A DNA stretch of 61,246 bases, filler included, from Sphacelaria rigidula (taxonomy: Eukaryota): assembly GCA_964200075.2 (NCBI GenBank). It is 7 parts of 7 records of this genome, joined end to end, with 100 filler letters (N's around TTAATTAATTAA, not from the genome) between each part and the next. Parts side by side here need not be neighbours in the genome. Positions count along the whole stretch, not along the records: positions 17,531 to 26,194 come from CAXNAA020010457.1; 6 more parts are not named here. One strand, written 5' to 3'. Below the pieces are notes generated by a model. It was given only the letters and a program-made list of their open reading frames with translations, made no database searches and was not told where the DNA came from. Both the position numbers and the translations under genes were made by a program. Shown here piece by piece: positions 1 to 61,246 of the stretch (the first letter of the stretch is position 1; every line of letters starts with the position of its first letter).

Positions 1-85
1 GATTGGACCGGTATCGGTAGGGTATGAGATGTCCCAAATACCGGTACCGGGTACCTACCTTACCTACGGTACCTGTGGAATCCTG

Positions 86-1308
86 GTAAAGTTTGGGCAT
101 CGCTGCGAGCTCCCCTCATGCACATTCCGCTTGAACCTGTGTAGCTGATACCCCCACACCCGACTCCTCACGCCCCCCACAGTCGGTTCTGTCGACCACG
201 TTGATGAGTCTTACTTCGACCTTGGTTGTTCCTCCCCGCCACAGGTTCACACAATGGACCCTGTCCGCCCACCCTCCGACCCTCCTGATGAATTGCTGCG
301 CCCACCCGAGTCCCGGAAACGTTCCTTGCAAATACGGCATCAACTACCACCCCATCCACGTGACATCAACTTTGACCTCCACGGACCCGGTTGCGAACCC
401 GCTGTAATTGAAGACTTGCACGATGTCTTAATGGAATACCAAAATCGATTTTCCCACACCAAGACAGATTTAGGGCATTGTAAAACGCTGCCCTTCGAGT
501 TCACCCTGCAACCCGGTGTTTCGCCAATTTCTTCTCGGCCATATCGGACAAACCCCCTCCCAACTCAAACAGCCAATGCCATTTTAGATGCATACTTGGG
601 AGCCGGTTTGATCCACTACTCGTCCTCCCCATGGGTGTCACTCCTCGTGGTTGTCCCCCAAAAGGTCGGAAATATACGTATCACGAGTCATGCTACGATA
701 GGAGGGGGGGGGGTTGGGCCGTTTTATTTCACGAAATTCCACTTGAAATCGTCCTGAACAGCAGCAATGGTTGTTCAAACGCGCTTGCTTTCGGTAATTA
801 ACACTCATTCATACTGCTTGATGCCGCGTTTACCCAAATACTAGCGCACCGCGAGCGTGTTAGGTTGTCTGAAGTATTTATGAGTCCATTTCTTCGTGGA
901 ATCAAACACCCCCCCTATCGTAGCATGACTCTCACGGTACATTACCAACGACTGAATCGCGTCACTGTCGTGGGAAAACTTCCGATTCCCCGCAGTGACG
1001 AGGGTTCCGACTCACTCGGTGAAGGAAAAATCTTCAACACCTTCCATCTCGCTTCTGGATTTTTCCAGATCATCATCCACCCTGATGCAGTCCCTCTAAA
1101 GACGTTCTGTACACCTTCAGGGCTCTACGAATGGCTCCGTATGCCACAAGGCGCCGCCACTGCACCAGGTTGTTTACATCGCCTGATGCAACGAGTCACC
1201 GACGGCCTCGAACACCTCATCATGTACTTGGACGACGCTATCGCATTCGATGCTTCACTTAAGGCACTTTTGCGCACCTTACGGAAATTACTTTCTCGCC
1301 TGCGCGCG
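86..1308 (+). mobile_element. Degenerate Ty3/Gypsy pol fragment (protease-RT linker and RT up to just past YLDD), interrupted by a MITE and truncated by an LTR insertion
   Basis: ORFs 254-757 and 865-1335 encode RT motifs (SSSPWVS..LVVVPQK.GNIRIT / VHYQRLN..KLPIPR..SGFFQI..GLYEWLRMPQG..YLDD) and closely resemble the minus-strand RT at 5815-6952. Confidence 0.93.
685..931. mobile_element. 247-bp MITE with GAG...CTC termini and 4-bp TSD (Sola-like non-autonomous DNA transposon)
   Basis: TIRs GAGTCATGCTACGATAGG / CCTATCGTAGCATGACTC; TSD TCAC at 681-684 and 932-935; removing it restores the RT frame GNIRIT-VHYQRL. Confidence 0.9.
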
Positions 1309-1787
1309 TGTAATGGGGTTGCGGCGCTGTCATAGCAAGCACAGGCTTACAAGGCAAAGTGGACAATCGACAGATCGTACGGCCCAGCACCAGCTCCTCA
1401 CACAGTGTGTCGGGGTAAGGTCTCACGCGCAGTATTATCTTCTTCTTTAGTACCTGGTCTCCACCTTTCAGTATCCATTCAATCAATCCAATCTCACGCT
1501 CAGTCAATTAGTCTCACCGATGTTAGACTCCTTTGCTGGGAGAGGGTAGAAGATGGTACTGTCAGAGGGTGGGGGCTTCGTTCGTGCTGGGACAAACGAA
1601 GTCGACATAATCTCCGCAATATACAAGTTCACACTCGTACCTGACCACCTCTGAACAGACCTGCAGTCTAGAATACCGGAAAACCAGAAAGCAAATAGCC
1701 AGACTCGACAACGGGTCTGAAGCGGCATGACAACAGGCTAATATGCGTCTTCATGACACTAACTCACCCAGACGAACCTTTGTTACA
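1309..1787 (-). repeat. Probable 3' LTR of the minus-strand Gypsy element
   Basis: Begins TGTAAT exactly where plus-strand RT homology stops; ends GTTACA (TG...CA with short inverted termini). Second LTR not in contig. Confidence 0.65.
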
Positions 1788-2433
1788 GCTGCGAGGATTT
1801 ATCCTCAAAGCAGCGCAAACTAAGGTTTTTCTTTACTCGTAAAGTCATGAGCGGCTAATAAAGCATACCTAAGGAAACACTCCCGTATCGAACTGAAAAG
1901 CGTCCTAAGAAAACACTCCGGTACCAACACTCCTGTACCCTCTCCCATACCTCAAAAAAAGGAAAGCATAGACTGCTTCGAGGAGCAGAAACACTGCTGC
2001 GAAACGCGGAAGCACAAACTGCCTCTGCGTGCTAGCGATCAACGAAGAAGCACAAATTTCTTCGGCGACCTAGCAAAACTTAAGGGGGGAAAACGGGGAG
2101 GTACAACAGGGAGCAGAGCTCTAACGTGGGGGACGAAAAAGGTGCAACAGGGGGCAGAACTTCAACCTGGGAGAATTCAAAGGTGCAAAAGAAGTGCAAG
2201 ATCAGAAATCTGAAAATCGGTGATACAACGATGTCGAGCGCCAGTCGCGAGGGGGTGTTATAGCTCCAGCAGTCGTAGATGGTGGGCGTCTTCAGTAGTT
2301 TTTCATCGTCGTCCGATGTAGGTCGCCATGTTGTGATGTCGTAGAAGAGGGTTCTGGTGGAGAAGGGAGGGCAGACAATGCTACAGAAAACTGGGGTGGG
2401 GGGTGGGCAACAGTTGCGACGAAGGAGCGTGGT

Positions 2434-2913
2434 TCAAAGCGGGCGTGGACGTCGTGGGTGTGGTCGATGTTGCGTTGGAGACTGCGGCGAAATCCTTTGG
2501 ACGGACTCAAGGCGCTGGAGGCACCAGGATCCGCGTGGTGCAGATGGGCTGGTGGTGTATAGTGCTGGCCGGAGCTTGAGCTGTATGGGTCCAGGGTCAT
2601 CGATGAAGCGCACGATGTATGTGTCGGCCGAAACCAGGTGAGCGGAGTGGATCTGACCCAACCACCAGAGGTTGTCGCTGCCTTTTAACCAAAGGTAGCT
2701 GCCCTTGAGCAGTATTCGCTGGTTTGCGAAGAACTTCGTCTTACAAGTCTTGGTGGGTACAAGTGCGTAACCGTCGGCGACGAAGCGTAGTCCCTGGTCG
2801 CGGTGAAGTTCGCGGGATGCTGCACCAGGACGCACGTTGCGATATGTATTGTTGTCAGCAAGATGCTGATGTTGGGATTGCGTCCAGAACAGGAGAGTTG
2901 CACCGCGGAGCAA
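2434..2913 (-). pseudogene. In-frame C-terminal extension of integrase with a Tudor/PWWP-like beta-barrel signature
   Basis: Same frame as 2914-4011, separated by one TAA; GSYLWLKGSDNLWWLGQI...TYIVRFIDD resembles the Royal-family pattern. Confidence 0.55.
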
Positions 2914-4445
2914 TTAAAGGTCGGATTCGCGTTTCCAAGACGCTCTCCGAAGATCGTGCCAGTGTGTCTTATACATGACAGCGATTGTGCCACCTCGACC
3001 GCAGGTTATCTGGTGGCCGGAGATGGTGGACACGGTCAATCGAACGGGTTGTTCCGTCACGTCGTCGGTTGTAACGTGGTAGGGCGGGGACTTGGTCGAG
3101 CAGCTGTTGAGAACATACGGTGTGAGTCTGGCAGGCAGGTACTTGGGCATGTCACTTGTATCATGTGGGTTCGTGCAGGATTTGCATTTGTACACGGAGA
3201 CGCGGGGTTTGGTGTCCTTGCCTTGGAAGTCGCGAGGCAAGTCGAGATAGAGCAGTTTGTCACCAACGGGTTTATCATCCAGTGATGATGACGATGGTCC
3301 GACTGTCAGGATCTTGAATGGTCCTGTCCAATTGAGGGAGAATTTTGTCTTCAAAATTGTTTCGTTGTCTGCCTTGCTGGTTCCTTGGCGGATGGTCGAC
3401 AAACTGTTGTGGATCCAAACCCAATCACCCACTTTCCAGTTGGGGCGTTTGTGCATGAGGTTGTAGAGAGCAGTGTTCGATCTCTCTAGGCGCGAGGCGT
3501 TGATATCGTGTTGTTCGCGCACGAGGGTAAACGCTTTGCGTTGTCGTGCATGCGCTAAATCGTGGTGGAATATCTGATCCTGATCCAATCCTTGGTGGCC
3601 GTCGAACGTGTGGTGCTCAAACACGGTGATGTGCAGCCGACGGTAACGTCCAAGATGGAGTTCGTTCGGAGAAAGGCCGATGGCGGTATGAACCGAGTTG
3701 TTGTAGGACAACATGATGTGCGAGAGATGTAGGTCCCAGTCATTTTGGTGGTCCTTGACGACTATAGAGAGTATTTGGGCCATGGTGTGATTCACTCTTT
3801 CCGTACCACCGTTACCGTTCGGGTGGTACGCGCTCGTGGCAATTTTGCGGATGCCCAGGAGCTTGTGAAGCTCATCAGGGAAATCTGAGCAAAAGTGCTG
3901 ACTATCGTCTGAAAGGAGTCGCTTTTGGCAATCGTAGTGCTTAGTGTAATCGTGGACCAATATGTCGGCCGTTCCGGCGGCAGTGAAATCTGCGGCGGTT
4001 ACCGCGTACATGGCGCGTGGCGGCTGAAGCGGTCAGTGAAGAGTGAGATGTAGGTGTTACCGGAACCTGTGGTCGGTAGAGGGCCAAAATAGTCAAAGGA
4101 CACAAGGTGGCCTGGCTCGTTGGGGAGTCCCATAGAGATGACGGGCCAGCGTACTGTCTCTCGTGAAGTCTTTTGGGCTTGGCATTGGAAGCATCGCCGA
4201 ATCCAGAAGCGGGTGGAAATTTTCATACCAACCCACCAGTAGAAGCATTCCAAGAGCGCTAGGGTGCGGATGACGCCAAGGTGACATGACAGGTCTGTGT
4301 GGCAGCCTTTCATGATCCAGGGGCGCATTAATAATCGGACATATATGCACGTTGGTTCGTCATCGAGTAGTCGTGCGTGGCGTCCCGTGGTTGAGGCGGA
4401 AATTGCGCCTGTCCAAGGCGTGGGCCGACGCACGAATAGTTGCAC
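2914..4445 (-). pseudogene. Gypsy integrase (HHCC zinc finger, DDE core, GPF motif, chromodomain-like tail), frameshifted
   Basis: CH...CHLGV..WW..M....CFQCQ; VSFDYFGPLP..FTDRFSR; LLSD; AYHPNGNGGTERVNHT; WTGPFKI; ISGHQ..GRGG..MYKTHW..SWKRESDL. Confidence 0.93.
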
Positions 4446-5370
4446 ACCGTCATCCGTAGTAAAAGGGTGCCTTTACGCACGAGCTTGTATACGTCAGAAA
4501 TAACTGGTGGTGGCAGTGTGGCAACCGGGGCCAGAAGTGTGGATGGAAACGGTACTGGACAGTCGAGTTGTAAGTACCGGATGGCTGCGCAACATAGCGG
4601 TTCTGCGTTTTGTTCGCGAGCCCAGTCGCGGTGAGAGTGCTGGCGAGAATCTCGCGTAGTTGACCTTCCGCTGGCGAGCCGACCAGACATGGTGGGGCAG
4701 GCGGCGGGAGAATAGGCGACGGGGCAGGAATGCCGACGTCAATATCTGTTCCGGAAGCAAAAACTAAGTCGTCAGCTCCGTGCTCGGGAGCTGTAGATGT
4801 TGGCGGCGCCGTTATGGGTGGTGGGGCTATATCAGTGCGCGGCGAAGATTGTCCGTGGCGCGTGGTGCACGTTGCGGAAGGTTTCGCGGAGCGTTGCGTG
4901 CTAGTCCGTGGAACTTGTGCTGCGTGACTCGTGGAAATTGTGGGCACTATCGGTGGCGGCGGGGCACTCGGGGTGGTGCGGGCGGCAGACCGGGAGCGCG
5001 TGTTGTCGAAGATTAGGTGGGTGACTGGAGGTGTCTCCGCGAACAGCTTCGCGCGAGTACCGAATGTGCGGAAATTGACAAAATCGGAGACAGTGGGCTT
5101 TAACCCACCCAATACGGTGTCATATGGTAGAGGGCGAGGTCCTCCCATATGCATACCGGTTTTCGGGCACTGGAGGTCGAGGACGTAAACGGGCGTTGAA
5201 AAACGTCTAATCGCGGAAATTTCAGGTTCATCGGGTTCCGTTCAACGGCAAGCCGGGCTGGAATCTGCGGCCGCAGGCGGCGGAGGTAAGCGAGAAAGAA
5301 GAGCAGCGTTCCCGTTCGTTTTGCCTGGACGGTGCTTGATAGTATACTGATATGCTGGTAGAAACTCCAA

Positions 5371-5705
5371 TCATCGTTGTACACGCGGGTTGTGTTCGGC
5401 AACCTTGGCAAATTGTTCGAGTGCTCCGTGATCCGTATAGATCTCAAAGGGCACGTGAAACAGATATTGTCGAAGGCGCTCAATGGCCCAAGTGATTACT
5501 CCGCCTTCCCGTTCTAGCCGACTCCAATTGGCCTCGTTGGGCAGGGTAGCGCAGCTGATATAGAGGATGAGTCGGACGGAGCCATCAACCTGAGGTTGAT
5601 TCAAAACTCCTCCAAATCCGTTTGTGCTGGCGTCAGTGTGGAGTCGGAAAACGCGGAAACCATCTTGTACTGCCTCCCAATCAGGAAAGCAGAGTACCGG
5701 CTTTT
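5371..5705 (-). pseudogene. Gypsy RNase H domain
   Basis: FRLHTDAS..GFGGVL, NWSRLERE, WAIERLRQYL..PFEIYTDH motifs. Confidence 0.88.
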
Positions 5706-5814
5706 TGGTAAGCGTCTTGAGTAATTCGGATATTCTCCATTTCAGTTGTGAAGGAAAACACGGCTCCTTTCTTGAGTAACTCAGTAAGGGGGCGAATCCG
5801 TTTGGATAATTCGG

Positions 5815-6876
5815 CTAAAAAGTGCGGTAGAAGGTTAGCCCGCCCAACAATGAGCGAAGTTGAGAAATGTTCGTCGGCATCGGCAAGTCAATCATCGCAT
5901 TGACTTTGTTTGTATCTGGATGCAGGCCTGCTGGCGAAATGGAAGGCCCCAAGAAATCCAAGTCATTTGCACCAAGGCGAGCTTTGGATGGGGATAGTTT
6001 CAAATCGTGCGTGCGTAGGCTAAAGAGGAATTCTCGCAGAGTGCGGATATGTGCAATAGGTGAGGCATCGAAAGCGATAGCGTCATCCAGGTACATGATG
6101 ATGTGCTCGAGGCCGTCTGTGACGCGTTGCATCAAGCGTTGAAAGCATTCCGGGGCAGTGGCGGCGCCTTGTGGCATTCGAAGCCACTCATAGAGGCCGG
6201 ACGACGCACAAAAAGCCGTCAGTGGGACTGTGTCGGGGTGTATAGCATTCTGAAAAACTCCAGAGGCGAGGTCGAAGGTGCTGAATATTTTCCCTTCACC
6301 TGAGGAGTCGAAGACTTCATCAATGCGGGGAATTGGAAGTTTACCTACTACAGTGACGCGGTTCAACCGTTGATAATTCACGGTTATGCGTATGTTTCCA
6401 TCTTTTTTGGGGACAACCATGAGTGACGAGGCCCAGTGAGAGGAGGAATGTTGTATTAATCCCGCTCCCAAATACGCATCCGAGATGGCGTTAACTTTCT
6501 TGGTAAGGATTGAGTTTGTTCGGTATGGTCGAGAAGAAATCGGCGAGACGCTGGATTAGAGAGTAACCTCAAAGGGCAGCGTTTTGCAATGCCCAAGATC
6601 CGTCTTGGTTCGGAAAAAACCGGTCTTGGTACTGTAGCAGGACATCACTGAGGTCTCGGATGACTGCCGGTTCCCAGCCGGGCCCATGAAGGTCAAAATT
6701 GATGTCGCGCGTGTGTGGCAGCAGTTGGTTCCACATGGGCAACAAACTATTTCGAGAATCTGGTGATGAGCATTGAAGCACTTCAGCAGGAGGATCAGAA
6801 TTTGACTGGGCAGGATCCACGGTGTGGACCTGGGGTGGAGTCGCAGAGGCGAGGTCGAAATCAGGTTCATCGACAC
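5815..6876 (-). pseudogene. Gypsy reverse transcriptase, with frameshifts
   Basis: VVPKKDGNIRITVNYQRLN, DLASG, GLYEWLRMPQG, YLDD, FLG, LRSLLG motifs. Confidence 0.95.
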
Positions 6877-6971
6877 AGTGGACTGACTCCGCCGGAGATG
6901 TGGCGTTTGGAGCGGCAGGTGCCGTTACGCACGACTCGAGTGGGATGTGCATCAGGGAGCAGCGGCCATTC

Positions 6972-8192
6972 CTAAAACATTGCCGGGTTCCAAGTTAGCA
7001 TGGCCCGTAAGAGGGGGAGTTGTTGTCCCGCCGACAAAAAATGTTCTGTGTCGGCTGGTGCGCCAATACGGGGTAACATTTCGGCAAGATAATGATCCGT
7101 AAGTGCTGGCATGCCATTTCGGCGAACTAGTGCAACTTCTAGAAGTTGGGGGTCGTCGGAGAGTGTGATACCAACGCTACCGCTGTATCGTAGGTGGTAA
7201 GCAGCTCCGGTTGCCTGAGTGTCTTTCTGATAGGCCAGGGCGCTGTGTAGAGTACCAAAGTGCTCGAGGTTGAATTCTCCGTGGGGCGTGGACTTTGGCG
7301 ATAGTGGTGGAAGCGTGCGGTAGGTGCGTTTATTAAACCGCATATAGCTATCTCTGCCCAACAATACGGCGTGGTGCATTGTGCTGTCGGGGACAATGTA
7401 TGCCCAGACTGCCAGGCTGGCAGATCGAGTGGTGTTGTGAAAGAATTGCACACTGAGACGTACGGATCTACTTGTCGTCAGTGGCGCGGTAGAATCACCC
7501 AAACCGCCCCATACTCGAGGTGGGATGGTGGTTTCGCAAGCTGCAGTAGTAGCGCCAGTCTGCTTCATGTGTTTCCACGTTGATTCTCGAATAAATGTTT
7601 GCGGGCTGCCGCTGTCCAACAAGGATACGCATTTCGTAGGCGTGGTAGCGTTTGGACCAGAATGGATCGCAACACGTGCAGTGAAAACGGCCGGATCTAC
7701 AGACACTTTACCGCCAACAAGATCCGGACCGTGTTCTGGCAAGGTAAATTGGTCAGATTCAGCGGGGCTGACGGCAAAAACGCACGGCAGGTGATCCACC
7801 GGTGGGTCAGATTTCTCACCAGAGAAGGGAGTGGATGGTATATTCTTTCCAGGTGTGGCACGGTCAAAGTGACCATTGGTGATTTCGCAAATGATCGTCT
7901 TTTGGTTGACAGGGATCACCGTCCAAGGGGGATCCAGATTGTGCGGGGCTGGTGTCGTCGGTTGAGGAAGTAGTGCCGTCAGAATTATTTGATTTTGTTT
8001 CTTCCGGGATACTTGATAAAGCCGTCGAACACACAGTCGTCGGATTTTGGAGATATTGAGGTCGAGGATTTCCGCTCGAAAGAGGTGTACGTGATGATGC
8101 GCGCGCGTCCTTGGGGGCATGCTTACGGGGCTCCCTTTTTCGCCGTGATAAAGGTCGGGAAACTTCCAAAACATTATGGGATGAAACCACAA
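6972..8192 (-). pseudogene. Retrotransposon aspartic protease-containing region
   Basis: LLDSGSPQTF active-site motif and downstream VLLGRD. Confidence 0.85.
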
Positions 8193-8665
8193 CTGCGTCC
8201 AGTTGCGTGGATGGGGTCAGCATCGGGGCATGGCGGAGCGAAACTTGTGGGCTGCTTTCCGCAGGCAAGCTTGGCTGGTGGGTCATAGCCGAAGATATGT
8301 TGGGGCGGTTGTTAGTAGAACCGGCCGAAGGTAGGTCCGTGCGTTTTGAAAATCCCAGGGAAGGAGCTCGATCCAACTGATTGGGAATTACATGATCCGA
8401 TGTGATCACATTCAAACCAGCGACACTTGGGTCAGCTGAAGAAGGCTTGCCACTACCTGTGCGTGCGGTCGCTGAGGGAAGCCTTTCCCTCAGGGATTGG
8501 CGGTTGGTCCTCCCACACCTCAGACTTATACTCGGGACTGAAGGACCAAGTTCAAAGCCGGGTGTAGGTCTGAGTCGCGGGGTGACACAACTGTTACGCG
8601 GTGTGTGGAGGGGTGAAGACGGGGGTCGATATGAACGGCCGTCAGTTGCGCTCCTGCATAGTGCC

Positions 8666-8765
8666 NNNNNNNNNNNNNNNNNNNNNNNNNNNNNNNNNNN
8701 NNNNNNNNNTTAATTAATTAANNNNNNNNNNNNNNNNNNNNNNNNNNNNNNNNNNNNNNNNNNNN
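8666..8765. other. Artificial contig linker (also 17431-17530, 26195-26294, 34958-35057, 43721-43820, 52484-52583)
   Basis: Identical 100-nt N-TTAATTAATTAA-N spacers; flanking contigs are length-sorted (8665, 8665, 8664, 8663, 8663, 8663, 8663). Confidence 0.98.
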
Positions 8766-11224
8766 GAGAGCGATGGCCTAGCACAGGTACGTTCTCGGCC
8801 GATCGGTGGCCCAGATAAGGTACGATTGAAAAATAATTCCTAGATCAGGTATACCTGGGCGAAACTTGGCCTACAAAAGGTAAGCGGCTTCTGAAGGCGA
8901 GACGTCCGTTTTCGCGGGGCCATATCTCTCGAGTAGCATTTTTTCTTCCCGTTTTTTTTCGAGATCGGGGTGCCAATGGCACCCCCGAATGATGTGCGTG
9001 AAAAAGTCGTAGCGAAAACGGTCAAAATGACGTGTTTGGCTGTTTTCGCGTTTCTGGCCATTTTTCGTACCTTTTGGGGGGCAAAAAACGAGATGGTATA
9101 CCTTTTCTAGTCCGTTGCTCTTCATTTTTCTCGTCATCTGTTCGAGGGCGTTACGGAGAGCAAGAACTCGACACGTTATGGGAAAAGTATCCGTGATCAA
9201 CACGGTTTCAACTGTGCAGAGAACGTGCTTGCTTCAGCGCTCGACCTTTTGGGCCGTCCCGGTTTGTTCACAGAGTCGGGACGCATAAAAGGGATGATGC
9301 GGATTGCACTGGAGGTTCCTGTATTTCCGCTTTTTTGGTCCCCTAGACAACACTAACGAGGGCCATTCCCAATTCTTAGCTTGCTAGCTGTCCGCCACAC
9401 AACGAAATGAGTCTCATGGATCAACAATCAACCTGTGCGTGGTCCACACTGTATACCCGAAGCCAGACTCTACAACGAAAGCACAAAGGGCTCGCGATAG
9501 TCGATCTTCCGTGAGAGCATCATGTTCTCTGATGAAAATAAAAATGTGCCCCAGAAATTGTTCTAGCTTCTGCATTTGAACCAAGAGAGACAGTCATAAT
9601 GATACCACGGACAATGAATAGAGGAGAGAAGTTATGGAGACATTACCGACGAGGACCAACGCAGGAAGACTGGGAAACAGCCGGACAAAGCAAAGCATGC
9701 GGAATGAGCGGACTGGGGCCACTTAGACGCGAGGATAGCAGTTCACTCACCACGGCTGTGGCTGTTTTCAACACCAGGTCGCTCCCGGGCTGGATATCCA
9801 CCCAGTCGGCGCCGACGGTTCTGTTGTTAACCTCCACTTTGCTCAGGTTATGCTTAGCGACGTTCTTAACCTTGCATTCGATGCAATCGTCATCCTCATC
9901 TGTGCGTTGATGGGCAAAACAAGATGATTGCTGTCCAAGTCAGCTCAATTGCAAACCAATGATGTCCGAGTGAGGCTCATTCTGGGTTTCCGTGGTACTT
10001 CTTCATTTTCAACTCAATCGCCGGTGGGAAGGGTCGCATGAACATGTTAGTGAAGTAAAAATGTACGCGTATATATTTGCGTCATGCCACACTGTCTCGT
10101 GTGAGATAGTCGCCTGACTCCTGTTCAAACAGAAGGCAAAAGGCGACCGAATATGCCCATGGACAGGCCGACCAGTGCTGGCAGGCCGACCAGAAAATAT
10201 TATATTTTGACGTTCGAGTTGAACTGAGCGGTGTTACGTTACCAGTTTGTGTTAAAAAAAAGGGGGTAGTGAAGACTTGACGTTCGTTCAACTCACCGAC
10301 GAAAATCTCGAATTGTTTTCGAGACACGGACGAGCTTCTTATGCCTGTCATCTGGCTCCTTCCCAGGATTTGAGAGCCTAACGTCAGGAGTACTTGCCTG
10401 AGACAATCGAATAGGGGTGGAATAAAGCGGCACAAGGAATCCGGGACGGGAAGTTGTTCGAGTCAGTACAATACGAGACGGCTCTCGGGCTAGGCTTTAG
10501 AGCACCTATTGTACGCTGCAAGCACTCATGTTGGCAGTCTCTGCTCTGGAGTAGCTCTGGGGGAAATCCGTCAACCTCACACTCATTACTGACGGCGGAG
10601 CAATTCGTTGACGGCAGCTTGAAACACCCGACAGGTCTTCTCAGCTGACGCACGTGCAGACGTAACATTCTACCGTTTGCCTCGCTCATCAACCCTACAA
10701 CCGTAATGTACCTCCTGGCAACCGAAGGCAACGGCGGCGATGGGTAGAGCTTTGGGTTGCAGTTAGTGGTATACTGAGCTACAAGTGCTTGATTCCACAC
10801 GATGGTACTCCACGCATCCGTGCGGTTGTATTTTTTTTCACTTCGGATCACTTGAAGTATAGACTACGGACTGGGTCCTAACTTACAACCACATGCAGCG
10901 CCCTCTAAGATGTTTTCCGACTACACGGTGTCCTCTACCTGAACACATAACACAACGTACATTCCACTTGGTCACTGTCCAAGGCCAGAAGGTGAATTTT
11001 TGCATGTAGGTAACCTCCACGTGTTCGCCTTTTCGCTTTTCCTTGGGATCTGGCTCACCTAGCGCATACTTTGAAGTAGTTGGGTGGCGCCGACCGTTAG
11101 TCTATATGTACAAATTGATAGCAAGGCTTTATTTCCAACTGCACGTGAGCACATAGTACCGGTGATATCCGGAACAAAGCACGTTCACCTCACCTTGTAC
11201 GGTACACTTATCGGAATCACATCC

Positions 11225-12300
11225 GTCTATGCTCAGTACCCTGTACGCGCAACCACGTCTTCGTGGTAGTACATGTGCCGCCGACGCGGGGCATCGTTTT
11301 GTGATCGCCGGAGAGCCTCGGGAAGATGATGTCGACCATCGTGCGCGTTTTCGTAATATTCAGACTGACGGTGCCGGAGCCCAAGACAGAGATCATGTAC
11401 TTGCTGCCGACAGGGATGGACGAGTGCCCATCCAGGTTCAACGCCAGCGGCCACGTGTACAAGCAAACCACCGAGGTTGTATACCTCGGAGGACCTGTTT
11501 GCAACTATTTGCACGGACAGGAGGGTGGACAAGAAGGTGGCAAGTCGTCTGTCCCGAGCATGTGGACGCTACAGGTGGGAAGGGCAGTCGATGTACGACC
11601 GTTGGGAGCTCCCCCTCCGGCTCAACCTACGACTAGTCCAAGCCAAAGTGGTTGGGATCCTTCGGTACGAGGGCACAACGTGGAATATTAGAAAGGAGCA
11701 CTGCACCAAGCTCAACGGGACGCACCGCCAACTCCTGACGAGCTGCACTGGGTGGAACAAAAGGACGGACACGGACCGCCCCCTGCCCTACGCCGAAACC
11801 CCTCTCAAGCTCGACTGCACCGAGACCACCGAGACCACCGCGCGCAAACCGAGACTTCTCTTCGCGTGATTCGTTATGCGCGTGGGAGACGGCCGACTTC
11901 CAAAGCACTTTATGCTGGGAACGTTGCAGAGGGTGACTGAGTACAGAGGGAACAAGAGGGCAACCGGATGCATTGCCTAGAAGAGGGCCTCGAGTTCTCC
12001 GATATGAAAGAGAAGAACGGGGAGAGGTAGAAAACGAGCGTCGAGGAACTGGATGACTGATGAGCATGGCGGAGGAAGAGGTGGAATGGTTCATGGCGAA
12101 ATGGCACCAACAAGAACGGGAAGACCGTCAATGCGCCATTTAGAGAGGGTGGACAAAAAAGTAAACGAACGAACAAGGGACCGCGAGGTTGCGGGCGGGC
12201 CGAAAAGAGGAAACGGCTGAGGGGATAAAAGTAGAAATAATAAACAGGAAGAAGAGAGGGGGGGGCTCGCACCACTGCCATAGAAGGAACAAAGATGGAG
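11225..12300 (+). mobile_element. 5'-truncated degenerate LINE (RTE-like) RT C-terminal part plus 3' UTR
   Basis: DAG(IV)..ESLGKMM..FRLTVPEPKTEIM..VYLGG; LRYEGTTW; RLPKHFMLGTL motifs across shifted frames. Confidence 0.8.
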
Positions 12301-12894
12301 GAGGCAGAACGCATGAGATTCGTGATCGACCGACGATATCACCCGCTCCCCCACTCCGGCTTGTGTTGTCATGACTTTTTTGTTTCAGCTTTTTCTTTTT
12401 TGCACCCTTCCCCTCCTTTCTTTCCTTGTTTTCCTCCCCTTTTTTGTTCCCAGTTTCTTCGTTCACATTTGTTCTTGTTTTCGTTTCTTCTGCTTTGTTC
12501 TTTAGTTTTCCCTTTTCTGTAGACTCGTGCGTGGATCCCATTATCCTTTGGCCCTAGTCGCACCATCTTGTCTTGCTTGCCATGCCGTGACTTGTTTGGT
12601 ATGCCGACGTGTGTAGTTCCCCTATTTGACCTTTCTAGCGTCTTCTGGACCGCGTGCCATGTAGCCGACTTCGAGTCGTGCGTATACTTCTTTGTGCATG
12701 TTCTTTCCGCTGACGTCTCTAGAACCCCGCCCTGTATGGCGCCGTGTTTTCGTGTTCGTGGGCAAGGAGCCCCACATCGGGAAGTCACGGCACCAGGGCC
12801 CCCCATGTCGCCGAAGCCTCATTCGCAACAGGGGGGTCTCCAATGTGAGAGGGGGGTACCCTCTGATCGATGGATGGTGGTGATAATAGTAGTG

Positions 12895-13254
12895 TAGTAC
12901 TTTGTAAATACTACCGTACAAGTACACCGTACTTCGCAAACACAACAGTACGAGATATACCGTCATTTATAGATCGGTAGGGAGACAGCCTCGCATTACG
13001 CGGCGGTGTTATCGGTTTCGTCTGTGATTCTACCGTTCTGACTGTAGGATTCGAGGGCAGCGTATATGGTACATGCAGATGCATAAAACATGATACACAG
13101 ACTGAAGGGACAAGTCCCAGAAAATATTGCAGTAGCTGGTACACAGCGCAGCTGGTCAAGATGCATACTGACGGCTCGAACGGTTGTTAGTGCAACAGTA
13201 CAGTACAGCACCAATGTACACAGCAGGGTATAAAGTAGTATTTACAAAGCACTG
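12895..13254. mobile_element. MITE-like element with about 20-bp TIRs
   Basis: TAGTACTTTGTAAATACTAC ... GTAGTATTTACAAAGCACTG; no TSD recognised. Confidence 0.6.
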
Positions 13255-13609
13255 CACGAAAACTGCCTACCGTACAAGTAGAGGCTGTACTTTTGCAAAA
13301 ACCAGAAACGCTCTCGAATTTAAAAGACGTGGGCGTTCGCACTAAAAAAACTGACGCAACATGGGTCATGATGAAAAGGTGTGGGTGGATTCTTATTTAT
13401 TATCCAGTGATCACCGCGACTCAAGAGTCATTATCCAGCCGGAAAATTCGCTCCCCTGTGGCCACAACAAGAACAACCCACACATCAAAACTCGTCGGTT
13501 TTAGGCTGCTCACGTCGAGGCGAACCCTAGGTGATGGAAATGATCGTTTGATTCCGTATACTGGTGAAGAGACAGGAATAATGAGAATTTTGCCAATTGA
13601 TGCGGTAAT

Positions 13610-13794
13610 TTCCTCCCTCTCGACCGCTTGGGAGGGGGGGCTGGTGCCGTGACCTCCCGATGTGGGGCTCCTTGTCGTGGGTGTATTATTTATTTCTTCC
13701 TCATTGCTTCCTCGTATTCTGTCTTCTTGTGCCACGGCTTCGTGACTACGGGCTAGAAGGGCTTACGTGAAAAACTACAACAACAACAACAACA

Positions 13795-13826
<32 letters not shown>
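13610..13826 (+). mobile_element. Non-LTR element 3' end with (CAA)n(CGA)n tail
   Basis: Shares GGTGCCGTGACYTCCCGATGTGGGGCTCCTTG with the minus-strand repeat at about 12763-12794; ends in a microsatellite tail. Confidence 0.5.
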
Positions 13827-14804
13827 ATAGATCAGAGCATGACTCGCGCCATGTTTTTCATGGTTGTACATTTTTGTACTTTCGGGCAGGCTTTACTCCC
13901 GCACGAAATGAGCGCCAGATTTACGCGTTTTTGAATAAAAGAGAAGCTGAACGTTTTGCGGATCGTCAAAAACTCCATACCTGTGCCAAGATTTGGTCGA
14001 CGGCAGAACCGCACGATACTGCTGGAAAATACTTTCGCGCAGGCGGGTTTATCCTAGTGAGAAGGGTTCGGGTTTAACCAAGTTCGGCCACATCACCCCT
14101 TTTGGTGCTGGAGCCCTCAGATCGACCCTAGATGGACACCCCAGAAAATGCGCGAAAAACGGCGACTTCGCCCAAATTGAAAACGCCATATTACGGGGGT
14201 GAGGGTTTCAGAACTCCGGAATCTGGGGAAGGGGGTGTTATCGAGAGTAAGTAGGTCATATGAAAATACAGTGGAACCGATATAATCACAGGAACGCCAT
14301 ACCACTTTCTATTTGAATACGTCCTCTCCACGGCCCCGGCGCCAAAGGCGGAACGGAGAATAAAATCGTAACGTGCATCCAACATCACTTTTGGTCAGCT
14401 TCCCTTGCTGGCCGATGGTGTTGCAGCCGCGGGCTTGTCTGCGAGTGCTCGATGACAGCCCCTAGTGTAACTTCGACTGGGTGACAGGGCGATGAAAGAG
14501 AACTCATCGCGGTGTCTTGTCCTGTATTCTTCAAAGGTAACCCTCAGAAGACGCTGCATCCCACGAGACATCGCCCGTGTAACACACGGGCAAGCAATGG
14601 CTTCTAGCCAGCGCTTGTGGTGCCGACACCTGTCATCATTACCTTGCACCGCCGCATGCACCGCGGTACCAGTATCTCTTGTCGGCAGACCGCTGTACTA
14701 CAGTATACAAACTGTCATGTACATTCTATGCAGCAGACAGTACAGTACTGTACCATGTATATGTCACGTTCAAATCTGTTTTGTTCATTTGTCGCACTTT
14801 GAAC

Positions 14805-15073
14805 CCCTCCCCTTCCTCGGGACAAGTCAGTGGTTTCAAGCGACCCATCTCTTCCCTGTACATGCCTTGCAATTTGGTCTCGTGGATTGGGTTAGCACCT
14901 CTCCACCGCGTCAACTTTCGTCGAACAAACTCAGCCACTTACTTTTTGTTTACTCACGTATTCGCCCTTCCGACGGTGGAAATCAGATAATTGAAAAAAA
15001 CTCAACGCACCGGGGATAGAACCCGTTCTTTCCACACTGATGGCGACAGTCCGACCATTAGACCACGGGGGCG
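14805..15073 (-). mobile_element. tRNA-derived SINE
   Basis: Head CGCCCCCGTGGTCTAATGG (A box)...GGGTTCTATCCCC (B box); body homologous to 23393-23632 and 38410-38525. Confidence 0.8.
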
Positions 15074-17304
15074 CGGCGGCAAAACTGTTATAACACGAGC
15101 ATTTCTTTCGATGTGCGGAACTGAAGTCACCTAAATAACTCAGCGGGCGGAGCCCGCAACCCAAGGCATATATCTCACACAGAGATAAGAGTAACTCAAT
15201 GTGGATACTAAGATGCTCGATCATGGCCGAGCGTTCAAAATCGGCACCTGCCCAAAATTGAGGACATTTTCAAAATCAGGCCAAGGAGCAAAACATGGGA
15301 CATGCCTTGTTTCACTGTACTGCAGCACAAACACACTCATGCCCTCTCTCATGTGCTGTAGCTGCCACCGTACTGTGGTGTGTGAGAAATTGCAGAGACG
15401 ACTTCCGCTGGGATTGCCTGAGCTGCGATGTTGTGGTTGTGTTCGTCTCTGAATATAGTGTTGGTCGGCGTGCCGTTCTGTGTACACACTGTTGCAAACT
15501 TCATGGTGTGTTGACTGTTTCGTCGTTAGTAAAATGAACAGGGTGCTGCCCGCTGCTGCGGCACTCTGTTTAGCTGATGCTGTCGTTGTGTCACTGTGCT
15601 GTCTGTGGGTGTGTGTGTGATTGGCCGTGAGATTAGACTGCACGAATACTACGAGCGGGGCCAGCTTAAAAGCGGCCAAAAGTTGTCCACACTACAGCTT
15701 TCCCAGTTTCCCGAATGGACCCGATGTAAGCATTCACTGTGAAGTGCAGATCAACCTGGTAACACACGGCACCGCCGCTGAATGAACAGAAAAAATGTAC
15801 AACATAATACATGATCTTAACGACGGACGAAAAAATGAATATAATCTGGCGGGATTCGAACCCATCACCTCCATAATTGGAGGCTCTCATCACTTGAATT
15901 GTAAGGGTGCAGCAGCGTCACGCGAAACGTTGCACGCACGGCCCAATTCGACGACTCTTGAGCTGAGATCACACAAAGACCTTCTGCTCTCAGGGAAATG
16001 ATTCATCACGGAAGCAGCTGCAGATGATCGTTTTTTTCCTTCACTGATGACATTATCTTGTTTTTGCTGAAATTTCAAATCCCCGGAACTTCCTTTTTTT
16101 TTCTTTGCTGCTCTCGTCATATTCTGCATGTCGATCATGATAAGCTGCTGTCAAGATTTCAGCGTTCAACTCCTGATTTTACACTGTGTGTCGCCTGAGC
16201 GAGAAAACTACCCACTGTTGGCCGGCCCAGCTCGTGGGTGTTGGAATACTTTCCAAGTAGTTTCCATGTATAATGGAGCGATCTGATTGGTAGTTACCAC
16301 GTAAAACTGTCTCGCTGGTCTTTCAATCTACCGTTACGTACTGCTGCATACACATATCTTGCATGGTTGTCAGCCGAAATATTGTACCGAAACGAGGATG
16401 GGCGCTCATGAGGATTGAATATAGTAGTCCATGGTTGACAGTTTGGAATCGATGGAGTGAGGCGATAACTCCAACGCAACTCCAACCCCAGGCGGTGTAG
16501 AACCCTCGGGCAGGATGAATCCAGAGAGGATCGTGAGGAAAAGCGCGCGTTGACAGAGTTTCGAGCAAGTTGCGGGCTGGGATCCGAATTTCAGCGCCTC
16601 CGCTAAATCCTACTCGTGATTGATATATTGCAAACCAACTCTCCCCAACACCTTGCAGCAACAGCATCATACCAGTGTTGTTCCTTTCCGATATTGTGGA
16701 GGCATTGGCGTCGGAGAATTTGTACCTTTCAGTAGACGGAGTCATGTTTCGCAGTTTCGATTGTGTTGGGCTGAAGAGGGGAGGTCATCGCGGGAAGAGG
16801 GGTAGGCACTGTCAGCGTCAAGAGCTGGCCTCACGGTTGATGTGCGGAGGTGGAGAAAGGGGCATCACGCACGAGCACACATCGCAAGCGAATACTACCG
16901 AAAACAGGTCGCGTCCCGGTAGGACACGGCGAAGTTGTGCGGGGTTCTCGACATGCCGCCCCTACCCCGCGCGCACGGATCTCAAGTCATACTTTCATAC
17001 AGTATATATGTACAATACTGCTTACTCTCCGTGTACGTGGTATACCACCCTTCGCTCCGCCACATTTTACACAGCTGTCGGTGTCGCAGCTAAGTGTGCA
17101 ATTGCCCTAGGTAGCGCATGCAGGAGTGGAAGGCCGCCTCTGCCGCTACTATACCTGCCTGTATCTTGGGCAAAGCTATATGGCAACACAGCCGCTATGG
17201 CGCGCAAGACGGCTGTAACATTTCACACCGTGAAGATTTCCAGTCCGAAGTGTACTGCGCGCAGTACCCACTACGGTGTTTGCGAAGATCAAATTCAGGT
17301 CAGG

Positions 17305-17430
17305 ACTTGTGTGTTGTGTGTTGTCTCATTTATTCTGGGCGCCAGTCTCCCTTTTCGGGATATGTGGGCGCATCAGCCGGGGTCACACAGGAGGAAGGTC
17401 AACACAGGAGTTTTTTTTTCATTATTTGTT
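17305..17430 (+). repeat. Dispersed repeat (GGGGTCACACAGGAGG core); other copies at about 47095-47215 (+) and 60295-60340 (-)
   Basis: Direct sequence similarity among three contigs. Confidence 0.7.
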
Positions 17431-17596
17431 NNNNNNNNNNNNNNNNNNNNNNNNNNNNNNNNNNNNNNNNNNNNTTAATTAATTAANNNNNNNNNNNNNN
17501 NNNNNNNNNNNNNNNNNNNNNNNNNNNNNNTTTTCTTTTTTTTTTTTTTTTTTTTTTTTTTTTCTGCGCCGTGCTCCCCCCCCCCTCCCCCCCCCT

Positions 17597-17627
<31 letters not shown>

Positions 17628-18207
17628 GGAAGGGGGGCTATCGTAGAGAGTGTCTTGATTCGTACGGTACGAATCAATCCTTGTAAGGCTTCGTTTTCAG
17701 TGTTGAAACCCAGGTACGCGCAGTCCAGGCACGTGGAGTGGGCGCGAAAATTGAGTGTAGACCTTTCTGACCAGCGGTCAACTTTTTTCTTCTTCGCTAT
17801 TTTCGAGCAATCAGGCCTGAAAAATCGTGGAATTTGGTTATTCGGCGATGATTCATTCGTCCGACCCGTGAAAGGCTTCTACAAGATAAAAGCCTCACAA
17901 AAAGAAAAAAAAGAGTCCACCCCTACCGTAGCATTGCTCGGAAAATGTTTGACTATTACAGTAATAAAATAAATTAATAGAACAGTATTGTCATCACCTA
18001 TAACTTCCTGTCTCATGAGTAAGGGTACCTATGGGCAATGCGCTGTCTGGGTTCAACAGTGCTAGTGAGGATAGTATAGTCGGGTTCGTTAGAAAGATAA
18101 AACGAAGATGAAGCTACAGAAGGGAAAAAAAAAACCCAAGGTTCTACAATTTTACACTTAGATGGGTTAAAATATACCCTATTTTGGGAATATTTTTGAG
18201 AATGTTT

Positions 18208-19823
18208 CACACCTTGGACAAAACAATATGTCTCCAATATATATTGGTCGATCATATTGGAATTTTGCGATATATAACCGGTGTAATATATTGGTATCCT
18301 TAGACTGCACATGTATTGCGCGCTCAATATATATATTGATGTCGTGGGACTCCATAGATATTGTCCGTCCAATATATACTGGTACTATTGGGTTGAACAC
18401 ATATTGTCCCATCAATATATATATTGGGGCAGCGTAGGCGACAGCATATTGCACGACCAATATATATTAGGGTCGCATTGATGAACACATATTGACCGGT
18501 CAATATATGTTGGGTCTGCGTGGCTGACAATGTATTGGCCGGTCAATATATATTAGATGTTGTCAGTATCGTGTACGCTGTAGGAGAGATACAGACGCGA
18601 TGGATGCCGGAGCCCGTGCAGATTGGGAAAAGCTTTGAAGGGAGCCGCAGAAGTTCGCGTGCATTACTCCGGAAAGTTGTCGAATGCATTCGATATATAT
18701 ATATATATATATACTGGTTAGAAAATATGGCGACAGAAGAGGCGACCCGGTATATATGCCTCCTGATACCTATCTGGCCAACGGTGCGGGGCCGCCCATC
18801 CCCTTTCCAGCATGTAATATAAATATCTTGGCTAAACATCACCACGACAGAAAACGCGGGTCGACATGCGCCTTTTGGTACCCCTGTGGTCACCGGGGCT
18901 GTGTTGCTTATACCCTGGACAATACAATATGTTCCAATTTGATACCAATACTTTGTATTGGAGCCAGCGCAAATATTGTCCTTTCAATATATATTGTGTT
19001 GAGATGTCCTCGGAGATATTGGAGCAACAACATATATTGCTCGTGTCATGATCATGAAGTGATGTATGTCAATATATATATTGGACATGCCGTTGCTCCG
19101 AGAATAAAACATTCAATATATATTGTGCATGCCGGCCGTATATGTATTGAAGTGTCAATATATATTGAGTCGAGGCGATGTGTAGGATATTGTTACCATA
19201 ATACATATTGAACGCAAACCATGCGCACGCTGATCGGATAGCCATTGTGCAGCTAAAATATATTGAACACGCTTGCGGAGGAATACATTGAGCATTTTTG
19301 GCATGTAAAATACGTCTTCGAATGGCGCCCGCGAACAAAGAACTGCCCACCATACTATTTCCAATACACTTTCCAAAATATATGTTGAAAATCAATATAT
19401 TTTGCTACATCAACATGTATTGTGACCGTCGGTTCCCTCGTGTATTGTCCGCCCAATATATATTGGACGCATTGACGCACGACATATTGGGGCGGCAGTA
19501 TATATTGGCGCTTCGGGTGTCGAGTATATTGAATCGTCAATATATTTTGACCTCGGGTGGCCGCAAATATATTACTCGATAAATATATATTGGTGCCTTC
19601 TCGCACCAACATATTACTCGGCCAATATATATTGAGGTGGCGCGTGTCGTGATATGTTGTTCGGTCGATACATATTGCATGTCGCGAGCCTCGATATCTT
19701 GATGGCACAATATATATTGACCCCCTGTCGTGTCATATTGCTCGCCCAATATGTTTTGACCACCCGACGCGTCGATATATTGAGCGGGCAATATATATTA
19801 CGTATTGTCTTGTCCAGGGTGTG
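18208..19823. mobile_element. 1616-bp non-autonomous TIR DNA transposon (CAC...GTG termini, 8-bp TSD) carrying a periodic repeat-spacer array
   Basis: TIRs CACACCTTGGACAAAACAATATG (18208-18230) and reverse complement CACACCCTGGACAAGACAATACG (19801-19823), 20/23 identical; TSD GAATGTTT (18200-07) / GAATGTTC (19824-31); internal second left-end copy near 18911. Confidence 0.85.
18235..19800 (+). repeat. Array of about 21 or more units of ATATTG-N6-CAATATATATTG-N18/19, 42-43-bp period, variable spacers, in three blocks (18313-18555, 18973-19210, 19442-19800)
   Basis: 12-mer starts at e.g. 19454, 19496, 19538, 19581, 19623, 19666, 19708, 19747, 19789. Confidence 0.9.
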
Positions 19824-20260
19824 GAATGTTCTGAGGATTCTCGAACATTATCAAAAGCGTCCGGATTTAGTACCTTACCCGCCCACTACACCATTCTAGC
19901 GATGGACTCGCCCCCCAGCACACCTCCACCTCGCAAACGGGGCGCCGAGATATCGATGGTGACCGCTACGCAATGGCGACAATGGTTCTCGACACTTTTT
20001 TTCGTAGGAAAGGCGTGGAATACGGCCATGTTGGGACCGACTGAATATTTTCGGCAGTTCGGCCGCATCGTTCAAGCACCGGCCGAGAAAAAACAAACAA
20101 ACTATTTTTTACTCGGAAAACACCGAAGACTTCAACAAAAAAATCGAGAAACAGATCGGACACGGTTGAGGGCCCGTACAAATTTAGGTACCCTAACTTA
20201 TGAGACAAAGGAAGTATACCGGCATACGAAAGCCCTAGGGAATGAAGACCTACACAATAC

Positions 20261-20389
20261 CTTCCCGTCTTTCTCGTGTTTCCCTCCCCCTCCTCTTGTT
20301 GTGGTCGTTGTGGCTGCTTCGAACAGACGAAGATACGTCTGCACCATGGTTGAGGCGGTCTCCGCATCTTCACCCGCTTTCAGGTACAC
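20261..20389 (-). CDS. CEBPZ: CEBPZ/NOC1(MAK21)-like ribosome biogenesis protein, third visible internal exon
   Basis: AG|VYLKAGEDAETASTMVQTYLRLFEAA...DGK|GT, 129 nt, phase 0; fits the segment following FLNQ in NOC1/CEBPZ. Confidence 0.7.
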
Positions 20390-20730
20390 CTTCGACGTCG
20401 TGATCATTCGGTACAATAGCCGACGGGACGGGACGGGACGGGGGAGTGGGGAATAATTCGGTACCCATCGCTCTAGAATTATACCATACTCTGGACAACA
20501 GCTTACATTGCCAAAAAGTGTACCGGGCACAGTCAGTATGGAATATTTTGTCTGTAGTAATGGACGCAATAGTTGATACTATACGCAGTATATTGTTTGA
20601 CAACGTAATCTTCAGTCATTATGCATGGTGTAGAATTTACACACACACACACACACACTGCTTTCATTTTTTCTCGATTTTTTGTCACACTCCCGCGAGG
20701 CAAATATGCTGCGGTTGCAAAGGTATAAGC

Positions 20731-20951
20731 CAGGGGTTTACACGTAACACGTGCCACAACGTTACACGTTACTTCACGTTTTGGCCGAAACGTAACGTGA
20801 ACTTTTTGTTTTTTGTGCCGAACGAAACGTGAACGTGAGATTAAGTTTTCAAATGACACGTTAACGTAACGTTAACTTTTTCTGACGTGCCAAACGAAAC
20901 GAAACGTGTACGTGAACGTGTGACGTGTAACATATAACGTGTAGTCCCCTG
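20731..20951. mobile_element. 221-bp hAT-type MITE packed with ACGT motifs
   Basis: TIRs CAGGGGTTTACACGT / ACGTGTAGTCCCCTG; perfect 8-bp TSD GTATAAGC (20723-30, 20952-59). Confidence 0.92.
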
Positions 20952-22055
20952 GTATAAGCCCATCTCTCCTCCGAGATATGTAGGTGACCGTTTTCGCACA
21001 AGCGCGTACACCAATTACTTTGGCGAAACAAATCTGACTCTGTACGCAAATTGGGGGCGCTCAGATCAGCATTTGCCTATTATGGACCTCAACATGGCCC
21101 AGATCGGGATCCTTCCTCCATTTTCGCAAGAAATTCCTCAATCTGTGCGCTACAAGTTTGAGGCGCCCTCATTCTGTACGCGTCAGATTGGGGTAGAGTT
21201 GAGGTCTCTCAAATCTGTAGGGAGGCGACGGATGCACCGTGACGTACGGTGATGAAGGCGAGAGGTGTTTCATCTTTTCACAGATTAGACTAATCATGAT
21301 CCGTCTGAAAATCATTTCCTCTCAGTGTACTGATCCACATCATGATTTATTGTACATCATTCGACCCCCCCTTCTCCATCTTTGCTGCCTGCACAGCGCC
21401 GCACGCCGAGCACGCCAAGTACCGCAAAGGTTGCTCTTTGGCTTCTCTCACTCCGCGGTCAAAATATTTCATGTTTTTGGACCAACGGATCCGACCGAGA
21501 GTCTTCTTTGATTCGTTATTTCAGACGGATCATGATCTTTCCGACGTACGATCTTTTTGAAACCGCAGAAGGAGGCAGTCACGTGACATCACAGACCGTG
21601 ACAACCCATACCAGCTGTTGGAGCAGCTTCGCAGTACAGGTAGCGAGCACCACGGGGTTTGACAAGCGGATGAGAAGTGTTGACGCCGTACCCTGCAGCG
21701 ATGGGGAACATACTCCACTGCTCTGCTGTGTGTGTGTGTCACCGTAACGCACGGTGCTATACTATCCAACTTTCTGTGGTCGTTGTTACTTGTACGGTGT
21801 GATGTACGGCAATGCACTCCTATTTCACTGTTCTCGCAATGCTGACTGTACCGTCATGTATTACGTCCCCGACGAGACTTTTGCAACGATACGTAGACGT
21901 AGGACATATTTTGGATTGACTTGTTGATTTTTCCTCCGTGATATGACAAGTTTCACGTGCCATCCCACCCGGTAAGACAGGTGAACAAGCGCCTACAGTA
22001 AAAAAAGTGTATATTTTTTTGTTGCATGTCCATCCCTCCTCCCCCCCCCTCTCCG

Positions 22056-22146
22056 AATTAGAAGTAGGAACGGTGCTCCGTCTCGAAAGGGATGCGTGGT
22101 CAGTGGCCAAACGACTAAAGTAAGCAACAAATGAATACGCCCCCCT
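22056..22146 (+). mobile_element. Short 3' end of the C-tailed LINE family
   Basis: GGTGCTCCGTCTCGAAAGGGATGCGTGGTC...AAATGAATACG followed by a C run; C-rich on both sides. Confidence 0.85.
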
Positions 22147-22469
22147 CCCCTCCTTCGAGCGTTGATGTCGGTTGGAAACGACGCTGAAAGACAAGCCACT
22201 CACTGCGTAAGCTAGGTGACCACATTACCGTTCTTCTCCTAGATTTGCGTTTTTTGTTGCGGTAACGATGATGGTCGACTTTTTGTAGCTCAAATAATAC
22301 GGGGTGGGACAACCTCAATTCCGCGCAAACGGGGATAATCATACCACGCGGCGTTTGAATGGTGAGACACACATGACGTAGCAGAGTGACCCGTGGCTGT
22401 CCCTGGAAGCGGCAATACCAGAAAATCAAGCACCTCATTGAAGGGTGTCATTCACATGCAACGGACTTA

Positions 22470-22622
22470 AGACGCTTCGGGCCGAAAACCTTGGCAGGAT
22501 GCAGATCACCACTTCATGCGACTCGCCGAACATATCACGGCGCTTCCCGCTCGGTGATCGACTGCGAGCCTGGTCCGGCGAAACACCTGGCGTGCTTCGT
22601 CCCGGCTTTGTAGGGATGCGAT
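22470..22622 (+). repeat. Dispersed repeat (CATGCGACTCGCCG...GTCCCGGCTTTGTAGGG); copies at 51426-51585, 52426-52470, 51043-51090 and about 50660-50735 (-)
   Basis: Direct sequence similarity among copies. Confidence 0.75.
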
Positions 22623-22721
22623 GTCAATGGCCTTACGAATAACTATGGCATGCATGATCATGAGTACACCCTCCCCCGATGAAAACACATCTGCATCGTC
22701 TAATGGACGCGGCGAAAAAAT

Positions 22722-23133
22722 GAGACTGCGATTTCGGGTGAGGGACTTAGACCTGCCAGAAAGAAGAAAGAGATTCACCAGTGGTCGAGAGTAGGGGGAA
22801 GCAGATGCACAGAGTCGCCCCTGTGGCAAAAGCAATAGAGAGCAGAAGTCATTTAGTGGCAGAATGTGAACTATACGAGGAGGAACGGGACGTGCTAGAG
22901 GGTGGCATGCGGGACGTGAACGAAGGCGGCATGAAATCGTTTGATGCATTAGACAGTAGGGAGAAAACGGTAGAATACTACGAGATAGATGGTGGGCACA
23001 GACGGCGAAACAGGACGGGGATGAGATATGTAATTAGGAGTAGGAACGGTGCTCCGTCTCGAAAGGGATGCGTGGTCAATGGTCAAACGAGGAAGGCAAG
23101 CAGCAAATGAGTACCCCCCCCTCCCGCCCCCCC
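22722..23133 (+). mobile_element. 5'-truncated C-tailed LINE copy, antisense within a CEBPZ-like intron
   Basis: Matches the 3' end of the LINE at 55300-59449; ends ATGAGTA-C run. Confidence 0.85.
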
Positions 23134-23148
23134 GGGATAGATGCACAC

Positions 23149-23286
23149 CTGGTTGAGGAATATGACCCCGGCGTAAACCGCCTTGGGCTGCAGACCGGGC
23201 CTGTGAAGGTACTGCTGTACCTCCCGGACCACAACGCCCTTCATAGCGGGGTGCTTGGACAAGAGGGTCTGGAGGAGATGAATCAC
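23149..23286 (-). CDS. CEBPZ: CEBPZ/NOC1(MAK21)-like protein, second visible internal exon
   Basis: CAG|VIHLLQTLLSKHPAMKGVVVREVQQYLHRPGLQPKAVYAGVIFLNQ|GT, 138 nt; matches the conserved LL.KHP.MK.VV..EV....R.......Y....FLNQ block. Confidence 0.9.
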
Positions 23287-23392
23287 CTGATGAAGTATGT
23301 GTTGAGGTGAGGTGGAGTGAAGGAGTGGGGGGGGCAGGGGGAATTATTTGATTTGTTGATCGATGGATGGAACTAATTGATTAGTTAGTGGA

Positions 23393-23632
23393 CGCCCCGG
23401 TGGTGTAATGGTCCGAATTTCGCCATTAGGGTGGAAAGATCGGGATTCGATTCCCGATGCTTTGGGTTTTCTCTTCGTGATGTATACTTTCCACCATGGA
23501 AAGCGTGAGAACGTGAGTAAACAAAATAGTTGACTGGATTTGTGTGACGTGAGTTGACGCGGTGCGGGAGTACTGACCCAATCCGCGAGACCAAAATGTA
23601 AGGCACGTACCGGGGGAGAGATGGGTTGAAAG
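23393..23632 (+). mobile_element. tRNA-derived SINE (intronic)
   Basis: A box TGGTGTAATGG, B box GATTCGATTCC; body shared with 14805-15073. Confidence 0.8.
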
Positions 23633-23858
23633 TGTGAGGGAATAAAAAAAATGAAGTTTTCCATCCTCGTAATATGACTTTTTCTTTTTTGAAAGAAACT
23701 TTTCCGGGAATGCTATCACTTGATTGGAGTGTTAGCACCAATATTTGAATCTTTAGGTGGGTTTTCTTGGAGAAGGTGTTTCAAACCCTGTGTCTGCTGT
23801 TCTTCGGGAGGGGAGGGGGGCGGCGGCGTGACGGGCGATGGGCGAACAACTCTCTTAC

Positions 23859-23951
23859 CTTGGAGCTGATCTTCCGATCTGGATCGCCCAGTTTGTTCAC
23901 CAGAAGACCCAGCAGACGGCCTTCTCCCTCCGGCTTTGCCTCTAGCAGGTC
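23859..23951 (-). CDS. CEBPZ: CEBPZ/NOC1(MAK21)-like protein, first visible internal exon
   Basis: AG|DLLEAKPEGEGRLLGLLVNKLGDPDRKISSK|GTAAG, 93 nt; contains the conserved KPE.E..LL...VNKLGDP motif and joins in phase with the next exon. Confidence 0.92.
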
Positions 23952-24101
23952 CTTTGTCGAAAGTTACGGGGCAAAGACGGGACGCATGAACAAGGGCAGG
24001 AACAAAATTTGACGTAACATTGATATATCGGTTGACAGTTTTGATTATTCAGCTTTCACTGAGCGAATCCGCTGCGAAATCGAGCTGCGGTGAAAAGATA
24101 T

Positions 24102-24469
24102 CACACTCTGGATAATGACAATATGTGGCCAATAGTTGCAAAAGACGAAATATATACTGCGCATAAGTATAGGCCTAGAGCGATGCTACGGGGGCACAAT
24201 TTTCTTCTGAAGGTAGAATTGTAAAAGAGCCCTCCATCTCATCCAAAATACGACTTATGAAATACTCCGGAGTGCGTGAGAGTACGCCAGGATTACTATT
24301 CCAATGTCCTAGGGATTTTCCCGAATGAATTTGCAAACGGAGATGCTTTGCCCCATATTCTCGTGAATGCAGAATCGTTAGGAGTCCCTGAACCAGACAA
24401 GATTTTGCACAAAAAGCGCATCCCTACCTGTTGAAACTGTTGATCATCTTGTTATTGTCCAGGGGAGTG
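24102..24469. mobile_element. Short degenerate member of the CACAC-terminus TIR family, with a nested GAG-MITE
   Basis: Left CACACTCTGGATAATGACAATATG, right TTATTGTCCAGGGGAGTG; flanks AAAGATAT / CAAGATGT (6/8). Confidence 0.55.
24178..24428. mobile_element. MITE of about 250 bp, GAG(Y)NATGCTACG terminus family
   Basis: Reverse-complement homolog of 36795-37050 and same-strand homolog of 34870-34957. Confidence 0.75.
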
Positions 24470-25390
24470 CAAGATGTAGACGTGCCCGACGAAAAATGTA
24501 CGGGAAACCACTCTCTAATTAGAATGCTCACGAAATCAGGAGGGAAAATGAAGAAAAAATGTTTTCATCAATATTATTGATATCATGAAATTGCACCGGA
24601 GAACGCGAATTCATATCTTGAATAGTATCCATATCGCTGATGAGCATCAACAAGGTTGCTTTATCATAGGGCTCCCCCTACTCGGATAAAATCACCTTGG
24701 TATAATCCAGCGTGTGGTCTGCTACAATACATGGTTTTCAGGGATAACATAACATTATTATTTAATCATCATCTGTTATTGATATAATGAATATACACCG
24801 GTTAGAGCGAATTGATATTAAAATTAGTGTTAATATTGTTAATACAGTATACTGCTACTAAGGGTTGTTTAGATCCCCTACTCGAATAAATCACCTTTTG
24901 TAAATCCAACGTCTTGTCTGCTACATGCATGGTGCTAAGGGATTACGGTATGGTATGCTCGAGTGACGTCCCAAGAAAACAGCTTACGATATGCTACGAG
25001 TAAGAAGAAAATATCCACCAACAGTCACACGCTAAACAATAGATTACATTAGTAGCATGTTTATACTCCGTACGGTATAAAATCTACTGTTACAGTAGAC
25101 GCAACAGTCGATACTGTACTGTGTACACAGTACACTTCTCCTTGACAGTGCAATCCACCGTCATTATCCACCATGTGCAAACAGTTCGGCGCTGTGAAGT
25201 CATTCCACGTACCTTTCATATACTTCTGTTACGAAACGTTTCACGTCTTAACAAACTTCCACACGTTTTTCTAGTATGAATACTACTTCGCAAAGAATTG
25301 GTGCGGTCCCACAAGACAGACCCCGAAGAGCCCAACAGTACTAAAAGCCATGACTATATTCTTCAAGATTGTGTTCTCAGGGGTATACCG

Positions 25391-25670
25391 GACACTTTCT
25401 ACGATGGGCTCCCCCTCCCCTCCCCGCGCGCGCAAAAAAAAAAGTGGCTGGTTTGGGGGGGGGGGCAAAATCTACACGTATATCGGAATGAAAAGAGCCG
25501 AGCACAACGAGCAGCTGGGAATTCTCACCCACGCTTGGGTTCGTTTTCGCCAATGCCGCTAATATGAGGCGCTTCATGCACAGCCTGAAACCAAACATCA
25601 GGCGCTGTATGACCATTTCTTCGTGATGCTTTTGGGCTGGTTTTGGGGGTGGGCTATCGTAGAAAGTGTC
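25391..25670. mobile_element. 280-bp TIR element
   Basis: GACACTTTCTACGAT / ATCGTAGAAAGTGTC, a 15-bp perfect IR; a similar right end recurs at about 17633-17654. Confidence 0.65.
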
Positions 25671-26294
25671 AAGGGCCCAACAGTACACAAAGCCATGACT
25701 ATATTTTGCGAGATACGTGTTCTACAGGGTATAACGGGTGAAATTCGGGTACAGTATTCCCACAAGAAGTAAAAGAGGCACTTCCTCGGAGGATACTCTT
25801 CCGGACTATACCGGGGTGGTCGGAGCAGGGCTCGACACCCTGTCGAGCCATACCAGGATGTTCGATACATATATTGGCCAATCCCTCGTCCTGAAAACTC
25901 TGTTTTTGAATTTGATTGCTGCTCCAAACTGTCGGACAGGCGTGACTGAGGCACGGCGTCAAAACATCGTCCGCCGTGATCGACCTCATACGACCACGCA
26001 CCCCTTCGTTACCGGCTATGTTACGCCCAATTGTGCAAGGGTCGGACATATCAATGATTCGTGTGGAAATTACTTGGTTTTAGTGTAATTGATCCAAATC
26101 GTACGAATCAATTCCTAGGCTTTGTTTTCAGCGTTGGAACCCAGGTGCATGCAGCCCAGACACGTGGAATGGCGCAAAAGTTGCGTGGATACCCNNNNNN
26201 NNNNNNNNNNNNNNNNNNNNNNNNNNNNNNNNNNNNNNTTAATTAATTAANNNNNNNNNNNNNNNNNNNNNNNNNNNNNNNNNNNNNNNNNNNN

Positions 26295-28745
26295 GGGAGC
26301 CTGGGGGGGGGGGGGCTGGTTCGTTGAGGAAGCCGAACTTGAGATTGTTGGCGCCCTGACGGCGTACACGTCCGAGTCGGGGTAGTGGGGGGGAGGAAGG
26401 GATCGCCTGTTAAGAAGGTCGACCTAGAGATATCTCGTCCTCTCGGTGCTATACAGAGACAGGAAGTACGGTGAAGAAAGAGGAGAACTTACTTGTGACG
26501 GGAGGAAAGCTTCGGATTTGCTTTTGGCCTGCGTGGGATACTTCGCGTATTACGCATGGTATGCCCATTGACAGGCGAAATTCTCTCAGAAGCGGCTGTA
26601 AGGGAGCTGAGATTTGTTGTCGCCCTGCGTAATGTACGTATGCGAGGGCAGGTGGGAAAGGGGGAGGGCTGATGGAGATGCGGAAGTTGTGGATGGTCGT
26701 CGCCCTCGATGAGATACTACCTGTCCATGTGTTGCGGCAGGTGGAAACGACGTATGCGGATGGGAAAAGGGGAAGGAAGGGCTTGCGTGTTGAGGAAGTC
26801 ACGCGTGAGATTTCCCGTCGCCTCGGTAGTGTACGCGTGGAAGTGGAGACGGGGGTGGGGAAGGGAGGGGGCTTGATCGTGAATAGGGAGTCGTCGTTGA
26901 AGTTTGTCGTGGCGTGGTTGGCATACGCATGTGAGGGAGGGCGGGGAGAGAGGAGGGTGTGCTCGTAGCGGAAGTCAAGCTTCCGATTTTCTTTTGGCCC
27001 GCGTGGGATACTCCCGTGTATTACGTATGGTATGCTCCTTGACGGGCGGAAGTCACCAAGAAGGGGGCAGTGAGGAAGTTGAGATTCGATGTCGCCCTGG
27101 GTAGTGTAGGCATGAGAGAGCAGGTGGGAAAGGGAGAGGTCTATTCGATGGAGAAGTCGAAGTTGCGGCTGGTCGTCGCCCTCGAGGATATACTACCTGT
27201 GGTATATGTTGCGGCCGGTGGAAGTGGCGTATGGGGCTGGGGAAGAGGAAGAAGGGCTTGCATGTTGGATACGTCAAGGTTTCAGATTTGTTGTCGCCCT
27301 GGGTGGTATACTCCGTGTGTCAGATGTTGTATGCGTGGTGACAGGCGAGATATGTATCGGGGGCAGGGGTTCGAAGGCCGCGGGGTGGGAGGGCTGGTCG
27401 TTGGCGTTGAGACGGGTGGGGGGAAGGGCTGGTCTGTGGAGGAAGTCAAGCTCGGGATTTCTGGTCGCGAAGTTTGTTGTGACGTGGTTGATATACGTAT
27501 GTGAGGGAGGGCGGAGAGACTGGAGAGTGTGCATGTAGCGGAAGTAAAGGTTCGGATTTGCTTTTGGCCTGCGTAGGATACTCCGTGTATCACGTATGGT
27601 ATACCCTTTGACAGGCGGAGTTTCCTCAGAAATGGACAGTGAGGGAGTCGAGATTTGTCGTCGCCCTGTGTAGTTAGTGTACGCATGAGATGGCAGGTGG
27701 GAAAGGGAGAGGGCTGGTTGATGATGAAGTCGAAGATGCGGATGGTCGTCGCCCTCGATGGGAATACTATATATGTCTCGAAGCAGACGGAAATGACGTA
27801 TGCGGATGGGGGAAGGGGAAGGAAGGGCTTGCGTGTTGAGGGAGTCACGCGTGAGGTTTCTCGTTGCCTCGGTGGTGTACCCGTAGAAGTGGAGACGCGC
27901 GCGGGGAAGGGAGAGGACTTGATTGTGAAGAGGGAGCCGACGTTGAAGTTTGTCGTGGCGTGGTTGGCATACGCATGTGAGAAAGGGCGGGGAGATGGGA
28001 GATTGTGCTTGTAGTGGAAATCAAACTTCGGATTTGCTTTTGACCTGCTTGGGATACTCGATGAATCACGTTTGGTGTACCCCTTGACAGGCGGGATTCG
28101 CCCAGAAAGAGGTAGTGGTGCTGTTGAGATTTGATGTTGCCATGGGTAGTGCAGGCATGAGATGGCAGGTGGGAAAGGGACAGGTCTGGTGAATGGAGAA
28201 GTCGAGGTTGCAAGTGGTCGTCACCATCGATGGGATAGTACCTGTGGTATGTGTTGCCGCCGGCGGAAATGACGTATGAGTCTGGGGAAGGGAAATATGG
28301 GTTGGCTTCTTCAAGAATGCGAGGTTGGGATTTGTTGTCGCCCTGGGTGGTATACTCCGTGGGTCAAGATGTTGTATCCGTGGTGGCAGGCGACATTTGC
28401 ATCGGGGAGGGCGGTCGGACGGCCCGCGGAGTGGAAGGGCTGGTCGTTGGCGTCAAGGCGGGTGGGGGGGTCGGCTGACCTGTTGAGGGAGTCAACCTCG
28501 CGAGGTTTCTCGTTGACTCGGTGATACACGAGTTGAGGTGGAGACGGGGGCGGGAAGGGAGGAGACTTGATCGTGAATACGGAGTCGACGTTGGAGGTTG
28601 TTGTGTCGTGGTTGCAATACGCACGTGAGGGAGGGCGGAGAGACAGAAGAGCGTGCTTCTAGCGAAAGTCAAGCTTAGGATTTACTTATGGCGTGCGTGG
28701 GGTACTCCGTGTATCACGCATGGTATGCTCTTTGACAGGCGGAAT
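26295..28745. repeat. G/purine-rich complex tandem repeat with higher-order structure
   Basis: TTCGGATTTGCTTTTGGCCTGCGTGGGATACTCC-like block recurs at about 26510, 26980, 27550, 28027 and 28674; internal 80-120-bp submonomers around GTCGCCCT. Confidence 0.9.
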
Positions 28746-28748
28746 TCG

Positions 28749-29186
28749 TGTCGTGGTCGAGTCTCAGGGTGGCGTATAAACCTCGTGGGACATAGGCTGG
28801 GGGTGGTGAAACACCAGCGGCCAGCCTAACCGTTACTGCAGGCAAGCAGTTGTACTGCACCAGAGACTCACCGAAGAGTTCGATTCAACCAGCACTGCAT
28901 ACATCATGCACAACACAGGCTTACTTTCACGAGCAGAAGAGGTACTCTTGACTTGCTTGCAAGCGAGGTGTCTCCAAGTGGTGGCCGATAGTTTTGTCAT
29001 TAGGCTCAGCTACTAGTTAGCTACAACTGAAGTTGCTAGATGATGGAAGTTGTGAGGGCGAGGGGCTCCGGTGAAGGACGCCCAATCGGAATACAACACC
29101 AACATGCGAATGGAATAAGACCTACTGCACTTGCCACGCGTACTGCAAAACGCCTACTACACATACAGTCGATATCCGCCGTAACA
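28749..29186 (-). repeat. 3' LTR of a minus-strand LTR retrotransposon
   Basis: TGTCGTGG...CCGTAACA termini; adjacent polypurine tract GGGAGGGGGA on the minus strand (29187-29196). Confidence 0.75.
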
Positions 29187-31780
29187 TCCCCCTCCCTTGC
29201 TTCGTGCACGCTGCCAATGGAAGGTAAGGACAGTCACAGCTTAATGCACTCCGGGGGAATTCCCTCTACTTTGCATGCCATCAGCCTAAGATTACGGTAG
29301 CAACGAGAAAACCGCAGAATTTCGGGGCTAAGACTAACCGCGGGAAAAACTCGTCATGAAATTGGAAGGATGGGCAAAACCTGGTTTTCAGGGAAAAGCC
29401 TCATCGCTCGGGGAAAAAATCTCCCACGCCCTTCCGGATCATAGCGAGTGCTTTCGCATGTGCTATGCCGTTCCGGGATCCCAGTTACACCGGGAACATA
29501 AATCACGGAGATAGTCGGTGACTATTTTCCGATGGTAACGGCGCTTAGACACTCTTGATTGATTTACAATGCCGGGTAGTGTAGGACTCGCAAAAAGAGC
29601 TGGCCCAATAAAAGAAACCCAAGAAAGCGCTTAATGGCTGATGAGTGCGTAGGCTTTTCTCTCACCGACCAGCAGGAACCGACATACTGCACACAGGGGG
29701 TCTCCTATATCTTAGATCAACGGTTCCGTCATGGTACAGTGTCCAAGCAGGTACTCGGTGCCCACCCTTGCTGTACCATGCTCACTCCACGATATGATAT
29801 GCTCTACTCGAAAGGGGTGGGGCACCCTAAAATCGGATCAACGTTCTTCGAAGACGAAGAAACGTGATGAACGAACCGGGTACGTGAAACAAAGGGTGGG
29901 ATCAGGTCTGACAAAATCAAGAAATCAATAATCTCCATGGAGTGCAAGACCGGGAAAAACAAAGGGCGGGCCAAGATCAACTCTGCGAAAAGATGTAAAG
30001 GAAAAAGGAACCCGAAAAATAGTGCTGGAGGAACGAACCAGGCCCACAACAAAAAGAGAAGGGAGAAAGGAAACTGAAACATGAAAGAAAACTATAAAGG
30101 GCCCACCACGTCCTTAATACGAACAAAACAACTCATGAAACATGAAAACAGTAAAAAATATAGGACTGACACGAGAAAAATGAGCAGTTCCTACGAAATC
30201 AAGAGAAACCAAAACGGAATAGGGAAGAAGAACAAATGGAATCCAGACTAGAAATAACCGGACAGAGAAAAAAAGGATGAGGCCCTGAGGAGGAAGTTCT
30301 GCTCCGAAAAAACGAGGCAAACAAATCGAGAAAGCGCCCCCCTCAAAAACAAATCAAGATCAAACGTTGTAAGGTGAGAAAATAAAGCCGGGAATGATAC
30401 AAGGTATATAATCGAGTTCATGATCAACGGGAAAACACGAGTGAAAACAGACCCGAAGAGAGTAGGAAAAAGGTAAGTACTGAACAGCTGTTCCAATAAA
30501 AAGAAAGAAACAGTACTGAACTACTGCTCATTACTATATAAAATAAAATGCAAATACAAAGCGCCGCTCGCCCCTGTAACGCACCACAAAACGGTCTCCA
30601 GCTTTCCTTCTCACAATATTAATGCCTTTCTCTGCTTCGCTCGCTCAATGCCATCGACTCGCTCGTCTGGGTCATTTGCTAGAGCTCTTCACTTGAAGAC
30701 TCCTCTCAGTCTTCGGCGTCTCATCATTTCTTTCGAAGCATTCACCGTCGTCGAACACTTGTCCTTTTTGCTGAGCTCCGTCAATATCATCTCGGAATGC
30801 GAAACCTATGAGGAAACAAGTTCAGAACATCACTGCGCGATAGAGGGACATGGCGTGCTCAGGCGGGATAGCATACTTGATGCCTTGGCTGGGTGGTGCA
30901 GATGCCAAAGGGCGTAGAACCCGTCCACTCGGGAAGCATCAGGCTTTCCAGGACTCTGCTTCCTGGTAGCTTCTCTGACATTGCTCCATCCTGGGCCTTT
31001 GCTCGCTATCTCCAACCTTTTTTTTCCCTTAGATTTAAACTCGCGACGGTGTTTAAGGTGAGGAGGTGGGGTGTGGGGTTTTAGAAGGTTGGCGTCGCCT
31101 CGAAGTCTGGTGTTCAACCAAACTAGGCGGACCCGTCAGCGGTTGAATATCTCAGATGGGGCAGGTAACGGTGTGTGGTTCGACCTATGGCGGACTATCT
31201 TGCGCGGACGTATTTTGTGTCTTTGCATCACCACGTCCAGACCGCGTGCCGTCATTAATCCTTGCCAACTTTCCATGTACCGTGTACTAGTGCGGCAATT
31301 TCCTGCCGTGGCCATCCCGACATTGAGATCTCACCTTCCGGATCCATCACCAGTCTTACCTCGCATAGGTGCTATTCGCGCTGTTCTACGAAAGGGTCCA
31401 GTCTTGCACTCGGTTCTGCTTCTTGTGATATACATGAAGGTCAGCTGAGATATATGCGTGTTGTTGCGTCGACACGGCAACTTGGGGAATGGAGCAGCGT
31501 GTCAAGCAATGTGCGCTTGGTTCAAGGGGCCAATGAGACGTGTTCGCCCCACCTGACTTGCAAAGCTCTGACAACATATCCAGCATACATCCTCCTGGTC
31601 TCACGACTGCGTTCTTACCGCGTGGGAGATCTGACGCTTCGGAAAGAAATGCCTTCTTTCAGTCACCTGCCCAAATGGGTGCCTACCTCCACGCTAAACT
31701 CTTCGCCTCTGTTCCGCGAATCTTTTGAGGGGCACCGCAAGTTAGGCACATTCTGCAGGGGCACTGACTACCCCGTTGAC
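29187..31780 (-). mobile_element. Heavily degenerate internal 3' region of a Gypsy-like element
   Basis: Abuts the PPT and LTR; minus-strand remnants RLIGPL (GPF/Y-like), RYMESWQG and RKIVRHR (chromodomain-like). Confidence 0.5.
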
Positions 31781-32227
31781 GTGTTTTGATGGCTGCGGAA
31801 AATCAATTGGGGATCAAGAAGCGTGGTCAAGTGCCTGCAGATGTCAGTGTATGTCAGTGCAGCATTACCTCAATTGTTGGCAAGTTGGTGTATGTGAGTG
31901 CAACATTACCTCAATTGTTGGCAAGTTGATCACCCCGCCCCATGGGTCTACCCCACGCCCCTACCTGATGGCCGTTTGGTGACTGCTTGACCTCTTGGGC
32001 CTCCTACAACGGCATGTCAGCACATCTTGCCTGATATCGTTCGTACTTGTTGACGAAAGGGAGCGGTCACGCATCGTGGAAAGAGTGGCGCCTACTGCTA
32101 ACTTTTCGAGTGCCAATCATTATTGTGGAACCGCAGACGGGTCCTCAGCATCGACTCCCAGGTATCACTTTTATGTCGTACTCAGATAGCCTCTCACCTA
32201 CCGTTTCGGCAGTCGTTTTCCCCCAGG

Positions 32228-33231
32228 TCCGATGATTATGTGGGGATTTCAGAAATAGTAGAAGGATTGCAAAAACAGATAGACGAGGCGCAAGAATACA
32301 CTAGGCAATGGAGAGTGACAGCGAACAGCGAAGGAGAGTGACAGCGAATGTGAAAATATGCGCGATACTCGTCTGTAACGAGGATGAGAAAAATCCACTG
32401 GGGTTCAGGTGGAAGTGGGGAGGAGAGGAAATGTCGATTCTAGACCAATATACTTACCTTGGCGTAGAGATCTCAAAACACTGTTCTTGGGATGCACCAA
32501 TTGACAACGTAATATAAAAGGGTAAGGCACAGATGGGAAGTTTGAACGTGATCCTCAGAGACCCGCACCCAGACACCAGGATTGAGATATGTATCCTGAC
32601 GAACTTAATCGTACCACAGCTGGAATATGCGGAAGCATAGGGGTGGAACGTGAAATTGGTGTAGAAGCTAGAAACAGTACAGAGAGCAGCAGCCAAGAAG
32701 ATATTTGGATGCTCGGACCTGCTCGAAAGATTAATTGATTGATTGTCGCACTTCAACTGACCCCCCAGGGGTCCAGCCGTGGTCTCATGATAGACATACC
32801 CACGAACAACGAAACTGGAATACGCTTTGAGGAAAAGGAGGAAAAGAGAAGAAAAAAAAAAAATATATATATATATACCAGTAATCGGAAAGAGGAGGAA
32901 GTTGATAGACAAAACTACATTTGTGATAAAGCAATCGAGAGCACAAGTAGTAAAGTGGCGCAATGTGAACTGTACAAGGAGGAACAGCACGTGCTAGAGG
33001 GGGGAATGCGGGACGTGAACGAAGGAGGCATGCACTCGTCTGATGTATTAGCTACGTAGAAGGGTTTTGCGCAGCGTACGGGAGAAACGTAATGAGCTAT
33101 GCAAGAAGCGTAGTGCGCGCCGGAATGTTGAAGGTGTCTCTATTAGGAGTAGGAGCGGTGCTCCGTCTCAAAAGGGATGCGTGGTCAATGGTCAAACGAC
33201 CAAAGCAAGCAACAAGTGAGTACGCCCCCCC
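32228..33231 (+). mobile_element. 5'-truncated, internally deleted C-tailed LINE (late RT motifs plus 3' end) with an antisense insertion starting near 32733
   Basis: DDYVGISE..EGLQKQIDEAQEYTRQWRVTAN; YTYLGVEIS; 3' end GAGTACG followed by a C run. Confidence 0.85.
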
Positions 33232-34682
33232 TCAGATTCGATTGCACCTGTTCTCACAAAGGGTTTCCTTGCTGGCGATCAGACTGGATGCTTTGGTCAG
33301 GTCTACGGAGCACGATCATTCGCCACTGTGTCCAGTTCGAGGTCTATCGGATGTAGGCGTGCCCCCCCCTGCGGAGAGCACTTCGCCTACCTTCGTTCCT
33401 TCGCAAACTGTGCAGAATGACCAGTACTCACACCTGTTACGGAACCTTGATCGGTGCTATTCAGGCGGTCTCGGGTCTACCACTTGGGGAGCTACGTGAC
33501 GCTACTCGACAAAAAAGGTGGCGTTGATTTGCTGCGAATGGAGTACGGTACTCTCAAACGAGAGGGTTTTTGTTGCTCACACTTGATGGTGACCATAACG
33601 TGTTTAGGGTCCGTGGAGAACAGCCCAGTGTCCAGAGCCCAGCAGGACGCCCACCAGCTTCCGTTTCTCCGATTCACCCACCTGTTAACCTTACGCTATA
33701 ACCTTCCCGATATATGGTTACACCATCTTCTCAGATGTCTAGCAAACCGCCATTGGCTACGATCGGTGGAGCCGCACTCGATGCCCGATCTCACCCCTTA
33801 TCCCGAGTTGGCTTTCGTTGCGCTCAGTGGTCGTCCCTGGAGTTTGCCATCGCAGGTTTCTCAAGACACATGTACCTGGGGTGTACTTTCGTGCGTCGGG
33901 CAATGGCTCTAGCAAAATATTTGCCAAACAAAACACCATGGATGGGCGGGGCTGTACGCTTGCAACATGAAGGTAGCAAAAACAAATAGCGAAGATGGCT
34001 ATGGAGTAAAATTGCCACGGGGAGTAGAGAATATAACTGAAAATGTAGAAAGAGAGGAGACAAACGGCAGAAAATCAAGGGGTACCATACGGCAGACAGG
34101 GGGGCACACGGGAAAAAACAAATCGAGTCGATGAAAGGAGAGAATGACGCAAACAGTGCATCGTGGGCTACTACTGCTAAATGCAGACGATGAGGGATCA
34201 CTAGTATAAAACAGTGTGGCCGCGAAAGAGAAAAAAATCAGCAACAAGAAAAATACCAGCGGGAGAGGGAAGTAACATGGTATGATGCGATGCCAACGAC
34301 CATGGTATGGCTCGCGGCAATACGCAGGTACGTTCGAGGCGACAGGAGCGAGCAAAAGCGAACAGCAAAAGCGGCAGGGGCGGACGGGGGGGTTTAGTAT
34401 TAGTGCGCGCTCTTCCGATGTTCGTGTGCAATTCCGAAACCTCAAAAATAAACAAAGACGTAAAAGTAAATAATAAATAGAATACAATACAATACAACAA
34501 AATAAAATAAAATATGGGTCACTGTGAAGGGAAGAGTCAAACGCAACTCTACAGTAGAAGCAGGGTGAACAGAACAAAATGGTCAAGGCGTGAGCCACGC
34601 ATATAGTAGCTTTTACAATCGGTGTGTCTACTGCTGCCGATCAATGGAACTGGTTGCCCCCAATTTCCCGACGTGAAGAAGC

Positions 34683-34760
34683 CCATGTAGTGACGGTTCC
34701 ATGAAGTGTAGTGACGGTCTCATGTAGTGTAGTAACGGTCCCATGCAGTGAAGTGACGAT
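34683..34760. repeat. Minisatellite of about 21 bp (CATGTAGTGTAGTGACGGTCC-like)
   Basis: About 4 degenerate tandem copies. Confidence 0.7.
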
Positions 34761-34869
34761 ATGATGTGTCGAAATGTAGGCCGATGAGAAGATCCCAATG
34801 TAGGGGCGACACAATGACAATGCAGTGGCGACATGTTGTGGCGTGTAGCGGAAGCGAATCCATACGACT

Positions 34870-34957
34870 GAGTGATGCTACGGTAGGGGTACTCAAATAA
34901 TGTCTGAGGTTAGAATTGTCAGGAGCCCTTTATCTCATCTAAAACACGACTTATGAA
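34870..34957. mobile_element. GAG-terminus MITE truncated by the contig end
   Basis: GAGTGATGCTACGGTAGGGG terminus; body matches about 24178-24262. Confidence 0.75.
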
Positions 34958-35063
34958 NNNNNNNNNNNNNNNNNNNNNNNNNNNNNNNNNNNNNNNNNNN
35001 NTTAATTAATTAANNNNNNNNNNNNNNNNNNNNNNNNNNNNNNNNNNNNNNNNNNNNTCCAAT

Positions 35064-35064
<1 letters not shown>

Positions 35065-35097
<33 letters not shown>

Positions 35098-35161
35098 GTA
35101 ATAATAACAATAATGATAATAATAGTAATAATAGTAATAATGATAATAATGATAATAATGA

Positions 35162-35192
<31 letters not shown>

Positions 35193-35257
35193 AAGAAGAA
35201 GAAGAAGAATGATGATAATAATAGTAGTAATAATAACAACAACAATAATAATAATAC
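35065..35257. repeat. Compound microsatellite (TAA)n/(GAA)n/(CAA)n
   Basis: Read directly; probably the tail of a minus-strand non-LTR 3' end at about 35258-35400. Confidence 0.95.
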
Positions 35258-36064
35258 TGCACGCGTACTTACCCGATGGCGCCGTGAATAATCTTGTGCA
35301 ACGAAGAGAGTACCTGTGTAGTCCAAGCCTTCCCAGGTAACTCTTCCCGAGGGGGGAATCCTTTCAGGGACGGAGCGCCCGTAGGAATACGCTATATTTA
35401 GCGGTTGGAAGGGATCGGGGGGGGGGGCGACGGGAGGTGGAACACTCTATCATGTGAGAAAGTAGAAAAAAAGTGACATGGATGCAGCCCTTCCAGCCAA
35501 AGTGAGCAAGATCAGAGATTCAAGAATTGTGGTATATTCATGACATGTTTGCGAATTACCAGCTATGTTCGAATATAGCCTGGTGGCTTGCTATCTTTAG
35601 ACTCGCCGCGGACTCATGGCGGTTGTACGGCCCACTTGCGTCACTCCTCAAAAAGACCGAAGCCTAAACACGATGAAGCGCGGCAGAGTAATGTCTGGAA
35701 GAGAGAGTTCACGCCCTGCATAATCATGGAACCTCCGATGTTGGCGAGCATTCCTGAGAATGGTGCTCCGAGACAATGAAAACATTCTCACGAAGTACAC
35801 GTTTGATCTACTTTGACGGGATAAGGCAACGTATCCACTGCCTGACCATAAGACACAATTGCATTGCATATTCTCCCGAACACCGGGTGGGCCAATCTAC
35901 GGATGTGTATATGCTTTGTACTTGATCAGGCGGTCAGAGTACGTTCACAAACAGTCGCCATTCACGTGCACTCGAATCGTAGCAAGATGTATCGCATTTC
36001 GGGATGCAACCAAATAAATATCAAATAACATCGACGTTCCATAGTACTGCCTATACATAACCGT

Positions 36065-36496
36065 CGATCATCGAAATTGAGGATGGAGCTTTTCATCTAA
36101 AATGAGAACCCGGAGGATTAACATATTTGTATCTACACCAAACCTTCGAAATATGATTACATTCCTTGACCTAATTGTAGTTATTGACAAGTACTATACA
36201 TCATGCAAATTGTGGTTTCGATCACCGAAATGTTGGGTCCTAGGTGAAAAACCAATTTCGGGGAATTTCGGCGATCCGATCGGATCACTTAAATTCCTCA
36301 AACTTATTTCTTCACCTAGGACCCCAACATGTCGGTTATCGAAATCCAAATTTGTAGGGCGTGTAGCACTTGTCCATAGCAACCAGTAGGTGAATGAATG
36401 GAACCGTGTTTCGAAGATTTGGTGTGAATACGAAGATTTGAATCCTCCGGGTTCTCATCCCCAATAAGAAGATCCATCCTCTATTTCGATGATCGA
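36065..36496. mobile_element. MITE or foldback element with imperfect TIRs of about 60 bp
   Basis: TCGATCATCGAAATTGAGGATGGA..ATGAGAACCCGGAGGATT versus AATCCTCCGGGTTCTCAT..TCCATCCTCTATTTCGATGATCGA. Confidence 0.75.
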
Positions 36497-36794
36497 ATAT
36501 TGTATCCATACTTTGATCACACTACAACAGCCGGCCGACACTGCTCTGAGTGAAGAGAGGGTATGTCAATCGATGCCAACAGCGAATTTGCGTACTGCTC
36601 CAGGCGCCACTTCGGCCATACGTTGGCCCTCTGTCGCTAGTTTCCACAGCATAGTAAGGCACAAGCAACGGGCAGTCGGAGGTGTGCTACTCGCAAAAGG
36701 AAGCAACGGTGTGTGATCTTGACCCATTCTATTTAAAGAGGGGTTCACGATTATTTTTGTCATTCCTAGACGTCTCTATGAGCTCACCAGTGGC

Positions 36795-37050
36795 GAGCAA
36801 TGCTACGGTACGGATGCACTTTTTGCGCAATATTTTGTCTGGTTCAGGGGCTCCTGAGGATTCTAGATGCACAAGAATATGAGTCAGGGCATCCCAGCTT
36901 GCAAATCCATTCGGGATATTCCAAGCACATTGGAGTAGTAATCCTGGCGTACTTTCACATATTGCAGAAGTTGTGTTTTGGATTAGGTAAAGGGCTCCTG
37001 ACGATTCTAACCCCAGGGAATATTTGTGCACCCCTACCGTAGCATCCATG
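36795..37050. mobile_element. GAG-terminus MITE, both ends present
   Basis: GAGCAATGCTACGGTA ... CCCCTACCGTAGCAT. Confidence 0.78.
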
Positions 37051-38812
37051 TAGCTACAAACGGGATTCTCCGATACCACGAAAGACACAGCATCAGCATC
37101 AGCAGCAGCAGCAGCAGCAACTGCACCGGTACCGGCACTTGCACCGGCACCGGCACCGGCAGCAGTGGCGAACAACGTCAGCAGCAACAGCAGCAATAAC
37201 ATCAGCAGCACCACCAACGGTAAGAGCAACCTCAACGATAACTGCGAAAGAGAAACCGCGAATGGAAACCATGCGGGGTTGATCTCTTTCGCCGTGCTTC
37301 ATTCGAGGAAGTATGTCCACCCAGCGTCTCCCAGCGTCTCACCTCAGTGCACCATTGGTAGACCTTCCGGGCTTCCTTTAGTTCTGCATTGCGTTTAGAC
37401 GGTTTAGCCCGAGGATCTTGGGGAAGTGACGGCATATTTGCATCCACCGCCCAAACTGCATTCGCAGCCATCGCCCCTGTCAGAAAGGGCCGGGTGTCCA
37501 CACACAGCATATTTATGTCGTTTTTTCCTACTGTTGCCGAACGATGCAAGCATGTCGGCAAATAGCAGATCGGCCACACGGCCAGCACAGCCAATCACAA
37601 GAAGATTCGTTTGGAGAAGCGGGTCGAGGTCACTACGACGCAACATCCACCGGTAATATACATCTTGGATAACATCACATTCATCTGGAACATGCTTCTG
37701 AGATATGGAAATCCATCTGGAATGTCCATCTGGCATTTAGATATCAATCTGGGATGTCAACCTGAGATGCCCGTCTAGGAGGTCCATCCGGGATGCCCGC
37801 GTCCTACAGGGGCGTCAACATCCCAGAGGGCCATTCTCATCCCAAATGGATATTCCAGATCGACCTGATCTCCTAGATGCGTATCCTAGAGGTGCATCTT
37901 CATATCCCAGATGTACGTTTCACGATAATGTGCACCCCGATCTCGTAATCGTAGGTACGTTGACAATCCCGATGTGTGAGGGTGTTGTGGACGACGTCAT
38001 CATTTGCCGCTATTTATACCAGCAGCATCAGTCTATGCAAGGTCGAAGTCAATCGGTCTCTTAACAAAAACCAAGTTATAGGGTTCGAGCCCCTGAGCAA
38101 GGAAATATTTTTCGATGTTGAGCACGGTGCGATCGAAGAACTTCAATGTTGAGCATGGTGTGGTCAAAATCTACCGGCTGCAGTTCTCAGATAGGGTTGG
38201 TTACCGGGATGACAACTCTGGGACGTGATTGCTCGGGGTTATACGACGGACCCTTCGAACTTAGCTTTTGTCAAGATACCGGTTGACTGCTGAGCTAATC
38301 AGCCAGCGCTGGCTGGAAAGCTTGGCACTCAACCGGTATCTCAAATAGCTGGCCCCGATCAAACAACATAGTACGTTCTTTATTCGCATCATACTTGCTA
38401 CTCGCACCACTTCCCCCCTCCTGAGGACGAGTCCGTTGCCTCAAGGGATCAACCCAACTCTCCCTCGGCACATGCCGTGCACTTTGGTGTCGCGGATTGG
38501 ATCAGCACTCCCGACCCGCACGTGACGTGCTTCGATGACGACCAAGTTGCGGTACACAACCTATCGATCGATCCACAGCGTAAACTCAGCATAAACACCT
38601 TCAGAATGCTGGCTTTCTTCTATAGCATAGACACTTACCACACGCGAATCATCCGGAAACTTCACTGAGCAGTTCTCTAGGAACGTGCCGAGAAGCTCGT
38701 GTTGTTGTTGCCTGAAATGTTTTTTCAAAAGCCGACTGGCTGCTTTTCACATAATAAGCGGCGTTGCTAGAAACTGGCCAGCACCCGCCCTGAGCGATAA
38801 GCGCTGACGGCT

Positions 38813-39535
38813 GGGTAATTTTCCCGGACCCGCCCACAGGCCACTTGATTAATTTCTCTATGGAGCCAGGGTATGTACCGAAGAAAATACATACCATTCG
38901 AAAGCTACGGATCAGGGCTTCCGGATGAACCTGCTTTTAGGTTTCACCGACATGTTAGTGACGAGTTATGTCGAATATACCGTTTCGCCAAAAACGCGGA
39001 AGAACTAGTGAATCTCGGTTTGTCGGGCCCCCACCACCTCTGTGGAAAATATGTGTATGTATATATTTGGGATCCTCGCAAAAAACTGGTTCTAGATCAC
39101 CTGGTTCTGAACCCGGTTATGCCTGGCTCCAGGTAGAAATTAATGAAGCAAAAACAAATTTCCGGAGTAAAGTGGTAATTTTCCCGGACCCGCCCACAGG
39201 CCACTTGATTAATTTCTCTATGAGCCAGGATACTTACCCAAGAAAATGTATACCATTCGAAAGCTACGGATCAGGGCTTTCGTATGAACCTACTTTTAGG
39301 TTTCACCGACATGTTGGTGACGAGTTATATTATGTCGAATATACCGTTTCGACAAAAACGCGGGGGAACTAGTAAATCTCGATTTGCCGGGCCCCCACCA
39401 CCTCTGTGATAATATATATATATATGTATATTGGAATCCTCGCAAAAAACTGGTTTTAGACCACCGGGTTCTGAACCCGGTTATGCCTGGCTTTAGGTCG
39501 GAATTATTCAAGAAGCAAAAACAAATATCCGGAGT
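38813..39535. repeat. Tandem duplication of about 360 bp
   Basis: GGTAATTTTCCCGGACCCGCCCACAGG begins at about 38814 and 39174; copies are highly similar throughout. Confidence 0.92.
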
Positions 39536-39796
39536 ACTAAAATATATGGGGGAAAAGTTGCTCTAGGGCCAATCTCGTGGGTTCGAGACCCGCCGCGAGC
39601 ATTATTTTTTTTCCCGCCTTTTTTCCTTTTATTTTTGGTTACTCGCTACCCTTTTGCGCCTTGCTGCGGGCGTTCCGAAGCTTTTTTTTTTTAATTCGAT
39701 CTCAGTCAAAAGGTATGGAGCGACAACCAAAATCGGGTCCTTGAAAATTATCACTTTATAGTCTTCGACGATTCTTTCGAACAAAACGTATAAAGG

Positions 39797-42700
39797 TGTT
39801 GGGAAGTGATACAGCCAGACAGCCAGTAAGCAAGCTGTCCGTTTCCGTGTGGGTTTTACCTCTGTATCAAATTAGCGGCACAGTAGGTTCCGGTTCAAAG
39901 GATCCTAACCCCAACAATGACCCCGGGTACAAGTACCTTTTTTATATGGATCCTTGAGCTATATATGTTGTCAGACTTGCCACGTAAGCTCGTGGGACAC
40001 GGCAGTGTGCTGTCATTGTTTGTGAGTGTCGTACGTTGAGTAAGAATCCAGCTGTAAGCTGGCAAACGAACACATCAGTGTCATGGACGCGTTTTAGCCT
40101 CACGTACGTGAAGTGCTTTGTTTTTTGTTCCACGATTGAGATACTTATAATCGACCGCCCTTTGCAAACACTCTCTTTCACTACCATCAGTTCTCTGCTT
40201 TGAGAAGAGACTGTGCGTTATGTTTCTTGGCCAAATGAAGAGCCCAATCAACCATTTGTCTTGCTGATTTTATTTTGAGCTGCGGAAACAAGTGATTTAT
40301 TCAACCCACGGTGCAACCTCTGCATACTACCGTTTGCTGAACGGTAGTCAGCCTGTCGCGAGTACAGCGCGACGGACACGAGGTATTCCAACAGGTTTTG
40401 AGCCATCGATTCGCGACCACGTAGGTCACCAGGTCATCAGCCTTCGATTGGAGACTACGTCGGTCAGCACCAGCGAAGGGATTTCCGATCAAGGTCATCG
40501 CGGCAGCTCAAAGTGAGAAGAGTCCATTCTTCATATTTTTCAATTGAGCAAGACTTTAGGTGTGATAAATTTACAAACATCTCGTGACAGATAAAGAATC
40601 AAGGAGAGCCATATGTTGCCCAACTCATGAAGAGCATCAGGAAATTCGATGGTACAGATTTCCTCGAATGGAAGCGCAGCACGCGCGCAATTATTCCCCT
40701 GACACATCCAGGGATTCCGGGTATAATGAAGGAGGTGAACATCCCGCGGAAACGTTTGATGACGTGGAGCACATTCAAGGTGCCGAATCACTTTCAGTTG
40801 CACGACCCATGTCAAGATCAATTCCGCCACACACCCGAATCGAAGCGGACTTCTCTCGAGAAGACATTCATGTGAGAATTGTGGTGAACAGATCTGAAGT
40901 TGAAAATTGGGATCGCTGCAACGAATAGGTATTCAATATCCTATACTTGACATTACAGGCCCAACGGGTAGTTTCCTCTTTGGCTTCGAGCCGAAGAGGC
41001 CACGCAAGACCGAATGGAAAAATTGCATGGGAGGCCCTGGTCGGTGAATACGAGAACTATTCGAAGCAACGACCGCGTATTCTTATGCGTCAGCTAGATA
41101 ATATCAAAATGTCACCTGGGCAAGACCCTGACGTGTTTCTGACCAACGTCTATGACCTGCGTGACCAGTTGGTGTACATGGGTGAACATATTTCAGATGG
41201 AAGACTCACGGACATCGTGGTGGAAGGTTTGATCGATGAATATGACAGGATCAAGAATGATACGGAGCGCGACCCTGATTTCAGTATCTCTGACATCGAG
41301 GTAACAATGAGGAATATGTATTCCAATCGCGTTGCGCGCGGAATTTTGTGAAAGGGGGTACGCGGCCGTGATTCCGGCATAACAGCGGCGTCGCCGCTTG
41401 ATTCATCTTCAACATCTACGAGATTCGCTGGAAAATATTGTTCCTCTGGTAAACCAGGCCACCATATGCGTGACTGCCGTTCTAAAAGTCAGTCTAAAAG
41501 CAGGAGCATGCCTGTGAAATGGTGCAGTCTGCATCGTACCGATAAACACGACAATTCTGATTGTAAGAATCAAATCACCAACGGTGGTGCGTCTACGAAC
41601 AACAATAACTACGACAACAACATCGACAACAGCAACTGAAATAATAATAAAAGAGACAACAACAACTTCTACGGACAAGAACGCCATGCAAAGACCGTCA
41701 CCGTGGATCCTGCATCAACTACTACATCAACAACTGCTCCTTCTAATAACCAAGTTCAAGGTACCAGCGGACCTTCATCTTCAAGAGTGACTTACTTTTG
41801 CTCGCCACCAAACGGCATTGGCTATACCTTTCTTGCTGATCCTGCAGACAAGGACAACACTCGGCCACCGCTTTGTATATAATTCAAAATGGTATGCGAC
41901 TCCGAGGCCAGCCACCGCTACATTGACGATCAGCTACTGCTCAATATTGAAGAGGAGGTGTTCGACTGTGTGAAACTCGATCCTCCCATAAGAATTTGGA
42001 CAGCAGGTCGCCATCTACTTAGCGGAACAGGAAAAGGGGTACTCGACTCCATCGTCTGTGATCAGCAGGGTAATTAGCACGCCGTCCGCCTTCCAGCCAT
42101 TGTTGTTCTTGGCCGAGGAATACATCGTTCTTCATTCGAAGCACTCACAAAGGTAGTCTCAATCGTCTTCTCCGTCGATTCTCATGTCGATCTTGGAAAC
42201 TTCAAAATTCCAATACACACTGACAACAACAACGATGCCCTTCACTTTATCAACATGAACATTATTCGGGACTCCAGAAATTCCTAAACAAACTCCGGGT
42301 CAGCATTTACGACTAAAGTCGTGTCCGGGAAATGTATGGAGATGGGGACAGCATCATCAGCAGCAGTACCTCCCCCGGACATCAAATCGACAAGAGCAGT
42401 CAAAATCGCCGGACCATCTTCGACAACTTGCAGCAGCACAATGACAAAACCGTGCGATTCGCCGGGGAAAATGCGAAGGGGTAAAAACTATAGTAAAAAC
42501 AATAGATCTTCATGGATAAAGCCCACATCTGCATACAACAGCAGAAGTAAAGGAAAGCCGAAATTTTACGAAAAGAACGAACGTGTCGACTTCCACAGAC
42601 GTGGAGATTACAATAGGGGTACAAGAAGATCGACAACTTTACCGCAGAATAATCGCAATAATCCTTCTCGTCACCGCCATCATCATCATAATCATCATCA

Positions 42701-43200
42701 CCATCATCGTCGTGATCATCGACAGCACCAGCACCAGCACCAGCAACCCAAGGTATGACACCAGGACAGTTCAGGCATCATAGATATAACAGCAGCGTAT
42801 CTCAGAGGAGTACTTGGCGTCAAGAAAGCAGATCCATCGGTCCTGCAGCAGGTGCTAGACACCCTACTTGCACATGGAAAAAGCGGGGTAATCCAACCTC
42901 CAAAAAGCATCGAACGTAAAATGCGCGGTACATAAAATCCCTGTCAACTAACACAATCACCAAAGCAGCGAATGAAGATCACCTATTTTTTCAAGAAGCA
43001 GCCATCCCAAGCAACCTCAACAAGCCCGAGGACAGCACCCACTATCAAGAAGCCAGCATCTAGAGACGCGTCTTCAGCGCACTTCAGCATCATCAGAAAC
43101 ATCACCCACGTCGGAGCACAGGACGTACTACAGCACCGTCACGTCAGTTGAATTTTCCACGTTTGATTAATACATGGATCTGTCTACAAAACCCAACTTG
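39797..43200 (+). mobile_element. Degenerate Ty1/Copia LTR retrotransposon: 5' LTR (about 39797-40393), PBS, gag, zinc knuckle, protease; integrase and RT absent
   Basis: TGTTGG...TTCCAACA then GGTTTTGAGCC (Copia GGTTATG-type PBS); KFDGTDFLEWK; AWEAL..EY..KMSPGQDPDVFL; C..GKPGH.MRDC; WCSLH....HDNSDC; VCDSEASH. Right boundary approximate. Confidence 0.82.
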
Positions 43201-43820
43201 CTTTATTTCCGAACTGTCTAGCGTAAGTAATGTACCGTGCGTACAGGATGTATGTATTGACTTGCGCACAGTTCGGAATCATACGACTGCAGTGTGAAGG
43301 ATCTTGATTCATTTGACAAATGTGTGTCATGAGTACAGTACAACATGTACAGATTCACATGTTTGCGCACTAGAGCAATATGCTTTGAGTCGAGTATCAA
43401 CTACAGTATGTCACGCAGTCGACACCCCACCCTACGAGACTGTCTACTTGAGACAGAGATTTAGATTTATAATCGGTTTTTGAGTCATGAGTGCGCACTG
43501 TTGACACATGAGTGCTATCTTTGGATTGAAGGTTTTGAGTAAAAATACTACACGGTTCTTTGATATTTGCGGGCTACGTCTAGTGTCGTATGCTACGGAA
43601 AATCGTTTTAGGCCATTACAGGTATACCTCCGTTCCCCGTCCTCCGACGAAGGCCATGACCGGTCTTTCCGGTGGGTGTAGGGCCGGAATCACCTTCAAG
43701 GAGTGATTCCTTCTCACTACNNNNNNNNNNNNNNNNNNNNNNNNNNNNNNNNNNNNNNNNNNNNTTAATTAATTAANNNNNNNNNNNNNNNNNNNNNNNN
43801 NNNNNNNNNNNNNNNNNNNN

Positions 43821-45024
43821 TAACGAGAAAATCATATTTTTAAAAAGGGTTACTACGGGGGTCGAATTATACCCGAAACCGTGATGTTTCGGTGATGTCG
43901 GGTGTTCGCGTCGTCTAATTTCCACTAACGATACGCACGAAAGACCCAGGGACCCTCATGACGGTGTCCTCTATATCTGTTGTAGAAAAGCTCAGATCGC
44001 CCTCAAGCTCGGCAGTTCCGTAGGTATTGATGCTCAAAATAGAAAAAATAAATATTAACAACATTTCATGGTGTCTCCCTTCTGTACCGTCTTCCGGGGG
44101 TCTTCATGCTGGGACCCCCGGAAGGCGGTACAGAATGCCCTTGAAGAAAAATAACGAAATGATGCGTCCCGGGAGAGTCCAAGGAACACATGTACAAAGT
44201 GTGGTTTTTCTTGCCTTGACCTGAAATTCACCCCGAAAGACGTTTTTCATACTACAGCTAAGTAGTTAGGAGTTGCACGTTTCCAGCCCACGTCCTCCAC
44301 AGACGCGCAAACTTACACGCTGTCATTGAGAGTTAGATCCTGAAACTTTGCACAAATATGCTATGTATCATTATGCGACTTTCTACAGGCGATGTTTTTC
44401 TACTTCTTGAGTTTTTCACCGTTTTTCGGGGGTCCGACGGGATCGAAGTCGTTTTTCGAAGTAGTCTCCATTCTGGGACCCCAGAAAAATGGCTCTACGA
44501 TATTTTCTTTTCAATTTTTCGCGAACTATATGCCTCCGCATAACACAAGGATAGGCTCCACAATTTTTTGTCGCAAAAAATCAACTGGTGCTTGAATTTT
44601 TCCATGTTCACGTCGAAGAAGGCCCAAAAACACCGTTTTGGTACTAAAATCAAGTAGGTTGCGGTTTCACCGCGGCACGGCAAAGTTTATCGCACAAAAG
44701 CGAAAAACCTCACGCCGTTTTAAGAATTTGAACCCTGAAATTTCGTACACTATGCTTTGGGTCATTACGCAACCTTTGGATGAATGTTTATCATTTTTTA
44801 TTTTGTTACCGTTTTACGGGGGCCCGATTGGGTCGAGGTTTCCCCCAATAGACTGGGACCCCCGAAAAACGGCGAAAAAAGTCATCAAAAGAAAAAAAAC
44901 GACCTTCAAAAGTTGCGTAATTACCAATAGAACATCCGTGCAAAAATTTCAGGGTCCAACTCCTTGAAACGGCGTGAGGTTTTGTCCATGAGTGTTTTTT
45001 GAGTGATCACCGTGAACCAGCCTG
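43821..45024. mobile_element. Non-autonomous DNA transposon right part (Tc1/mariner-like terminus)
   Basis: Ends GTGAACCAGCCTG followed by TA; internal inverted repeat 44703-44750 / 44938-44985; repeated CTGGGACCCC motifs. Confidence 0.55.
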
Positions 45025-45029
45025 TATCT

Positions 45030-46627
45030 TTCATCTGAAATAGGAGATTCTTGTCATTTTTTCGTAGTCGGCGATTTTCAATGGTTGTTTCGCTTGCCAC
45101 CGCTCATCCCAGTGAACGCTTGATCCCGACGTTAGAGAAAAGGTAGATACTAGGCATCCGCTCCACGTTGACTCCACATTCCGAAACAAAATCTTCTCTG
45201 CGCCCAGTATATTGAACGACAAAACGAGCTGAATTGACAGGGGGTGTTGTTGACCGTTTTTGTTTCAAAACACCTGTCTTTCCGATTCTCTGGCGCAGTG
45301 AATAGGTTAAAAAAAAAAAGAGTGTAAAATCATTTATGAAAGTGATCGGAATTAGTTCGCCCCCTCCTGTACTCTGCAGAGCTCGGTTTTGGGGTATCTT
45401 CGTGAGTACTTTTCTGAATCCCCTTGTATGGTACCCGTCCTCGACACTTGAACTCCCTGGCGTCCACAGGTGTTGAGAAGTCGTGCTCAGACCGTATTGT
45501 TTGGTAGCCACAAAAACGTATCTGTACGCAGATCGGGGGACGTCAGATCCGGCAACTCATTTTACTCGTATGACCGATTTGTATAGCAGCCAATCCCGAA
45601 TCTGGCGGGACCCGAATCTATGCCAAATCAGAGGGACCCAGATTCGTGTGTACCCCTGTACAGTCTTGCGCGAAAATACAAGAAAATTAAATTCGGAACT
45701 TGAATGAAGCTCTTTTCATCCCCTCGCGCACTGCTGCAACGCCCAACCCCAGCTCTAGACGCATGGACTTGTTGACAGTAGTCTACATGAGATGTTAGCG
45801 AAGTTTCAGCGCATAGCAGCGACGACAGCACGCGCACGACCGTGCCTCCTGATCTGAGCCTCTCAATAACTGTACCATCATGTATTGCCACACGGCATTA
45901 TCGTGTACTGTGATTGTGAAGTGTACTGTACTGTATTATACCCTATAATAAGGTACCACGGTAAGACGCTGCTCTTGAAGGATGATTCCCTGCCTGCCTG
46001 TTCTTCGGCTTCACTGTGATACCCCACCCGCCTAGAAAATTACCTTTAGTGCACAGAACAATTTCAGCAAATCTGTGGAGCCATACAGGAATACACGCCA
46101 ATCTGAGTTTCACGAATCTGGGTCCCCCTGATTTGGCACAGACTCGGGATTGGCTGCCATAAAAGTCGGTCTCATCACAGCACATCCTCCGATGTTGTTG
46201 TCGGGGTAATACCGAGTAAGTACCTTGTTCATTAGGAGGTGTTATCGACCGTCGCGGTCCAAAAACTTCAAAATACACTTTTGCCGGCTCTAGAGCAATA
46301 AATAGGTAAAACAGTAAGAACGCTGTCCTTTTCATGTTTCGACGAAAATAATTGGGATTGCTTCAATCGAGCGAGGATACTCGAGAGTCGGAACCTGGGA
46401 CTGGGTAGTCTCAGGACCCCCGAAAACGGGTCAGTCTGGTAGTCGTTCAATAACGAGTGCAGAAGTGTAATTATTCCGGAATGTAGAGTGTATGTGTAGT
46501 ATCTCCCAATCCCCAAACATTGGGAGCAAACGTTCACTGGCATGAGCGATGAGCGGCGGCACACGGTAACGCTTTTGAACATCCCCGACTACGAAAAACA
46601 TACGAAAATCTCCTATTTCAATTGAAA
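45030..46627. mobile_element. Element of about 1.6 kb bounded by imperfect inverted repeats of about 55 bp
   Basis: TTTCATCTGAAATAGGAGATT..TTTTTCGTAGTCGG versus CCGACTACGAAAAA..AATCTCCTATTTCAATTGAAA. Confidence 0.6.
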
Positions 46628-47846
46628 ACTACTCTAGGCGCGTCGAGCGTTCGGGAGGCTTTGCTTGAGGGCAGCGTGGGACTCGAACCCACTAGAACCC
46701 CCTGTCAACTTTGCGAAATCCACGCCCCGCCCGAATCTCGTGAGCTTCGGCCCGGTACCGACTGTACAGGCAGCAGCTGTAGCGGCGTATCCTACCGTCC
46801 TCAGTCAGTACAGACAACTAACTACATGATAATCGTGCTGCAAATGACAAGCGGCAAGCGGCAAGTGGCACAGCTTGCCTGTCGTGTACCGCACGGTGCC
46901 GTACTGTACTAATAGCACTTTCAGGCCAGCCCCAGTTGCAGTCAACAAAGTGGCACCGCGGGAAAATTGATCAACCACCTTCTATATTACTCGCTTCTTG
47001 CTTCACACCCCTCCTATTACTATCGGCTCGCGAAGTAAATAAGTAGTATATTAATTCATGGTTTCAATTTCGAATTTCCCGCGCAGCATGAGGTGCTTGT
47101 GTGCTATCATTCCATCTATTCTGGTCGCTATTCTCGTACACGTTTTGGTAGATGTGGGTGCATCAGTCGGGGTCACACAGGAGGGAGGTCACCACAGGAC
47201 CTTTTTTTTTCAACTATCTTATGTTGTTTTTGTACTCCACACTCCTTCTCTTGTCCCTAGCTTATTTCATTGCGAGGACGATTTAGAAGGAAGACGAAAA
47301 TCGCCAGCAGTAAAAACCGTCCCCGGGGGTCACGATTCCCTGTACAGGTTGAGTTGTCTCTGTGTACAGTACAGTAATGGCCACAAAAGAGTACACATTG
47401 TCATCCTTGGTCAATTAAAGGTGTAATGGTCAGCAAGTATTTTTACACAAAAAAGACGCGTGGAATTGACCCGATTTCGATCGTTGTTACTGAGGATATG
47501 CTGGGTTCCCCCCCCCCCTGAGCGTTGCTGCGTTCGAGCACACGTACACTGCGAGAGGAAGCGGGAAGTCACAGAAGTGATGGTGTTAAGCGCAGCCGTC
47601 GAGTGATAACGCGTTATCTACCAGAGCTGTCCCGTGCCCTTAACTAGTCCACACGTTCGGGTATACTTGCGTTTCATCTCTACATTCCTTGGGGATGACC
47701 TTCTATCTGGCCATAACCGCGTTTGTATGTTGTTCCGGCCACTTGTATTCCCTATCGCGGACACAAGGCTTTCCTTGGCTCTATTAGCATCTGTTGGGTG
47801 TTGAACCTCGCTGAACCCTTGTACCCCAAAGGGGCAACATACATGG

Positions 47847-47879
<33 letters not shown>

Positions 47880-48981
47880 ACAAAAATTGATGATAACGCA
47901 AGAGCAATGAGATAATTTTGCGAAAAGGAACGTGATTTGGTTGCCGCGCGCGGGCTGTTCCGCAAAATCGTTCTCATTATCACAATTCCTTTCTCTTTTT
48001 TTTTTTTTGTGACCACGGGACCGAAGTAAGGTCCGGCGCGGATTCCAATAACACTGGAAGTGTCGTAAGTGTGGGAATCCCAGAGCATGAAGCACAAGGA
48101 AAAGAAAGTACGCACCGTGTACCTATTTTGGACGTCCGAGGTGAGAGCAGGGTTTGGACATGAATACCTTCTTCGTTGTTGTAGTCGGTCGTCGATGCGT
48201 TTATTGTAGCTTGTCGCTTAGACTTCAGAATGACTTGCGCACAGGCAGAGGAGAAAAAACAGCACGGTTCGGGGCAAGATTAAACTGAAGTTTGACGTTT
48301 TCGGACAAGTGTTTTTTTTCTTTCGCCGTTTTTTTCTTGTCAAGTAACGTTGAACACGACTAGATCAAATATATTTTGGAGCGAAATATGCCAACTTTTT
48401 TGTTTTTGTTTTGACAGGACGATGATTTCATGGCGTTTTTCTTCTCTCAACTGTTATTTCCTCCTTATCCGCGAAGGACAAGATAGCCAGCAATTATGAT
48501 GCCGCCCAACATGAACAGAAGTGAACCGGCGCAAAACCCGTCTCTCGATGACTGAACATAACCGCGACAGTTGAAGAATATATGCACGGTGGGATATTTT
48601 GAAACCAAACAACATGAAACACAGAGAACGTGGGTCGGGCAAATGATCTACAGCTGTGTTGACCCTTAGACAGCGACAGTTGTAGGTTATCTGTTAAAAC
48701 ATTTCTTCAGGTCCCCCCCCCCCCCAAGATATGGTTGATTTTCTGCAACTGTTGGTGATGCAGCCCACCAAACGGGTGCACCCCTCCAAGTCCATGTATA
48801 CTAATGTGACAGATGCGTGCACCGAACTCGAAGTGACGTTTCCCGGTGACCAAAGTTCGCATACAAAAGTTTGTACTGTTTTTCGCGAGTTCCAAAAGGG
48901 TTAACCTCACCGAAGGAACACTCAAGTGTCTTATTTCACTATAATAGTCTTATTATTTTTCCTTTTATTTTTTTTCACAAG

Positions 48982-49136
48982 GTGGTGGAAGCGCCTGCAG
49001 GTTTAGTTGACGCGGGGGAAGATGCGGCGATCGCCGCTGAACGAGAACTGCTGGAGGAGACCGGGTACACGGGAAAAGTGACGTGCGTCTCGCCGATCGT
49101 TCCGTGCGATCCGGGTATGACGGATGCCAACATGCG
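48982..49136 (+). CDS. NUDT5: Nudix hydrolase exon (NUDT5 / ADP-ribose pyrophosphatase-like) containing the Nudix box
   Basis: AG|VVEAPAGLVDAGEDAAIAAERELLEETGY..VSP....DPGM..ANMR|GTGAG; GX5EX7REUXEEXGU box. Confidence 0.9.
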
Positions 49137-49972
49137 GTGAGCAAAGAAGATCAATAGAGGACGATTGAAAAATGATATAAAAAAGTAGGCGAAACGGAAC
49201 AAAACGAAGTGGACCGAAACGGGAGGAAACTGCAAGTTTTTTGTGGCACAATTTTCGATGTCACTTCTGTTTCATTTCCGCTAAATGAATCACTACTGTA
49301 TTTTAACCCCGTCTAGATGAGTAAGGGGCCCCACACCTGTAGATGGGTACAAGGAGAGATGGATAGCATTTCGGGGATCATCAATGTAAGCGCAGTTTAG
49401 GTACGGCTGTGTGTGGTCGTTCTTTGGTGTGCAGAGGTCCGGGTGAAGACGCGAGCGAAACCGGCCGAGAAAGGGCCGTGCGGCTTGAGTGTGGCTCTTG
49501 TTGCTGTAGAGCATAGTAGGCGACGCCAGGGCTATGTAGTGATCGGATTGTTTGACTGCGTCTGGTTGAGTGATTTGAAGCTGCGAAGGTAGTCGTAGTC
49601 ACAAGGTGGAGGCGCTGCTTGCTTTTTCAACGCTAATATATTTTACACCCTTGACTGAAAAAAGCGTCATCTATTATTTAGGGTGTGATATATTTCAACG
49701 GCGATATTCCCTGAGCAAAGGAAAAATTGAGGGAGAAGAAAACAGGAGGAGAAAATCAGTCAACGAAGGAAGAAGGAAACGAACCAGGGAAAAGAGGAGA
49801 AAAAAACGGGCTAAGATATAAGTAGTTTCAGTACGACTACCCCGCCCGCGAACAAATGGTGAGATTCAGGCGACATTGTCTCAACCACAATATCTTCACT
49901 ATGTTCATCCCCCCCCCCCGCTCTGACCTGTTGGGTATGCGGTCCTTGCTTACTGTGTTATGTCGTTGATAG

Positions 49973-50041
49973 GTACGTGACGATAGAAGTGGACGGGGAT
50001 GCGATAGAAAATAGGAACGCGAAGGCACGTCCAGATGACGG
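49973..50041 (+). CDS. NUDT5: Next exon of the NUDT5-like gene
   Basis: TAG|(R)YVTIEVDGDAIENRNAKARPDDG|GTGAG; phase matches the previous exon; resembles the NUDT5 VTVTINGDD.EN..PKP.PGDG segment. Confidence 0.85.
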
Positions 50042-50097
50042 GTGAGTGCTCTCCTCCCTTCAATCATTTTTCGTTCATTTTCTGAATCTAGAGTATG

Positions 50098-50128
50098 TTA
50101 TTGTTATTACTATTATTATTATTATTAT

Positions 50129-50196
<68 letters not shown>
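50098..50196. repeat. (TTA)n(GTA)n microsatellite; others at 37089-37210 (GCA/GCACCG), 53024-53058 (CA) and 55179-55249 (TAA)
   Basis: Read directly. Confidence 0.95.
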
Positions 50197-52335
50197 TGAC
50201 CGTGCTACTTTGCGTGAGTTCTTTGCTTGAAGCTCTCGGGGAAGGGCATGTCGGAGGTGCCCTTTGGCCGGAACTCCTGCTTCGCTTGGCGCCTCGCGTC
50301 AGTTTGTCGGCCTTGTTTGCTCCTACTTCTCCTTTTCTGCAGTGTGTGTCCCATTCTTCCTCTCCTGAATACCGATCGGACATGGACGTGATAAGGTCTT
50401 CTTGTAGCAATACCACTGTCAGTCGTTATTCAGAGGACGAGTGTTTCGGGCTCCCGAATATGATCCATAATCACTGCCTCTGTCATGATTCCACCAGGTA
50501 AATCAAACCCGTGGCGTATCACAGTGTTGAGCTAACGTCCTCTCCTCTGTTCATGGATCACGAGAGATTGCCGGCGGGAGGAGAGACGGGGGGGGGGGGG
50601 GAAGGGTATCCTTATGATTGTGCATGCCGTAGTAGTAAGAACTTTGACCTCGCATCTCTACCAAACCGGGACGAGCAGAGCACGCCCGGTTCCTGCCGGA
50701 TCAGATTTAAAATCAATCACCAAGCGCGAAGTGTCGGGGGGGTATATTGGTTGGTTTCGATCGACATTGTGGAAAAAGACTGCATGTTGACGACTCATGA
50801 ACAGCCCACACCAACACACGAACACATGCCCTCAACCCGTAGTTTCGTTAGTGTGTAGCGAACAGTACCATTTATTTAATCAACGGCATAGCTCCCCACC
50901 CACCCCTGTTATAAGGTAATTATAAGGGTTAGGGTACGGGTCATGATCCAAACCAGTCTCCTGGAGGAGGCGTTTCGCGAAGTCAAGGTACAGTTTTATT
51001 CGAAAAAATAGCGTCTGTGTTTGAAAATGCTCCCCCCACCCTCCCGGCGAAAACCGGGCGTGCTCCGTCCTGGCTTTGTAGAGGTGGACCCCCTGTGGGG
51101 TTGGTGTCGGTTAGCGACGACGCTGTAAAACACGCCACTCATTGCGTCAGCCAGACAACCAGGTCACCGAATTTTTTGCGCGCTTGCGTTTTATTTCGCG
51201 GCAACCATAATTGTGGTCGAGCTAGATCATATTGTGCGAGGTGGGAGAACCTCAACTCCACGCAAAGGAGATGATCGTACTACGTATAATAGTGTTTTAA
51301 ACGGTGAAATAAATACCTATGATGCAGTGTATAAGCCGTGGCTGTCTCTGGAAGTGGCGATGCCAGAAAATGAAGCAATACATTTTAATTTTAGACTGTG
51401 ATTCAAATGCAAGAGAATCAGTAGGCTTCGGACCGAACAATCTCAGCAGGATGCAGCTCACCCTTCATGCGACTCGCCGGACACATCACGGCGCTTCGCG
51501 CTTGGTGATTGAGTGCGAACCTGGCCCGGTGAGAACCCGCGGTGAGAACCCGGCGTGCTCCGTCCCGGCTTTGTAGGGATGCGAGGTCCTGAAGTGTAGA
51601 AAAACACATCATCGTCGACAGCAGTTGTAACAACAGCAACAGCAGTAAGGGGGTAGCAACCGTCTTGCTGCCCCACCTGCTGCTTATGCTCGACGATGAT
51701 GACGGCGCTAAATCCTGATGCGGTGGAATTTCTCCCGACGGAGTTTTTCCCAACAGGAAAATATGCCGCGGCTACACAGCCCGCGGCAGCGGCACCAACT
51801 AACTGTCGCCGAAAGCGTGGTGTACGTCGCAAGGAGAGTAGAGCTGCTAGGTATCTATACGTGTGTAAGTACAAGAAACGATGCGGTGATGGAACCGGTC
51901 GAGGCATGTCGGGATTGCTGCCCCCGAAATCATGTCTGATAACAATCACGCACGGAGCAGTGTCCATTTCGGAACAGAAATACACACTTGCATGTAAAGG
52001 GACGGAAGAGAAGAAGAATAGTCATATGACTACGGCATGCAAGAGCATGAGTACCCCCCCCCCCCACCCTATTTCTGACATGTGGGTGTAAGTGCGGGGA
52101 AGGGTCCGTGCTCAGGTTATGAAAAGGAGGGGTCGAGTCTGTAAGGCGCTGGTTATCGTTGGACTCACGTCATCATGTTGAAAGTTCTGCCAAAGCTGTC
52201 TTCACTGCTGCACTGTCGAAATGGTGCTGTACAGTAAACTATCGTCATTTTTTCTGCCGTGTCGCACTGCACTGTCCGCTATGAGCTCGCACCGGAAGGT
52301 CCGCAGATATCAAGCCCCGCTCCCCCCCCCCACCC

Positions 52336-52402
52336 TTGCTCCGTCTCGAAAGGGATGCGTGGTCAATGGTCAAATGACTAAGGCAAGCAACAAATGAGTA
52401 CG
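52336..52402 (+). mobile_element. 3' end (about 65 nt) of the C-tailed LINE with TSD
   Basis: Flanked by CCCCCCCCCACCC at 52323-35 and 52403-15. Confidence 0.88.
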
Positions 52403-52583
52403 CCCCCCCCCACCCCCCCACCCCCCTGGTCCGGCGAGAACCCGGCGTGCTCCGTCCCGGCTTTGTAGGGGCGGACCCCCGATNNNNNNNNNNNNNNNNN
52501 NNNNNNNNNNNNNNNNNNNNNNNNNNNTTAATTAATTAANNNNNNNNNNNNNNNNNNNNNNNNNNNNNNNNNNNNNNNNNNNN

Positions 52584-52663
52584 ATCGGGTGACTGCACCG
52601 AGATTCGAACCCACGACTCAACCATCAGAAAATTCCGAGGTTACCGACTGAGCCACGGGGGCG
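52584..52663 (-). mobile_element. tRNA-derived SINE head, cut by the contig start
   Basis: CGCCCCCGTGGCTCAGTCGG (A box)...GGGTTCGAATCTC (B box); no acceptor stem. Confidence 0.75.
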
Positions 52664-53001
52664 AATGACTCGCAGAATCAAGAATCCACACCCTGAACAA
52701 TGCATTACAATGTCAAGCAGTTCACGGCGTACAGTGTCGACCAATGCGTCTTCAGTAAATACACAAGCAAAGCAAAACGCTCATGTTGGGAAGGGGCGGT
52801 GCCACTAACGTTCGTGTTTGTGGGCTGCCAACATGCCAACGTTTTCCGCATTTGTCTTCATTTGAGTGTGCTTGCAGTATCATTTTTTCCAGTACAAATG
52901 TTTGTCCGCAGTTATCATGAGTTGAAAGTGCCGAAGAGTATATATGCATCTGTGACGAACGGTCCTTGCCGGTCCACCGCTCTTGGATGGGGTGCAGTAT
53001 G

Positions 53002-53055
<54 letters not shown>

Positions 53056-53409
53056 CACGCTCAAACGCACGCATAAGCGAGTGACCACCACCCAGCAGGA
53101 GTAACAGCAGCAGTAATGTATCATGGACACGGTCACCGCTGAACCCATCGACCGGGTGTTGAAGACAGCTATCCAACATTACGTTCCTGTGTTAGCCATC
53201 CAACGTTACGCTGAACAAATCCTACAAATCCACCGTAGGATACGCGTCAACACTTCTCATTCGCTTGTCAAACCCCGTGTGGAGCTGCTGCAGCAGCCGG
53301 CGCTCGCAGGCACCGTCTGTGCTGTCACGAGACTGTCTGGTGCTGATGTTGCAAAAATACCAAACGCCTGTTGCCCCGGCATCACTGTCTGTACGTCAAC
53401 ATGCGTATA

Positions 53410-53700
53410 TCAGTTGCTACAGATTCGGGGGACCTCGATTTTCCGCGGATCTGCGCTCAGATTCGTGTAAAACCGTTCTCAAATCGTGACGAACGAATCT
53501 GAGCCTCCCCGATTTTGCCGAAGTTGGGGTCCGTACAATGCGTTTCCAGATCTGAGGTCCCCAGATCTGCGTAGGGATCCGTTTTCGCGACTGCCATACA
53601 AATTGTTTGTTTTACATATATGTTGTTATTGTCGTTGTCAAAAACCGTTCCGATATCTGCGCGGTAAATTCGTACGGGGCATCTGATGCGGACGCCTTCC
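53410..53700. repeat. AGATY/RATCT-rich dispersed repeat; related segments at about 20985-21230, 45505-45700 and 46050-46180
   Basis: Shared TACGCAGATC.GGGGAC.TCAGATC.GG.AAC.CATT core between 45520 (+) and 53550 (-). Confidence 0.6.
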
Positions 53701-54570
53701 GTGGTCACATATATGCAGAGACGGTAAAGTTTGTCAAGTTTGTTCAAGGCTTCGAAATCCGTGCAGGCTGCAAATAACATATATTTTTTTGTATTATTGA
53801 AAATCGCTTTCCGACGGAAACTGGAGAGAACGTAACAGTGGCGTACTCATACCCGAAGCGATGATGAAACATGATGGAACATGCAGTACACAATCGCCCG
53901 CGGTAGAGGGACCTTTTAGCCACACCACGTCATGCCACAAGCCAAGTGTGTAGTGTCGAAAAGTGGTGACACATGAGGAGGAGAATGAGCGATAATGTGG
54001 ACGCAGGAAAGGGGGCGCCGGTCAGGACTGTAGTGAGGGGACACACCTCCAAGCGCTGATAGCGGCGAGGGGGGCGATGGATTTGTGACAAAAAAACAGG
54101 TGTTTGGTGAATATCGCCCTCGACAGTAAAGAGAATCGCGCTCATCTTGGGACAACAGTGGGATGCAAGCCCGGAGCAGTAAGCGGGCATTGTGTGAGGT
54201 ATAAATAATCGGTGGGCAATCGGTGACCGATGTGTACACACACAGCAAAAATCGGCTCCAACCGGTGAGTAGTTTTGTGCTGGATTGGCGGCCTGTTATC
54301 GGACAGCGAAACGAACCACACACACAGATGGACGAATCAAGATTAGCAGGCAGGCAACCCGGCTATCGTCGGAAATATCCTGTTATTCATGGGTGATCGT
54401 CTTGATTTTGTACTACACAAATTTGTATGTGTGTACTCTCGCCGTCGGAAAAGATAATCTTTATGCATGGGTTATTGTTCCATGAATGACTGAGGGTGCA
54501 ACATCGCTTTGATGGATTCCAGCGCATGCAAGAAGACGTGATCCAGGAAGCGTGAGCTGCGCCGTGTAAG

Positions 54571-55040
54571 ACAGTGCTATTGTCTGTACTTTTTCGTTCA
54601 TGCAGAAGAGAGCGTGAAGACAGTAGCTGTGGGTGTGATAGTCGGGCTCTGTCCGCGAACAAAATGTATATATCGGGCAGTATATCTTCTGATGCGCCAG
54701 TTCTTGTTCCATTTTTCGAAACAGATCGGGTATCGGCATACGTGATACTACTGCATGTTCCGCATGAAAGTTCAGTGTTAGATCTTTCCTTGGCCGTGTA
54801 TCCACCAACAGTATATCTCACGGCCGGGAAATGTGAGCTACGCCGTGAAGGTACAGTGCTATTGTCTGTGCCTTTTCGTGTAGTGAAGCGTGAAGACAGT
54901 ACCGGTGGGTGTGATAGTCGGGCTCTACCCGCGACCAGTATATGTCACGGACAGCAGTGAGATGCGCCAGTTCTTGTTCAATTTTTCAAAACCTTTTTTG
55001 TTCAAAACAAATCGGGTATCGGCATATGTGATACTGTTCC
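54571..55040. repeat. Imperfect tandem duplication, period about 282 bp
   Basis: ACAGTGCTATTGTCTGT..GGGTGTGATAGTCGGGCTCT..GATGCGCCAGTTCTTGTTC at 54571 and 54853. Confidence 0.85.
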
Positions 55041-55210
55041 GTGGAAGAACGGTTGCACTCTGGTCATACTTGGGCGTGATTGTGCTTGGGGAAGTGTAAA
55101 TTAGTGTTCCGAGAAGGATCACACGCTTACTTGATTCCAGTATCGAGCGGCGGATCATTTAGCCTAGTAATACATTTGATAATAATAATAAATAATAATA
55201 AATAATAATA

Positions 55211-55244
<34 letters not shown>

Positions 55245-55299
55245 GTAATAAGAAGAAAAAGGAGAAGAAGAAAGATAAGAAAAACAGTTGACGACGAAC

Positions 55300-58200
55300 C
55301 ACTTTGCCGTGCAGGCAAACAAGCTGGAGATACTTTCGAAAGAGATCGAGAGTGAGGGACAATAGGGAAGAGCGGATGGAGGAAATGGAGCGGACGGGTA
55401 GAGTAGTATTCGTGCTCGTGTTGGGGGTTTCTGGCGATACGACGACGATAGGATTCAAGAGGAAAGGCGACAATTAGGACTACATTGTGTGGTAATAGGA
55501 AAAGTAGAAAGGGAGAGACATCCCTTCCGAGTCACGCCGAAACAGAGAGCGAGCAAGGAGTGAGAGAGGATAGAAACAAGTCAAGTGTCGTCGCGGGTTA
55601 GGAGGGTAGGATGGAGAGTACGTATAGCCGACGGAAGAGCGAACCCAAGACGTAGCCCTCGGGTAAACGGACGTAAGGGGAAGCGGGAACATGTAAATGC
55701 CCTCAGGGAAAAGGGGGCAGGGAATAGCGGCCCAAAGCAAAAAGACGAGAACCAAACCGGAAACTAAAATGACAATTACGCAAGGGAGGATAGAAGTAAA
55801 GACGACGGAAAGAGAACGGTAGACGAAGGGATAGTGGAAAGTAACTCAAAAAGGAAGCTGAGAATAGGATTATGGGACATGTGCGGATTTGCTACGGAAA
55901 GGCGCAAAATAATAGAAAGCGCCCGACAAGGAAGTGAGCGCGACCTAGATACAGTGGGAATCCAAGAGTCATGGGAGCAAGGTGAGGCGATTAAAGGATG
56001 CAAAGTTGGAGAGCACGCATGGGTAGGAAAAGAGAGGAAGGCACAAAATTGCAAGAATAGGAAACGGGGAAGTACGATTCCTAGTCAAGGAATACCTGCG
56101 TGGCAAGATAGCAAATATCCAAAACACAATATTAGACGAGAGGATATGGATAAGAGTACCAGGAGAGCGGAGAACGAGATATTTCTGATTTGGAAACATA
56201 TATCTGCCCCCAGAGTCAGAGCACGGTGAGGGATAAAGAGAGGAAGTTCAGGGAGATAACAGCAGATGTATGGAAGTATAAAATGCAAGGGAAAGTAATG
56301 TTAGTGGGAGATCTGAATGTAAGGATTGCAAAAGCAACCCAACCGAATGATAACATTAGGGGAAACGGGGACATGAAGAAGAACAGGAATGGGGTAGAGA
56401 TGTCGAAGTTCCTTGAGAACACTTAGATGTGGACGTTGAACAATAGAGTAAAATGCCAGTTCCGCACTGGACTAGAAAACCCATATAAAAGCAAGAAAGC
56501 TCAACTGTCGACGGCATCGTAGTAGAATACAGAAGTAGTAAGGAAACGAAAGTGCGTATATGCGTAGCAGACGTAGGAATTAGGGATCATTGCCCAAGGC
56601 GGACAGAGAGCCAACCGATTTGATTGATTGATTGATTGTCGCACGTTGTCTGACCCCCCAGGGGTCCAGCCGTGGTCTCATGATAGAACAGACGAGAGTT
56701 ATAAAAAATAGGCGGGGTAGGAAGGTGTACAGATAGAGGCTAGATACACTATAAGGAAGAATATACCAGGAGTTTCAAGCGATGACCAAATACGCAGTGA
56801 ATTTTTCCGAGCTGTTGGAGATCGTGGGAACAGGTAATACCGCAATAGAAAGGGATCGGGCAGGAGCGAAGATTAGAGAAGGATGGGAGCAATTGGTCAA
56901 GAACACGGCAAGTAAAGCCATAGGTAAGAAACTGATAGTACGCAATAGAGCAGTAAAATGGCGGCATGAGGAAGTAAAAGAGACTACGACAATAAGGAGA
57001 GTGGCCAACGTGAATACACATCTACGGTAGGGTGGGAGTAGTATGCTACAGCTCGAATACGGGTAAAACATATTGTAGAGAAGGGGAAAGGGGGAATATG
57101 GAAAGAAATAAATATGGATAGAGACAGAAGTGATGCTGGGCAGACAAGCAAGCGAGGTAGAAAGGGGAATGGCCACATTAAGAGCATAGAACGGTATAAC
57201 GGTTGGCGGTTCGAAGGAGAGGAGAGAAGTACTGGTAGAGCACTACCGAACACAGAAACACCAACAACAAACAAGAGGTTCGACGCGGAATTCGAGAAAG
57301 AAACCAACGCGTGGGCAGAGGCAAACGCAGAGGCATCAAAACAGGAAGATAGCGGCTCAAAAGAATTGTGAAGACAGGTCACAAAGGGGAAATAAAGGAG
57401 TGTGTGGCTAAATACAAGAATAGAGAGCCAGCAAGGGCAGACGAAATGGTGAACGATTTTATGAAGTACGGGGAGAGGGAATGATTACCACGATGGTTAC
57501 GTCGTATAATTGGATCTGGGAAAACGAGTACACATGCAAGAGGTGTAGAGAAGTAGTAGTGAACCTTTTCAAGAAGGAGACAAGGCTGAACCAGGGAATT
57601 CTATAGTGATAACGCTACTTGACACCGTAGGGGAAACATTCTGTAAAATTCTGAACGATAGAGTAGGAACGATGCTAGAAAAGGAAGAAAATATCACCGA
57701 GACGGAGGCAGGGTTACACCAAACCGTACCTGCGTACACCATATGTACGCGTCAGGCAAGATTGTTCAAGGTAGGGAAGACGCGGGGCTAACAAGGTACT
57801 ATTTCTTTTCAGCCGTGCAAAAGGCCTGAGACAGTATGGGGAAATGAGGCGGGGAAAATATAAAGGAAACCAGGATCAGAGGAAATATTTGAAGAACGGT
57901 GTAAAACCTGAGAGATCGTATGATAAGAGCTATCATGCTAGATGGACAAGAATCGGAATGAGCTGACATTTCACGGAGATGCAGATCGATGTACGTTATC
58001 ACCCACTACACCGAAGGTATTATTCATGACATGATAAAGTAATAACGATAGAAGTAGAAAAGCAGGGAGTCCGGGTGAGGGAAGATACGACATCGGGATT
58101 GATATTCGCCGGCGATTTCGTGGAAATATCAGAAACATATGAAAGATTGCAGAAAAAAAGGAGAAGGCGCTAGAACAAGATGCTAGGAAGATGGAGGGTG

Positions 58201-59449
58201 ACAGCAAACGTAAACAAATGCGCGGTACTTTCACGTGTAACGAAGATAAGGAGAACCCAGTAGACTTCAAATGGAAGTGGGGAGAAGAAGAAATGCCGAT
58301 CGTTGACCAGTGCACATACCTTGGAGTACATATATAAAAAACGCTCTTGGGATGCACACATAAATGGAGCGGTAGGACACGGTAAGGCACATATAGGCAA
58401 GATGGGTGTGATCCTAGGAACTTACATTTCGATACTATGATTAAGGGACGCATTTTGACGAATGTGGAGCTAAAACATGGGGGGAAGTACGGAAAGGGAA
58501 CGTGCAGTTGGTGAAGCAGCTGAAAAAAATACAGATGACAGCAGCTAAAAAAATACTTGGATGCTCAAAACGCGGGAAATGCGGTATTTAGAGCAGAATG
58601 AGGAATATATCCACCTGAAACAAATATGGACATGGGAAAACTGAAATGACAATATAACGGAAGAAACGGGTCAAGAACGAGACTACCAGCCATAGTTGAT
58701 AGGGCTGTATGGAAGAAAAAACGAAAGGGCAGTCAGGGATGAGATGGAATAGCGCAGTCGAGAAAATATGGAAGGGTACAGGAGGAAACCACTCCGAATG
58801 ACGTCCATACGTGAATGTAGGGGGTACCAGTTACAAGTGGAATGCATGGTGGATATGAGAAAAAAACATGGGCGTGAGACTGAAAGTGGACGAGGAAGAG
58901 CACCCAAAGATGTACGGGGGGTTGAGAAAAGGGATAGGGGTGAAAACACATTTGCACGGCCCAAAGGACTACGCGAAAAATGAAAAATGTGAAAGTGTTA
59001 TTTCGGGTGGGAAACCCGGAGTCGACGGAAAGAAGAAGGAAATATTCCAGTGGTCGGGTGGAGGCTGAAGTAGACCCAATTGCCGCTGGGGCAAAGCAAT
59101 AGGTACTAGAACTCCCGTAGTGGGAGAATGTTAACTTTACAAGAAGGAAGGGAAGTCTTAGTAGGGGGAATGTGGAAAGTAAACGAAGGTGGCACCAAAT
59201 CGTTTGGTACATGAGACGGTAGGGAGAAGACGATCGCTAAACGAGGAGATAGTGGTGACCAGGACGGCGAAGCAAGAAGGGGGGTGAAATATGTAAAAGG
59301 TTCTTATGTAATCTATGGAAGGAACGTAATGAGCGCCGAGAGGTTTGAGGTGTCTCTCCCAGGAGTAGAAACGGTGATCCGTCCCAAAAGGGTTGCGTGG
59401 TCAACCGTCAAATGAAGAAGGCAAGCAACAAATGAGGACCCCCCCCCCC
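55300..59449 (+). mobile_element. Near full-length degenerate LINE (APE endonuclease plus RT) ending in oligo(C)
   Basis: LRIGLW..CG, DTVGIQESW, MLVGDLNVR (APE); ITLLDTVGETFCKILNDR, degenerate KA.D and F..DF.G, WRVTAN, TYLGV (RT); 3' hairpin region then a C run. Left boundary approximate. Confidence 0.9.
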
Positions 59450-61112
59450 ACGCGCGCATGTATAATTGTATACGGGTGGAAGACATCAATAATTGCTGGG
59501 CTGGGAATAAAAATGACCGAAAAATACCGCACATATAGAAAACAGAAAACAGCAAGAGCGACGCTTCAGGTGTACAGCAAAGCTATAGACGGAGGTCCGG
59601 AAGAGACTGCGGATCTTCGACGTCCGTGTGCATAAGAATGATGATACCCTGAAGCAGCTCTTGCGAGTCGAAGACTGGTCACATGAGAATGATTTTCGTC
59701 GGGATTTCTCACCAAGACCGACTCTTACTGGAAACCTGGCGGATACGCCACTGGCTGGTGCAGTATCATTCTACTCCTCAATCTAAAAAGTAGCACGAAT
59801 CTGGGGTACTAACTTTCACGCCGCTCATTTTCGTGCGAGAGCGCAAGCGGCGCAGGATACAATGACGTGGTACGCGTACCACGACTGAAAGCAGCGTGGA
59901 TCACGCCCTACTCAATGTGGAAGTGCCCAGCAAGCGAGGCCCAGCAGGTTTGACCTCTGCCCGCAGGGTCCCGCCACCTGCGTGGCCGTGTGGAAGTGAT
60001 GAAGCAAACGGTGGCCACAACGTCACTGGCTCTATCTTACGTCGGTGAGAGAAGTTTGGTTTCACCATGGTATTGCTCGGTACAAAACAGCAGAAGTCGA
60101 GGCCACTTCGCTCAGCCTACAGTGACGGTCTGAGGGGCGTAGGTTGTCCAATACTCACTCCGTTTCGCCCGTTGCAACCAAGACTGGCATTTGACCCGAT
60201 CAATTACTCAATCCTGTGTTCCTTCGCCTACCGTGGTAGCTGTATTACAGACAGCACAACATGGGTTCTTCTTTCAGTTACTCTGCCGTCTGTGTCTACC
60301 ATCCTCCTGTGTGACCCCGGCTGACGCGTCCACATGCACCAAAAGGTGTCCACCGGCGTCTACAATCAGCAGAGTTAACTATCATACAGCGAACCCCCCG
60401 CAGGTGGACTGAGATGGACTATACCACGTAGAGGGTTCAGCACAGCCCTCTTCTCGCTACAAACAAAACGTGTTTTTTCATGAACACGTGGATGTTTGGC
60501 ATCTACATAGAAACTAATCCCGGACAACCCCTGACCGGTTTTGACCCTGCAATCGACTGCGTGCAGTCAGTATACGGTATGTGCTTCATGCTTTCGCTGG
60601 ATACAACGGCAAAAAACTGTCAGCGTGCCACCGCTTTCCACTGAACACAGTCTGCTTCGTGCGCTGCTGATGTTTTTGTTTGGCGTTCCACAACAACGCT
60701 ATGGACAGTGCGAAGCTATGCTGGCAACACATGAGGGGTCAGGCAGGCGGCGTAGACCACGGGCAGAGCAAAAAGCACGCTGTTTGGGTCCATGTAGCAT
60801 ACGTACGGTTGAATTGTCACGGTCAAAATGAGGAATACGGCTAGACAGCGAAGTAGTCTATCTGTAGTTCATCTGTAGCCCACCTGTGGGGGAACAAAGT
60901 GGTCATATTGATAGTCGTGATTGGTCAGAATGGCCATTCCGATCCTCTCGGGCCTGGTTCCTGGCTTACAATTTCTCGTGGGAAACTTCCAAACACACAC
61001 GGTTGACATGGTGAGACCGACTTTTATGGCAAAGAGTCTCGATTTGTGGAGACCCCAACTTTGAAGAAATCGGGAGGACTCATATATGCGAACTCAAAAT
61101 CAGGGGGGGGGG

Positions 61113-61177
61113 CGTACTCATTTGTTGCTTGCCTTAGTCATTTGACCATTGACCACGCATCCCTTTCGAGACGGAGC
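61113..61177 (-). mobile_element. 65-nt 3' end of the C-tailed LINE with TSD of about 18 bp
   Basis: CAAAATCAGGGGGGGGGG at 61095-61112 and again from 61177; insert identical to 52338-52402. Confidence 0.92.
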
Positions 61178-61246
61178 AAAATCAGGGGGGGGGGGGGGGG
61201 GGGGGGGGGGATCCCAATTAAAAAAGGCGGTCTGGAAACAACGGGG

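Follow-up and report, generated by a model that had tools for sequence, protein, structure and literature searches.

The systems closest to the locus described here are DNA transposons with repeated protein-binding motifs near their ends. The hexamers AAACGG in the terminal 200 bp of Ac bind the transposase cooperatively, and the non-autonomous derivatives of the Ac/Ds group have only their ends in common (PMC3260210). The BED domains of Hermes bind subterminal repeats, a palindromic pair of which is bound cooperatively; phasing of the sites matters, the two ends are asymmetric and about 70% of the activity is kept after mutation of the deep subterminal sites (PMC10368747). Lemi1 proteins bind cooperatively to the TIRs of Emigrant and to subterminal motifs equal to the inner half of these TIRs (PMC1636448). 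The PIF/Harbinger element MtPH-A6-4 of Medicago contains 2-35 imperfect subterminal tandem repeats of 60 bp, each with a triplicated short motif, and these repeats are tied to that transposon family throughout the genome (PMC2213677).

Here we analyze a stretch of 61,246 nucleotides of Sphacelaria rigidula DNA (assembly GCA_964200075.2), hereafter called the window, in which an earlier sequence-only reading had noticed an array of conserved motifs and variable spacers and had compared it also with recombinase sites and with RNA-guided systems. At targets of site-specific recombinases, inverted arms surround a core of the same sequence in both partner sites, and the recombinase gene lies nearby, while CRISPR arrays are composed of near-identical direct repeats (25-36 nt) and locus-specific spacers, with adjacent cas genes. 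TIGR arrays contain two alternating repeats of 8-12 nt with spacers of ~9 nt, forming a 36-nt unit, and are adjacent to a Tas gene with a Nop domain in prokaryotes or their viruses (PMC12045711).

The element, its family and its host repeat

The segment at 18208-19823 (1616 bp) is one decayed copy of a probably non-autonomous class II (TIR) cut-and-paste DNA transposon. It is bounded by 23-nt TIRs (20/23 identical to each other) and has the following organization.

17999-20218, no strand: outer host repeat, ~600 bp without the insert, with inverted ends of ~34 nt
18200-18207, no strand (direct reading): left TSD copy GAATGTTT, 7/8 identical to 19824-19831
18208-18230, + strand: left TIR CACACCTTGGACAAAACAATATG, 0 mismatches to the TIR pattern (0.01 expected by chance)
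18223-18556, + strand: array A, ~8 units with a mean period of 43.8 bp
18557-18908, no strand: internal segment 1, non-repeat, with an (AT)10 run at 18693-18713 and without coding signal
18909-18931, + strand, oriented as the left TIR: third, internal TIR-like copy, 19/23 identical to either TIR
18973-19210, + strand: array B, ~6 units with a mean period of 42.8 bp
19211-19398, no strand: internal segment 2, non-repeat, with degenerate palindromes at 19254 and 19376
19399-19800, + strand: array C, 10 units with a mean period of 42.0 bp, adjoining the right TIR
19801-19823, - strand: right TIR, inner part with the half-site CAATAC; 19823 is the end of the element
19824-19831, no strand: right TSD copy GAATGTTC, 7/8 identical to GAATGTTT

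The inner part of the left TIR (positions 17-22) reads CAATAT, which is a half-site of the arrays, and the internal TIR-like copy at 18909 has three mismatches to the 21-nt TIR pattern. Matches to the TIR pattern in metagenomes, present at 19 loci, are attributed to chance, the array unit or its palindrome being found at 0 of these 19.

The target 8-mer reads GAA-NN-TTC in the present copy. In an unoccupied paralog of the host repeat, without the insert, GAATGTTC is present once, and contigs from public runs (matched at 85% identity or more) include two joints that skip the insert, 18207>19847 and 18201>19860; in the latter, seen in one contig each of runs X1 and X3 (side 37), the insert is replaced by 39 letters with a single GAATGTTC. 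At the right terminus (19823), 40 contigs of X1, 44 of X3 and 2 of X10 continue into unlike flanks, agreement past this position being 0.40, 0.41 and 0.58, respectively; support for the left terminus comes from the joints only, with none among the loose ends listed. The 8-bp target duplication, which here represents a single insertion, fits the hAT superfamily, as in Ac and Hermes, while P and some Mutator-like elements have target duplications of ~8 bp too. A hAT transposase, which in autonomous members combines a BED finger, a DDE domain and a hAT dimerisation domain, was absent from the ORFs scanned in the window. The multi-copy family, the common terminus and the empty paralogous site thus sustain the transposon frame of the sequence-only reading, which had combined TIRs, an 8-bp TSD and the lack of an ORF.

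The same reading had considered an intron of a CEBPZ-like gene the probable location of the element, which the present analysis does not support. The element is nested inside another short repeat, which has an inverted pair at 18009-18031 / 20185-20207 (91%) and at the edge of which, 20218, 37 contigs of X3 continue into unlike sequence. Moreover, no CEBPZ/CBF domain was found among 218 ORFs scanned, a search that short exons could escape. These comprised 121 ORFs of at least 110 aa from the whole window and, within 8800-26200, a further 97 of 55-109 aa, and the scan of all 218 returned no transposase, Nop-domain or Cas protein, or recombinase family; the ORFs at 18546-18983 and 18639-19208 gave no Pfam family. 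The window does encode genes of LTR retroelements, its host being a eukaryote. Rfam gave no match inside the element; its only matches fall on a poly-C/poly-G hairpin at 17574-17631 and are microRNA-like and below threshold.

The transposon family is very abundant. The 2.7-kb stretch around the element is matched by 10,403 contigs of X1 and 10,108 of X3, and the summed contig depth over the full bins of the element (X1) is 75,578-240,392 versus 74.7 at 20248-20400, these sums serving only for the statement 'very abundant' and not as copy numbers. The depth is as high in internal segment 1 as in the arrays. Within the window there are no further copies, since a blastn comparison of the element with the remaining sequence returned an AT run only. 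On the same 2.7-kb stretch, run X6 (guessed to be RNA) has 340 contigs, a figure with no bearing on expression either way.

A second organism carries the same series of spacers at ~87-94% identity, and many spacer positions have a fixed majority letter across the family. Since the same series occurs in other copies and in this second organism, the spacers are inherited and not acquired. At 18379, 18509 and 19698 the present copy has lesions in the motif at which the family has the motif letter, with a share of 0.98 each. Changes among copies are about equally frequent at A/T and G/C positions; therefore, mutational bias does not explain the conservation of the motif. Together with the sequence-only reading it had been suggested that constraint would be refuted if motif and spacer had diverged equally among copies. 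Such a comparison is no valid test of constraint, since a copy, once inserted, decays neutrally no matter what role its motif has in transposition.

Units and layout of the arrays

The composite site of the arrays can be written as ATATTG-nnCGnn-CAATAT followed directly by ATATTG and then by 18-19 bp of GC-rich filler, so that three 6-bp half-sites form two overlapping dyads. A search for ATATTG-N6-CAATATATATTG with up to three mismatches on both strands returned 27 matches, all within 18223-19800, compared with an expectation of 0.03 and a maximum of 1 over 100 shuffles. The 21 matches on the + strand agree with the earlier count of about 21 units of one polarity, and the six on the - strand, with 2-3 mismatches each, overlap + units, a consequence of the near-palindromic site. 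Of the palindrome CAATATATATTG itself the window has 34 occurrences when up to two mismatches are allowed, of which 30 lie in 18235-19800 and the other four have two mismatches each; as a literal string, the 12-nt palindrome gave no literature match. Viral contigs matched the unit pattern at six loci, with one match each and no array; these contigs are AT-rich (GC 0.18-0.33), and the matches are considered due to chance.

Conservation is concentrated in the half-sites. Over 20 units, the information in the 18 motif columns is 1.0-1.85 bits, and 334 of their 360 letters (93%) agree with the consensus, in contrast with the near-random filler around them. The N6 spacer has a semi-conserved central CG, with C in 13 and G in 12 of the 20 units (columns 3-4; 0.80 and 0.87 bits), while its columns 1, 2, 5 and 6 have 0.05-0.22 bits. 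The long N18/19 spacers are near random with weak residual similarity, their pairwise identity being 0.30 versus 0.26 under the null (z 3.7-3.8). The proposal that the spacers are free to differ goes too far in view of the central CG of N6 and of the residual similarity of the long spacers. The single period that TRF reported was one of 86 bp (1.9 copies at 78%), without an array of 42 bp, from which it follows that the units are less than ~70% alike overall. The array thus does not have the head-to-tail copies, similar throughout their length, of an ordinary satellite or minisatellite. Recognition of the units through single-stranded DNA hairpins was also considered and rejected, the hairpins of 11 units having only 0 to -3.5 kcal/mol, which is too weak to speak for it.

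The arrays form three separate blocks, amounting to 974 of 1616 bp (~60%), with two unique segments between them. All three blocks have the same sense and are not mirrored at the two ends. Array A includes a two-unit higher-order repeat of 86 bp at 18394-18556. Array B, in which two units have lost the upstream half-site, is internal and lies downstream of the internal TIR-like copy. The continuous array with a fixed 42-bp period that had been described from the sequence alone gives way to these three blocks with a period of 42-45 bp, and the equivalence of 42 bp to four helical turns applies to the right-hand block (array C) and not elsewhere. Strict helical phasing is not maintained, since the period drifts (43.8/42.8/42.0) and the extra AT at 18415 and at 19072 is optional, being missing from part of the family.

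Competing explanations of the arrays

The arrays are probably subterminal transposase-binding sites, comparable to those of Ac/Ds, Hermes, Emigrant and Medicago MtPH-A6-4, a reading that draws on features of the sequence: the motif is conserved relative to its surroundings and restored by the family at the three lesions of the present copy, and it is both near the two ends and common to the TIR, with the half-site included in both TIRs and array C next to the right one. The phased protein-binding array on a TIR transposon, ranked first in the sequence-only reading, is in this respect the interpretation favored by the evidence, motif and spacing being constrained. From this pattern we infer protein binding, the transposase as the binder and cooperativity. 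The arrays would act in cis, as sites for which an unseen autonomous partner would supply the predicted binder, its transposase. As dimers or multimers, this transposase might occupy the dyads in a cooperative manner along 330-400 bp of either end. Arrays so bound could mark the true ends and help their pairing, and they may let a non-coding element compete for transposase, as would be consistent with its abundance. The single sense of the arrays, the internal position of array B and the drift of the period run against subterminal sites, as does the lack of a transposase among the ORFs scanned in the window. Many of the sites distant from the tips need not be functional, because mutation of the deep sites in Hermes left ~70% of its activity.

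The single sense is what tandem growth predicts, and it belongs to the evidence for a functionless internal minisatellite. The units of the latter would owe their origin to tandem duplication together with abortive gap repair and have no role in transposition, and the motif would be kept mechanistically, for example by slippage or recombination at the AT-rich palindrome, instead of being read by a protein. The 86-bp duplication of two units is present, the residual similarity of the spacers implies that the units share ancestry, and tandem repeats expanded by gap repair have been described for a transposon, MtPH-A6-4 (PMC2213677). We nevertheless consider this explanation unlikely, for the neutral decay that has brought the filler to an identity of 0.30 should not have spared 18 columns at 93% consensus, and the half-site recurs in both TIRs. 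The same constraint pattern would apply equally if the arrays bound a protein of the host, for example one of chromatin, a transcription factor or a transposase that has been domesticated, so that the family would spread a phased binding platform through the genome; the dyads are laid out as would suit a DNA-binding protein that forms dimers, and the abundance of the family implies a very high number of sites per genome. The motif is linked to the TIR and arrays stand beside the ends, both of which speak for the transposition machinery and for no host factor, and the present copy is decaying from the motif at three positions, which makes a host binder decidedly unlikely.

Two further proposals fit the layout of the unit and little else. 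ATATTG-N6-CAATAT resembles the core site of a tyrosine or serine recombinase in having short inverted arms around a 6-bp crossover core, with a frequent central CG, and this layout is all that speaks for it. The arms are only 6 bp long, the units have unlike cores and so would be unable to recombine with one another, no recombinase gene is present among the window ORFs scanned, and TIRs with an 8-bp duplication are typical of DDE cut-and-paste insertion; recombinase-like sites, also raised from the sequence alone, are thus very improbable. Scarcely credible is an array that is transcribed and cut into guide RNAs of ~42 nt with variable targeting parts, in analogy to CRISPR or TIGR. The alternation of conserved and variable parts is a superficial likeness, and although the RNA of array C folds below shuffled sequences (z -3.75), any succession of inverted repeats would do so, the hairpins of single units being marginal. 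The spacer series is inherited unchanged by other copies and by the second organism, which by the criterion given with the sequence-only reading refutes a guide system; moreover, the host is a eukaryote, neither Nop nor Cas families occur among the ORFs, and Rfam is silent inside the element. Identity with a CRISPR array is rejected also on dimensions, as the conserved parts measure 6 and 12 nt and the spacers are not locus-specific, no Cas family being found among the ORFs scanned. A TIGR array is equally rejected, with variable parts of 6 and 18-19 nt beside those conserved parts, a unit of 42-45 bp and no Nop family among the 218 ORFs.

An extension of the favored reading, that of subterminal arrays bound by the transposase, deserves mention even if we regard it as quite unlikely. 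The three-half-site unit, repeated 6-10 times per block at a pitch of about four turns, may go beyond ordinary subterminal repeats and could template an extended, ordered protein-DNA filament. This filament would be made up of the transposase or of a relative, domesticated or belonging to the host, and pairing of the ends or silencing would depend on it. If so, additional units would let the non-coding element out-compete its autonomous partner, there would be very many phased dyad sites throughout the genome, and the family would offer a natural model of how dosage and phasing of binding sites drive the success of non-autonomous transposons.

Comparison with known systems

The element is an ordinary new example of a known transposon type, and the repeat-spacer-like layout is here the structure of transposon ends, without an RNA-guided system. 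Its family is now known from at least two organisms and its main value lies in annotation. Should the cognate transposase be found, the half-sites set against random filler would constitute a ready map of the probable binding code and of its spacing rules, and the abundance of the family would permit a test of copy number versus unit number.

The element shares with TIGR and CRISPR arrays the alternation of short conserved segments with variable ones; unlike them, it is multi-copy, mobile and eukaryotic, its spacers are inherited and there is no effector among the ORFs scanned. Among transposons, pogo-like elements have a TA target duplication, in place of the 8 bp of the present element. The MITE Emigrant with Lemi1 (pogo-like) resembles the present element in that Emigrant is non-coding and has a subterminal motif equal to the inner half of the TIR, but there are two subterminal motifs per end, against 6-10 units here (PMC1636448), and the superfamily is another one; Sleeping Beauty is grouped with Emigrant for its likeness, as cited in the same paper (PMC1636448).

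Rehavkus, which is related to Mutator, is likewise a TIR element with a tandem array adjoining one TIR, a minisatellite before the 3' TIR, and differs in its 9-bp duplication, its autonomy and its transposase with a PHD finger, reports of it coming only from arthropods and annelids (PMC6446971). MtPH-A6-4 differs in its 3-bp duplication, its 60-bp unit and its motif, and where both its ends have arrays, these have opposite orientation whereas those of the present element have one sense (PMC2213677). Like the present element, Hermes has a short motif that is repeated at both ends, with one occurrence within a TIR; its sites are of 4 bp, irregularly spaced and 14-17 per end (PMC10368747), in contrast with 6-bp half-sites in a strict unit here. 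Ac/Ds elements, which are of the hAT type, have in common with the present element short TIRs, an 8-bp duplication and a 6-bp motif repeated many times within a few hundred bp of the termini (PMC3260210); unlike in Ac/Ds, the half-sites of the present element form a regular three-half-site unit of 42-45 bp that accounts for ~60% of its length, and one of its arrays is internal.

Layout of the unit arrays and ends of the element

When both strands of the 61-kb window were searched for ATATTG-N6-CAATATATATTG with at most three mismatches, 27 matches were found, all within 18223-19800 and thus inside the element (18208-19823), against a chance expectation of 0.03 and a maximum of 1 in any shuffle. 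The + strand holds 21 of them; the six on the - strand carry 2-3 mismatches each and overlap + strand units, a consequence of the site's near-palindromic form. Taken by itself, the 12-nt palindrome (at most two mismatches) occurs 34 times in the window, 30 of these inside the element, and each of the four outside has two mismatches. Direct reading of 17700-20300 bore out the repeat pattern described in the sequence-only reading. The units form three blocks (arrays A, B and C), which are separated by two non-repeat segments and account for 974 of the 1616 bp:

Unit blocks of the element
18223-18556, unit block 1 (array A), mean period 43.8 bp
18973-19210, unit block 2 (array B), mean period 42.8 bp
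19399-19800, unit block 3 (array C), mean period 42.0 bp

Tandem Repeats Finder reported no 42-bp array for the element, where its single call is an 86-bp, two-unit period at 18394-18556 (78%); the units are therefore too dissimilar end to end for an ordinary satellite.

The element ends in 23-nt terminal inverted repeats (TIRs), identical at 20 of 23 positions, with the half-site CAATAT or CAATAC at positions 17-22 of each, and is flanked by GAATGTTT on one side and GAATGTTC on the other. Array C extends to the right TIR; at 18909, just ahead of array B, there is a third TIR-like copy with the left TIR's orientation. The element is nested in another repeat (17999-20218) with inverted ends of ~34 nt. 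One contig each in X1 and X3, two coded public sequencing runs, joins 18201 to 19860 (side 37), with 39 letters in place of the insert, among which GAATGTTC occurs a single time. The joint is an unoccupied copy of the host repeat, paralogous rather than an empty allele, and it supports an 8-bp target duplication. Such a duplication is compatible with P and some Mutator-like elements. It also matches hAT elements, as described for Ac (PMC3260210) and Hermes (PMC10368747).

The host repeat itself (17999-18207 plus 19832-20218) measures ~600 bp, and 37 X3 contigs turn unlike at its end, 20218; since both inverted ends start with TA (TATA-), a TA target duplication is possible. The duplicated 8-mer at 19824-19831 reads GAA-NN-TTC, a dyad, and this, together with the low-agreement consensus of the flanks behind 19823 in other copies, which start AAAAATTC in X1 and X3 and AAACAATC in a third run, X10, hints at a target preference.

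Conservation among units and family copies

With 20 units aligned in register, the 18 motif columns hold 1.0-1.85 bits and consensus letters at 334 of 360 positions. In the short N6 spacer the edge columns (1, 2, 5 and 6) hold 0.05-0.22 bits, but column 3 is C in 13 of 20 units (0.80 bits) and column 4 is G in 12 of 20 (0.87 bits), so that this spacer is not free but reads nnCGnn. For the long spacers, 16 of which are complete (GC 60%), these complete ones have a mean pairwise identity of 0.30 versus 0.26 in within-spacer shuffles (z 3.7-3.8; observed identity matched by 4 and 1 of 2000 shuffles), and are close to randomised, with traces of common ancestry remaining. CpG observed/expected in the window is 1.0, i.e. 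without depletion, and among family copies A/T positions change about as often as G/C positions; mutational bias therefore does not account for the survival of the AT-rich motif alone.

The family was surveyed in public-run contigs at ≥85% identity on the 2.7-kb stretch 17700-20400, giving 10,403 contigs in X1 and 10,108 in X3, a run from a separate study that bears the label 'algae metagenome'. In X1, the depth summed over contigs is 75,578-240,392 in the element's full bins versus 74.7 in the last two bins; this measure is not a copy number, and it shows the family to be very abundant without giving its size. Contigs depart exactly at 19823 into unlike sequence (40 in X1, 44 in X3, 2 in X10), with flank agreement beyond it of 0.40, 0.41 and 0.58, respectively, which is the expected look of a transposon terminus common to many loci; among the rows listed, none is a loose end at the left terminus. 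In X10, a different coded organism, eight contigs with several units each tile 18224-19823 and end at 19823; over 157-379 aligned letters they differ at 13-26, which makes them about 87-94% identical.

Of 355 family difference rows 40 were listed, and the 36 of these that lie inside the element were sorted by column type. Five of these 36 fall in motif columns: at 18379, 18509 and 19698 the motif consensus is present in 98% of family depth and this copy is mutated, 19017 is polymorphic and the fifth lies in a degenerate unit. The other 31 listed fall in N6, filler or unique DNA, and at 16 of them the share of the family letter is at least 0.9; the family spacer sequence is therefore fixed. On these alignments the spacers are inherited. 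The guide or acquisition system that had been entertained earlier is contradicted by a spacer series fixed in the family and also carried by the X10 organism, the very outcome named against it beforehand.

Coding and RNA searches

Among 121 ORFs of at least 110 aa from the whole window, Pfam families were reverse transcriptase, RNase H and integrase zinc finger at 802-1332 (+) and 4002-6555 (-), plus a copia-type gag at 40929-41348, without further families; in 8800-26200, another 97 ORFs (55-109 aa, those starting inside the nested repeats at ~18000-20250 excluded) gave zero matches at the curated cut-off. Neither ORF set contains transposase, Nop, Cas, recombinase or CBF/CEBPZ domains, and Rfam has no match in the element. 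Array C as RNA folds better than shuffles (z -3.75), which is what any inverted-repeat run would give, and single-unit hairpins are marginal (0 to -3.5 kcal/mol, 11 units). Arrays were present at 0 of 19 matched loci in the metagenome contigs scanned and at 0 of 6 in the viral contigs, these being chance matches; the full-text literature search for the palindrome string returned no paper.

Elsewhere in the window, Ty3/gypsy-type LTR retroelement fragments with reverse transcriptase, RNase H and integrase zinc finger occupy 802-1332 (+) and 2917-8709 (-), and a 364-bp tandem duplication (2.0 copies, 88%) lies at 38814-39536. Strand asymmetry is strong at 26000-29000 and 55000-59000 (GC skew 0.31-0.45), the latter with AT skew too (about 0.34-0.36) and the former with long overlapping - strand frames that have no Pfam families. 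A further very abundant repeat at 17700-17972 (X1 summed contig depth up to 149,501) shows many contig breaks at 17702 and 17741, and a 62-nt piece of it, 79% alike, recurs at 26133-26193. At 17569-17633, poly-C opposite poly-G forms a 27-nt hairpin (85%) with below-threshold, microRNA-like Rfam matches; a run of N and one of 33 T bases adjoin it. Paired 44-base N runs occur six times (8666-8765, 17431-17530, 26195-26294, 34958-35057, 43721-43820 and 52484-52583), at a spacing of about 8,763-8,765 bases, a regularity that looks like a non-biological masking or assembly artefact.

Proposed function and known systems

The features tested as defining a CRISPR array, an ordinary satellite or recombinase sites are lacking in the element, as are those described for TIGR arrays (PMC12045711). 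Each unit comprises three 6-bp half-sites forming two overlapping dyads, ATATTG-nnCGnn-CAATAT and CAATAT|ATATTG; the half-site is also present in each TIR, and arrays adjoin the element's ends. The motif and its approximate spacing were held by selection as the filler drifted, and this pattern is most likely the signature of subterminal transposase-binding repeats. A transposase from an unseen autonomous partner would bind the dyads cooperatively and so aid recognition and pairing of the ends, and the high site number may have favoured multiplication of the non-coding element. Against binding sites stand the single orientation of all arrays, the internal position of one of the three, the change of period from block to block (43.8, 42.8 and 42.0 bp), the extra AT at 18415 and 19072 that part of the family lacks, and the deep subterminal sites of Hermes, which were mostly dispensable (PMC10368747).

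Precedents for subterminal binding repeats include Ac, with several AAACGG hexamers in its terminal 200 bp and cooperative transposase binding (PMC3260210), and Hermes, whose subterminal repeats are bound by BED domains, a palindromic pair cooperatively, with asymmetric ends and critical phasing (PMC10368747). Lemi1 proteins bind the TIRs of the Emigrant MITE and subterminal motifs equal to the TIR inner half, a match that the same paper reports for Sleeping Beauty (PMC1636448). Medicago MtPH-A6-4 carries 2-35 imperfect 60-bp subterminal repeats, each with a triplicated short motif, which at times fill the whole element (PMC2213677), and Rehavkus has a minisatellite ahead of its 3' TIR (PMC6446971). 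In the features tested, the element matches a TIR transposon, probably non-autonomous, that carries subterminal repeats: it is an already known type, with putative subterminal binding repeats, and is unusual in degree, namely in the regularity and number of its units and the abundance of its family.
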